Below, in pieces: positions 1 to 64,000 of a stretch of DNA of 64,000 nucleotides. Within the stretch, counting starts at the first letter, position 1; every line of letters starts with the position of its first letter. Made by a program: the position numbers and the translations under genes. The DNA is taken from the NCBI RefSeq assembly GCF_035084215.1, contig NC_090332.1, forward strand, positions 40,734,001-40,798,000, read 5' to 3'. This DNA is from Heptranchias perlo. Taxonomy: Eukaryota. The notes under the pieces were generated by a model that had not been told where the DNA came from, made no database searches, and saw nothing but the letters and a program-made list of their open reading frames with translations.

Positions 1-1916
1 GCCTCCTCCCACCCTTCATCTAACCCTATCAGCATATCCTTTTATTCCTTTCTCCCTCATGTGTTTATCTGGCTTCCCCTTAAATGCATCAATGCTAGCC
101 GCTTCAACTACTTGTGGTAGCGAGTTCCACCCTCTAACCCACTCTCTGGATAAAGAAGTTTCCCTGAATTCCCTTTTGGATTTGTTAGTGACTGTCTTAT
201 ATTTACGGCCCCTAGTCCTGATCTCCCCCGCAAGTGGAAACATCTTCTCTACATTTACCCTATCAAACCCTTTCATAATCTTAAAGGCCTCTATCAGGTC
301 ACCCAACAGTTTCTCTTTTCGAAGGAAAAGGGCCCAGCCTGTTCAATCTTTCCTGATAGGGATAACCTCTCAGTTCTGGTATCAGCCTAGTAAATCTTTT
401 TTGCACCTTCTTCAGTGCCTCTATTTCCCTTTTATAATATGGAGACCTGAACTGTTCACAGTACTCCACGCATGGTCTAACCAAGATTCTACAAATGTTT
501 AACATAACTTCCCTGCTTTTCAATTGTATCCCTCTTGAAAAGAACCCCAGTGCTTTGTTGGCTTTTTTTTATGGTCTTATTAACTTGCTTTGCTACTTTT
601 AGTGAGTTGTGTATCTATACCCTCAGATCCCACTGCTCTTCTACTCCATTTAGAGTCTTATTTTCCAAGAATTAAGTGGTCTCCTTATTCTTCCTACCAA
701 AACGTACCACCTCTTACTTATCTATATTGAAATTCATTTGCCAATTACATGCTCATTCTGTAAGTTTATTAATGTCTTCCTGTATTTCGTCGCAGTTCTC
801 CTCAGTATTGACTATGCCCCCAATTTGGTATCGTCCGCAAATTTTGAAATTGTGCTTCCAATTCCCGAGTCCAAATCGTTTACGTAAATAGTGAACAACA
901 GTGGTCCCAGCACCGATCCTTATGGAACAGCACTTCCCACCTTTTGCCAGTTTGAGTAACCAACTTTAACCACTACTCTGTTTTCTGTTTTGTAGCCAGC
1001 TTGCTATCCATTCTGCTGCTTGTCCACTGACTTCACATGCTCTGACCTTAGACATGAGTCCACTATGTGGTACCTTATCGATGGCCTTTTGAAAATCCAA
1101 ATTTATTACATCTAATGCATTACCCTTGTCTACCCTTCCTGTTACTACTTCAAAGACTTCAATAAGGTTGGTCAAGCATGACCCTCCCTTTTGAAATCTG
1201 TGCTGACTATTTTTAATAATATTTTCGGTTTCTAGATGGTTCTCTATTACATCTTTGAGTAAGGAGCCCATTGTCTTTCCTACCGCCGACGTTAAGCTAA
1301 TTGGACTATAGTTCCCTGGACTTGTTCTATCTCTCTTTTTAAATATAGGATTCACATTAGCTGTCCACCAGTCCTCTGGCACTGTTCCCTTTACTAATGA
1401 ATTTTTATATATATGTAATAGTGCCTCTGCTATCTCTTCCCTGACTCCTTTTAACTTGTACCAATGCAATTCATCCAGACCAGGAATTTTATCCTCTCTA
1501 AGATTGATTAGTTCATCAGTTACCTCCCCTCTTTCTATCTTAAATGTCTGTCTTTTTTGATCTCTTCTAATGCCCACCATGTTAATTTCCCTGGTAAATA
1601 CTGAGGCAAAGTAATTATTTAATATTTCTGCCATTTCGCTGTCTTTACCTGTGAGTTTATCTTGTGTATCCTTTAGTGGCCCTATCCTGATTTTTCTTTT
1701 GTTATTTATGTGTCTGTCGAATACTTTACTGTTTCTTTTTATATTCCTTGATATTTTAATTTTGTAGTTTCTCTTTGACTCCTAATTGTTTTTTTTGCTT
1801 CTTTCCTAACGTTTTCGTATTCCCTTTTGTCATCCTCTCCTTTGTTGACTATGTACTTAGCGTATGCCTTTGTCTTTAGTTTAAATTTTGCCCTTGTTTC
1901 TTTATTCATCCACGGC
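1..1916 (-). mobile_element. CR1 LINE, decayed ORF2 (RT and 3' part), running off the window start
   Basis: Minus-strand ORF pieces 16-306, 299-523, 966-1634 and 1739-2041 give CR1 RT motifs (NYSPISLTS, SCLTNLIE, LDFQKAIDKVPH, LVRPCVEYCEQFRSPY, GDLIEAFKIMKG); multiple stops and frameshifts. Confidence 0.9.
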
Positions 1917-2187
1917 CTGTCCCTTAAAACTGATATAGACCTACATTTGTCATCGTTACACCATTTACGGATGTAAAGTGGGCGCAATGATAACCAATTT
2001 AGCAGTGCAGAGGATCCTGCCCGATCTGCCCTGGTGGCCACCTGAAATGAGTGCAGGCCTCATTTCAATATTAAAACCAGGCTCCTGTGCCCATTTCAGA
2101 GCTAGACTCCTAAATTCGTTAGGACTAGTCGGAGCTTGCGCTTTGCAATGATGATGACTGTAGGTCTATATCAGTCTTAAGGGACAG
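1917..2187. repeat. Short element bounded by a 29-bp inverted repeat (MITE-like)
   Basis: ctgtcccttaaaactgatatagacctaca (1917-1945) is the reverse complement of tgtaggtctatatcagtcttaagggacag (2159-2187) with one mismatch. Confidence 0.65.
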
Positions 2188-2559
2188 ACTGTATTGCCAA
2201 GAACCATCTTTTTTGACTTTTTGAATAAAAGATACTTTTTCTGCTTTAAAATTTATTGCAGAATGTTAGATTTTTTGCACTCTTTGATTGAGGTGTTTTT
2301 TAATACTGTGCCACCCCCTCCCATTTGTGATATAGCTTATTTGGAAGTGGACAAGTGGAAACAACCATATGTCCCTTTGACAGCTGCTGAAGTCATTTGC
2401 CTGGCTTCTCCTGAGCCACAAACAACAAGTTGTCTATTACAGGGTAGGAATTTTCCCTCATCATGATGCTACAACTGTTCATGCCACCTGGAATAAAAAG
2501 AGAAGCCTCACAGTCAAATACAAAGGGACCAGGATAGATTAGGAAGGTGGCCTGATGAG

Positions 2560-3200
2560 TGACAAATGGCATTTAATGTGGACAAATGCAAAGTAATAAG
2601 AAATATAAACTAAATGGCTTTAGGTGACAGGACACAATGCAGAAGACGGATCTGGGAGTAATTGTGGAAACCTCATTGACACTCACAGCACAGTAAGAGA
2701 CAGCAGTAATGAAAGCTAACCAGATCTTGGGATATATAGCCAGAGATATAGAATATAAATCCCAGGATGTGATAATGACTGTACAAGATACTGCAACGAC
2801 CACACCTAGAGTACTTTGTTCAATTCTGGCTGCCCTGTTACAGCAAGGGTATGCAAAAAATAGAGGTAGTGCAACAAAAAGCAACCAAACTATACCTGTG
2901 TTAAATCTGACCTATGAGAAGAGGTTTGAGAGCCTGCGATTGCTAACTTTGAAGAAGACCAGCCTCAGATGTGATGTCCAAGTTTTCGATATTCATAATG
3001 GAATAGATGAATTAAACCCAGTGATATGTTTGAGGTTAGAAAAGGACAGTGTACAGCCAGTTCAGTTAACTACTTTATGCAGAAGGTAATAAACATGTAG
3101 AATGTTTTTTCCAGGGAGGCACTGGAGGCAGATAGTGTGGATCAGGGGAAAAATGAAATAGACATTTGAGGGAGTGGGTGATTAAAAGGTATCAATTGTT
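2560..3200 (+). mobile_element. Old CR1 3' fragment
   Basis: Degenerate RT C-terminal motifs (MAFNVDKCKV, KANQILGYIARDIEYKSQDVI, LTYEKRFESLRL). Confidence 0.75.
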
Positions 3201-3988
3201 TGTGGGAGGGGCCAGGTGGACTACACAGTCTTCTTTGGTCCTTTCCTTTATTCCTAACCCTTTAATGGGAAAAAGAGGAAAATATCCTATAACTGTTTAA
3301 ATTCTCCCTAAAAAAAATTGCAGTACGTTTAAATTTGCAACTCGAGCTCTGTACTCCATATATGTTGTATAATCACGATAAGTATATCTTTGTGAACATG
3401 AAAAATGCAAATTTACATTTGCTGCAAAAATAATCAGTTTTACAGTACGTGTGTAATAAATCAGCTGTGAAAGATTTATCTCTCTGTGCAGTGCCAAAAT
3501 CTCTTAATTGCATTTTGTAAAATCAATCAATCCAGTTCAAATTTTAGAAATGGTATTTATTCAACAATTCTGAAATGTATTCAAAAAGAAACAATTTGCC
3601 AATTTGTGCCAAGTTGTCTTAGTTATACAGCAAGTAAACATACCCCATTGTAATGAAGAAATTCAATAGAGTGCCCAAGTTCAATTCACAAAAAGTGATT
3701 TAAAAATAACTAGTTTTTGATTTATTGTTTACTGCACTCTGCAGCAAAGTAATTATCAATGCAGAGAAATGGCTGATATTTTTAATTTGTTGATTTCATA
3801 ATGGTGGATATAGCTGATAATGGTTTAGTCACTGTCCTGTTACAGAAAGAAGGCATCCCTCAGGATGTACAGACATTCCTTGTTTTTTTATCGTTTAGTC
3901 CGAGATTCATTTTGTGAGGTTTTTATTGAATAGGAAATTCAATAAGAAAATGTCATATAAATCCAGTGGTTCTTAAACCTGGACAAAT

Positions 3989-4689
3989 AGTTAGACAAAG
4001 ATAGTCCCCGCTCATGGTACTTTCGTTAATCAAAAATGATTATTTAATGATATAATTCACACAAGCATGAAGCAAAATCAAACAATGCATGCAACCGTAC
4101 TCTACACTTAAACAAGCAACAAGCAAATCAAGTAATACATATCACTTTAAAACCATGGATTTCTGCTTCAAGGCCCATTTAAATTGATCAAATCTTTTGG
4201 AGCTTTTGAAGTCTTGTTGCTGGATGTCCCTCCTGTAGGTCAGTTTTGTTAGGCTTCCACCTAACTGCAGTACCAATTCCGTCCTGATGTCTTTTTATAT
4301 TGTTTTTGTCCTTTGGGGCGTCGATGAATTAGGGATAATGTCATTTTGGCCAATCACCCACTGCTGCCAGGCTTCAACCATGACTAGGCCTAAAATATGA
4401 CAGTTATCTCGCTTAAGACTAGATGCAATGGCCTCATATGTTTTCCAGACACCACAGAATGTGGCAGGCCCCCCATTGTTGCCATGGCAACCTGTTTCTT
4501 TCTCATGGCTTTACAATGGCTGCATCAGTAGGTTTTTAGCTACTTTATCTGATATCAGTTCTGTGGACAGTGACTCCCTAGTTTCCCATGATACTCCCTT
4601 TCTTTCTCATCAATCATGTTTTGCAAACCAAAGAAACCTCTGCATGTTGTTTTAAATTGGTTCTATTCAAATGTTCCAATGGGGCAACA
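3989..4689 (-). mobile_element. 3' LTR of a truncated provirus
   Basis: On the minus strand a purine tract AAGGAAAGGGTGAA (4703-4690) is followed directly by TGTTG at 4689; TATA-like ATATAAAAAG near 4300-4291; ATTAAA near 4048-4043; end resembles TCTAAC(T)A near 3989. It lies just downstream of the env remnant. Confidence 0.6.
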
Positions 4690-4856
4690 TTCACCCTTTC
4701 CTTAATCCAGGTATATTGTCCAAAGGTCCAGTAGGCTTTAAATTCCCAGCGCTCAAGGGGTTTTAACCCCGTGTCTTACAGTTCCTCCTTAAGTGGATCT
4801 GTCTAATATTTGGACTGATCCACTTTATGCCTTGGAGCATTGTCCTTGGGTTTTTA

Positions 4857-5790
4857 TTATTGGCTCCCATTTAGGACAGGTTTGGCGTGACATACGCAAA
4901 AAGAATATTTTCTTTCCGTGTTTGCTAATAAATGCCGCATTACACATAAGCAAATTATCATTATAAACACTAGTATACACTGCGTACATATCAAAGCCAT
5001 ACTAATTATTCTGACCCAAAAGTGTTGTCCCACATTATAAACTATTTCCCACCACTCATGGTCGCCTAGCTTTTATACTTTTTGTTCTATAAGCGCATTG
5101 GCTTGTTTCATTTTAACCAGGTTGTGGAGTGAGGCGTGTGAACATGCCAGTATGGACTTAAGACTTAATGATAACGGAGAATAGGGTGACCAAAGGGTGC
5201 TACGGCTTGTAATGCCTTCTCCTGTAGGGTAAGATTAACATGAATTTCTGTTATATCGTGTGGTCACATTGGCAATGTACCCCAAACTGAGTAATTTCTG
5301 TGGGGGTGAGAAAGAAAGAGGAATAAGTGACAGGACAGATAGTAGTACCATGCTTGAATGTAACGTCATTGGTGGCTATACAATACTGACCTCGGGTTTG
5401 ATAGGCCACATGGGTACCAACCCACCTATTGATAATTCTCAGCAGGCATTCAGGGTCCTCAACCCCCAAAGTGAAGCTGCAGGTAGACATAGTCCGCTGG
5501 AGTATGTCACAGCAACAAATCTACGTCCCTGACACCAGTCTATATCAATTCAGGTCCACCCTATTCCATTCTCCTTCGTGTCCCTTTAACAGATGTTTGG
5601 GAAAGATGGCTAATTCTTTAAAGGTATCTCCCTCAAACAGTATATATAGTATAATGAATATATTGAAGGCAGTAGAACCTTGCTTGCAATAGGATTTGAG
5701 AACCCCTATTAATTACCTGACATTTGCAACACAATCTTCTAGCCACCATTTCATAAATTTCTGTATAGATTTTGTGCTGCAAGGTTTAAA
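4857..5790 (-). pseudogene. Decayed viral envelope / class I fusion glycoprotein (C-terminal half)
   Basis: Manual translation across stops and frameshifts: Cys-rich ectodomain (VDLN*YRLVSGT*ICCCDILQRTMSTCSFTLGVEDPECLL...GQYCIATNDVTFKHGTTICPV), heptad-like segment (SLHNLVKMKQANALIEQKV), aromatic membrane-proximal HEWWEIVY, hydrophobic TM (WVRIISMALICTQCILVFIMIICLCVM), short tail, TAA at 4859-4857. Confidence 0.65.
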
Positions 5791-8700
5791 AGAACATTAA
5801 TTAATGTCAGCAGCGTTTTATACATGACTACCTTGGTTATAAAAACAGAAATGATATGTAACCTTTAGTAGAAACAGGAACGTGGAGGAAAGGCTTTTGG
5901 CTATAATGGTGATTGATGCCCTTTATTTCCCACGTGATGAATTCTTGGTTATAACGGTTCAAAGCAGAGGCATGTTTCCTACAGCGAGAGAGAATATGTA
6001 AATTGGCAACCTTGTACTTCCTAACAGCTGGCATCCTGGAGCAGCATTGATAGAGGACGAGGCAAAAGATAGCGCAAAAAAAAATAAACATTTTTTAAAT
6101 CAGTAGATCTCCTGAGGCATTACTCATGGGTTATGGACCAGGGAGTGGAGCACTCAGGAAGGAAATAGAGCAGTTGGGAGGGTAATGCAATACAGGGCCT
6201 GGGAGCAAAGCAGTTGGGCAAAGTGGGAGCTGGAGTAAGGACAGAGCGAGCCATCAGGCCCAAGTTGAAGTAGGGATAGAGTGGGATTGGTTTCCTTTTT
6301 CTGACAACTGAGAACAACAAAGACTGGCCTCTTTGGTAAAGCTCCCTCGTTCAGGGAAGCCAGTAACTAACATATAGATAGTTGTGGGAAGAAGGAGAAC
6401 TTAAGCTGCAGGCATCTGAAAGAGTGACCTTTAAGGGAAATATTGTTGAAGCGATTTCATACACAAAAAGGCAAATGTATTGTTAAGTTTAATGATGTTG
6501 TTGTGAATTACATAATCTTGTGTATTTATTATATTAGAAACCTTGGGGCCAAAAATTATTCAACTTTCTGACACATTCTCTCAGGAGTGGGCTGGAAATC
6601 AGGCTGGAATCTGGATTTGCTTGGACCTGACCTGACAACAGAGATTCTGGGGGGCCAGTAAGGATCGGAACGTTTGGCCGCTCCTTACAAGGCCAGCAGT
6701 GAAGGAGGCCCCTGGGAGTTATTACGTCGTTGGCGGTATGCCTGTTGCAGAAGTGCTCATGTGAGCCCCACCTGTGGGAAACCAGACCAGGATTGTTGCT
6801 TTGACCTCTAAAGAAACATTAAATAGATGTTTTTGTTATTTAAATGCAATCCTCTGGAAGCACGTTCATGTTCTTCCTGGGGGAGGGCCCAACAACCGTC
6901 CCATGGATATGGCAGCAGTTATCCGATTATCCAGTGCGTTGGGGCAGGCAGGTGCTTGTAATGCACTCTTTTTGTTGTGGGTGCCTATAATCAGCATATA
7001 AAATAGGGAACCTCCCTGACCATTTAATGTTGGCTCGGTTTAACCACAGACATGATCCTGGTGCAATTGCCGGGATCGCAGGCACACATTTGCAGGGCCT
7101 TTAATTTCAGTTCTATGTCCTCAGGTGACTGACAAAACAAGATGCTGATGAAAGACTTTTAAAGAATATTTTTATGATTTCATTGGTTCCTCTTCTCCTC
7201 GCTAGCTGTTTGCTGACTACTGAATCTTGATTGGTAGTTTTTGTTCCTGCTTGCTATTTGTTCATTGGTACATTCCCTACCTGTTCAATTGTCATTTGTT
7301 GTTTATTTGATGAATATACTATATGAGCTAGTCAGGCCAAATGTGATATGTGCTATGTATGTGTGACGCTTTCAAATTTAGCACTTTTCAAATTTTAAAG
7401 TGTAGCACTTAGATGTGACAGATACACATCTTTTGCTTATATAAATGGTGCAACAACAGTGTACAGACTTTAAAAAAAAATTAATCTAGATACCTGAAGT
7501 ATAACAATAAGAATGCATACAGGACATTAGAGATAAAAAAAATCTGTAAATGTTGGAGATCTGAAATTGAAGAAGTTGCTTTAACCGTTGCACCTTTAAT
7601 CTCTATCATTTGATAAAACTTGCTAAAAGTGCAGATCTGAGCCTATGTTCACCCTGCTCGCATTTTTATTTTGGTTTGATTCAGGTGGTGATACTGGTGG
7701 GATGAATCTTTTGTTCTACATTTCATTTGCAGAATTTATTAGGATTGGAACTGCGTTCTTATTAGGAATTCTCTCAATCTTTACAGTTTTAATGTTCTCA
7801 ATTCCAGAAATATAAATATCTCAATAATTTATGACAGGTTTGTTTAAATTTCTAGCTCAAAAAAGTAAATAAATGATAACATCATGTCCTTACCAGTAAA
7901 GGATGACACCTGCTTTACTTCTACACTGGTTTCTTGTTTATGCTATTTAAATTTTGATAACCCAGTTAGTTATGCATCATAACGTGTTTCTGCTAAAAAC
8001 AAAAAGTGTGACAATGGAGGAAACCTGACAGAGTGTGTACAAGTCCAATCCACTGAATTCAGAATTTCCCGCATAGATTCTAGCATTGAATTTATTAAGG
8101 AGAAGCCAGCAAATAAAAGGGTTTAAGTTAATTATTTTAAAACTAATTATTTATAAATCCCTATTGCTACTAAGAGTCATTTACAGCTTCAAAATATATT
8201 TCTATAATACCAGCAGGTCTCCCATGATGTCGCTCATGGTGAGTCAGAGGATATGCTGGTTTATAACAATAGGGGTGTTAGGCAGAAATTTGCAGGAGGA
8301 ATCTGAAGTTTGGCAGAAAATGGGGGGTAGAGTGTGAGTTTTGACTCACTGGTGGATTCCTGGGATCTGTCAGCAGTGGAAGGGATGAGAGGTCATGGCC
8401 TGACAATACTGAAGGGGGCACAGGTCTGGCAGCAATGTTTTGTAAGCGATTGCTGTAAAATTTGAATTTGATTGGTTCTTGGACATCTGTGTGTCTGCTC
8501 TCTTTCTCTCTTTCATATGTGTCACAAATTAGAATGTTTACATTTTCTAACTATCAATAAAACATTGGTGCTGGTAATCAGAACTATTTATTTGCCTGAG
8601 AAGCTTTGAAAATTCAATGGGCATGATTTTAATAAGGGGGCGGGATGGCAGCGGAGGTGGGGTCAATGGGCGCACGGCAAATGCGAAAAATAAAACTTAG

Positions 8701-8864
8701 TGTTCCCCATGCGAACACGACTTAATTGGTGGCCGTTAATCTTGTTTTCGGGTTTGTCGTCTGAAAGCTGCGCAGCCCGAATGACAGGCTGTCAGCTGCA
8801 ACGTCTAGGATTAAAGGGCCATGGCTCCAATGGATTTTGCTGGAGCAAGGAGCAAGAAGACACA

Positions 8865-10841
8865 ATGGAGCGGTGCAGGGGCAAGGCTGCTCTAAGATTC
8901 AGAGATGCCTCACTTGAGGTGCTGCTGGCCGGGGTGAGGAGGAGGAGGAGGAGGGAACTACTTTACCCGGCTGACAGGAGGAAGTGCTCTGCTTCTGCTA
9001 AGAAGGCCTGGCTCGAGGTGGTAGAGGAGGTCACCAGCTGGAGCAACATACCCCGCACTTGGGTCCAGTGGAGAAAGTGTTTCAATGACCTAACTAGGTC
9101 AGCAGAAGTGAGTACACTTATTGATTCTCCTGCATTCTGTGTTGCACATCATTCCCCCCCCACTCCCCGACATCATTCTGCACTGCCAAGACTATTTCAT
9201 CACATCACTCCTCACACCCACTTAAGGCTCATCCTCAACTTACCTGCCCTTCCTGAGCACATCCTCACCTCCCCATTTGTGATTCTATCACTACCACTCA
9301 CCCCAATCCTGATCCAATGTGATGTCTCTGTCTGATACTCACCCTCTGATGCATCTCTTTCACGGCCTGCCTCACCCAAAGCAGAGGCTGACCACTTCAC
9401 CCTCACTCACTCACTCACACTCTTAGTACTTTCTTCCCTTGTAGGAGAAGAGAGCACAAAATGCATGCGAGAGGGCGAAGACTGGAGGGAGGCCACAACA
9501 AATAGTGGTCCTCACAGAGGTGAAGGAGGCCCTGGCGATCAACCACACCCTCGAGAGCCTATCTGTCGGGAACACTGAGACTGGCACCCCACAAACGTCT
9601 GGTGACACAACTTTAACATTCATCACACACAATATGAATTGATGTTAACAGTGATTGGCATGATGAACACCTCAGTATGCTCATCGCAACATGACACATC
9701 AGTGATGATGCTTAATATTGCCATCTGTTCTCTGAAAGGCCCTTCAACGACCACAGTGACGGCAGAGGACGATTCCTCAGTGAAGCTCCATGCCTCTGAG
9801 GGCGCACCGTCACATCTTAGTGAGCCGTCCACCAGCACAGATACTCATACCTCGGTGGGTCCAAGTAGTCAGTTAGTTGGGTTGGCACCTGGTGAGTCAC
9901 CACACACAAGTGAGCACAAGCAGACACTGGTGGCAGGGGAAGCTGTGGTGAGTCCGCGTCGGTGGGCGCACTCCTCACCAGGCCCTGCTCTGCTGGACGT
10001 AGATGCTGAACCTCGAGGGTCGTCCTTTAGAAGGAGAATGTTCGAGGAACAGCAGCACATTTGCGAAGTACTGGAACAGGTGCCACGTGCACTCTCCACA
10101 ATAGCAGAGAGGATAGAGGAGTCCAACTCCTACATTAGTGGAATGGTGGCACAAGTACAGGGGGGAATCTCTGAGATATTGTCACAGGGACGTGAGCAAC
10201 TGCCTGATAGTGTTGTACATAACTGCGGAAATGTCTGAGATAGTGTCGCAGCTAACTGCGGAAATGTCTGAGATAGTGTCGCAGGTAACTGCGGAAATGT
10301 CTGAGATAGTGTCGCAGATAAGTGCAGGAATGTCTGCGATGGAGAGAAGGCTAGCCTCCATTGAGCTTCAAACATGGCTCACAAATGAGTCCATTCAGGC
10401 CCTGACAACGGCCGTTCGGACTCACGGTGAACAACATTCTGCCGCCTTAAACAGACAGATTGAAACCTTACAACTGGGCTTCCAAGGCATCATACATGTC
10501 CTCCAAACTGTTCTCCAGCAGGGTGGTAGGAGTGATGTGGACCAGGTCCAGGAGAGGGATGATGGCAAAAGGGATCATGGAAGTGGGGACTCCACTCAAA
10601 GCGTGCCCACGATTCACCCGTTGCCCCCCTCTCACTCGCAATGGCTGAGTCTGCCCCTGCACAGGTGCAGGTGGAGCAGTCTTTAGCAGGGCCCTCAAGG
10701 GCTTCAAAACTCAGAGGGCGTAGGCCGGAAGCATCTAAGCAGTCCAGGCATGGACATGAGCAACCCGCCACTACCTCTGCTGCAGCCACAGGGGATGCAC
10801 CATGTAGATGTAGTAGGATGAGAAAGGCTAAGGTTTTGTGA
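8865..10841 (+). pseudogene. Harbinger Myb/SANT-like DNA-binding protein gene, 3 exons (8865-9107, 9445-9601, 9739-10841)
   Basis: MERCRGKAALRFRDASLEVLLAGV...KKAWLEV...RTWVQWRKCFNDL, then EKRAQNACERAKTGG; GT/AG sites at 9108, 9443-44, 9602 and 9737-38 with consistent phases (0, then 1); frameshifts in exon 3. Confidence 0.8.
10221..10340 (+). repeat. 33-bp coding tandem repeat (three copies plus a partial one)
   Basis: aactgcggaaatgtctgagatagtgtcgcag(ct/gt/at) at 10221, 10254 and 10287; encodes TAEMSEIVSQ[LVI]. Confidence 0.9.
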
Positions 10842-11166
10842 TCACAAAGGGTATGCACAAGGGTGTCGGACAGACTGTCATGTTTTTAATTTATATTTGT
10901 TTTTTGTTAAAGTCACATTAAATGTTATCATTCTCACCACTACTGCCACGTCTTGCCCATTCTTGACTGGCTTTTGTAATAGCGCCCTTTCATGTGCTTC
11001 ATCATGAAAGGCAACACTTGATGCCACCAGTGGGTGTCTTTACAGTGGGTCTATGTGTAGTTGCAGGACTGTTTTGTGCAGGGGGTTGGCGGAGGGGGGG
11101 TGATGTTGGTGTTGGCGCTGCTCTTTCCATGTGATGTAAGGACTGGGCTATTCTCACTTTGTGGTC

Positions 11167-12390
11167 TTATGAGAACCGTTCAGATATGAGTGACTCCCTG
11201 GCCTCATAAGCAGCCAGGTGAGCTGCTGCTCTGCCCATGGGTTCGTCCTTCTCCTCCTCCTGCTGCCCCTGCTCCTCCTCAATATTCATTGTAAATGTGG
11301 ATGCTGGATGAGGACATGGGGCCTCATCAACCGGTACCCCCTCTCTGTTGCGCCACATTGTGCAGGACACAACACACTACAATAATGCGACCCAATCTCG
11401 CTGGTGCATATTGAAGCGCTCCGCCAGAACGATCGAGGCACTGAAATCGCATCTTCAGCAGTCCTATCGCATGTTCAATTACAGACCTGGTGGCGATGTG
11501 GCTGTCGTTGTATCGACACTGTTGCTCGCTGATGGCGTTCCTCAGAGGTGTCATCAGCCACGTGTGCAGGGGGTATCCCTTGTCCCTGAGGAGCTATCCC
11601 TTAAAGCTGTTTGGTGCGTGGAAGAGGTCTGAGATGTTGGATTCCCTCAGAATGAAGGAATCATGGCAGTTGCCAGGGAATCTGGCGCTTACGTGAAGAA
11701 ATCTTTTGCTGTGGCCACAAACGAGCTGAGCGTTGATGAAGTGATACCCCTTTCTGTTGATGAACAGTCCTGGCTCGTGCGGAGGTGCTCGGATTGCTAT
11801 ATGCATGCAATCGATTGCATCCTGTACACGTGGGAAGCCAGCTACAGAGTGGAATCTCACTGCCCTCTCTGTCTGGCTGAGGTTGTCCATGGGGAAGTTG
11901 ACATAGTGCGAGGCCCTGCGAAACAAACCATCGGTGACCTGCCTTATACACTTGTGGACAGACGACTGAGAGACCCGGCGATGTCCCCGGTGGCACCCTG
12001 GAATGATTCGGAGGCAAAGAAGTTGAGGGCGTTGGTCACTTTAACAGCGACGGGTAATGAGTTGCCGCCAGGCCCAGCCGGGAGCAGCTCGCCACAAAGG
12101 AGGCTGCAGATGTCTGCGACTATCTGGCGACTCACTCTGAGCCTCCGTATGCACTGCTCCTCAGAGAGGTCCAGGAAGCTGAGCCTCGGTCTGTAGGCCC
12201 TCTGACGAGGGTAGTGCCTCCTGCGACGTCGGTCCCTCTGTTGTTCCCCTCTGTGCTCTTGTGCAGGTGCCTGTGGTGCAGCACTGTGTTGTGGGGCTAC
12301 AAGTGGTGGAAGTGCACGCCATGCCTGCCGAGGATGGTGATGTTCCTCGTCCTCGAATGTACTGGTGAATGCAGCCATCACGCCCCCTAT
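11167..12390 (-). pseudogene. Harbinger DDE transposase (HARBI1/DDE_Tnp_4-like), frameshifted
   Basis: [57 protein letters not shown] and CCVLHN are spread over ORFs 11944-12447, 11594-11926, 11327-11554 and 11167-11370. Confidence 0.9.
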
Positions 12391-13207
12391 CCTGATGGTG
12401 TCAGTTGGTAAATATGTGTAAACAGAAGAATTCTGAGTGGAAACCAAGAATTTTCAATCTAAGCACAAAGATCTCCCAGCCAAAAGTTTGTTTGAGAGGA
12501 CTGAGTGCCCTGCTGCAATAACTCAGCTTTTATCCCCATCTGTCAAACAGTGATTTAAATGTCCAAATGGCTGCCGGCTGCAACCCGCCGACTTTCCTAT
12601 ACCATGTTTCACACAGCATGGGAAACACGTTCAGGCAGCATTGAAATCGCTTGCCTTCATAGTTAATTGCATTTATGGATTTTTTTAACTACTTTAAATA
12701 GTTGAATTGCTGCTTTAAATATCGGCACGCGCACCCAGATGGCTCTGGGTTGTGCGCGTTCTTTGGGGTGTTGGAGCCAGGATTTCTGCCCGCTCCTCAA
12801 AAATTTGCCCCCCTGCCCCCTATTCCACTCAGGAAAATAAATAATAGAATTTTTGTAAATTGAGCATAAAGAAATGCAGCAAAATCAATAGTCTTTCAAA
12901 GACGGGGCAGAAGTAGGGTTAAGCCAGTTGGACAGAAGCAACAGTGGGGTCCAGAAGCAAGTTGAACAAGAAGAAAGGAAGGGGGAAGAAAGTGCGGGGC
13001 CAGGCTGGTTGACAGTGCAGAAGCGGGGCTCGGGCAGGAAGAGGAAGATAGTAGAGTAGATCCCAAAGGGGACTTAAAGCAGCTAGGATAGTGCAAGGTT
13101 GGCTAACAGTATAAGGCACGAAGAATGGAATGGGGCAGAATTTCCAGGGGACCTAAAGTGCTACAGCACCCTACCATCGGCAGGAAGGTGTAATTACAGT
13201 GTGACAA

Positions 13208-14203
13208 GTTCCTCAGGGCAGTGTCCTAGGCCCAACCATCTTCAGCTGCTTCATCAATGACCTTCTCTCCATCATAAGGTCAGAATTAGGGATGTTCTCT
13301 GATGATTGAAGAGTGTTCAGTTCCATTCGCAACCCCTCAGATAATGAAGCAGTCCGAGCCCACATGCAGCAAGACCTGGACAACATCCAGGCTTGGGCTG
13401 ATTAGTGGCAAGTAACATTCGTGCCAGACAAGTGCCAGGCAATGACCATCTCCAACAAGAGAGAATCTAACCACCTGCCCTTGACATTCAACGGCATTAC
13501 CATCGCTGAATCCCCCACCATCAACATCGTGGGGTCACCATTGACCAGAAACTTAACTGGACCAGCCACATAAATACTGTGGCTACAAGAGCAGGTCAGA
13601 GGCTGGGTATTCTATGGCGAGTGACTCACCTCCTGACTCCCCAAAGCCTTTCCACCATCTACAAGGCACAAATCAAGAGTGTGATGGAATATTCTCCACT
13701 TGCCTGGATGAGTGCAGCTCCAACAACACTCAAGAAGCTCGACACCATCCAGGACAAAGCAGCCCGCTTGATTGGCACCCCTTCCACCACCCTAAACATT
13801 CACTCCCTTCACCACCGACGCACCGTGGCTGCAGTGTGTACCATCCACAGGATGCACTGCAGCAACTCGCCAAGGCTTCTTCGACAGCACCTCCCAAACC
13901 CGTGACCTCTACCACCTAGAAGGACAAGGGCAGCAGGCACATGGGAACAACAACACCTGCACGTTCCCCTCCAAGCCACACACCATCCCGACTTGGAAAT
14001 ATATCGCCATTCCTTCATCGTCGCTGGGTCAAAATACTGGAACTCCCTACCTAACAGGACTATGGGAGAACCTTCACCACACGGACTGTCGTGGTTCAAG
14101 AAGGCGGCTCACCACCACCTTCTCAAGGGCAATTAGGGATGGGCAATAAATGCTGGCCTTGCCAGTGACACCCACATCCCATGAACGAATAATTTAAAAA
14201 AAA
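13208..14203 (+). mobile_element. LINE-B (CR1-group non-LTR element), 5'-truncated 3' fragment
   Basis: VPQGSVLGP...RT C-terminus; 3' tail gggcaataaatgctggccttgcc...catcccatgaacgaat plus A-rich end, shared with the other copies. Confidence 0.9.
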
Positions 14204-14507
14204 TAGGTGCTTTTCATTATAAATGTGGACAAAGGAATTTATAATGGAAAAGTTGACACAGGAATTATGTTCAGATGTAAAATTTTTGTTATAGATAAAT
14301 AAATATATTTGGATTAAATAGAATAGTAATTTTTTTCACCTTGCACCCTTTAAAGAACAGTTGGAGAAATGTAAGGAACTGCAGTACTTTTACTTTATGG
14401 TAATCAGGAACAAGAACCGATACTGATTTTTTTTCAAGAGTTCTAAGACAATTTGTAATGCCACTCTGAATAAGAACAGACAACTCAGTAGAGATAAAAT
14501 ATTTTAA

Positions 14508-14858
<351 letters not shown>

Positions 14859-15619
14859 TGATCTTTTTCTCCCTTATTTGGAAAATAATATAGATGCCAT
14901 GTTATGGTTACTTTATTTTCATTTAAGCATGTTAAAAGAGTAAGGGTTTTCATGGAAAAATCTGTTGAACAATTGCTCTCAACTCAATAACTCTTCAATA
15001 CATGATGCCAAATGTATATTTTATTTTATGCAATTCCAATTGCAGAAAAAAACATTTTATCTTTAAAGGTATTGTGATCACAGCAATGCTTAGTGATTCA
15101 GTAACCTACAACAGAGTTTTTATGATGTTCTGCGCTGTCATTTTTTTTAGTGAATTGTAATGAATTATATAGTACTGTGTAGTATTTCTACAGATCACGT
15201 CACATCCACATGCTGCTGGACTGGTGCAACAATGGACCACCTTCTTTGGGGGGAAAAATAAATTAAGGGGATAACTCCCTTTAAGACATTTTGCAGTGTT
15301 ATAGCATCATAATTTTGGAGACATGCCCATGCGATCCTTCCCATATACAAGGGATATACAAGGTCCTGTCCCACTGTGGAACATCAGTTAATTTTTTCCA
15401 GCACAGGGTAAAAATGTTTAATGCCTGTGTGCTAGTACACCACCATCACAGTTCAAAAAGTTTGTTACAATACTGATGTTTCCAACAATGAAGGTTTTTT
15501 GCTATCATATTATTAGGGGTTAGAGTTCTCCTTTTGATGCATTATTAAATTTTTTAAATCTCCATTGTTAAAATTTTCATAGTCTTCATATTCTTCAAAC
15601 GTTTTCAAAATTTTTCGAT

Positions 15620-17110
15620 TCATGCTTGAAGTGGTTACTGCGTGTATCAGATTCAAGTATGGTGTAAAGAGTTCCTTGACCTCTAAAGTAGTGAATGGCA
15701 TTTGTCTCTGGTATTTATCATCAAAGCACATCAGCCCCCATATCTGCCTGTGCTGCTTAGCCCATACGAAGAGGTACCAGCTCCTTGAGTTGCAGGATAT
15801 GCAATTGGTAGGTACTAACTGGCACATAATGATTTGTTCCCCAAAGTGCCAATGATGCACATTGCTAAGCTCTTCTCTGCTTTGACATAAAGCACCATCA
15901 TCTGCCTTGAGTGGTAACAATGCCGTCTCAGGCCAATAGTTATCATTGACATTATTGAGTTTATTTATGCCACCTTCCGAGATATTGGGCACCTATTCAG
16001 GTTTCACTTATATTCAAGCATGAATTCTGCATTAGGTTGGGAAAGAATCTCTCTCGTATACAATTAGCTTGGTTGATCACCCACCATTTCTGTGCCCACC
16101 TGCGCCGCAATTTCTGCAACTCTTTAGCACCTTTTGGATTCCTGGAGCGCTCTGTTCCCCAAAGTGCCAGAGAAGACACTGACATAGCTGCCCATTCCCC
16201 TTAGTGTTAGGATACCCTGTCTAAACATGTCCTCCATTCAGGCTAACTCATCAAGCCACCCCAGCCTTCTGTGATGAACCTGCTTGCGAAAACACCTGCA
16301 CAGACCACCTCAAATCTGGAAGGAGCTTGGAAATCCAAGTCTCACCAAAAAGATGTTGATGATGATATGCCTATTTTCGCTGACCAAGAACTTTATGGTT
16401 AAGAGGGTAAAGTTGTTTGATGCATTTATCTTCAGGGTGGCTTAGAATCTTAATGTGTCAACTCTGCAGGTTTCTGGGGGTTTAGCCAGAGGGAGGTTTC
16501 TTATACTGCCTACCTCCTTGTTGACCACAACCCCTAGTGATAACCAAAGATTGACTGGGTTCATTGTGTTACCCTTACTTGCTGCACTCTCCATTAGCTG
16601 CTGATTCGATATTATGATTCATATGTTGAATTTGTATGCCAAACCATCTGTCGAGGAGGTACATCCTGTTCCACCACATTACAAGTGCAGAACGATGGAT
16701 TCATGGGGCAAACGTATATTTGTGCAGGTCAGGTTAGTGTGCCACCAAATCCACTGGGATGTGTTTTCATTACCACAGGGCGTCCATCTTCTGGTTGTAG
16801 TGAAGATGGCTACAGTACCTTCAGGGGTCACTCCCTACTCCTTGTGGGAGACTTCTTTCAGACTGCTTTAATGCAGCAGTTGTAGTCAATGCCCTGAACA
16901 CTGGAGTGAATTCCATGATCCAGGTAATCTTCTATTGGCTTGTTTGGCTACATTTGTTGGGGTTTCCTCAGTTACTCCAACAGTGGTTTTTAAACATATC
17001 CGTTGATGGCAAATGATTTTTTGGTGGGGAAATGGAGAAACTGTTAGAAAGCTATAAATGTCATCCACAGAACCCTCAAGCCATTCATGAATTGTTATCA
17101 AGGGGCAAAG
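15620..17110 (+). pseudogene. Probable DIRS (tyrosine-recombinase retrotransposon) gag/ORF1 relic
   Basis: Near 15730: H-x-C-x2-C-L-A-H...C-x2-C (HICLCCLAH...SCRIC, across a frameshift). Near 16910-17050: SM..V...WL.L.GF...QQWFLNISVDGK*FFGGEMEKLL, resembling the DIRS gag C-terminal WL...P..G..LFG motif. Heavily decayed. Confidence 0.45.
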
Positions 17111-17159
17111 CCTTCTATTGTGGGACTAGCTGCTCCATCTATAGGCGTAGATAGCAGCG

Positions 17160-17250
17160 GTACTTTCAACTTTGAGCGGGGTGTACAACGGCCGATATCA
17201 GATCTGCCGCCCGTTGTACACCCCGCTCGATTTTCTTTTCCATTGAAGTG
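17160..17250. repeat. Palindromic MITE-like fragment with a perfect 18-bp stem
   Basis: gagcggggtgtacaacgg (17174-17191) pairs with ccgttgtacaccccgctc (17211-17228) around a 19-nt loop. Confidence 0.7.
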
Positions 17251-17967
17251 GGACGAAGGAAGTGGGGGATGTAAAAGAGGCCAGACTTCTAGGAATGTAG
17301 AGTTCTTGGAGGGCTGTAGGGCTGGAGGAGGTTACAGAGATGGGGAGGGGCGAGGCCATGGTAGGCCTTGAACACTAGGATGCTAATTTTCAAATCAATG
17401 CATTGGTGGGCCGGGAGCCAATGTGGGTCAGCAAGCACAGGAGTAATGGGTGAATGGTACGATGCGATTTACGATACAGGCAGCAGATTTTGGATGAGCT
17501 CAAGTTTATGGAGGGTGGAATATGGGAGGCCGGCTAAGAGAATATTGAAATAGTCGAGTCTGGAGGTAACAAAAGCATGGATGAGGGTTTCAACAGTGGA
17601 TGGGCTGAGTTGGGGCAGAGACAGGTGGTGTTATGGAGGTGGAAGTAGGTAGCCTTTGTGATGGAGAGGATAACGGGTCGGAATCTCATCTCAGAATCAA
17701 ATAAGACTCCGAGGTTGCGAACAGTCTGGTTCAGCCTGAGGCAGTGGCCAGGGTGGGGGATAGAATCAGTGGTTAGGGAACCGAGTTGGTGGCGGAGGCC
17801 AAAGACAATGGCTTTGGTCTTCCCAATGTTTAATTGGTGGAAATTTTGGCTCATCCAGGACTGAATGTCGAACAAGCAGTCTGATAATACAGAGAATGTG
17901 GAGGGTTCGAGAGAGCTGGTGGTGAGGTAGAGCTGGGTGTCAACGTACATATGGAATCTGACATCAT
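17250..17967 (-). mobile_element. L2 LINE, 3' portion (split by Harbinger copy 2)
   Basis: MYVDTQLYL...IQSWMSQNFHQLNIGKTKAIVFG...VRNLGVLFDSEM; homologous to the L2 at 41083-43430. Confidence 0.88.
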
Positions 17968-18499
17968 GGCCACGATTTTATCCCTGAAGTCAAGGTGCAT
18001 TGGGGGCGGGGGGGAAGCAAAATCGGGGATTTCTGGAGCGGGAAGGAATCCCGGATCCAACCCGCTGAGAACGTGCACGACTGAGACCCATCTGGGTGCA
18101 CGCATGCTTCAGGAAACCGGAAGTCCTGCCAGCAATTAAAGCCAGCGGGACAATATTTAAACCATCAACCAAGGTAGTTAAAGTTGTCGGAATGGTGATT
18201 TATATTTTTATTGATGCAGGGAAACGATTTCAATGCTGCCTCAATGTGTTTCCCGTGCTGTGTGAAGCAGGCCATGGAAACCTAGGCGGGTTGCAGCTGG
18301 CAGCCATTTGGCCATTTAAATCCCTTTTTGACAGATGGAGATAAAAGGTGAGTTATTGCAGCAGGGCACTCTGTTCTTTCGGACATACTTTTGGCTGGGA
18401 GTTCTTTGTGTTTAGACTGAGAATTCTTGGCTCACACTCAGAATTTGTTCTGTTTACACATATTTACCTACTTTTTGGACCCACCCAAACTGACAACAT

Positions 18500-19711
18500 C
18501 AGGATAGGGGACGCAATAGCTGCATTCTCCAGTACATCTGAGGAGGAGGCACATCACCATCCGCGGCAAGCACGGCATGCAGTTCCGCCACTAGCAGCTC
18601 CACAAGACAGAGGTGTGCCACAGGGACCTGCAGAAGAGCAGAGAGGGGAACAACAGAGGGCCCAACATCACAGGAGGCATTACCTTTGTGAGAGGGTCTA
18701 CAGACAAAGACTGAGCTTGCTGGACCTCTTGGAGGAGCAGTGCCTAGGAAGGCTGAGAATGAGTCGCCAGGTGGTTGCAGACATCTGCATGCTCCTTCAT
18801 GCAGAGCTGCTCCCAGCTGGGCCTGGTGGCATCGCATTGCCCATGACAGTTAAAGTCCCCAATGCCCTCAACTTCTTCGCCTCCGGATCCTTCCAGGGCG
18901 TCACCAATGACATCGCTGGGGTCTCTCAGTCGTCTGCCCACAAGTGCATACGACAGGTCACCGATGGTCTGTTTTGCAGGCTGTCCCACGTCAACTTCCC
19001 CATGGACGACCTCAGCCAGACTGAGAGGGCAGTGGGTTTCCACTCTCTGGCTGGCTTCCCATGGGTACAGAGTGCAATTGATTGCGCAAACGTAGCAATC
19101 CAAGCACCTCCACACAAGCCAGGACTGTTCATCAACAGAAAGGGATATCACACCATCAACGCGCAGTTCGTTTACAACCACTGGAAAAGATTTCTTCACG
19201 TGTGTGCCAGATTCCCTAGCAGCTGCCATGATTCCTTCATTCTGCGGGAATCCAACATCCCGGCCCTCTTCCATGCACCAAACATACTTAAGGGCTGGCT
19301 CTTCGGAGACAAGAGATACCCCCTACAGACGTGGCTCATGACGCCTGTGAGAAACCCCATCAGCGAGGCCAAGCGTCGATACAACAACAGTCATATCACT
19401 ACCAGGTCTGTCATTGAACATGCAATAGGACTGCTCAAGATGTGATTTCAGTCCCTGGATCGATATGGGGGAGCGCTTCGATATGCACCAGTGAGAGTGG
19501 GTAGAATTATAGTCGTTTGTTGCGTCCTGCACAACATCACACAACAGAGAGGATTACTGGTGGACAAGGCCCCATGCCCTCATCCGCATCTGCCATCAAC
19601 ATTGAGGAGGAGGAGGAGGACGAGGAGGATGGGCAACCCATCGGCAGAGCAGCGTCTCACCTGGCTGCTCATGATGCAAGGTGGTCGCTAATATTTGACC
19701 GATTCTCATAA
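18500..19711 (+). pseudogene. Harbinger DDE transposase, nearly intact (start eroded, premature TGA at 19443-19445)
   Basis: ORF 18348-19445 carries SAIDCANV, FINRKGYHTINAQ, HDSFILRES, FGDKRYPL and [14 protein letters not shown]; homology continues past the stop to CCVLHN and an acidic tail. Confidence 0.92.
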
Positions 19712-20036
19712 GGACATCTGCAAAGTGAGGATGGTCCAGTCCTCAGACCACCTGGAACAAGCACTGCGAACACCAGACACTCCCGTCTCCACCCCCTGCA
19801 CAAAACAGTCCTACAACTACTCATACACCCACTGTAAATGCACCCACTGGGTGGCATCTAGTCTCACCATTTATGATGAAGCACATGAAAGGACGTTTTC
19901 ACAAAAGGCAGTCAAGAATGGGCAAGACGTGGCAGTAGTGTTGAGAATGCTAACATTTAATGTGAATTTAACAAAAAACAAATATAAATGAAAAACATGA
20001 CAGCCTGTCATACACTCTTGCGCATACCCTTCGTGA

Positions 20037-21877
20037 TCACAAAACCTTAGCCTTTTGCTTCCTAATACTTCTACATGGTGCATCCCCTGTGGCTGTAACA
20101 GAGGTAGTGGCAGGTTGCTCATGTTCATGCCCTGACTGTTGAGATGCTTTGGGCTTACAGCCTCCGGGCTTTGGAGCCTGTGAGGGCCCCGCCAAAGACT
20201 GCTCCACCTGCACCTGTGCAGGGGCAGACTCGGCCACTTGAAGAGGAGGCAGCATTGTGGGTAGTGGTTGAGTGGGGGGTGCAACAGATGAGATGTGGGA
20301 GTGCTTTGAGTGGCGTCCCCACTTCCATGTCCTCTTTCGCCATCATCCCTCTCCAGGTCCAGGGCCACAACATTCCTACCACCCTGCTGGACAATAGTTT
20401 GGAGGACATGTGTGATGCCTTGTAAGTCCACTTCTAAAGTATCTGTCAGCTTCTTTAAGACGGCAGAATGTTGTTCAGGCCGTTGTCAGGGCCTGAATGG
20501 ACTCATTTATGAGCCGTGCTTGAAGCTCAATGGAGGCTAGCCTTCTCTCCATTGCAGTCATTGCCGCACTTACCTGCGCCACTATTCCACTAATGCTGGA
20601 GATGGTCTCCTCCATGCTCTCAGCTATTGTGGAGAGTGTGCGTGGCACCTGTTCCAGTACCTCGCAAATGTGCTGCTGTCCCTCGACCATTCTCCTTTTA
20701 AAGGATGGCCCCCAGGGTTCAGCATCTGCATCCAGCTGAGCAGAGCCTGGAGAGGAGTGCGCCCCACGAGGCGGTCTCTCCGCAGCTGCCCCTGCCATCA
20801 ATGTCTGTTCATACTCACTCTCGTGTGGTGACTCACCAGTTGCCAACCCAGCTAACTGACCACTAGAACCCACTGAAGTGTGAGTATCTGCGTTGGTGCA
20901 TGGCTCACTAAGATGTGACGGTTCGCCCTCAGAGGCTGGGAGCTCCTCTGAGGAATCGCCCTCTTCCACCACTTCTGTCCTTGAAGGGCCTGGAAGAGAA
21001 CAGACGGCAATATTAAGAATCATCACAGATGTGTCATGTTGCGATGAACATACTGAGGTGTTCAACATGTCAATCATTCATAACATCAATTCATGTTGTG
21101 TATGATGAATGTTAAAGTTTCATCACCAGATGTTTGTGGCATTGACAGTCTTGGCATCCCCGAGGGACAGGCACTTGAGGGTGTGGCTGTTGTCCAGGGC
21201 CTCCTCTTCTTCCTCTGTGAGGACCACTATTTGTTGTGGTCCCCCTCCAGTCCTCGCCCTCTCCCGTGCATTCTGAACTCTCTTCTCCTACAAGGGGAGA
21301 AAGTACAGACGTGTGAGTGAGTGAGGGTGAAGTGGTCAGCCAATGAATACATTGCTTTGGGTGAGGCTGACCATGAAAGAGATGCATCAGAGGGTGAGTA
21401 TCAGACAGAGACATCACATTGGATCAGGATTGGGGTGAGTGGTAGTGGTAGGTTCACAAATGGGGAGGTGAGGAAGTGCTCATGAAGTGAAGGTAAGTTG
21501 AGGATGAGCCTTAAGTGGGTGTGAGGAATGATGTGATGGAGTAGTCTTGGCAGAGCAGAATGTGAGGGGGGTGCGGGGGGGGGGGGGTGAGGTTGATTTG
21601 CACCAAGGAATGCAGGAGAATCAGTAAGTGTACTCACTTTTGCTGACCCAGTTAGGTCATTGAAGCGATTCCTGCACTGCATCGAAGTGCAGGAGATGTT
21701 GCTCCTTCTGGTCACCTCCTCAGCCACCTCGAGCCAGGCCTTCTTGGTGGCAGAGGCAGGGTGCTTTCTCCTGTCCACCATCTAAAATATTTCCCTTTTC
21801 CTCCTCTCCCCGGCCAGCAGCACCTCAAGTGAGGCATCACTGAATCTTGGAGCTGGCTTGCCCCTCTGCTGCTCCAT
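20037..21877 (-). pseudogene. Harbinger Myb/SANT-like gene, 3 exons, decayed
   Basis: MEQQRGKPAPRFSDASLEVLLAG...KKAWLEVAEEV...QCRNRFNDL; same intron positions as copy 1 (e.g. ctcttccag|gcccttca acceptor). Confidence 0.8.
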
Positions 21878-22145
21878 TCTGCCCGATTCCTCGTTTGTCC
21901 AGCAAAAGCCATTGATGCAGTGGCCCTTTAAATACAGACACTCCAGCTGACAGGCCTTATGGGTGCGCAGTCTGTCCGCTGCGCAGCTTTCAGACAGCAA
22001 ACCCGGAAACCACGTTAAGGGCCATCAATTAAGCCGCCATCGCGTGGGGAAAGGTAGGGATTTTTTTTCAGGTTTCCAGCGCGCCGATTGACCCCCCCAC
22101 CCACTCCCGCCACTGCCATCCCGCCAGCATATTAAAATCATGGCC

Positions 22146-22640
22146 CTTGTCTTCAGATGTTGCTATGGGGCAGCATGTAGATGATAAAAAGGAGGGGGCC
22201 AAGGATAGATCCTCGAGGGACTCCAGAGGTAACGGTGCAGGGGCGGGAAGAGAAGCCATTGCAGGAGATTCTCTGGCTACGACTGGATAGGTAAGAGTCG
22301 AACCAGGTGAGGGCAGGCCCACTCAGCTGGACAACAGAGAAGAGGCGTTGCAGGAGGATGATGTGGTCAACTGTGTGAAAGGCTGAAGTCAGATTGAGAA
22401 GGATGAAGAGGAATAGTGCACCATGGTCACAATCACAGAGGGTATCATTTCTGACTTTGATTTCAGTGCTGTAGTGGGGCAGAAACCTGATTGGAAAGGT
22501 TCAAACATGGAGATGGGGAAAGATGGGCACGGATTTGGGAGGCAAAATTACGTTGAAGGACTTTGGAGATGAAAGGGAGGTTAGAGATAGGGCAGTAGTT
22601 TGCAAGGACAGAGGGGTTAAGGGTAGGGATTTTTGAGGTT
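22146..22640 (-). mobile_element. L2 LINE, upstream portion (continuation of 17250-17967)
   Basis: Minus-strand GVP.GSILGPLLF..YML and .LS.AF.TVDH motifs; joins the left part across the Harbinger insertion. Confidence 0.85.
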
Positions 22641-22689
22641 CAATCTGGATAAATCACTTTTGGTACCAGTTTATGCATCAGGCCAGCTC

Positions 22690-22765
22690 TGAGTCAGAAG
22701 TTCATAGGTTCAAGGCCAATACCTGGAGTTGAGCTCACCACCTAAGCTGAGGGAATGCTCAGCAG
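22690..22765 (+). mobile_element. Possible tRNA-derived SINE head remnant
   Basis: gagtcagaag...ggttcaaggcc (box B-like) followed by ttgagc...gctgagggaatgct; short and degenerate. Confidence 0.3.
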
Positions 22766-24333
22766 CTGTGGAAAACTGGTAGGTTTGTCATGATGGTTCG
22801 ATTATTTTTTTTAATTATTTTCCTTCGCAAGAAGCTCATTGCGAGGTTATTTTCAGTGGTGTTTGGAGGATGTAATCTGTGGAAGAGAGAAAAAGTGCAG
22901 TAATATTGCACAAAATCTACAATGTTGACAGGTTTTCCTGGCATTAGAGAGTACCATCAGTTTTATATTTGGCTCACAGCCAGCTGTGCAAGAACTGCAC
23001 TTCAGGGCTGCAGCGGCAATATTAAAATACCTGAAAAAAAAATCAACTTTTTAGGGTTTTCTTTTGTTCTTTAGATAAGCAACATCCAGATATGACGTTA
23101 CCATCAACCAAGCCTGAGGACTTAATGTACTATCTTTTTCAGGAAATGTCTTTGAGCAAACCAAACTGGTGCTCCAGAGCAGGAAAGGCTGTTATATAGT
23201 GGACAGGAGTGGTCACTGGGACGTCTCCAACATTGTGATATCATGACATCACAAAATATCTCAGAAGGAAGTTGTTTGTGATTTTTTTCCCCAGCCAACA
23301 TGCTCTAGTGCTGGACCTCTCTAGCAGGATTCTCATTAGGGGAATGAGTACCCTACAAGATAGAAACTCCTCCTACTTTTATAGTGAAGATTTATAAATT
23401 GGAATCTTCATGAAAGAATGAAAGGTTCATAGTATCTACAAATTCAAAAATGTAGTCACTTTTATCTCCTGATTACACAACTGCCGGTAATATGAATGTT
23501 ATGCTTCATAGACTTCCATTTGAATTAAAATTATATTAATAAAATGTGCGAGGCTATGTGTTTGACATCCTGGACCATATTTTGTATATTTTACAATTAC
23601 GCTTAGGGGCATTAGAAGGGGCAACTCCTTTAGAATGATGGGGAACATCAGATCTAGACGCAGTAGTACAAGATTTAAATAAAGCTGTTGTCATCGGAAA
23701 GGTTTAGCCTGTTGATGCAAGTAGCACAAAATCAGTAATGTAAGTCATATCTTTCACTAGAATGTAATTTGGTCGGGTGTCAATTGCACCAGCACAATCA
23801 CAATTTTGGTAGATATTAAAGCAGCAAGCATGATTTTTACACTGGTATAGACAGTGTTATGGATTTTATGGTATATTTATGTTGACAGACTATGCTCTCA
23901 AATGTGGAATCAAAATACTTTATTTTAACAAGTTTTTTCGTAACAATAATAAGAATCCCATCCCTGATGGAATAAGAGTCTTGTCTATATTTCATTTTTT
24001 TAAAATTACATGCAGAAAGGCAAGGAATAGATTGCAGGGAAATGTGCATATTTATGCTTTGACCAGCCATTCTTCTTCAGTGTTTGAGTAAAAAGTAATA
24101 GTTTTAGCTTTATGATGCACTGTAAATCAAATTATACATTTATTTTAATATTTATTAAATGGAGTCACATGACCATGTTTCTCTTAAAAAAATACAAATT
24201 TGCACACAAACTGAGTGACTAACAAATCATGCCAACACTGTTAATCCATATAAAATGAGGCCCTATGATCTTAAAATGTAAACAAAATATGAAATTATAT
24301 TTTTCTGTATTAATATACCAAATATATTTTTAA

Positions 24334-24564
<231 letters not shown>

Positions 24565-25419
24565 TGACTGTCACAGTCAGTGATTATATATATTGTATAT
24601 GTATTGTATAAAGTTGATGAATGTTATCCTAATACATCAGATATCTATATTCCAAAGACTCATACTTTGTTTAACTTTTGCTTTTTTTGTCTCCTTATGG
24701 TATGTTTTCTTTTCTGTTTCTTAAGTACTTTTCAATCCACTTTTTCTTTCCTCATAATGGCCAGTAGCACCTCACCCAAGTGCTGAAAATCTGCAGCAAT
24801 GTACTTCTGCCGGAAGGGCCAGAAACTAGTCTGGGATGTGGATAAGCTTGATCCTAGCCTTTGTTGAACTTTCCTGGATGACATGTTGGGGCAGAGCCTC
24901 CACTTGCCCGAAGCATGTCTTTTAGCATAGGAGGGGGTGGTGAGTCCCTTTGTTGGGAGTTCTTGTGTCCTTGAACCACATTGGGACTCAGCATATGGTT
25001 AGTGGAGGTATGACTGGTCAGATCAAGTATACCTACCTGCTATGGGGCAGAAGTGAGGCCCATCTAGGGATCCACACTGGATCATGGTTTGGACCCCCGA
25101 AGACAAGGAGGTCAGAATTTTTTAAAAGTACAATGCAATCTCCTTATCATAGGACAATTGGGTGCAAAGTAAAAGTCTGTTACTGGGGGAGGGGATCTGG
25201 AACACCCCCCCCCCCCCACCACCTCCCCGAGACCTGTGTTCTTTACTGGACTTTCTAGCCTCTTCAGCAGGTGGGCGCCCTAGATGCAGCCCTATGGCAG
25301 GCACATGAGGAAATCTCCTCCAACCCTAGAATGTTCATTAGAAACAGGTTGGAGGTTTCTGGTTGATGCATCTCGGCACTTATTTAGAGATGTGTCCCGT
25401 TGTGGATTTTTGGAGCCGT

Positions 25420-26670
25420 AAGCCCAGAAATTCGATGGCGCCGTGCCCGTTTTTAAGTCGCAAATCGGGCACCTAAGCATCCAATATGGCTGACGCAGCG
25501 CTCATTACAAGCCAGAAGTGCGTCACTCGCCACATTGGATTGGCTGCTCCATATGTGTCCAGGGCACACGCCAGAACATTTTAAAATGATGAATATTAAA
25601 ATTAGCCTGTTTTCTGACTGTCAAAACTTAATTCTGACTGCTGAGAAGAAGATTTTGCTGGTGCTGCACTGTTTTTGTCTGCCTTCTAAACAGTTGTACT
25701 GCAGTCATGGGTGGTCTGGCAGAGTTGCCTTTGGGGCTGAAGGAGGGGGGACGGCAAGGAAGACAGGAGAGAGCAAGGGCAGCTCGCAGGAGAAGGAAGA
25801 GGATGGTACTGCGCAGGAGGTCATAGCCTCAGCAGATCTTCAGGGAGCACTTCTCCTACATGAATTTCTTGGAGGAGGAATGTCTCTGGGGCCTCTACTT
25901 CACAAAGGAGGCTGTCAATGGGCTATATTACCTGCTGCAGCCACAACTTGAGCCTCGCACCAGGGCATGGTCAGCACTGCCTCTGAAATAGTGGAGAGAC
26001 AGAAGTGAAGAAGAGACAAAGAGAAGTGGAGCAGAAAAGAGAGACATAAAAGTGAAAGAGGAGGAGGAAGAGAGAGAGAGACTTTTTCTCCGACATACTG
26101 GGCGTAAAATGTAGTCGCTTCTGCCCAATTTGTTCTGTCCTGTCATTTTTCTGGTGAGGGTAGCTCGACCACTCACCCCCCCACGTCAATTGGGCATATC
26201 TGGAGGAGTTCCTGGGCTGCCTGGAAACTCCATCCTGTAGACCTTTATAAGGCCTCAACAGAACTTTCACCAGCTGTGAGCTGGCATGAGTCCTGTTGAG
26301 GCCTTTTGAAAGATCTCAGACCTTACTTCAGACTAAGGTCATCAATCCCGGATGGGATTAAGTACCTTCTATCTGGAGGCAGAATGGTTCATTTTGAAGT
26401 TGAAGATTGTTGTTTGTTTCTTTTTCTTCAGCCTACTAGGGAATTGGGGCTCCCCAGGTGGGCGGTTGTGGGCCACTCTGCCTTAAAAGGTGAGATTGGG
26501 ATGGGTGCCGCTGAAGTGGCCATACAGGTGCCAGTAGTCTGGCACAGCCATGCAAGTGACAGTGCCACAGCAATTTGGGATGGAGCCTACACCGCTTGAA
26601 CGGGAGGTGGGGAGGGTTTGCTCGATTTCACTTACACCATTAGAGTGGGATTCCTGGAATTTCAGGCCCA
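25420..26670 (+). mobile_element. Old internally deleted Harbinger-like element
   Basis: 25830-25985 translates to a transposase N-terminus (IFREHFSYMNFLEEECL..LYFTKEAV...LQPQLEPRTRAWSALP); possible eroded TIRs gcccagaaattc (about 25422) and gaatttcaggcc (about 26657). Confidence 0.5.
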
Positions 26671-26689
26671 TTAGTACCAGTATTCTTAG

Positions 26690-28051
26690 TTAGATGGGCA
26701 TGAGAGGATGAGAGTTTTTAATGAGGACTGGGCCCAGAAATAACATGAATGAAGGCAGCTGTAAAAATACAAAAAACAAATATTTAATTTGAGACAGTTT
26801 TCTGGAACAATATGTTCTGGAACCAACAAGAAAACAGGCCATATTAGATTTAGTGATGAGTGATAAGGCTGAATTAGTCAACAATCTAATGGTAAGGGAG
26901 CATCTAGCTAACAGTGGCCACAATATGATTGAATTCGATGTCATGTTTGAGAGGGAGAAGGGTGAGTCATGAACTGAGATTTTAAATTTAGGTAAGGTGG
27001 ACTTTGGAGGGATAAGCCTGAAAATGACCACAGTAGACTGGGTAGAACTATTAATAGATAAAACTACAGATGAGCAGTGGGAGGTATTCAAATAAATATT
27101 TGGTAGATTATAAGACCTGTACATACCCATAATGGGCAAGAGCTCTGCTTGTGTAATTAAGCAACCTTGGTCAACAAGAGAAATGAGAGATAATATAAAA
27201 CTAAAAGAAAGGGCTTACATGAATGCAAAGAACAGTAGAGATCCTGCAGATTGGGAGAGATATGAAGAACAGCAAAGGAATATAAAGAAAGCAGTCAGAG
27301 CTGCAAAAAAGGGAATATGAGAAAAAAAACTTGCAAGGGATATCAAAGACAACAATAAAGGTTTTTACAAGTATATTAAGAGAAAGAGGATGGCTAAGAG
27401 TAATGTATGCCCATTAAAGACAGATGCAGGTGATATTGTAATTGAAAATCAGGAAATGGCAGACTTGCTAAACACTTACTTTGTATCGGTCTTCATAGTA
27501 GACGATGAGGATAAAGTACCAGGGATACAAGGAAACTAAAAATAAATCAAGGGGAGGAACTTACTAGATTTAACATAAGTTTAAAAAATGGTGATGGAGA
27601 AAATAATGAGACTAAAGATAGACAAATCTTCAAGACCTAATGGTTTCCACCCCAGGGTATTAAAGGATGTAGATGAGGAAATTGTGGATGCTCTAGTCAT
27701 GATCTAGATTATCCCCTTGGATTGGAAAATTGCCAATGTCGCTCCATTATTTAAGAAGGGTAAAAGAGATAAACTAGGAAATTATAGGCCTATTAATCTA
27801 ACGTCTGTTGTGGGGAAGTTACTAGAAACTGTTATTAGGGACAGAGTTACCAAGCACTTGGAAAGATATGAACTGCTCAGAGAGAGCTAGCATGGATTTG
27901 TAATGGGTAAGTCATGTCCAACGAACCTAGTTGAATTTTTTGAGGAGATAACTAATGTGATAGATAAGGGAGTGTCTATGGATGTTATTTATATGAACTT
28001 CCAGAAGGCATTTGATAAGGTTCCACATAAAAGGCTGTTAACAAAAATGAG
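26690..28051 (+). mobile_element. CR1-A, 5' part of ORF2 (outermost host of the nested cluster)
   Basis: FLEQYVLEPTRKQAILDLVM...NYRPINLTSVVGK...MNFQKAFDKVPHKRLLTKM; breaks at ATGAG (28047-28051). Confidence 0.88.
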
Positions 28052-28560
28052 TAGTGATTTGGGTAAAAACAAGCAGTGTGTGTCAGGAAGGGACAGAGAG
28101 TTTGACAAAGGTAATAGGGCATTCGTGACTCAGGTCACATCAGGGAAAAATAATAAAAAGTTTAAATTAAAGGCGCTATATCTGAATGCACGAAGAATTT
28201 GTAACAAAATAGATGAATTAATGGCACAAATAGAGATAAATGGGTTTGATCTAGTAGCCATAACTGAGACGTAACCAGGGTAACCAACGTTGGGAACTAA
28301 ATATTCCAGGGTACTTGACTTTTAGGAGAGATAGGCAAAATGGAAAAGGAGTGGGGGTGGGGGGGGGGGGGTAGCCACGATAATAAAGGATGGGATAAAG
28401 GCAGCAGTGAGAAAGGATTTTAGCTCAGAAAATCAGGATGTATAATCAGTATGGGTGGAGCTAAGAAATAACAAGGGGTAGAAAACACTGGTGGGAGTAA
28501 TTTATAGGCCCCCCTAACAGTAGTTATAGTGTTGAACAAAGTATAAATCAGGAAATTAGA

Positions 28561-30895
28561 GGACCTCATCCTCACCAATCCACCTGTCGCAAATGCATCT
28601 GTCCATGACAGTATTGGTAGGAGTGACCACCGCACAGTCCTCGTGGAGATGAAATCCCGTCTTCGCACTGAGGACACCATCCAACGTGTTGTGTGGCACT
28701 ACCACCGTGCTAAATGGGATAGATTCAGAACAGATCTAGCAGCTCAAAACTGGGCATCCATGAGGCGCTGTGGGCCATCAGCAGCAGCAGAATTGTATTC
28801 CAGCACAATCTGTAACCTCATGGCCCGGCATATTCCTCACTCTACCATTACCAACAAGCCAGGGGATCAACCCTGGTTCAATGAGGAGTGTAGAAGAGCA
28901 TGCCAGGAGCAGCACCAGGCGTACCTAAAAATGAGGTGCCAACCTGGTGAAGCTACAACTCAGGACTACATGCATGCTAACAGCGGAAGCAACATGCTAT
29001 AGACAGAGCTAAGCGATTCCACAACCAACGGATCAGATCAAAGCTCTGCAGTCCTGCCACATCCAGTCGTGAATGGTGGTGGACAATTAAACAACTAACG
29101 GGAGGAGGAGGCTCTGCAAACATCCCCATTCTCAATGATGGCGGAGTCCAGCACGTGAGTGCAAAAGACAAGGCTGAAGCGTTTGCAACCATCTTCAGCC
29201 AGAAGTGCCGAGTGGATAATCCATCTCAGCCTCCTCCCGATATCCCCACCATCACGGAAGCCAGTCTTCGGCCAATTCGATTCACTCCACGTGATATCAA
29301 GAAACGGCTGAGTGCACTGGATACAGCAAAGGCTATGGGCCCTGACAACATCCCAGCTGTCGTGCTGAAGACTTGTGCTCCAGAACTCGCTGCGCCTCTA
29401 GCCAAGCTGTTCCAGTACAGCTACAACACTGGCATCCACCCGACAATGTGGAAAATTGCCCAGGTATGTCCTGTCCACAAAAAGCAGGACAAATCCAATC
29501 CGGCCAATTACCGCCCCATCAGTCTACTCTCAATCATCAGCAAAGTGATGGAAGGTGTCGTCGACAGTGCTATCAAGCGGCACTTACTCACCAATAACCT
29601 GCTCACTGATGCTCAGTTTGGGTTCCGCCAGGACCACTCGGCTCCAGACCTCATTACAGCCTTGGTCCAAACATGGACAAAAGAGCTGAATTCCAGAGGT
29701 GAGGTGAGAGTGACTGCCCTTGACATCAAGGCAGCATTTGACCGAGTGTGGCACCAAGGAGCCCTTGTAAAATTGAAGTCAATGGGAATCAGGGGGAAAA
29801 CTCTCCAGTGGCTGGAGTCATACCTAGCACAAAGGAAGATGGTAGTGGTTGTTGGAGGCCAATCATCTCAGCCCCAGGGCATTGCTACAGGAGTTCCTCA
29901 GGGCAGTGTCCTAGGCCCAACCATCTTCAGCTGCTTCATCAATGACCTTCCCTCCATCATAAGGTCAGAAATGGGGATGTTCGCTGATGACTGCACAGTG
30001 TTCAGTTCCATTCGCAACCCCTCAGATAATGAAGCAGTCCGAGCCTGCATACAGCAAGACCTGGACAACATCCAGGCTTGGGCTGATAAGTGGCAAGTAA
30101 CATTCGTGCCAGACAAGTGCCAGGCAATGACCATCTCCAACAAGAGAGAGTCTAACCACCTCCCCTTGACATTCAACGGCATTACCATCGCCGAATCCCC
30201 CACCATCAACATCCTGGGGGTCACCATTGACCAGAAACTTAACTGGACCAGCCATATAAATACTGTGGCTACGAGAACAGGTCAGAGGCTGGGTATTCTG
30301 CGGCGAGTGACTCACCTCCTGACTCCCCAAGCCTTTTCACCATCTACAAGGCACAAGTCAGGAGTGTGATGGAATACTCTCCACTTGCCTGGATGAGTGC
30401 AGCTCCAACAACACTCAAGAAGCTCGACACCATCCAAGATAAAGCAGCCCGCTTGATTGGCACCCCATCCACCACCCTAAACATTCACTCCCTTCACCAC
30501 CGGCGCACTGTGGCTGCAGTGTGCACCATCCACAGGATGCACTGCAGCAACTCGCCAAGGCTTCTTCGACAGCACCTCCCAAACCCGCGACCTCTACCAC
30601 CTAGAAGGACAAGGGCAGCAGGCGCATGGGAACAACACCACCTGCACGTTCCCCTCCAAGTCACACACCATCCCGACTTGGAAATATATCGCCGTTCCTT
30701 CATTGTCGCTGGGTCAAAATCCTGGAACTCCCTTCCTAACAGCACTGTGGGAGAACCGTCACCACACGGACTGCAGCGGTTCAAGAAGGCGGCTCACCAC
30801 CACCTTCTCGAGGGCAATTAGGGATGGGCAATAAATGCCGGCCTTGCCAGCGACGCCCACATCCCGTGAACGAATAATAAAAAAAATTTTAAAAA
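28561..30895 (+). mobile_element. LINE-B, young 5'-truncated copy with near-intact RT (two frameshifts)
   Basis: ORFs 28643-29002, 29155-30369 (YRPISLLS, ALDIKAAFDRVWH, GVPQGSVLGP, FADD) and 30366-30821; A-rich tail; interrupts the CR1-B endonuclease. Confidence 0.95.
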
Positions 30896-32155
30896 TGTAA
30901 CAAGGGTTACGCAATAATCATGGGGGACTTCAATCTACATATAGACTGGGCAAACCAAATTGGCAAAAGTAGTTTGGAAGATGAGTTCATGGAATGCATT
31001 CAAGTCAGTTTTCCAGAACAATATGTCGAGGAACCAACTAGGAAATAGGCTATTTTAGATCTAGTATTGTGTAATGAGACAGGGTTAATTAGTAATCTTA
31101 TTGATAAGGATCCTCTGGGGTAGAGTGATCATAATATGATAGAATTTCATATTGAGTTTGAGAGTGATGTAGTTAAGTCTGAAACTCGGGTCTTAAATTT
31201 AAACTAGGCCAATTATGTAATTATGAGGGGCGAGTTGGCTAAGGTAGATTTGGAAAATTAGATTAAAAGATATGACGGTAGATAAGTAATGGCGAATATT
31301 TAAAGAAATATTTCATAATTCTCAACGAATATAAATTCCCTTGAGGAATAAAAATTCCACAGGAAACATGATCCAACCGTAGCTAACTAAAGAAGTTAAG
31401 GATAGTATTAGATTAAAAGAAGAGGCTTACAATGTTGCCAAAAAGAATAGTAAGCCTGAGGATTTGGAGGGATTTAGAAATCAGCAAAGAATGACCAAGA
31501 AATTGATAGAGGGAGAAAATTGAATATGAGAGTAAACTAGCTAGAAATATAAAAGCAGATTGTAAGAGTTTCTATGTGTATGTAAAAAAGAAGAGAATAG
31601 CGAAAGTAAACATGGATCCCTCAGAGGCAGAGATAGGAGAAATTATAATAGGGAATAAGGAAATGGCAGAGACGTTAAACAAATATTTTCACAGTAGAAG
31701 GCACAATAAACATACCAGAAATAGGGGGAAATCCAGGGTCTAATGAGAGCGAGGAACTTAAAGGAATTAAGATTAGTAAAGAAAAAGTACTGCAGAAATT
31801 AATGGGACTAAAATCCGACAAATCCCCTGGACCTGATGATCTACATGGTCCCCGTGTATTTGAGGTAGCAAATGTAACCGCACTATTCAAGAAAGGAGAA
31901 AGAGAGAAAACAGGGAACTATAGGCCAGTTAGCCTGACATCAGTAGTAGGGAAAATGGGTGAATCTATTATTAAGGACGTGGTAACAGGGCATTTAGAAA
32001 ATAATCATATGATTAGGCAGAGTCAGCGCGGTTTTATGAAAGGGAAATCGTGTTTGACAAATCTATTAGAGTTTTTTGAGGGTGTAACTAGCAGGATAGA
32101 TAAGGGGGAACCAATCGATGTAGTATATTTGGATTTTCAAAAGGCATTCGATAAG

Positions 32156-35100
32156 TCTTAAACAAGCATGATTTTACCCGGAGAGTTACATAGGGTTAGG
32201 CTGAAGCCAGCATTTACGTCCCCTGGAAGTATTTAACTCTCGGAGAGTTACACAGGATTGGGCCTGAAGCCAGCATGGACCCACTGTATATGTCTAACTC
32301 TCCTCCTCCAACTGTGGGACTTCTGGCTAAAAGCCACTCTTTATATACTCTATTTCTGCCAGTGGAATGTGCAGTTTTGCTCGCACTGTTTGCAGGTAGT
32401 GAGCTAGATAATATTAGTTTCTCTTTTTCTTATCTGGGCAAGAGTGGTCAAAATATTCCTGGAATCGGTGCAAAGGTCACCCTGCAGTCGGTACCATTTT
32501 CGCAGAAGCAGAACGAAGTTTCTCCAAAATAGCTGTCTCAGGCAGTTTCCTGAGGGTCTGCAGCTTTCCAGTTATCTGACCACATTGTTCTGTTAGAAGG
32601 TTCAGTAGTTATCCATGGTGCTGCTTCATTATACTTTGCCCACTGCCTGGTTCTGCTACTCAATCTTAGTCTTTAATCCGTTTACAGCTAATTTCATATT
32701 TAATAGATTCTTAGCTTATTTGATAGATTCTTACAATCCCCACCTTGTGAGGGAAATATCCTTATTGACCCCTCATAATATTGTTACCGTTTGATCAACG
32801 CCGCCAACTCTAAGTTATTAGTTCGATTGCCCAATTTCCTTATCAAACAACGTTTCATTTGGTTAAAATCACACATTGTGATACAGACAAAAAAAATCAT
32901 AATACACTGTACAGAAAACTACAGTGTATCATATTATCAAGAAATCACGGACTTAAAAGATTATCCAGCTAATATCCATCTTGTGGATATTTTTCCTTTG
33001 TTGTCCCAATTTCATTGTTAAGTGAAAGGAACCTAACCCCGAATTTTGGAAATCCAAATTATTATGTCCTTCTTTATTTTAATTTCAATCCCTCTGATAG
33101 GTACCAGTGTTTCCTGATTGTATTGCTAATTAGTGGAGCATGTGTCAGTGCATTACTTAAAAGGTTTTCTCGCTCTCCTGAGCCACATTAACCATTTCAT
33201 GTCATGCTGTTGTCAAGTAACTGAGCATGTCTAAGTTCTTCAGTGCATCTTTATCATGCATTTCCGCATACTGGTCGTCTCAGACGCAACATATCAAAGG
33301 TAATGTTCTTGATTATTAATTTCTTGCTGGCCAGTCTCTTCTTCCTTATGGTATTTCCGAACGTGTTTTCCACAGCACACATCATATGTCCAGTAAGATT
33401 CAATCCTGTAAGAGCAACTGGTCTGTTTAAAGAGTGTTTCCAATAGCTCACCAGGCCATTGGCCTTTGCAATCATGCTCTGCATCCTGGTCTCCGTTTCC
33501 AATTGATGGTAACGTACATTTGTATTTTTCACGTCCACTGTAGCCATTCTTGGGCTTTCAGGTTATTTTGTCAAAAGATTGGGGGCTGTCTGGAGGTTTT
33601 TGCTTATCTCCCCCTGCATGGTCCCAATGTCTCAGGTAGTGGCCAGGCTATCAAATGCAGTTTTCTCATTGTTCAGTATAGGCAAGGACATATCTCTATG
33701 AGAAAGCTATCAATTTACTATTCTCAACTACACCTCCCTGACTTTCACTGGATTGTACATTTATACCAGATGGGTAATTTTTGGTAAACCATGACTTTAG
33801 AGAAATTCCCATTTGGTGGTGTAATTTCTCTGTTTCTATCTTATATTGTCAATCACTTCCTCTCATCCAATTTTACACATCCCATTATATTACCATTTCA
33901 TCTCATTCATTAGCCCTGGAGAAACTTTACTGTCCATTACAGGCTGGTCCAGTATGAATACATTTTTGGTTTATTTCATCGAATTCTTCTTGGACTGCTT
34001 TTCATTTCCTAAAATATCCCGTTAAATTGTGCCTGAGTCCATTCCATCATTTCAAAATTATCCTAATTCCAAAGAGCAGTATTGTTGGACTGACAAGTCT
34101 TGTCAATGTACAATTTTATTTTCCCCCAAAATGCTTTCTTCCTTGATACACATCTTTGGATAAAGAACCATTTAGACTGGACTTCTTTTATTTTAAAATA
34201 TAACTTGATTATCTCCTTAAACAACAGGTAACTTTTCCCTTTTTGAGTGCTTAAACAGCAACTCATATCAATTTATCTTATCAATTCAAATTTCAGAAAC
34301 AAATTATGTCCAGGCTTTGTGGTTTTACAGTAGAGACAGAAGTGCTTGTAATTATTTTTGTATGTAACTCCCATATCTCCCCACCTCATGCACTCTGTCT
34401 CGCAAGACAATAGATAACCCTGAATTGGTTAAAGCCAAGCCTTTGAGATGCAAAGTCTCAGTCCAAATCGTCACCCACTGTGATACTGGATATCTGCCGA
34501 TGTCTGCTGATAAGGTCTTAAATTCTTCACACCGCTGGATCGTTTCCTGCACCAAGACCTTTGCGGTCCCAAAAACCAAAAAAGAAAAATAGGAAATACT
34601 TTGTGGCTCTTTTTAAGAGACCAAGGGGTTAAAAGTAACAAACAATTCATTAAATTTCTTCTGTCACCCTTTATCCCAGGACCAGAGAGGACTCCATGCA
34701 CGTTTCCGTGAATGAATCTAATTACCTCACTCCAGGAGGAATAGTCAGCAAAGGGAGCACAAAAATAATGTCCAATATTTCCTTCTATCACATGGGGAAA
34801 TAGCCACTTAAATTAAGAAACTTAAAAATTTCATATGCTTATCTAAAGCACTATGCTAACAGCACTAAATGATCTATTTTAAAGAGTAATCCCTTTAAAC
34901 TGAAATAAACCTAGAAAAATGTCCAGAGGAAGATGGGAAAGACTGACTAGCTTCTCCATCTATCTCCCAAAGTTTCTCTCTCTCTCGGAACTCACTAAGG
35001 GACAGTAAAAGTGCTTACGAGTCAGCAGATTAACCTGCTGGAAGCTCAGAGGGTGGGGAAGAAGTCAATCACAATAGCAGTTTTATTTTAGCTGTGATGT

Positions 35101-37724
35101 CATTAAAACAAAAATGCTTTAAATAAGTTCAAATTAATCTTTTCCCAAAAAGTCCCTGTGCTCTTATAACAGTGATAACTTGCACAAAGATCCTAACACA
35201 AATAAACTCTGGATAATAAATTCCAACTTCTCTAACTTCCAATTTTCAAAACATGAGCCATGAAGGCACAAAATATTTGTCAGTTTTTATCCATGCTTAG
35301 TAATTGAAAATCCACTAAAGACAGCAGAAATCAATGGTATTTCTTTCTATTAACTTTAAATATTCTATGAAACAATTCTACAGTACAATCTAACTACTCC
35401 AGATCGTCATCATAGAGATAGCAGAGATCCTTTAACCATTTTTTTCCTTCTTCATGGTCACTTTGGTTTGACCACCGTCAATCATAAAATCAAAGGGTCA
35501 ATTTGCTAAGAGCTATCACATTTCAGTAAAACATGATTAAACAAATAGAGTTACTTCAAGCTGTCCCGATATTTTAACACATCAATTCACGCTTATCAAT
35601 ACTCAACACAACTTAACTTCAAATCACTTGACATTTTCTTCACATCATTAAGCATTTAAGAAATTCAAAATGCCAATTTTTATGTGATGATCTCATGTCC
35701 GGAATTTGAGACGCTCACATTTTTTTTTAAAAGAACCAGAATTTTACATGGCCACAGCAAAAGTCTGGTTTCCACAATTTAATAGGTCAGTTAATCCCAA
35801 TAACTCCAATTTTAATTCAGCAATATCAGAATTAAACACAAGACAAAACAGATAGTAAACACAAGACAAACAGATAAAATGATCAACATAACACATGAGT
35901 ACTAAAACCCGGTACATTACATTATCTTTCGTTTCGTTCTTTCTTCAGGCGCGCCTTTCCAACAAACTAAAAATACTGGAAATAACTGCTTTCACAGCTA
36001 AACAAAATCTTTGTACCATTGCACAAATAGGGAAACACATAACAAACATTAAAAAGGGTTGTAGCCCACTACAGCGAAAAGAAAGCACTCACAATGAGAA
36101 CAGATTTTTTAAAGAGACAGTACACTGAAAACAAAAGAACACATTCTATAGCTTATGATCCTCTTCCTTTCTCTTTCTTGATTCCATCATAGACTACAAC
36201 CCCATTTTGTACCAATTCAAAGTCTCAAGCTCACAGTCTGTGTTCTCACCCAAGCCTGGTGTGGTGAAGGTCCCTCCATCTTTTTGTTCTTCTTTATTCC
36301 TCATCTATCAACCTACCCTTCCAAATTTCAACTTCCTCTTTCAACCTCCCTAAATCCTGTGGCTGAAACAACAAGACACCTGCTTTCCTATCCTCCTCTT
36401 TAATTTCTTTCTCCTTTTCCAGATTTTTCATCTTAGTCTCCACCTCACACAAAGTCTGACAGGCGTTAACTTAATACAGTACAAGTTCCTATGTTCTCCT
36501 CGTCCTCCTGCAAAATCTTACCCACAGTTACTTGACTCTGAATCCATTTTGTCGCCTTTTAACTCGAGCCCCCTTCTGGTCTTGTCAAAAACGACATTAA
36601 ATCTCTTACACATAATTTCTCAAACTTCTTATCTTCAACCTCTTTCTGAATTCTTTCTCGGGTGGCACTGTCAGTCCCTCCAAGGTCAGACATGCTAACA
36701 GTCATGTCACGTCCATCGGGCCCAAGTACTTGGACAGGTCCATATCCTTACATAGACCTTTGGTCATACTCCGCCTTTGTTACTGGTATGTATTAAAACC
36801 TACACTCTCCTCAAGACAACCTCAAGGGCTTTCTACACAACCAGTGTGGTGTCTCAAGGGTTCCCTACCTAACCGACAGGGTGATCAATCAGGTCGGCCG
36901 AGCCTATCTGTGAAGGACAAAAAATCAACTCTTTTTGTCAGACTCCTGGCTGGCTCACCATTGTTAGAATCCCATATGCTAGTACGGTGATTCCTTTCAA
37001 TTAATTGGACCTGACACCATATTGGATAGAGAGTTGAGGTTTTTATTGTTCACAGACAGCGTTTGATCAATTTATATAACAATCATTGAGCAGTAACTAA
37101 CAGTCTTAAACAAGCATGATTTTACCCGTTTGGCGACTGGACAGCCGGTGCGGATGGCCCATTCCTAGTTGTTCCTTGGAGAGTTACATAGGGTTAGGCT
37201 GAAGCCAGCATTTATGTTCCCTGGAAGTATCTAACTCTCGTATTAGGATTAGGCCTGAAGCCAGCATGGATCCCCTGGATATGTCTAGCTCTCCTCCTCC
37301 GACTGTGAGGCTTCTGGCTAAAAGCCAGTCTTTATATACCCTATTTCTGCCTGAGGAATGTGCAGTTTTGCACATACTGTTGGCAGGTGGTGGGCTAGAT
37401 AATAATATTAGTTCCTCTTTTTCTTATCTGGGCAAGAGTGGTCAAAATATTCCAGTACCATTTTCGCAGAAGCAGAATGGTACCCTTTTCACAGAAGCAG
37501 AACAAAGTTTCTCCAAAATAGCTGACTCGGGCAGTTTTCTGAGGGTCTGCAGCTTTCCTGTTATCTGACCACATTGTTCTGTTAGAAGGTTCAGTAGTTT
37601 TCCATGGTGCTGCTTCATTATACTTTGCCCACTGCCTGGTTCTGCTACTTAATCTTAGTCTTTAATCCATTTACAGCTGATTTCATATTTAATAGATTCA
37701 TAGCTTATTTGATAGATTCTTACG
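32156..37724 (-). mobile_element. LTR retroelement/ERV with two LTRs and a decayed internal region of about 4.2 kb
   Basis: Direct repeats 32156-32735 (3' LTR, outer end deleted) and 36962-37724 (5' LTR); termini TGTAAG...CTAACA on the minus strand; PPT AAGGTGGGGAT before the 3' LTR; PBS after the 5' LTR. Confidence 0.9.
36943..36960 (-). other. Primer-binding site for tRNA-Arg(ACG)
   Basis: Minus strand TGGTGAGCCAGCCAGGAG lies 1 nt after the 5' LTR and is complementary (1 mismatch) to the vertebrate tRNA-Arg(ACG) 3' end CTCCTGGCTGGCTCGCCA. Confidence 0.85.
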
Positions 37725-38533
37725 AAGTATAATATGGGGAAATGTGAAATTATCCACTTTGGTAGGAAAAATAGAAAATCAGAATTTTTTTAAAAAGTGA
37801 GAGACTAAGAAATGTTGGTATTCAGAGGGATTTGGGTGTCCATGTACACGAATCACAGAAAGTTAACATGCAGGTACAGCAAGCAATTAGGAAGGCAAAT
37901 GGTATGTTAGTATTTATTGCAAGGTGGTTGGAGTATAAGAGTACGGATGTCTTGCTGCAATTATATAGGGCTCTGGTGAGACCACACCTGAAGTACTGTG
38001 CACAGTTTGGTCTCCTTACCTAAAGAACTTGCCTTAGAATGGGTGCAATGAAGGTTGACTAGATTCATTCCTCTGATGAGAGGGTTGTCCTATTAGGGGA
38101 AATTGAGTAGAATGGGCCTATATTCTCTGGAGTTTAGAAGAATGAGAGGTGATCTCATTGAAACGTATAAAATTCTTAGAGGGCTTGACAGGGTAGATGC
38201 TGAGAGGCTGTTCCCCCAGCTGGAGAGTCTAGACCTAGGAGTCATAGTCTCAAGATAAGGGGTTGGCAAAATATGGACCAAGATGAGGAAAAATGTCTTC
38301 ACTGAGGGTTGTGAACCTTTGGAATTCTCCACCCCAGAGGGCTATGGATGCTCAGTCGTTGAATATATTCAAGACTGAGATCAATAGATTTTTGGATGCT
38401 AAGGGAATCAAGGGATATGGAAATAGGGCGGGAAAATGGAGTTGAAGTAGAAGATCAGCCATGATCTTCTTGAATGGCGGAGCAGACCCGAGGGGCCATA
38501 TGGTCTCCTCCTGCTCTTATTTCTCATGTTCTT

Positions 38534-39650
38534 ATGAGAGCGCGTGGAATAGGAGGCAACCTATTGACATGGGTAGGGAATTGGTTCGGTGGTACGAGAC
38601 AGAGAGTACGGATAATGGGTATGTGCTCAAATTGGCAGGATATGACTAGTGTTGCCCCTCTTGGATCTGTATTGGTGCCTCAGCTTTTCACTATTTTTAT
38701 AAATGACTTAGACGAAAGAATAGAGAGCCGTATATCCAAGTTTGCTGATGACACAAAGTTAGGTAGCACAGTAAACAGTGTCAATGGGAGCAGAATGTTG
38801 CAGAGGGTCATTGATAGATTAAATGAGTGGGTAAAACTGTGGCAGATGGAGTTCATTGTGGGGAAGTGTGAGGTCATCCACTTTGGTCCTAAGAAAGATA
38901 GATCAGGGTATTTTCTAAATGATGAAGAGCTAGGAACTGTGGAGGAGCAGAGAGATTTAGGGGTCCAATACAGAAATCACTAAAAGCTAGTGGACAGGTC
39001 CAAAAGTAATTAAAAAGGCTAATGGAATGTTGGCCTTTATCTCAAGGGGGCTGGAATACAAAGGGGTGGAAGTTATGTTATAAGCCTCTGGTTAGACCCC
39101 ATTTAGAGTACTGCCCTCAGTTCTGGGCACTGCACCACAGGAAGGATATATTGGCCTTAGAGGGGTGCAGTGCAGATTCACCAGAATGATACTGGGGCTA
39201 AAAGGGTTAAGTTATGAGGACAGGTTGCGTAGACTAGACTTGTATTCCCTTGAGTATAGAAGATTAAGAGGTGATCTAATTGAGGTGTTTAAGATGATTA
39301 AAGGATTTGATAGAGTTGGTAGAAACTATTTCCTCTGGTGGAGGAATCCAGAACAAGGGGGTATAACCTTAAAATTAAAGCTAGGCCGTTCAGGGGTGAT
39401 GTCAGGAAGCATTTCTTCGCACAAAGGGTAGTGGAAATCTGGATAACACTTTCCCCTAAGGAGTTGTTGACGCTGGGTAAATTGAAAATTTCAAAACTGA
39501 GAGTGATAGATTTTTGTTAAGTATGGGTATTAAGAATTACAGAACCAAGGTGGGTAGATGGAGTTAAAATATAGATCAGGAATGATCTAATTGAATGGTG
39601 GAACAGACTTGAGGGGCTGAATGACCTATTCCTGTTTCTGTGTTCCATAA
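38534..39650 (+). mobile_element. CR1-A, 3' part (continuation of 26690-28051)
   Basis: Resumes exactly in the RT: ...RLLTKM|RARGIGGNLLTW...GSVLVPQLFTIFINDL...[10 protein letters not shown]...GDLIEVFKMIKG, then the 3' UTR. Confidence 0.88.
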
Positions 39651-40499
39651 CTTTAAGATTTTGTTGCAACAAAATTAGGCATGCCCACTGTTGTCTCCTC
39701 CCAAGAGATGCAATGACCACATTTTAACTGAACTTGCTCCCTATCTAAGAACACCTTCAAAGCCTTTTCAGATGTGACTTCCCTGTGGGTCGCCTTGCTT
39801 GCTGCCTGATTTTTCTGCTTTTTGTCCATTTACCATCACGGTCTACTCTGCCATGCTTGTGATTCATTCCTGTGTCTGGCTGCTCTCAAACTGGTGCTAT
39901 ACTCAGGATATCGACCTACCCTTGAGGCCCAGGCCTGTGTCTTAAATTGCTTCCAGCCCCATCTCCCCCTCAGTGCAGCTTGACCCCTACCCCTACTTTT
40001 TCCAGTCCTCAGTTCTGCCTTCAGTGCTCACATCTGCCCCCTCAGTGCACCGAGAGCCCCTCAGTGTTTTCAGTCTTCATGTAGCTGCTCAGAGATCCCA
40101 GATCCTATTCACCCATTAGTGTTCCCACAATCGGGTCCCTCTCCAAGGATCCTATTCCATGTAAATCCATATTTTTTCAGACTACTCCTCCCACGCCTCA
40201 AATATGATCCATTAATTCATAGTCCAGTCCTCTAGCATTCCACACACCCTTTTTAGTACTCCTAATCTCCAGACTTTCCCCTTGAGTGTTCCCCCACACC
40301 CATTCACAATGAATCCTGGACAATAGCCCCCCTCCTTGTGCTACCAAGCCTCAACACCCCATTCCATGACTACTTCCATGCCCCAATTCTCCCCTCTAGC
40401 CCCCCTCCCATGAGAGTGTCCTATATTATAGAATAAAACCAGGTTATAGAGGAAGAGAAAGAAGAAAAAACACAGAAGATAACTGGGGAAAAGATGCAG

Positions 40500-41030
40500 A
40501 CTAAAAGGCACAAGGAGATTGCAGTTGTAGGGGACTCTTGGTTTTGGAAGGTGGAAAGCCATGTGTCGTAAGGGCAACACCTATAGGATGCTGAGCAAAG
40601 GTTAAAAAGGGTCCTGAAAGAGACAAAGAGAGAGATAATGATGGTAGTCCATGTATGTGTTAACTACACAGTGTGAAATCATATAGGGGCCTTAAAAGTC
40701 AAATATGTAAGGAATGCCTCAAAACCCAAAGATAAGAGATGTAAAGTAATGTTCTCTAGGCAGCACCTAAAAACAGCTGGAACAATGAAACCTGTAAGTA
40801 ACATTGAAGCAGTTATCAAGAATTATTTAAACTAGATAAGTGTGGGAGAGGAAAAAGAGGAAATGGGATTGCAGATAAAACTGAAGAGTGGAAGGTAACC
40901 AATAAGTGGCTGTATACAAGCAACTCAGAGGCATATAGGAACCAGAAACGGGCAGACATTGGAGGCCAAAAAAGGAGGCAAATCTGCAATAAGATGTATT
41001 TGTATGAACGCTAGAACCATTAGGAATTAT
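40500..41030 (+). mobile_element. Old CR1 5' fragment (ORF1 esterase-like remnant and start of ORF2)
   Basis: VVGDS-like and VVHV..N-like SGNH blocks, followed by IRCICMNARTIRN (endonuclease start). Confidence 0.5.
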
Positions 41031-41082
41031 TACCCTAAATTTCTACTAGGCTATTTGCTGTGATGTTGCGCTGCTGTCTATC

Positions 41083-43430
41083 ATGTCAATCACTGATAAA
41101 GCCATCTCTGATCACTTCCTTGTATCCCTCTCCACCCACATCCCCCTTCCTCCTCCCAACCCCACTTCCTTCTGTATCCGCCCCGGAAAAAACTGTTCCC
41201 CCACGACACTTATAATTGCACTTTCAAATTCCCAACTGTCTAGCCTTTGGCCCTCCAATCACCACAACATTTCTGCAGCTATCGATCTGCTCAATCATAC
41301 CCTCACCTTCACCTTTGATGCCTTTGTCCCCATTAAAACCATTACTCTCTCTTACCCTGGTCCTTCCCTCTGGTATGGCCCTAATCTCCACTCCTTAAAT
41401 CCAAGGGACGCAGACTTGAACGTTTATGTTGGACAACTGGTTTAGCTATTCTTCGCCAGATCTGGCTGGACCACATAAAGCACTATCGGGTCCTGCTCTC
41501 CTCTGCCAAAACTGCTCACTATTCCAGGATCATCCTAGAATGCAAAGACAACCCCCGGCTTCTCTTCACCACTACAAACCATCTTCTTAAACCCCTCTCC
41601 CCTGCCTCTCCACCCTCACCTCCAACGAAAAGTACGACGAACTCATGGACTTCTTTGTCACTAAGATTGAGACCATTCGTTCTGCTGCTTCCTTCCCTTC
41701 CCCTAGCCCACTAGCCAAACTTCCCCTAAGGTTATCCCCTGCCCTAACCCTGAACTTGCATCTTTCTCCAGTTTCTCTCCTATCTCCCCTCATGCCCACT
41801 CCAAATTGATCTTGACGATGAGTCCCACCTCCTGCTCCCTCAACCCTATTCCCTCCAAACTGCTGACCAACCAACTTCCCTTCCTGGCCCATATTAGCTG
41901 ATAGTGTTAACGGTTCCCTCTCAAGTACTGCCTCACTCCCCATCAAATCTGCTGTCATCACCCCCCTCAAAAAACCCACCCTTAATCCCTCTGGTCTTGC
42001 AAACTACCGCCCCATCACCAACTTCCCTTTCCTCTCCGAAGTCCTTGAACGTGTTGTCACCTCCCAAATCCATGCCCATCTTTCCTGCAACTCCATGTTT
42101 GAATCCCTCCAATCAGGTTTCCGCCCCGCCACAGTATTGAAACGGCCTTTATCAAAGTCACAAATTACATCCTGTGTGACTGTGACCATGGTAAACTATG
42201 CTTCCTCATCCTTCTTGACCTGTCTGCAGCCTTTGACACGTTGACCACACCATCTTCCTCCAAGGCCTCTCCTCTATCGTCCAGCTGGGTGGGACTGCGC
42301 TCACCTGATTCCATTCTTATCTATCCAGTCGTAGCCAGAGAATCACCTGCAATGGCTTCTCTTCCCACTCCCGCACCGTTACCTCTGGAGTCACCCAAGG
42401 ATCTATCCTTGGCCCCCTCCTATTTCTCATCTACATGCTGCCCCTCAGCAACATCATCCGAAAACACATTGTCAGATTCCACATGTATGCTGACAACACC
42501 TGGCTGTACCTCACCACCACCTCTCTTGACCCCTCCACTGTCTTTCTTTTGTCACACTGCTTCTCCAACATCCAGTACTGGGTGAGCAAAGATTTCCTCC
42601 AACTAAATATTGGAAGGACCGAAGCCATTGTCTTTGGTCCCCACCGCAAACTCCGTTCCCTAGCCATCGACTCCATCCCTCTCCCTGCTCACTGTCTGAG
42701 GCCAAACCAGACTGTTCGTAACCTTGGCCCTGACCCTATTTGACCCTGAGATGAGCTTCCGACCACAAATCCGCTCCATCACCAAGACCGCCTACATCCA
42801 CCTCCGTAACATCGCCCATCTGCCTCAACTCATCTGCTGCTGAAACCTTTATCCATGTCTTTGTTACCTCTAGACTTGACTATTCCAATGCTCTCCTGGC
42901 TGGCCTCCCATCTTCCACCCTCCATAAGCTTGAGCTCATCCAAAACTCTGTTGCCTGTTGCCCGTATCCTAACTCACACCAAGTCCCATTCTCCCATCAC
43001 CCCCGTGCTCGCTGACCTACATTGGCTCCCGATCCGGGAACGCTTTGTTTTAAAATTCTCATCCTTGTTTTCAAATCCCTCCATGGCCTCGCCCCTCCCT
43101 ATCTCTGTAACCTCCTCCAACCCTACCACCCTCCAAGATCTCTGCGCTCCTCCAATTCTTGCCTCTTGCGCATCCCCGATTTTAATCGCTCCACCATTGG
43201 TGGCCGTGCCTTCAGCTGCCCTGGCCCTAAACTCTAGAATTCCCTCCCTAAACCTCTCTGCCTCTCTACCTCCTTTAAGGCGTTCCTGAAAACCTACCTC
43301 TTTGACCACCTGTCCTAATATCTCCTTATGTGCCTCGGTGTCAAATTTTGTTTGCGTACACTCCTGTGAAGCGCCTTGCGATATTTTACTACATTAAAGG
43401 CGCTATATAAATGCAAGCTGTTGTTGTTGC
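41083..43430 (+). mobile_element. L2 LINE, 5'-truncated and decayed
   Basis: ISDHFLV, NYRPITNFPFLSEVLERVV, LLDLSAAFDT.DH, GVTQGSILGPLLF, MYADNTWLY; L2-type tail aaggcgctatataaatgcaagc(tgt)n. Confidence 0.92.
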
Positions 43431-45339
43431 TGAACCGAGACTTCCACCTGCTGATCTGCTCCAGTTCTGATGCCGCCATAAATTGCAGCCAGCTCATTTG
43501 CATACCCATTGGCTTTGGCTGAACACAATTTCAGGAGGGGAGAAAATTCTTTCTGGTGGACAATGATGATGACAATGAAGAGGAGGAGAGTGATGAGGAC
43601 CAAGCAACATAAGAGTTCCTATTGCAGGAGATGGCCCAATGTTCTTTTGCTCCAAGCCCCTTGATCTCACCCCCTGCATCACAGCCATGCACCAGCTCAA
43701 ATACATTCACCTGGGAGGAAGTTGAGAGTGTAAGTTAGGATGTGGCACTGAGTTACTCAAAAGCATGAGGGAACTGGAAGAGTAAATATGCAGAGGAGAA
43801 AGCTGCCTGTGGCTTTGGAGTCATAGGTCCAGATCTCTTGGGTACCTGCCTGAAAAGAAGGATGTTTGAGAGCTATCACGCCTACATACAAGCTCTGAGA
43901 TCAGTCCCCAAGGCATGTGGCAACTGACAGTTGTGACAGATGAATATGATCCACCATTTGTGGGAATGTGATGGGTTTTTTCTTCATTGTTGGACTCAAT
44001 GGATCATGTGACAGCTTCATTGAAGTCTGTGGCAGTCCCCCACCTCAGAAATGGCCCACGACTAGTGGGTGCCTCCTTTTCCACTGAAGCAGAGACTGCT
44101 GCCCTGGTGGCAGTAAAGTACAGATTAAACAGAACCCTGCATACCAGCTTTCAGGCACTTGGGTCTGGGATGCAGGCCACTGTCTCTCAGGACTTTTGGG
44201 TTGCGATAGCAGCCATTTCACTGATCAGTGAATAAACAGATTCAGGGCCCAGTACAATGGTGACAATTTGAGATGATCTGCAGGAGGCTGCCACTTCGCA
44301 GTACAGCAGCACATGTCAGGCATCTAGCCTATCCCATCAGAGCACTACGTGAGTTGCTTGTAAGCGACAAGACAAGGCTGCCCAGGCAGGTGCTTCCTAG
44401 GACAAAGCTGCCGTGGGAGAAGAGCCACCTCAGTCCCATAAGTCTTTTACGCCACAAAAGTAGCCAGCCATCTCTCACGATCCTGGCCTGCTGGTTATAC
44501 CTAGAGGATGCAATAAAATAGGGGAAAAAAGGCACATTTGGCTATCCAGGGGAAGCACAGAGTGAAGAAGCATCAGGATGGTTGTTGATTGCTGCAAAAT
44601 TGGTTGCAGTAAAAGAGAAGTGCACTTATCTTGTGCTCATGTATTCATGGAGGTCATAAAGTCCAGCAGGGCAAAGAGATCTGAGGTGCTGTGAAGTTCT
44701 AGGAAGTGAACTGCATTGAAGGAATTGTCATTTCTCTGAAGGCAGTGGGAAATGTTGGAATGACAGTTGTGACAAAAAGGAGACTATTAAAACAGATAAG
44801 AACACTTTATTGATAAGTTGATTTTGGATGTCCCTTGCAGCCATCCCTGAGGAACCCTCTGAGTGAGGGTCCTCCTGCTAATCCATTCCATGTTCCTCTG
44901 CCTCCAAAGCAGCTGGGGCCACCTTCTCAGGAACCTCCGTGTGCAGGCCTTTTTGGAAAGGAAGATTGTGCAGGGCACAACAAGCAGCAGATGTGTAGGA
45001 CACATGCTCAAGAGTGTATTGAATACCCCCTCCTGATTTATCAAGGCAACATAAGTTGCTTTATGGTTCTCTCAATCACAATTCTAGTGGTGGCTTGTGC
45101 CTCCTTGCAGCACTCCTTAGCAGCTGTCTTGCCATTTGTAGGTGGGTCATTAAACATGGTAGCAAAAGATATACTTTGTCACGCACAAGCCACTTGACTA
45201 TCATTCTTGAAATGCTCAGAGAGGTCAGAAATCCTGAGGATTAAGGCATCATGGCAACTTCAAGCAAATCTGGCATTGACACAGAAGATTTTTTGCATCT
45301 GGTCACACAAAATCTGGGCATTCAAGAAAGTTGTAGGAG

Positions 45340-47914
45340 TTTTTTTTATTCGTTCATGGGATGTGGGCGTCGCTGGCGAGGCCAGCATTTATTGCCCATC
45401 CCTAATTGCCCTTGAGAAGGTGGTGGTGAGCTGCTTTCTTGAACCGCTGCTGTCCGTGTGGTGAAGGTTCTCCCACAGTGCTGTTAGGAAGAAAGTTCCA
45501 GGATTTTGACCCAGCAACGATGAAGGAACGGCGATATAGTTCCAAGTTGGAATGGTGTGTGACTTGGAGGGGAACATGCAGGTGGTGTTGTTCCCATGTG
45601 CCTGCTGCCCTTGTCCTTCTAGGTGGTAGAGGTCGCGGGTTTCGGAGGTGCTGTCGAAGAAGCCTTGGCAAGTTGCTGCAGTGCATCCTGTGGATGGTAC
45701 ACACTGCAGCCACTGTGTGCCGCTGGTGAAGGGAGTGAATGTTTAGGGTGGTGGATGGGGTGCCAATCAAGCGGGCTGCTTTGTCCTGGATGGTGTCAAG
45801 CTTCTTGGGTGTTGTTGGAGCTGCACTCATCCAGGCAAGTGGAGAGTATTCCATCACACTCCTGAGTTGTGCCTTGTAGATGAGGGAAAGGCTTTGGGGA
45901 GTCAGGAGGTGAGCCACTCGCCACAGAATACCCAGCCTCTGACCTGCTCTTGTAGCCACAGTGTTTATATGGTTGGTCCAGTTAAGTTTCTGGTCAATGG
46001 TGACCCCCAAGATGTTGATGGTGGGGGATTCGGCGATGGTAATGCCGTTGAATGTCAAGGGGAGGTGGTTAGACTCTCTCTTGTTGGAGATGGTCATTGC
46101 CTGGCACTTGTCTGGCACGAATGTTACTTGCCACTTATCAGCCCAAGCCTGGATGTTGTCCAGGTCTTGCTGCATGCGGGCTCGGACGGCTTCATTTTTT
46201 GAGGAGTTGCGAATGGAACTGAACACTGTGCAATCGTCAGCGAATATCCCCATTTCTGACCTTATGATGGAGGGAAGGTCATTGATGAAGCAGCTGAAGA
46301 TGGTTGGGCCTAGGACACTGCCCTGAGGAACTCCTGCAACAATGTCCAGGGGCTGAGATGATTGGCCTTCAACAACCACTACCATCTTCCTTTGTGCTAG
46401 GTATGACTCCAGCCACTGGAGAGTTTTCCCCTCTTTCCCATTGACTTCAATTTTACAAGGGCTCCTTGGTGCCACACTCGGTCAAATGTCACTCTCACCT
46501 CACCTCTTGAATTCAGCTCTTTTGTCCATGTTTGGACCAAGGCTGTAATGAGGTCTGGAGCCGAGTGGTCCTGGCGGAACCCAAACTGAGCATCAGTGAA
46601 CAGGTTATTGGTGAGTAAGTGCCGCTTGCTAGCACTGTCGACGACAACTTCCATCACTTTGCTGATGATTGAGAGTAGACTGATGGGGCGGTAATTGGCC
46701 GGGTTGGATTTGTCCCGCTTTTTGTGGACAGGACATACCTGGGCAATTTTCCACATTGTCGGGTAGATGCCAGTGTTGTAGCTGTACTGGAACAGTTTGG
46801 CTAAAGGCGCAGCTAGTTCTGGAGCACAAGGCTTCAGCACTACAGCTGGGATGTTGTCGGGGCCCATAGCCTTTGCTGTATCCAGTGCACTCAACCGTTT
46901 CTTGATATCACGTGGAGTGAATCGAATTGGCTGAAGACTGGCTTCTGTGATCGTGGGGATAGTGGGAGGAGGCCGAGATGGATCATCCACTTGGCACTTC
47001 TGGCTGAAGATGGTTGCAAACGCTTCAGCCTTGTCTTTTGCACTCACGTGCTGGACCTGCCAGCATTGAGGATGGGGATGTTTACAGAGCCTCCTCCTCC
47101 CGTTAGTTGTTTAATTGTCCACCACCATTCACGACTGGATGTGGCAGGACTGCAGAGCTTTGATCTGATCCGTTGGTTATGGAATCGCTTAGTTCTGTCT
47201 ATAACATGTTGCTTCCGCTGTTTAGCATGCATGTTGTCCTGAGTTGTAGCTTTACCAGGTTGGCACCTCATTTTTAGGTACGCCTGGTGCTGCTCCTGGC
47301 ATGCTTTTCTACACTCCTCATTGAACCAGGGTTGATCCCTTGGCTTGTTGGTAATGGCAGAGTGAGGAATATGCCGGGCCATAAGGCTACAGATTGTGCT
47401 CGAATACAATTCTCCTGCTGCTGATGGCCCACAGCACCTAATGGATGCCCAATTTTGAGCTGCTTGATCTGTTCTGAATCTATCCCATTTAGCACGGTGG
47501 TAGTGCCACACAACATGTTAGATGGTATCCTCAGTGCGATGTTGAGACTTTGTCTCCACAAGGACTGTGCAGTGGTCACTCCTACCAATACTGTCATGGA
47601 CAGATGCATTTGCATCAGGTAGATTGGTGAGGACAAGGTCAAGAAAGTTTTTCCCTCGTGTTGGATCGCTCACCACCTGCCGCAGCCCCAGTCTGGCAGC
47701 TTTGTCCTTCGGGACTCGGCCAGCTCGGTTAGTAGTGGTGCTACCGAGCCACTCTTGGTGATGGACGTTGAAGTCCCCCACCCAGGGTACATTCTGTGCC
47801 CTTGCTACCCTCAGTGCTTCCTCCAAGTGGTGTTCAACATGGAGGAGGACTGATTCATCAGCTAAGGGAGGGTGTTAGGTGGTAATCAGCAGGAGGTTTC
47901 CTTGCCCATGTTTG
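45340..47914 (-). mobile_element. LINE-B, 3' (sense) part of a full-length copy with 5' inversion
   Basis: A-tail (T-run on +) at about 45340; RT and EN ORF pieces 45402-46475, 46397-47047, 47044-47511 and 47518-47826 (GDFNVHH, GRSDH). Confidence 0.95.
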
Positions 47915-47980
47915 GGTACGGTAGCATAGTGGTTATGTTACTGGACTAGTAATCCGGAGTCATGAGTTCAAATCCTGCCA
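47915..47980 (+). promoter_or_regulatory. tRNA-Thr(AGT)-like internal Pol III promoter (box A and box B)
   Basis: Box A TAGCATAGTGG 47922-47932; anticodon arm CTGGA-CTAGTAA-TCCGG 47941-47957 (anticodon AGT); box B GTTCAAATC 47966-47974. Confidence 0.8.
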
Positions 47981-48650
47981 TGGTAGCTGGGGAATTTAAG
48001 TTCAATTAATTAAATTTTTAAAATCTGGAATTAAAATACTAATATCATTAATGGTGGCCATGAAACTACCGGATTGTCGTAAAAACCCATCTGGTTCACT
48101 GATGTCCTTTAGGGAAAGAAACCTGCTGTCCTTACCTGGTCTGGCCTATATGTGACTCCAGACCCACAGCAATGTGGTTGATTCTTAATTGCCCTCTGAA
48201 ATGGCCTAGCAAGCCACTCAATTGTAAAATCTCGCTAAAAAAGGTCATAATAAGAATAAAATCGGACAGACCACCCGGCATCGGACCACTAGGCACCGGA
48301 CACGATAAAGGCAAACCAAGCCCAGTTGACCCTGCAAAGTCCTCCTCACTAACATCTGGGGACTTTTGCCAAAATTGGGAGAGCTGTCCCACAGACTAGT
48401 CAAGCAACAGCCTGACATAGCCATACTCACAGAATCATACCTTTCAGCCATCGTCCCAGACTCTTCCATCACCATCCCTGGGTATGTCCTGTCTCACTGG
48501 CAGGACAGACCCACCAGAGGTGGCGGTACAGTGATATACAGTCAAGAGGGAGTGGCCCTGGGAGTCCTCAACATTGACTCTGGACCCCATGAAATCTCAT
48601 GTCATCAGGTCAAACATGGGCAAGGAAACTTCCTGCTGATTACCACCTAC
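47915..48650 (+). mobile_element. LINE-B inverted 5' part: tRNA-like head, short leader, endonuclease N-terminus
   Basis: tRNA-like head 47915-47980, then KVLLTNIWGLLPKLGEL...PDIAILTESYL...RGGGTVIY from about 48330; ends in a 39-bp segment that is also present at the start of the minus-strand part. Confidence 0.88.
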
Positions 48651-49539
48651 TGGAATTAACTGTCGATGCTCACAACGCTATGTGTATGCCATCTATTGCA
48701 CTCTGCCCTCTGGGGAACCAAGCAACTTGGTAAAACTGCACGCACCTACCATGCTTCCATCTTGCAGTCATGCCAGACTGGATGAATTTTCTCAGCTCTC
48801 CTAAAAAGTGCATCAGTTACCTGACCAACGCACGCCTGGACGGCAGCCTGGATAATATTGCACTGCTGTCCTATGATGCTTGAAATAAACCAGTGGCACA
48901 GAAATTAAGTACAGTTGTAACTTTCACATCCAATGGCAGAGGTATCCAAGAAAATTATCTTGGTTGCAAGGCTTCATGCAGAAGTTGGCACAGCTCTCCT
49001 ACAACCTCTTTGGTGAAGTACACTCTTCTCACACAGAACTCTTCATTGAGACCTTCATAAAATCTCTGTGGCCTGTTAATTAATTGGTGGGGGTAATATC
49101 TTGTTCGGTCTCAGACTCTAAGGCTATCAGAGGCAAGGTCAGCTCTCTTCAGGTACAACAGGACAGAAAACACTCCAAAATCTCTCTGGTAACTCAAGTC
49201 ATCGCTGTTCAAAGCTTCTCCAGATTGAGGCTCCAAAGGAAAGCACTACTGCCAGTATCAGCTGATGCTGTCAACACATACGCCTCTTTTATTATGTTCT
49301 AAGTTAACTTTTGTTTATTGGGGGCACAATTCACAGGTTTTAGTCACTCCAACGCCAGTCTTCCTCATTACCATTTATTATAATGAGCTCCAGACAGCTT
49401 TGGCACATGCACCATGGGAAAGCCCCAGGTCCACTTGAACAGCAGTACAGCCAATACAGGATGGAAATCTATTGTAAACAGGTTCCACCCCAATTTGCAG
49501 GTCTCAAAGTAAAAGCGCTATTCCAGTGCATCATTGGCT

Positions 49540-50430
49540 CCTCCCGCTCTGATTACTTCTTCCCACTCTGCCTCCGTATCCCTCTATTCCCTTCTCCCAC
49601 ATGTATGTATCACGTCTTCCCTTAAATGTATCAATGCTATCTGCTTTAACCACTCCATGTGGCAGCGAGTTCCACATTCTCACCGCCCTGTGTAAAGAAA
49701 TTCCTCCTGAATTCTTTATTTGTTCTGTTAATGGCTACCTTATATTAATGCCCACTTGTTCTGGACTCATCCACAATCATAGAATCATACAGCACAGAAG
49801 GAGGCCATTTGACCCATTGTACCTGTGCCAGCGTGTAGAAACAGTTTCCCCACATCCACCCTTTCAAACTCCTTCATAATTTTAAAGACCTTTATCAGGT
49901 CTCCTCTTAGTCTGCTCTTTTCCAGAGAAAAGAGCCCCATCCTACTCAATTATCCCTGATAGTTTCATCCTCTCAATTCGGTCAAATCCTTATAAATCTT
50001 TTCTGCACTTTCTGTAGTGCTTCAATTTTTTTTTGTAATATGGAGACCAGAACTGCACACAGTACCCTAAATGTAGTCTAACCAAGGTTCTCTATAAATT
50101 TAAGATAAGTCCCTGCTTTTGTATTTATGAGCAAGGACTTGGAAAATCCACCCTTGAAAATCATAGACTGTTAATTCACAAGAACAGGCAATTTATCCCA
50201 TCAAGTCGGTTCTGATGTTTTTCTCCACTGAACCACCTAATCTAATTCCTGCTTGGTCGCTGTACCCGCTAATATTCCTCTTTTCCAAGCAACTTTCTAA
50301 TTGTCCTTCAAAATAATTGATAGACTCTGCTTCAACAATGGTTTATGGCAGACAATTCCTTACTCCAACCACCTTCTATGTAAATATTTTTTTCTGATGT
50401 CCCGTCTAATTCTCTTTATATTTTATCGGA
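49540..50430 (-). mobile_element. CR1 3' fragments (two to three pieces)
   Basis: 49600-50120 is homologous to the CR1 3' end at 60-520; a short catagaatcatacagcacagaaggaggccatt tail is inserted near 49778; another decayed tail at 50160-50430. Confidence 0.7.
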
Positions 50431-51132
50431 AAGTAAGGGGTTAATTGGGTGGGCAGGCTAGATGCACCAATAGTCTTCTGCTTAATATACGTTAGTCTGT
50501 TACTCAACTAAGAGTTATTTTGACTCCAGCCATTATTTAGATTCTTTGGGCTTCAAGCTGACATTATTTTATCCAGTCTAGCTTTTGATTCCAAAGATAC
50601 AACTGGGTCACTATATAACTTCATATGGCAATCCTGTTTGAAAAAAAATTGACAGGATGCCAAGGGGGTAAGCAAATTTATGAAGCACCAATGAGCTAGG
50701 GACTTTTGTTAAAGCTTATCTTCAGAATAATGCTTTAGAAATAATTCTGTACTAAATCATCAGAATTAAAAATGTATGGTACCGGAGCACATTCTTACTT
50801 AGTCAAAGGTTTTATTTCATGACAACATCTGTGCAACTATTTTTGTTCTGAGCAGCTTTGTTTGTTATCAAAATCAACTATGTATTATAGATTCTGACTA
50901 TATTTCAGAAGTGTGTATTGGTTGATTAGATGTCCTTCAGTTTTCTGCCAAGACTTGTCTATTTCTATGAAATGCTTCACTTCTGCTCCTACCACTGATA
51001 AGAATATTTCAATAACCTAAACAACTCCTTTTCTTCCTAAGTATTTTAATTATTTTTTTACATATTTGAGTTTGTTTGTTCCTGGAAGCTTTTGACTCAT
51101 TTTAAACTTTTGATTTTGTCCAAGAAATTTAA

Positions 51133-52680
<1,548 letters not shown>

Positions 52681-53084
52681 CTCATGCAGGTGAGAAAAGG
52701 TCCCAATAAGCTAAGCACCCATATAAAATGTGTGCTGCAGAAGATGCTTCTTCTCTTCAGTTGGGTCCTTACTCTTAAAGGTACATCACTGTTTGGTGTA
52801 TCCATTCGTAGGTCACTGTTTCTCTGCTATACTGTATATCTTGGGGAAAGGAAAATAAGGAAATTTATTGAAGTCATCCTGGTAGCTTCTTAAAACCATA
52901 CTGCAGCTATTACCTGTGTTGTTTATCCAGTGAATGTTATTATTGTACTCATTTGCAAGCAGCTATGGGTATCCCATGGGCATACCTCTATTTGTAAATT
53001 ATGGGGGTGAATCAAAACAAGTATGCCTGACAAATGCATTTATATCTCATGCACTCCATTGAAAATAATTTTTATGCTGCCACC

Positions 53085-54420
53085 CATGTGTATAGGGCCA
53101 GACTCTCATTTCTGGACATTTCCTGAAACACCTGCATGCAGAGACTAAGATTTCCCAAAGAGATATAACAGAAATATGCATAATCTGGCATTCAGATTTG
53201 GGGGCCATGTCCAGGACAGATCTTTCAGTGACTGTGAAGGTTACGATTGCGTTGAGCTATTATAAGGTAGGCTCCTTCCAAGCAATCATAGGAACTCTCT
53301 GTCACATCTCCCAACCTTCAGTTCACACTTGTATCATGCAATTCATGGAATGTATTACTTGCCAGGACCAATAACGTCATTGGTTTCCTTTTTGAAAGTA
53401 GCCAGCAACAGGAAAGAGCCTTCCAACTCTGTCATGTGGCAGGATTCTCCAGAGCATGGGGCATAATTGATTGTATTTGTGGTCATATGTAACCCTAATG
53501 TAATGCTACTCCTTTCATGAACAGAAAAGACTACTATTCCATGAATGTGCAGCTGGTCTGGGACCTTAGAAACAGAAGCATGCACATGAATACCCATTAT
53601 ATGGTAGCTTCCATGATTTATTCATCCTATGTGAGTCATTGGTGCCAGTGTTACTTGAAAGGACTCGAAGACTGCAGGGATAGTTGCAGAAGGACCAAGT
53701 ATCTGCATTCAGCCACAGGAGATGACACATACAAGATTCTGAGGGGACTCGATAGGGTAGATGCTGAGAGGATGTTACCCCTCATGGGGGAATCTAAAAA
53801 TAAGGGGTCGCCCGTTTAAGATGGAAATGAGGAGGAATTTCTTCTCCCAGAGGGTCGTGAATCTTTGGAATTCTTTACTCCAAATAGCTGTGGAGGCCGA
53901 GTCATTGAATACATTCAAGGCTGAGTTAGACAAATTTTTGATCAGCAAGGGAGTCAAAGGATATGGGGAAAAGGCGGGAAAGTGGAGTTGAGGTAAAAAT
54001 CAGATCAGCCATGATCTCATTGCATGGCGGAGCAGGCTCGAGGGGCTGAATGGCCTACTCCTGCTCCTATCTCTTATGGTCTTATTACCAAGAACAAGAC
54101 CTGAAGAGAGCTATATTGTTCCTCGTGCCTCCACTGGGGTCTTAGTTCAGCACACCATCAACATTTACAAATAGTAATTCGGATGCCTGGATAGATCAGG
54201 GGGAATACTATAGTATAGCCTGGCCAAGATATCAAAGATTATTATAAGCCTGCCTTGTTGTTAAAGATGCTATATAAGTGCACGCTGTTGTTGTCCTATT
54301 GAATTTTGCCCTACAGCTGGGCATAACCAAAGATCAAGCATTAGAAGAAAGGCAGATGTAACCAGGGGAAGATGATGAGCCCAACCACAAGACAGAAGAT
54401 TTGCCTGTTCAATGAGTGGT
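53085..54420 (+). mobile_element. Old Harbinger transposase relic interrupted by a CR1 tail
   Basis: VYRARLSFLDIS..C.QRLRFPKE, FMNRKDYYSMNVQLV, HD.FIL, then FGCLDRSGGIL.Y after the CR1 insert. Confidence 0.7.
53725..54085 (+). mobile_element. CR1 3' end fragment
   Basis: TYKILRGLDRVDAE...FFSQRVVNLWNSL; tail ...ctcctgctcctatctcttatggtcttat. Confidence 0.85.
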
Positions 54421-55036
54421 TCAGTCAGAAAGAGTCATCAGGCAGGGTCCAATTGACAAAACCTTAAATTAAATGCCGTATAGCTCCAATACATAACAGT
54501 CATACTTTTGTTGACCCTGCAAAGTCCTCCTCACTAACATCTGGGGACTTGTACCAAAATTGGGAGAGCTGTCCCATAGACTAGTCAAGCAACAGCCTGA
54601 CATACCCATACTCACAGAATCATACCTTTCAGCCAATGTCCCAGACTCTTCCATCACCATCCCTGGGTATGTCCTGTCCCACCAGCAGGACAGACCCACC
54701 AGAGGTGGTGGTACAGTGATATACAATCAGGAGGGAGTGGCCCTGGGAGTCCTCAACATTGACTCCAATGAAATCTCATGGCATCAGGTCAACCATGGGC
54801 AAGGAAACCTCCTACTGATTACCACATACCGCCCTCCCTCAGCTGATGAATCAGTCCTCCTCCATGTTGAGCTCACCACTTGGAGGAAGCACTAGAGGGA
54901 GCAAGGGCACAGAATGTACTCTGGGTGGGGGACTTCAACGTCCATCACCAAGAGTGGCTCGGTAGCTCCACTGGATCAGCCACATAAATACTGTGGCTAC
55001 AAGAGCAGGTCAGAGGCTGGGTTTTATGCGGCGAGT

Positions 55037-58000
55037 TGGGAACCTGAGCAGGGAGAGAGAGGAAAGCGTAACAGGAAGGGACAGAAGGTATGGAGTAATA
55101 GGTAAAGTGTTAAAAAAGGAAAAAGCAGAAACTAAGCGTCACAAAACAGATTTGAAAGTTCTTTATCTGAATGCACGTAGCATTCGTAACAAAATGGACG
55201 AGTTAACGGCACAAATAACTACGTATGGGTATGATCTTGTGGCCATTACAGAAACATGGCTGCAGGGTGACAACGACTGGGAATTAAATATGCCAGGGTA
55301 TTTAACAATCAGGAAGGACAGGCAGGAAGGAAGGGGAGGTGGGGTGGCTATGTTAATAAAGGAAGGAATCACTGTAATACAGATAAATGATATTGGGACA
55401 AAGCATCAAGATAATGAAACAGTTTGGGTGGAGATAAGGAATAATAAGGGGAAAAAAACATTAGTGGGCGTAGTATATAGGCCTCCTAATAGTTGCAACT
55501 CTGCTGGAAGAAGTATTAATCAGGAAATAGTCGGGGCATGTAATAAGGGAACAGCTATAATTATGGGGGATTTTAATTATCATATTAACTGGACAAATCA
55601 AATTGGGCAGAGCAGCCTTGAGGACGAGTTCATTGAGTGCATCAGGGATGGATTTCTTGAGCAGTATGTAACTGATCCTACTAGGGGGCAGGCAACCTTG
55701 GACCTGGTCCTGTGTAATGAGTCAGGATTAATTAATAATGTCCTAGTTAAGGATCCCCTTGGAACGAGAGACCACAACATGGTTGAATTCCATATCCAAT
55801 TAGAGGGTGAGAAGGTTGATTCTCAAACAAGAGTACTGAGCTTGAATAAAGGAGACTATGATGGTATGAGAGCGGAATTGATTAAAGTGGACTGGGAAAA
55901 TAGATTAAAGGGTAAGACGGTACATGAGCAGTGGTGTTCATTTAGGGAGTTATTTTACAACTTTCAAAATAAATATATTCCACTGAGGAAAAAAGGGTGT
56001 AAAAGAAATGACAGCCATCCGTGGCTAAGTAAAGAAATCAAGGATAGTATCCGACTAAAAACAAGGACATATAAGGTAGCCAAACTTAGTGGGAGGATAG
56101 AAGATTGGGAATTCTTCAAAAGACAACAAAAAGTAACTAAAGGATTGATTAAGAAAGGGAAGTTAGATTATGAAAAGAAATTAGCAAAAAATATAAAAAC
56201 AGATAGCAAGAGTTTCTATAGTTATATAAAAAGAAAAAGGGTGGCTAAGGCAAACGTAGGTCCCTTAGAGGATGAGACCGGGAAATTAATGGTGGGAAAC
56301 ATGGAGATGGCAAAAATGCTGAACAAATATTTTGTTTCAGTCTTTACAGTAGAGGACACTAAGAATATCCCAACACTGGACAAACAGGGGACTCGACGGG
56401 GGGAGGAGCTAAATACGATTAAAATCACTCAGGAGATGGTACTCAGTAAAATAATGGGACTCAAAGCGGATAAATCCCCTGGACCTGATGGCTTCCATCC
56501 TAGGGTCTTGAGGGAAGTGGCAGTAGGGATTGTGGATGCTTTGGTGATAGTTTTCCAAAATTCCCTGGACTCAGGAGAGGTCCCGGCAGATTGGAAAACT
56601 GCTAATGTAACACCGTTATTTAAAAAGGGTAGTAGGCAGAAGGCTGGAAATTATAGGCCAGTTAGCTTAACATCTGTGGTGGGTAAAATTTTGGAGTCTA
56701 TTATTAAGGAGACAGTAACGGAACATTTAGATAAGCATAATTTAATAGGACAAAGTCAGCATGGCTTTATGAAGGGGAAGTCATGTCTGACAAATTTGCT
56801 TGAGTTCTTTGAGGATATAACGTACAGGGTGGATAAAGGGGAACCAGTGGACATAGTGTATTTAGACTTCCAGAAGGCATTCGACAAGGTGCCACATAAA
56901 AGATTATTACTTAAGATAAAAAATCACGGGATTGGGGGTAACATTCTGGCATGGGTGGAGGATTGGTTATCGAACAGGAAGCAGAGAGTTGGGATAAATG
57001 GTTCATTTTCGGACTGGCAACCAGTAACCAGTGGTGTTCCACAGGGGTCGGTGCTGGGTCCCCAACTCTTTACAATCTATATTAACGATTTGGAGGAGGG
57101 GACCGAGTGCAACATATCAAAATTTGCAGATGATACAAAGATGGGAGGGAAAGTAGAGAGTGAGGAGGACATAAAAAACCTGCAGGGGGATATAGACAGG
57201 CTGGGTGAGTGGGCGGAGATTTGGCAGATGCAATATAATATTGGAAAATGTGAGGTTATGCACTTTGGCAGGAAAAATCAGAGAGCAAGTTATTTTCTTA
57301 ATGGCGAGAGACTGGAAAGTACTGCAGTACAAAGGGATCTGGGGGTCCGAGTGCAAGAAAATCAAAAAGTTGGTATACAGGTGCAGCAGGTGATCAAGAA
57401 AGCCAACGGAATGTTGGCTTTTATTGCTCGGGGGATAGAATATAAAAACAGGGAGGTATTGCTGCAGTTATATAGGGTATTGGTGAGACCGCACCTGGAA
57501 TACTGCATACAGTTTTGGTCTCCATACTTAAGAAAAGACATACTTGCTCTCGAGGCAGTACAAAGAAGGTTCACTCAGTTAATCCCGGGGATGAGGGGGC
57601 GGACATATGAGGAGAGGTTGAGTAGATTGGGACTCTACTCAATGGAGTTCAGAAGAATGAGAGGCGATCTTATTGAAACATATAAGATTGTGAAGGGGCT
57701 TGATCGGGTGGATGCAGTAAGGATGTTCCCAAAGATGGGTGAAACTAGAACGAGGGGGCATAATCTTAGAATAAGGGGCTGCTCTTTCAAAACTGAGATG
57801 AGGAGAAACTTCTTCACTCAGAGGGTGGTAGGTCTGTGGAATTTGCTGCCCCAGGAAGCTGTGGAAGCTACATCATTAGATAAATTTAAAACAGAAATAG
57901 ACAGTTTCCTAGAAGTAAAGGGAATTAGGGGTTATGGGGAGCGGGCAGGAAATTGGACATGAAGCTGAGTTCGGATCGGTCAATGCCCTGTGGGTGGCGG

Positions 58001-58163
58001 AGAGGACCCAGGGGCTGTGTGGCCAGGTCCTGCTCCTACTTCTTGTGTTCTTTAGATTTGTGGTTGGGATTAGATCAGCCATGATCTTATTGAATGGCGG
58101 AGCAGGCTCGAGGGGCCGATTGGCCTACTCCTGCTCCAATTTCTTATGTTCTTATGTTCTTAT
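55037..58163 (+). mobile_element. Young CR1 LINE with uninterrupted ORF2, truncated just upstream of ORF2
   Basis: GAGT duplicated at 55033-36 and 58164-67; (TTCTTATG)x3 tail; open frame to TGA at 57960-57962. Confidence 0.95.
55038..57962 (+). CDS. CR1 ORF2: APE endonuclease plus reverse transcriptase, intact reading frame
   Basis: LYLNARSIRNK, ITETW, YRPP, MGDFN, LDLVL, RDH (EN); NYRPVSLTS, LDFQKAFDKVPH, GVPQGSVLGP, FADDTK, RDLGV (RT); no stops across about 970 codons. Confidence 0.9.
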   Translation, partial: GNLSREREESVTGRDRRYGVIGKVLKKEKAETKRHKTDLKVLYLNARSIRNKMDELTAQITTYGYDLVAITETWLQGDNDWELNMPGYLTIRKDRQEGRGGGVAMLIKEGITVIQINDIGTKHQDNETVWVEIRNNKGKKTLVGVVYRPPNSCNSAGRSINQEIVGACNKGTAIIMGDFNYHINWTNQIGQSSLEDEFIECIRDGFLEQYVTDPTRGQATLDLVLCNESGLINNVLVKDPLGTRDHNMVEFHIQLEGEKVDSQTRVLSLNKGDYDGMRAELIKVDWENRLKGKTVHEQWCSFRELFYNFQNKYIPLRKKGCKRNDSHPWLSKEIKDSIRLKTRTYKVAKLSGRIEDWEFFKRQQKVTKGLIKKGKLDYEKKLAKNIKTDSKSFYSYIKRKRVAKANVGPLEDETGKLMVGNMEMAKMLNKYFVSVFTVEDTKNIPTLDKQGTRRGEELNTIKITQEMVLSKIMGLKADKSPGPDGFHPRVLREVAVGIVDALVIVFQNSLDSGEVPADWKTANVTPLFKKGSRQKAGNYRPVSLTSVVGKILESIIKETVTEHLDKHNLIGQSQHGFMKGKSCLTNLLEFFEDITYRVDKGEPVDIVYLDFQKAFDKVPHKRLLLKIKNHGIGGNILAWVEDWLSNRKQRVGINGSFSDWQPVTSGVPQGSVLGPQLFTIYINDLEEGTECNISKFADDTKMGGKVESEEDIKNLQGDIDRLGEWAEIWQMQYNIGKCEVMHFGRKNQRASYFLNGERLESTAVQRDLGVRVQENQKVGIQVQQVIKKANGMLAFIARGIEYKNREVLLQLYRVLVRPHLEYCIQFWSPYLRKDILALEAVQRRFTQLIPGMRGRTYEERLSRLGLYSMEFRRMRGDLIETYKIVKGLDRVDAVRMFPKMGETRTRGHNLRIRGCSFKTEMRRNFFTQRVVGLWNLLPQEAVEATSLDKFKTEIDSFLEVKGIRGYGERAGNWT

Positions 58164-59059
58164 GAGTGACTCACCTCCTGACTCCCGAAAGCCTTTCCAC
58201 CATCTACAAGGCACAAGTCGGGAGTGTGATGGAGTACGCTCCACTTGCCTGGATGAGTGCAGCTCCAACAACACTCAAGAAGCTTGACACCATCCAGGAC
58301 AAAGCAGCCCGCTTAATTAGCAGCCCATCCACCACCCTAAACATTCACTCCCTTCACTACCGGTGCACCGTGGCTGCAGAGTGTACCATCCACAGGATGC
58401 ACTGCCGCAACTCACCAAGGCTTCTTCGACAGCACCTCCCAAACCCACCACCTCTACCACCTAGAAGGACAAGAGCAGCAGGCACACGGGAACAACACCA
58501 CCTGCACGTTCCCCTCCAAGTCACACACCATCCCGACTTGGAAATATATCGCCGTTCCTTCATCGTGGCTGGGTCAAAATCCTGGAACTCCCCACCTAAC
58601 AGCACTGTGGGAGTACCTTCGCCACACGGACTGCAGCGGTTTAAGAAGGCGGCTCACCACCACCTTCTCGTGGCAATTAGGGATGGGCAATAAATGGATG
58701 GCCTCGCCAGCGATGCCCACGTCCCATGAACGAATATAAAAAAATAATTGTCCGTGTACCTCCTTGTGCTGGATCAGTAAATGGTCCATCAAGTGAAGTT
58801 GACACAGATTGTTATGGTGACTAACTGTTCCTATGTGCTCATGGACACATCTATATTAAACTGAGTGAGGTCGCTCTTGCCATTGCCTTGCTGCTGGGCT
58901 CTCCCTCAGCATGTCTAGAGATCTGTAGCATGGCATCCGTGACGGTTCCAAGAGTTTTCATTACTAAATACAACTCCCTTATTCCAGTGGCAGAATTGCA
59001 CACCCAATTATTCATGGGTCAAACTATACTGTCGCCCCCCCACCCCCCGGCCAAAGCTG

Positions 59060-60320
59060 CTTACTGCTCCAAGATCATTCCAGAAAGCATAAACAACTCC
59101 AAACTCCTTTTCTCAGTCCTCCCTCCTTAACACCTCCCCCCTCATCCTCACCTCAGATTTAAAATGTAAAAAACTTGTGGACTTTTCATGCCCAAAATTG
59201 CATCTGCATAACTGCTTCTCCCTCCTCTGCCTGTCCCTCAATTCCGTATAAGTTTCTGTATAAGTAAGCTCTCACCCATCTCATTCTGTGCAGTTTCTCC
59301 CCCCTAAGCCCTTAGAATATTGATGTTGTTGTTCTTTGTGCAACTTTGATTATGGCTCTCTATTTTCCCTCATCTCCTTCAACCTCTCCCATTTTCAGTA
59401 CCATTGACCACTCCATCCTCCTCCATTGAGTCTCTTCTGTATTCTGCCTAGGTGTTACTGCTCTCTCCTGGGTCTGCTCACACCTGTCACAATGCAAGTA
59501 ATTCTGCAGCTTCTCCTCCACTCTCTGGTGTGCTGCAGCTCCATCCATGATCCTCTCCCCTTCCCCACTTCGATGATACCATCTGAAAGCTTGGATGGTC
59601 ACCTTTCACATATATGCTAATTGATCCTAGATCTAACTCTCTGCCTCTTCTATCGACCCAAAGCTGTTGCTGTACTCCTGAATTTCCTGTCTGACAGCAA
59701 GCCTTGAAAGAGCCAACATTTCCTCCATCTTAATGTGAGCAAAAACAAAGCCATCCTCTTTTAGCACTTGCATGTCTCTTGCTTGACTCCATCAAACTCC
59801 CTGGCTGCCATCTCAGGCTGATTCAGGATGTGCAAAATTTTGGCTTGCTGTTCAACCTGAGTTCAACTCCTCCCCTACACCTTCCAGCTTCATAGCATTC
59901 AGCATTGTACAACCCTCATCCCCACCCATACATGTCCCGTATGCCAATCATCAACTTGACCTCTAACCTCCACTACTTCTGGTGCTCCAACAAGTTGACG
60001 TCAAAATTCTCATCCTTATTGTCAAATGTCTCCATGGTCTCACCCTGCCCTATATTACTGATCTCCTACATCCTCACATCCCCTCACGTCTCCTCTGTTC
60101 CTCTAGCACTGATCTACTCTTTGTTACTTGCTCCACTACTTGTGGTTGCACTTCTGGAACTCCCTGGTTAGATCCCTCTGCCAAAGCAATTTCTTCCCTG
60201 TTTTCAAAAACATCCTCAACACTCTTAAATGTGCCTTTTGTTCCACCTTCACTGTCTATATATTCCCTTCTTCCCTCCAATGTCCATTGTTTTTCTTCCT
60301 TAGTGTAAAGGACTTTGTGA
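59060..60320 (+). mobile_element. Old L2 fragment
   Basis: Decayed homology to 41083-43430 (YCSKIIPES..NSKLLF, FSTIDHSILL, HLNVSKNKAIL, VKILILIVKCLHGL...YITDLL). Confidence 0.65.
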
Positions 60321-60399
60321 AACTGGAACCCCACAGCAGCCTGTGACATTCAACCATTTTTTTCAAATACTGGCACGTGTACATCCACCTTGGGGGGAT

Positions 60400-62720
60400 T
60401 TAGATAGCCAGTTTGAGGAGGCAGCACTGATGAATCACGGAACATGGATGAAGAGGAGCCAGTTCACAGTCTGCTTCAGCTGCAAAGCCCATGAATTTTG
60501 ACCTCATGTGGCCTGTATATAAAAGGTTGCAATCTGAGTACTGTCATCATCTGTGGTAATTTGCTAAAATATTCCAAGGTCTGGCAGTAACTGTGGAAGA
60601 GCCCATCAGCCACACCAGTGCCGTCATGCATGACAGCTTATTGGAACTGCAGTCCATCATGGAGAACATGGCAACTGCACGGGCATCTGCAGTTGAGCCC
60701 CCAGTGACATAGGTACTTCTCAAGTGGGAGCATCTCTCATGAATGCTCATACAGATAGTGTGGAGGCTTTGAGCTCAAAAGTACAGCAGGCTGACTTGTC
60801 CAAATTCAACATGTTTGGGGATTGGATTGTGATATCCACTATGCAGGGCTTTACAAACCTCATTGCTGCCCAGAGGTCTGCTCCCACACAGATCAGTGAC
60901 ACTGCTGGCAGAGTGGCCAGCAGTGGAGGCATAGCTATAGTAGATACAGTTTAGATTGCTGACTCTCAGGGCAACACTAGTGATCCACTCAACCCTGCCC
61001 CCACCCGATCCCACTCAAATGACACAAGATGCACCAGAAAAGGGGTAGGGGGACCCAGCCACCCACCACAACATCAGATATGCTGGAACCATCTACAAGC
61101 CATCTCCTGACCCAGCCTACTTAATCGCAAGAGCACTTGGGGAAGTACTTAGAAGAAGCACTAGAGTAGATAATGGAAGACGCACATTGTGCATTGTCAT
61201 CAAGGGGAAGCAGTGGGGTAAAACACAGTAAAGACACATACACATATCACTCATAAGGAAATAAATTGGTTGCCCTTTATGTTAACTTTATCCAGATAAT
61301 TTGCTATTGGTGGTGCAAAACAGACCTGATACTGAATTGCGAAGCTCAAGCGCTTAGGCAAAAGTCCCATCTATGCGCACTACTAATTCTAGTTGTAAAA
61401 GTGTTGCAGCAGAGATATCTTCAGGATCACTGAGTGTCCTGCTCTGCCCCGGTTGCTGGTGGGTCTCTTCCTCCATCTGCCCATGGTTGGATCTTTCTGT
61501 ATGGAAAAGTCGCAACAGACAATGATGATCTTGTAAACCCTAGTGAGCCGGTGCTGTACGGTATCCATTGATCTGCCCAAGTATCTACTTAAAGAATAAT
61601 ATTATGTCTCAATAATGATCCCAGTGGCTGGATGGGCCTTATTGTATCTGCATTCACTTGATGTTCATAGCTTTCGCAAGGTTGTCATGAACCAGGGCTG
61701 AAGTGGGTACCCTCGGTCTACCAGTAGCCAGGTTTCCAAATATCCTTCTCCTTCAATGAACCCAGACACAGAGACATGAGCTTGCATTAATCTGTGTTGC
61801 TGGTCATTGATCACTTGTACTTTTAGGTAGTGGAACCCTTGCTATTCTGGAACACCGTGTCATTCTGTGTAGTGGCCCAGATGGCTACATGGGTACCATC
61901 AATAACACCCTGGACTTTGAGAAATCCTTTCATATGCAAGAATTGAAATTTCCTCTCATTTTGTTGCCATTTTACCATTGGAAAACTGATAAAGATATCT
62001 GCCCCAGTGAACCTGCTTGATGCACTGCAGATTGGATGATGTTATGTAGGTTCCTGCATAGCTTGAAAGAAATCAGAGGCTTCATATTTCAGGACTGTAG
62101 TCATCTTGTGTCACTGGTATTGCATCCCTGTAGTCAATGTTGTGTGCTGATCAGATTCCAATGGATGGCACAGCTCAATCACTACCACCCTGGTGAAGCA
62201 GAGCCTGTGAAGGCAATTGCCCTTAGACATTGCCAGCTATGTGTCTCTGAGTCTGTACACATGGTTCCTTGGGTAAGGGCACTCTGCCTCTGATGCATGT
62301 AAACCTGCCTCACATCTCTTCTTTCACTTCCATTCCCTCCTCCAAAAACTCAGAGAAGTACTCAATATAAGGCAATTTTCTAAATTTAGCTTACAGCAGT
62401 TCCATCTTAAGTAACCACTTTCTGAAATCATTGGCCTTTAACATCCTTTTCATATGGGTGGGCTGATTGCACAATGCATTCCTTGCATGAAGAAATGAAA
62501 AATTGCACAATGAAGCATTACTATATCATTTGCAAGAAACTAAATATTCAAACGAAATTCTTGTACATTTTGTGCGTGTACTTTTGACTGGCCTAAATGG
62601 CTGACTAGCAAGTAGCGCACTGGGAAGATCTGGTGAAATGAGTCTCTGCGCCATTTCCCAGCTTTACACCCCTGAATCATAACAGTATGAATAACCCCAT
62701 TGGTCAGAAAATCTACCCAA
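60400..62720 (-). mobile_element. Old Harbinger copy (transposase relic on - at about 61420-62350)
   Basis: Minus strand GFLKVQGVIDGTHVAIWA, GFHYLKVQV..D, WLLVDRGYPLQPWFMT, YNKAHPATGIIIE; acidic Myb-gene-like remnant on + at 60400-61200. Confidence 0.7.
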
Positions 62721-64000
62721 ATATCTCAAAGGATTTTCCTGTTTCTGACCTGTTGCCACTCAATATTTGTTGTAATTATCAAACCAACTTGAGTGAGTGT
62801 GAATCACAGTTTAGATTGTTGAAGTTAACTTTATGAGCAGAAGACACATTTGCAGATATTACAGAAAAACAAACAGAAACTGTGAAGCAGAAAGGATTTT
62901 TATATCCTAGAAACTACTACGAGCAATACTCAGTCTGCTTATGTTAAATTCTTCTCTCAGCTTTTTTAATGTTAACCTTTTATTTACCTGTGAAGGTAGT
63001 TGCCCTTAGACATTCCCAGGTATGTATCTCTGAATCTATGCATATATTTAACTCATTTATTTTAAATAAGTGTGCACAGTTGAGAGTTTAGGAAACCAGA
63101 ATATGGGACCAAATTTCTTTTTTTTTTAAAAAAAGACAATTGCCCTGAAATTATGCTATGGAATATTAACATACAAACACTTAATTTGTTCATCTAAAAT
63201 TCTTTTGCCAACATTTGCCAACTGCCCACTGATACTTCACCCTAGTTTCACCCTAGCCAATGTTTTGTGTAGAAAATGAATGTTGGAAGGCTATTCAATT
63301 ATGAGGGACATCATAACTTATCAGGATTCTATCCTCATCAGACATCCATCCACATGTGTGTATTTTCCAGCAGTGATATGGAACAGCAATTATGGAGATG
63401 AAAATCATCTCCACTATTTCTAAGGGCAGGCCGAAGTGATACAATAAAGTAACAGGATCCACATCAAAAGTGGTAGCTTATTAAACAGTAGGGGAAAAAA
63501 TAAAGCATTTAGGGCAAATTCAGTGATGCTGCACTCAGCGAAGTTGGTACAAGTCAAAGATAGGGTAGCAACACTGTAGCATTGATTCTCTGATCTGCAC
63601 ACTTTTGTTTCCACAGAGGATCACTGTTAGGGCTGCAGGACTGCTGAATTTACCCTTGTGTTGAAGTGAACTGTGGCAATGATCATGTGTATAATTTATG
63701 TAGATATGAATGTTTGACAAACAACATAGATACTATATTTTTTATGTTCAAATTCTTAATTACCTTTATGGTTAAATTAATGTAAAAATAATTTAAATGT
63801 ATTGTAAGTGCAAGTCCTTTCCTTTCCTTTCCTTTTAAAGTCTATTATAAATCTGGAAATCCGTGTTACATAAATGCATTTAATGATGTCAGGAATCAAA
63901 AAGGTTTCTGGACGTTATGTTACCCAGCACTTTGTAGAAGGGCATTGTTGTTGAAAGTTAATTATGGAAGATAGTTTACCTGTAGTTCTGATATTTTAGC

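Follow-up and report, generated by a model that had tools for sequence, protein, structure and literature searches.

A recently active shark LINE with a tRNA-like head, a single open reading frame without an AUG start and a deficit of RNA polymerase III termination motifs

Results

LINE copies at the locus

The window analysed here, a stretch of 64,000 nt from the 3.25 Gb genome of the shark Heptranchias perlo, contains fragments of three LINE families, LINE-B, CR1 and L2. It also holds an exon of an EML-type WD40 gene, and thus the LINE copies are probably intronic. The features on which the analysis draws are as follows (T4 and T5 denote runs of four and five T).

13207-14204, + strand: LINE-B 3′ fragment, no T4
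28562-30884, + strand: focal LINE-B copy, 5′-truncated, corresponding to young-consensus positions 1010-3333 at 99.3% identity
30810-30821, + strand: end of the focal open reading frame (ORF) with its stop codon
30822-30884, + strand: short 3′ UTR and A-rich tail of the focal copy, common to internally deleted SINE-like copies
41965-43177, + strand: fragment of a headless L2, used as a control; more L2 at 17265-17963 and 22156-22638
45340-47914, − strand: remainder of the full-length LINE-B copy, sense strand without T4
47914-48650, + strand: inverted 5′ part of the full-length copy (head, leader, beginning of the endonuclease domain); elsewhere in the genome, copies have this part collinear with the ORF
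47914-47980, + strand: tRNA-like head, with A box at 47922-47932 and B box at 47966-47974
48015-48019, + strand: T5 in the leader, absent from the consensus
48060-48224, + strand: SINE-body-like leader segment with several upstream AUGs, retained in internally deleted copies
48225-48239, + strand: in-frame stop and, four codons on, the candidate start position (AAA in the window copy)
51172-51356, + strand: exon of the EML-type WD40 gene (PF23414)
51406-51735, + strand: old decayed LINE-B fragment (81%), continuing at 52369-52671
54510-55036, + strand: LINE-B copy with an internal deletion, left of a CR1 insertion
55037-58163, + strand: CR1 control, young, two-ORF, 5′-truncated here, nine T4
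58164-58748, + strand: 3′ continuation of the LINE-B copy at 54510-55036, right of the CR1

The focal copy comprises the end of the endonuclease, a linker, the reverse transcriptase (RT), the 3′ UTR and the A tail, and it sits within a decayed CR1, which its flanks match. It is a truncated member of a recently active 3.3-kb retrotransposon. The sole full-length LINE-B copy in the window (45340-48650) has its 5′ 736 nt inverted, with a 39-nt overlap at the inversion joint, an arrangement that resembles the twin-priming inversions of L1. The nesting of the two families is reciprocal, as a young CR1 lies within a LINE-B copy (54510-58748) and the focal LINE-B lies within a decayed CR1 (27500-32200). 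A separate older subfamily was considered as the source of the fragment at 51406-51735; its best matches, however, are 82-84%, indicating a decayed copy instead. A Harbinger-like DNA transposon with a DDE_Tnp_4 frame and a Myb/SANT-like frame is also present in the window, at 8615-12660 and 18214-22149, as an inverted pair whose members are about 82% alike.

An earlier note on this DNA had proposed that the LINE-B sense strand is almost free of TTTT, the Pol III terminator, and that its coding sequence may be selected to let Pol III read through, in keeping with the tRNA head. The underlying counts were accurate. There is exactly one run of at least four T on the + strand of 28561-30880, at 30334 (30334-30337), the minus-strand copy at 45360-47914 has zero T4 when read on its sense strand, the CR1 at 55037-58163 contains nine, and the leader T5 lies on the + strand at 48015-48019. 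An additional T4, at 48364-48367, lies beyond the ranges that were named.

Anatomy of the LINE-B family

Two sets of copies were collected from the genome. The older set came from a query consisting of the head and the start of the ORF; 39 of the best 40 places were fetched and 29 near-full-length copies were aligned, leaving out ten with large deletions, inversions or insertions. To avoid selecting copies by their head, the young set was picked with a protein query only, a foreign protein of 39% identity, and 40 of the 47 matches were fetched. The older consensus (29 copies) is 3.29 kb long and consists of a tRNA-like head, leader, 972-codon frame, short 3′ UTR and A tail. The young consensus, built from 25 copies that are 98.5-99.6% identical to it, has 973 open codons, and the ORF is open over about 973 codons in most of the 47 protein matches. 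A 350-nt leader precedes the single endonuclease/RT frame, after which come 57 nt of 3′ UTR and an A tail that is short, its A run measuring 5-14 nt (median 9) across the 40 young copies. Pfam places the endonuclease (PF03372/PF14529) and the RT (PF00078) in one frame in copy L047. Compared with a typical APE-type LINE, LINE-B has no ORF1 and no AUG-started first ORF. Dispersed copies have a common 3′ end and variable 5′ truncation; a crude search for target duplications gave matches of at least 6 nt at 12 of the 40 young copies, several of them of low complexity.

Throughout the LINE-B family the tRNA head is constitutive. Both boxes are present in 25 of the 40 young copies and the B box only in 3; the 12 copies with neither are truncated or deleted inside the element, one of them at an assembly gap, and by eye their 5′ flanks differ. 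No ORF1 and no other shared 5′ end was found among these 40 protein-picked copies, and no alternative 5′ end among nine copies picked by internal DNA. Thirteen of the 25 start at the identical base, 8 nt upstream of the A box, and the sequence upstream of it is unrelated. Both boxes fit the box consensus and are exact in both subfamilies, although the spacing between them shifts by 21 nt. The head exists in two forms, the longer of which marks the youngest subfamily. As a tRNA the head scores weakly in Rfam (17.1 bits, E=1.6, under the 29-bit cut-off), ARAGORN calls no tRNA in it, and the LINE-B sequence matches no Rfam family above cut-off and no ribozyme. At their 5′ insertion junctions, copies L047, L164 and L194 repeat the opening 15-20 nt of the head as a short duplication in inverted or direct orientation.

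A query with the head only returned 30 matches, of which 21 continue into the ORF, 8 are deletions that join head to tail, and 1 stops. The body-to-tail deletions have several different joints, three of them nearly alike. The element is present in sequence runs of at least eight organisms; in four of these the contigs cover all 30 bins of the element and show body-to-tail joints, and contigs of two other organisms span the junction between leader and ORF.

Relatives of LINE-B

The nearest relatives of the LINE-B protein show 37-45% identity. In a quick RT tree of 45 rows, none of them a named Zenon element, LINE-B is grouped with a moth and a lancelet protein in a set of 30 rows that has support 99; the shark CR1 and L2 fall outside this group. 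The group may correspond to the one called ‘CR1-Zenon'. The term itself is in use in passages of PMC11481361 and PMC6740152. CR1-group LINEs allied to the Zenon elements of Lepidoptera resemble LINE-B in having one endonuclease plus RT ORF, an A tail and internally deleted derivatives. The relatives of LINE-B differ from it in having a Met start near the endonuclease motif, T4 runs, no A or B boxes and no similarity in the leader. According to a passage of PMC6740152, the Zenon-derived Persaeus has neither tRNA homology nor a Pol III promoter. Outside sharks, no head-bearing relative was found in viral contigs or among 80 metagenome loci, many of which include little upstream DNA.

The leader and the start of translation

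The leader contains nine AUGs, none of which opens into the ORF, and the first in-frame Met lies at codon 249 in the young consensus and later in the older one. The two consensuses differ at 22 synonymous versus 11 replacement codons. Within the endonuclease part before the first Met there are 6 synonymous and 0 replacement differences, and this part is thus translated. By this comparison of codons the ORF is under purifying selection, including the endonuclease domain upstream of any AUG. We regard the anatomy of LINE-B as established, namely that of a young, autonomous single-ORF endonuclease/RT LINE with a SINE-type head, no AUG start and a T-specific shortage of terminator motifs.

The candidate start codon, four codons after an in-frame stop, is ACG in all 31 readable young copies and AAA in most older ones. 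In the source genome, indels that lie between this codon and the endonuclease motif change the length by a multiple of three, the exception among the 25 young copies being one that is frameshifted just before the motif; in other organisms the indels of the same interval mostly net to multiples of three. A one-base insertion right before the candidate codon is recurrent in older copies. Relatives have a similar basic stretch after a Met. These features are consistent with a non-AUG start near the ACG by internal entry, which is the weakest step of the reading proposed below, and 48060-48224 would be a candidate ribosome entry region.

Other routes into the frame were rejected. A −1 frameshift from a 75-codon upstream ORF at an A7 run was discarded because the run is absent from the young, ORF-intact subfamily. 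An in-frame AUG at leader position 323 would require read-through of the two stops that follow it; of these the TAA shows no variation among 35 young copies, while variation at the TAG fits general TpA mutability. A strongly folded leader was likewise ruled out, as the z score of −2.5 over 443 nt of one copy falls to an unremarkable −0.4 to −1.0 in sub-windows. The leader segment 48186-48196 is complementary to the end of the ORF at 30810-30820 (11 perfect pairs, 16 with G-U), and in the SINE-like copies with internal deletions it makes up a local hairpin. This pairing was set aside, since by a rough estimate it is about what chance would give, it is not the best duplex and it shows no compensatory change; only its position is notable.

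Termination motifs in LINE-B

The focal copy contains one T4 where 2.8 are expected (p=0.22), a count that is not significant and was not used as evidence. Its T4, at 30334, had been taken for a private mutation. It is indeed a C-to-T change relative to the consensus; the same site, however, carries T4 in 2 of the 29 older copies (0 of the 40 young ones), and the change is thus a recurrent decay mutation and not strictly private. Both consensuses contain zero T4, and the older one contains seven TTT. Twenty-one of the 29 older copies lack T4, the other eight sharing 11 scattered runs with no more than two copies per site, and 34 of the 40 young copies lack it as well. The leader T5, which had been flagged as a caveat, is absent from the consensus, a T run occurring at that site in 2 of the 29 copies.

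The consensus ORF has 0 T4 versus 1.9-2.1 under codon shuffling (p=0.08-0.10). Over the whole element the count is 0 versus 3.4 (p=0.023), or 0 versus 2.0 under a first-order Markov null (p=0.135). The expectation that T4 would fall below codon-shuffled controls therefore held in direction, with TTTT alone being marginal in the ORF (p about 0.08), and the caveat that the strand is T-poor was apt: T makes up 19-20%, so that about two runs are expected in the ORF. By itself the TTTT count is weak evidence for Pol III transcription. TTT is depleted more clearly, both in the ORF (5 versus 12.2, p=0.002) and over the whole element (7 versus 17.4, p=0.001).

Termination by human Pol III is not confined to plain T runs: interrupted T motifs stop it too, whereas TTT in isolation has hardly any activity (data in PMC3141230 and PMC8466645). 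Canonical and non-canonical motifs together number 2 sites in the older and 3 in the young consensus, against 8.4-9.1 expected under codon shuffling (p=0.005-0.006) and 7.7-8.7 under dinucleotide shuffling (p=0.013-0.014). The A, C and G analogues of these motifs show no depletion in LINE-B under the same shuffles. A weighted score, which combines human efficiencies from the same two sources with two assumed weights and was devised after the T4 count was known, gives p of at most 0.002, with a predicted Pol III read-through of 72% for the older and 38% for the young consensus. The young subfamily has gained one TCTTT in the ORF through a silent change, intact in most of its 40 copies; in human assays TCTTT is a moderate terminator, stopping about 50%. 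In young copies the private mutations are not biased, on balance, against T. Of 40 listed differences between LINE-B and its counterparts in four other organisms, 39 create no new T motif; power is low because only 9 of the 40 are gains of T.

The protein itself is poor in Phe, at 1.95% compared with a median of 4.1% in 131 relatives. A single one of these, the lancelet protein P0012, lies below LINE-B, at 1.5%. Among the youngest copies TpA is as mutable as CpG (23 and 15 per 1000 versus about 5); the TpA changes go to all three bases, with less of an excess among older copies and in L2. There are hints in this pattern that the TpA excess of the youngest copies may represent errors made at insertion.

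Control LINEs

The T4-rich CR1 had been offered as a contrast to LINE-B. Its nine T4 are real and are shared by 11 of 11 close copies; the number, however, equals what its composition predicts (9 versus 10 expected), so that the difference is largely compositional and was discarded as evidence for LINE-B. The CR1 motif count is likewise as expected (25 versus 24), with a predicted read-through of 7e-11. The young CR1 ORF has no T5 (0 versus 3.1 expected, p=0.015).

L2 (loci L200-L244) was considered as a second tRNA-headed shark family and rejected, as it has no head; in three copies the element begins at the same 5′ point, with a leader full of T4-T7 runs. The L2 consensus ORF has 1,069 codons and 26% T, and its first T4 lies at nt 2919 of 3207; a stretch of 2,918 T4-free nt, equal in length to the LINE-B ORF, is followed by four T4 inside the last 290 nt. 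The ORF holds 4 T4 versus 8.0 expected (p=0.048), a deficit confirmed copy by copy, and its weighted score is 13.7 versus 24 (p=0.013-0.016). L2 keeps the weaker motifs (23 versus 24.4 expected), and the predicted read-through of its ORF is 1e-6. The T4-free stretch of a headless L2 and the CR1 without T5 point to some avoidance of T runs in shark LINEs that is independent of a head.

Relatives from metagenomes gave 80 loci with 68 usable ORFs, none of which (0 of 68) is T4-free. Their lowest weighted score per kb is 4.1, against 0.1-0.3 for LINE-B, and the observed/expected ratio has a median of 0.99 and a minimum of 0.49, against about 0.04-0.11 for LINE-B, in a comparison with elements of other hosts and of higher T content.

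Discussion

In the textbook division of labour, coding LINEs are made by Pol II and non-coding SINEs by Pol III. LINE-B is likely to be a rare protein-coding retrotransposon made by Pol III, given its tRNA-type promoter and its near lack of T-rich terminators. Selection for Pol III read-through, as the earlier note had it, appears to be the best reading of the T-run deficit. In favour of that proposal, the head is constitutive and the deficit extends to interrupted T motifs; the consensus leader carries no T5, and T runs lie below the shuffled expectation, if not cleanly so. The absence of TTTT is not diagnostic, however, and the headless L2 that is T4-free for 2,918 nt and the TCTTT of the youngest LINE-B subfamily both weigh against the proposal.

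We consider it reasonably probable that LINE-B is transcribed end to end by Pol III and then translated, cap-less, from a non-AUG codon. The internal A and B boxes would recruit TFIIIC and TFIIIB, so that every new copy, like a SINE, would come with a promoter of its own. The sense strand is statistically poor in T4 and interrupted T motifs; if these have been purged for this reason, Pol III would run on into the tail and terminate at the first T run of the flank. Ribosomes would gain access to the RNA within the leader and begin translation near the ACG that lies four codons past the in-frame stop, and the protein, by analogy with its family, would bind the 3′ end and insert copies by target-primed reverse transcription. 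Internal deletions yield copies consisting of head, body and tail that look like ordinary tRNA SINEs, and in this scheme such SINEs would arise directly from the coding element. Several observations count against Pol III transcription: the absence of T4 is marginal and is matched by the headless L2, the young subfamily carries TCTTT inside its ORF, TTT is depleted even though isolated TTT does not terminate, which general T-poverty explains equally well, the leader has no strong structure, and the ACG has become AAA in most older copies. The complete proposal, a protein-coding Pol III gene with a 3.3-kb uncapped transcript, recoded throughout against termination, with a non-AUG start and ribosome entry in a SINE-like body, and spawning SINEs by internal deletion, may be right or wrong with about equal probability.

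The main rival, which we regard as possible but distinctly less probable, is that LINE-B is a Pol II LINE that captured the 5′ part of a SINE as its 5′ UTR. The head would then be a passenger, or would aid the start of Pol II, and the T-poor strand would reflect, as in the headless L2, a general pressure on intronless LINE RNA to avoid U-rich signals for splicing, polyadenylation or protein binding. The control elements speak for it, as L2 combines a 2.9-kb T4-free ORF and a weighted deficit with the lack of a head and CR1 has no T5, and it would readily accommodate the TCTTT that the young subfamily tolerates; moreover, LINEs are taken to be Pol II transcripts in the passages of PMC5786205 that treat them. 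Against it stand the boxes, which are exact in both subfamilies despite the 21-nt change in spacing, and the fixed start 8 nt ahead of the A box. The deficit in motif count is found in LINE-B only, and a capped RNA would face nine upstream AUGs and then no in-frame AUG. We hold this reading to be doubtful, although no other alternative comes as close.

It might also be argued that the lack of TTTT is simply chance in a T-poor, Phe-poor and C-rich ORF and is independent of transcription. With 19-20% T only about two runs are expected in the ORF (p=0.08-0.14), and the Phe content of 1.95% lies well under the median of 4.1%, with one lancelet relative even lower. The depletion of TTT and of interrupted T motifs, however, persists when protein and codon usage or dinucleotides are held fixed, and concerns T only, making this explanation improbable. 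The lack of a net bias against T among the private mutations of young copies also counts against it. Least probable of all is a non-autonomous SINE-LINE chimera that depends for its copying in trans on a conventional LINE equipped with a promoter and an AUG. Such a chimera would account for the missing AUG ahead of the endonuclease domain and for the head-plus-tail forms in the source genome and other organisms. Against it count the lack of any other 5′ end among 40 protein-picked and 9 DNA-picked copies, the ORF of about 973 codons that most of the 47 matches keep open, and purifying selection on that ORF.

Like the tRNA SINEs (SINE2: MetaSINEs, the V-SINEs HE1, the Deu-SINEs SacSINE1), LINE-B has a 5′ head with A and B boxes, a body and a LINE-type 3′ end, together with a short A tail and no internal T4, and its deleted copies have exactly this plan. 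LINE-B departs from SINE2 elements in being 3.3 kb long with an intact, selected ORF, the short non-coding form being found only in deleted copies. In the MetaSINE superfamily a 66-bp Meta domain directly follows the head, and the LINE-B body may resemble it. The Meta domain, which is published as a figure, gave no match in those supplementary texts that were searched. SINEs, according to passages of PMC5786205, cannot encode protein.

Bipartite SINEs, such as Bov-tA (from internally deleted Bov-B) and SINE2-1_ACar/Vingi-2_ACar, also combine a tRNA head with LINE-derived parts, and a study has reportedly dealt with SINE pieces at BovB ends. In both examples the tRNA head is joined to 5′ and 3′ parts of a LINE, as described in a section of PMC5786205. 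Bipartite SINEs gain the head after loss of the ORF, whereas in LINE-B the complete coding element already bears the head, and a deletion is enough to give a SINE. Like R2 and L1Tc/Ingi, LINE-B has one ORF, whose translation would proceed from RNA lacking a cap. R2 is co-transcribed by Pol I, is processed by a ribozyme and uses a non-AUG start. The L1Tc/Ingi elements have the Pr77 promoter and an HDV-like ribozyme, and passages of PMC3894237 raise non-AUG starts of the IGR-IRES type as a possibility for non-LTR elements. LINE-B differs from R2 and L1Tc/Ingi in that it has no Rfam ribozyme match and that its 5′ end is a tRNA-type promoter rather than a cleavage site.

Currently no description of a coding LINE with a tRNA head was found in the literature searched, which included parts of PMC5499810, PMC3747384, PMC7245038 and PMC4824008 and had Repbase, Dfam and subscription journals outside its scope; the LINE-B family or its SINE may already be catalogued. 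This study also bears on how Pol III transcription is recognized, since the T4-free coding strand of the headless L2 makes TTTT counts alone unfit for calling it. LINE-B unites the promoter anatomy of a SINE with an intact, selected LINE ORF, and its young copies can be cloned and tested. Internal deletion of such an element provides a one-step route to new SINEs. If LINE-B is indeed made by Pol III it would represent a natural 3.3-kb Pol III messenger, and both the translation of uncapped Pol III RNA in animals and the origin of conserved SINE bodies would become testable questions. The boundary between LINEs and SINEs would then be erased, and some conserved SINE bodies might prove to be former translation signals of LINEs.

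Follow-up and report, generated by a model that had tools for sequence, protein, structure and literature searches.

The window analyzed here, a 64,000-nucleotide stretch of the Heptranchias perlo genome (contig NC_090332.1, positions 40,734,001 to 40,798,000, forward strand), contains a LINE that appears to open with a tRNA-like module carrying a Pol III promoter. In the textbook division, LINEs are coding elements transcribed by Pol II and SINEs are noncoding elements transcribed by Pol III. The locus raises the questions of whether the head is part of the LINE, which polymerase transcribes the element, and where translation of its single frame begins.

The window copy is a dead, partly inverted member of the abundant shark-type Zenon LINE. 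Positions 47915 to 48650 (+) correspond to nt 1 to 775 of a natural family copy that is 3333 nt long, and positions 47914 to 45340 (-) correspond to nt 736 to 3333 of the same copy. Because the two segments together span the natural copy with ∼40 nt duplicated, the insertion is complete but 5' inverted, a shape that matches the one expected of twin priming. The inversion placed the RNA 5' end, with its tRNA-like head, at an internal joint. Stops and frameshifts occur in both segments, including two stops private to the 5' ORF part of this copy (48306 and 48327). A search for an empty site with the flanks of the insertion gave no usable match. The features of the locus are as follows:

47915..47985 (+): tRNA-derived head that forms the element's 5' end, located at the inversion joint and lacking ∼20 nt of the duplicated anticodon arm of the family
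47922..47932 (+): Pol III box A-like motif; by eye, the same motif is in 6/6 published elasmobranch consensus 5' ends
47941-47957 (+): anticodon-like arm with loop AGT, read from the window sequence
47964..47974, core 47966-47974 (+): Pol III box B-like motif, read from the sequence and, by eye, from the published consensus 5' ends
47986..48227 (+): conserved noncoding leader, in which no Deu, Meta, or UCON3 domain is recognizable by eye
48196..48221 (+): predicted hairpin whose 7-nt loop (48206-48212) resembles an anticodon loop; the structure is a prediction and gave no covariation signal
48201 (+): in-frame ATG inside the predicted hairpin, with a TAG directly after it at 48207 (window sequence)
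48234..48237 (+): invariant GCTA, a candidate region for the start of translation; its GCT forms the third codon of the frame and complements the hairpin loop
48228..48650 (+): 5' part of the single ORF, a basic Arg/Thr-rich extension (to 48338) followed by the APE endonuclease N terminus
45340..47914 (-): 3' part of the same insertion (remaining endonuclease and reverse transcriptase), frameshifted and dead; it ends with a stop (45404-45402), a ∼55-nt 3' UTR, and an A-tail (45347-45340)
48611..48649 (+) and 47914-47876 (-): 39-nt stretch found on both sides of the inversion, which fits twin priming
54510..54972 (+): second family fragment, 5' truncated, starting inside the N-terminal extension and without the head

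Box A, the anticodon-like arm, and the box B core lie where the preliminary description of this locus had placed them, and the endonuclease N terminus (VLLTNIWGL) begins at 48339 with neither an A-tail nor an ORF1 between it and the head, as had also been described. The leader of ∼350 nt reported there is present, except that its last ∼110 nt (48228-48338) are in fact the start of the open frame, here broken by the two private stops. The observation that no obvious in-frame ATG precedes the endonuclease holds only in effect: the ATG at 48201 is in frame but useless, as it is cut off by the TAG at 48207 and a TAA at 48225. Elsewhere, the window contains four further 5'-truncated Zenon copies (13207-14201, 28562-30883, 51406-52689, and 58164-58743) and a 33-nt tandem repeat within another large repeated element (10142-10370). 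A different LINE family at 54966-57962 (+), with an intact 998-codon frame, a protein ∼25% identical, and normal T-run content, served as a control.

The junction between head and endonuclease recurs throughout the genome. A 201-nt junction query against the 3.25-Gb genome of the same species retrieved 3435 candidates, and all of those scored (40/40) matched end to end at 95 to 100%. For sampling independent of the head, the endonuclease protein served as the query; of 36,748 candidates, 150 were scored, and 25 of the 150 scored matches had an open frame of at least 966 codons with no stop in the match. Among 20 intact-frame copies fetched on the basis of the endonuclease alone, 18 carried the head sequence, 10 had an identical first base despite unrelated flanks, and 2 were truncated within the first codons. 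None of the 20 showed an alternative 5' end, a different or conventional 5' UTR, or an upstream ORF1. A blind sample of 940 kb, drawn as 94 pieces of 10 kb each from round coordinates, in which the Zenon family accounted for ∼6.2% of the DNA, contained 55 frame-bearing fragments, 10 tail-only fragments, 10 short head-plus-tail copies, and 3 head-only copies; the head was present on every copy extending past the frame start (5/5). An older lineage (71 to 87% identical; 1428 candidates) displayed the same joint in 30/30 fetched loci, which were selected by the junction query. Contigs from four sequencing runs of four organisms span head and frame, and one of these outside runs yielded 819 contigs with loose ends just 5' of the first base of the head. 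No viral contig matched the head pattern, and none of the sequencing runs listed as containing the element is recorded as RNA.

Taken together, these data confirm that the head-endonuclease junction is real, family-wide, and conserved across elasmobranchs. The same joint at thousands of loci places it beyond chance, and the preliminary reading of an autonomous, single-frame LINE of ∼3.3 kb with a tRNA-derived 5' head is borne out by the headed intact-frame copies. That a SINE merely inserted beside a truncated LINE at this locus has next to no probability: a short head-plus-tail form does exist in the genome, which is all that is left in its favor, and the joint is shared by old and young lineages and by the consensus sequences of five other species. 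The recurrent junction and the headed intact copies thus rule out a one-off event.

Judging from the near-identity (by eye) of its 5' 400 nt to published rows, this is the Zenon LINE already described from elasmobranchs, a member of the CR1 group. Pfam analysis of the frame located the endonuclease at 43-243 and RVT_1 at 529-776; as in Zenon elements, there is a single frame with APE endonuclease and reverse transcriptase and no ORF1. A poly-A tail was found in 20/20 intact copies, and a crude search revealed no target site duplication of >5 nt in the same number of copies. The survey part of Stuart et al. 2026 (PMC13343379) describes Zenon in elasmobranchs, coelacanth, and hagfish, all with a poly-A tail and without ORF1. 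In its consensus rows, the elasmobranch Zenons (CarCar, RhiTyp, ScyCan, SquAca, and HypSab) match the present head and leader nearly letter for letter over the 5' 400 nt, and the consensus lengths of 5/6 are 3244 to 3314 nt, likewise without ORF1 and with poly-A (PMC13343379). All six elasmobranch rows, of which the first 400 nt each were compared, open with the same head and leader and with the A and B boxes. The hagfish and coelacanth rows, in contrast, have no such head within those rows and contain TTTT within the first 400 nt (by eye; PMC13343379). The family and its missing ORF1 were therefore already known from these rows and the accompanying survey. The absence of ORF1, which the preliminary description had treated as a surprise, is the rule among the Zenon elements surveyed in the consulted part of PMC13343379, and the distant relatives examined here are likewise single-frame.

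The anatomy of the 5' end appears to be a different matter. In the main text of PMC13343379, as accessed, "tRNA" and "start codon" have no matches, and "tRNA" has none in its supplement. The longest ORF2 given there for these families is 739 to 747 aa, close to a first-Met reading of the present frame; thus, the AUG-less N terminus apparently went unremarked. Searches of the mostly open-access literature retrieved no account of a shark LINE with a tRNA head or with Pol III transcription. The promoter and translation anatomy of this known family therefore is apparently unremarked in the searchable literature.

Purifying selection acts on the frame, the 35 codons that precede the endonuclease included. 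Over the frame, the 20 intact copies share 97.3 to 99.1% identity with one another; as near-clones, they count as about one observation. Between the young and old lineages, dN/dS was 0.23 over 927 codons (column majorities as the yardstick, with 2 stop-read codons dropped), and it was 0.26 over codons 3-37, a value from small counts (5 synonymous and 4 nonsynonymous changes). The 2A motif DxExNPGP, described for single-frame CR1 elements in the part of PMC3894237 consulted, is absent from the N-terminal 45 codons. Four distant metagenomic relatives (L215 to L218; 32 to 34% identical) gave no Rfam or tRNA match, and their endonuclease is closely preceded by an ATG. Given these relatives, head gain and AUG loss look like derived features that may have arisen together in elasmobranchs. 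We note that three of the relatives share a GC-rich 5' UTR motif block (L216:1-330, L217:290-520, and L218:230-470), perhaps a structured RNA or ribozyme, which had no Rfam match. Public shark gene models (P0002, P0010, P0013, and P0019) contain pieces of the frame of this LINE and are probably annotation artifacts.

The head itself is tRNA-like without being a canonical tRNA. ARAGORN called no tRNA over the window, and against Rfam RF00005 the window head scored 17.1 bits and the head of another copy scored 21.6, at a cutoff of 29. Run on other natural heads, ARAGORN identified two as tRNA-Thr(AGT) and one old head as tRNA-Ile(AAT). In the Rfam alignments, the acceptor and T stems are poorly paired and the promoter boxes are kept; in most young copies, the anticodon arm is duplicated. 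The description of the module as tRNA-Thr(AGT)-like is right as to its loop, which reads AGT. The assignment to Thr is insecure: in local alignments to an incomplete panel of tRNAs from the same genome, scores were 40 to 60 for tRNA-Thr(TGT) and 40 to 57 for tRNA-Gln(CTG), and the parent may be either Thr or Gln. A MetaSINE, Deu, or UCON3 head was considered and dismissed, as a by-eye comparison with printed alignments of these three gave no match. The element shares with SINE2 elements a tRNA-derived 5' head with boxes A and B (Rfam score below the cutoff), but it is not short and noncoding: it is 3.33 kb long and has a 973-codon frame under selection. Only its short derivatives are short and noncoding. 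Separately, the genome contains long tandem arrays of tRNA-Cys genes (∼2.36-kb period) and tRNA-Gln genes (∼3.1-kb period) on G000:C23 and G000:C38.

Short head-plus-tail derivatives, of which the preliminary description had proposed the LINE as parent, were found both blindly and by motif. In the blind sample, 10/10 short copies break within ∼40 nt of the frame start and resume variably near the frame end. Thirty loci picked by the old-type border motif were mostly short forms with differing junctions, while four continue into the frame, and head-to-tail joints were present in all four outside runs. Among 37 short forms (BLAST coordinates, loci mostly pattern selected), 31 distinct junction pairs were counted, which leaves a single amplified SINE family unsupported. 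The short copies look like repeated internal deletions of the headed LINE. A lepidopteran Zenon behaves similarly in the account of PMC6740152, as this single-frame element repeatedly yields short 5'-plus-3' derivatives with variable breakpoints. Its derivative Persaeus, as described in the same pages, lacks both homology to tRNA and a Pol III promoter, whereas the short forms here carry both boxes and thus look like true SINEs. Other observations on old copies include frequent large internal deletions in varied places, not only at the head border, in full-length-type copies (L244 to L273), and A-tails often interrupted by a short T-run (A..TTT..A) in L041, L043, L045, L046, and many old short copies.

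Where translation of the frame begins is constrained by the frame itself. It spans 973 codons from stop to stop, and in 16/20 copies the first Met occurs at codon 250 or later, past the endonuclease; in the remaining 4/20, the Mets are private or come from the flank. Across lineages that differ in length, the 35 codons preceding the endonuclease stay open and keep their frame, and the distance from the GCT to the catalytic Asn is 39 or 40 codons, with 5/6 measurable old copies in frame. Because these 35 codons are kept in frame with a dN/dS of 0.26, translation likely begins at or near codon 3 or 4, and a non-AUG start is, on this reading of the copies, highly probable. The upstream in-frame sequence varies by lineage: young copies have a TAA immediately preceding the frame, old copies have a TAG nine codons upstream, and the published whale shark row has neither. 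An ACG at codon 4 is present in 16/19 of the youngest copies and is not a general start, as other lineages have AAA or ACA there. A frameshift from the overlapping +1 frame was also rejected, since its upstream ATG is often ACG in old copies and the out-of-frame ATG of other species is lost here: at ∼48256-48258 (+), in the +1 frame, the rows of other sharks and the stingray have an ATG that opens a short overlapping frame, where this genome has ATA.

The GCTA is invariant and lies 9 to 10 nt 3' of the hairpin with the complementary 7-nt loop. Its GCT is in frame in the three lineages studied here and in 4/6 published rows; it is out of frame in two spiny dogfish rows, which may reflect A-run errors. 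The chance of a 4-mer match in a 6-position window is ∼0.02, for a test chosen after the match was seen. Pairing of the loop with GCU would involve three pairs plus one U-A. A seeming extra loop pair in old copies is explained by CpG decay (TG in 37, CA in ∼25, and CG in ∼28 of the first 100 rows). RNAalifold and pair counts over 38 decayed copies gave no covariation signal in the leader (not above shuffles, 111 of 500), a weak test because dead copies decay neutrally. By eye, two leader pairs change on both sides between species in the published rows: a leader helix pair goes from A-U to G-U to G-C, and a hairpin pair is G-C versus A-U, with most sharks A-C. The 3' 155 nt of the leader diverge by 6.5% between lineages, below synonymous sites (dS of 0.146). 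Folding of the leader is not unusually stable (z of -0.74), and no Rfam IRES family matched at an E value of ≤10. CTAG sites, one of them in the loop, are multiallelic among copies (alignment positions 329, 412, 522, 2214-15, and 2361-62; L039 numbering from the first head base), and T before A is variable in 5.7% of cases versus 1.9% for other T. This suggests a CTAG-specific mutation process in this genome, and generally unstable CTAG sites explain the variability of loop base 329 better than a trace of RNA modification does.

The predicted arrangement resembles, in the parts of PMC4132737, PMC10275262, and PMC12221177 consulted, type 6 IRESs, which combine a non-AUG start, an anticodon-like last hairpin, a short variable linker, and a complementary triplet, and which most often start at GCU and, in type 6f, at ACA. 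Type 6 IRESs pair 5 bases (IAPV needs at least 4), whereas the element has 3 to 4 Watson-Crick pairs, and unlike them it has no recognizable PKII or PKIII motifs. A dicistrovirus-type pseudoknot is therefore a doubtful model. In the section consulted, Luke et al. 2013 (PMC3894237) raised a type 6-like IRES in LINEs as a possibility only.

The polymerase question turns on the boxes and on T-runs. Boxes A and B are kept in the published consensus sequences of sharks and stingray, while the intervening sequence and spacing vary (by eye). The sense strand lacks TTTT in 16/20 intact copies, compared to 4.5 ± 2.0 expected from base shuffles. Runs of three or more T number 5 to 6, versus 12.9 to 13.6 after synonymous shuffles (P ≤ 0.002 in 4/4 copies tested). 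Runs of A, C, and G are at the expected level, and the depletion of T-runs is confined to the sense strand; other long LINE frames in the same genome are undepleted (37/36.9, 36/36.4, 45/44, and 30/32.3). The T4 count alone (0 versus ∼2) is not significant (P of 0.05 to 0.11 with synonymous shuffles and 0.17 to 0.24 with a second null). Phe makes up 2.0 to 2.2% of the protein, compared to 2.8 to 5.0% in 11 relatives. The metagenomic relative L215 (374-2239), which has an ATG start and no visible tRNA head, is also T depleted (T4, 2 versus 7.2; T3, 17 versus 26.3), and L217 is mildly so; the 5' end of L215 may be incomplete. An A/T-rich linker ∼110 to 135 nt in contains T4-5 in 4/10 old copies, with a column majority of T5, which could stop Pol III if it was present in the parents. 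A G precedes the head at position -1 in 14/17 full-length copies and could be a copied cap; the published Zenon consensus ends begin with GGG (PMC13343379, consensus rows). LINEs are taken to be Pol II transcribed and SINEs Pol III transcribed in the part of PMC5786205 consulted. On the strength of the boxes and the T-runs, Pol III transcription of the element is nonetheless somewhat favored.

The best explanation of the whole, to which we assign a probability of roughly 0.6, would be a self-copying, headed LINE that is transcribed by Pol III and translated from a non-AUG codon. TFIIIC would bind boxes A and B of the head, and Pol III would cross the whole element, as the lack of internal TTTT would allow, and would terminate where the flanking DNA supplies its first T-run. 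Ribosomes would be recruited to the uncapped RNA through the 3' half of the leader, which is conserved, the protein would bind the 3' tail, and target-primed reverse transcription would insert the new copy. Template jumps of the reverse transcriptase, leaving the tail for the head/ORF border, would yield the short SINE-like copies. To our knowledge, translated Pol III RNAs of 3.3 kb are very rare.

A possible but less probable alternative is that a captured SINE 5' end marks the RNA start while Pol II, from a promoter inside the leader or by host read-through, makes a capped RNA on which ribosomes reinitiate after the two-codon uORF AUG-GCC-UAG. The AUG of this uORF has a strong context and is in frame at the 10-nt spacer, the extra G at -1 and the nonsignificant T4 test fit this account, and unconventional reinitiation is known for LINE-1, SART1, and caliciviruses (PMC5972666, in the part consulted). 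However, the leader of the copy examined contains nine AUGs, which would divert cap-dependent scanning, and the uORF AUG is GTG in the old lineage and out of frame in the whale shark consensus as published. The kept A and B boxes and the T-specific, strand-specific depletion also remain unexplained if Pol II transcribes the element. Less probable again, indeed improbable, is that the Pol III product is limited to a short or leaky RNA of the head, from which the SINE-like copies are fed, or that the tRNA-like head is a processing signal trimming a host transcript to a fixed 5' end. The narrow head/ORF border zone in which the short forms break (10/10 in the blind sample), as if from a discrete ∼350-nt RNA, the 5' end at the tRNA +1/-1 position, and the T4-5 of old linkers are consistent with this, and there is precedent in the self-cleaving ribozymes that fix 5' ends in R2 and RTE elements (PMC5786205, in the part consulted). 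Yet the acceptor and T stems are poorly paired while the promoter boxes are kept, the T-run depletion runs through the whole frame, and young copies have no terminator at the breakpoint zone.

Among known systems, RTE-1_DAn and related elements also form an autonomous LINE family with tRNA-like sequence but belong to the RTE clade, unlike Zenon (Kojima 2018, PMC5786205, in the part consulted). SacSINE1 and CmiSINE of cartilaginous fish, in the portion of PMC5499810 consulted, consist of a body between a tRNA head that contains A and B boxes and a tail derived from a LINE. They differ in having Deu or CORE domains and L2 tails and in being noncoding, whereas the present element has no Deu domain (by eye) and has a working frame. 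The boldest version of our interpretation, which we consider quite unlikely as a whole, is that the element may have been a Pol III gene for the entire history of sharks and rays, with a 3.3-kb uncapped, U-tract-purged RNA, a dicistrovirus-like, tRNA-mimicking IRES (loop AGC with the in-frame GCU), and SINEs shed repeatedly by deletion of the frame.

The element makes two questions testable at once, namely, whether a multikilobase Pol III RNA can serve as a natural mRNA and how a LINE enzyme is translated without an AUG. AUG-based annotation would overlook the endonuclease and undercount intact copies. The short derivatives indicate that an internal deletion can turn a LINE into a SINE in a single step, without the separate gain of a tRNA head.
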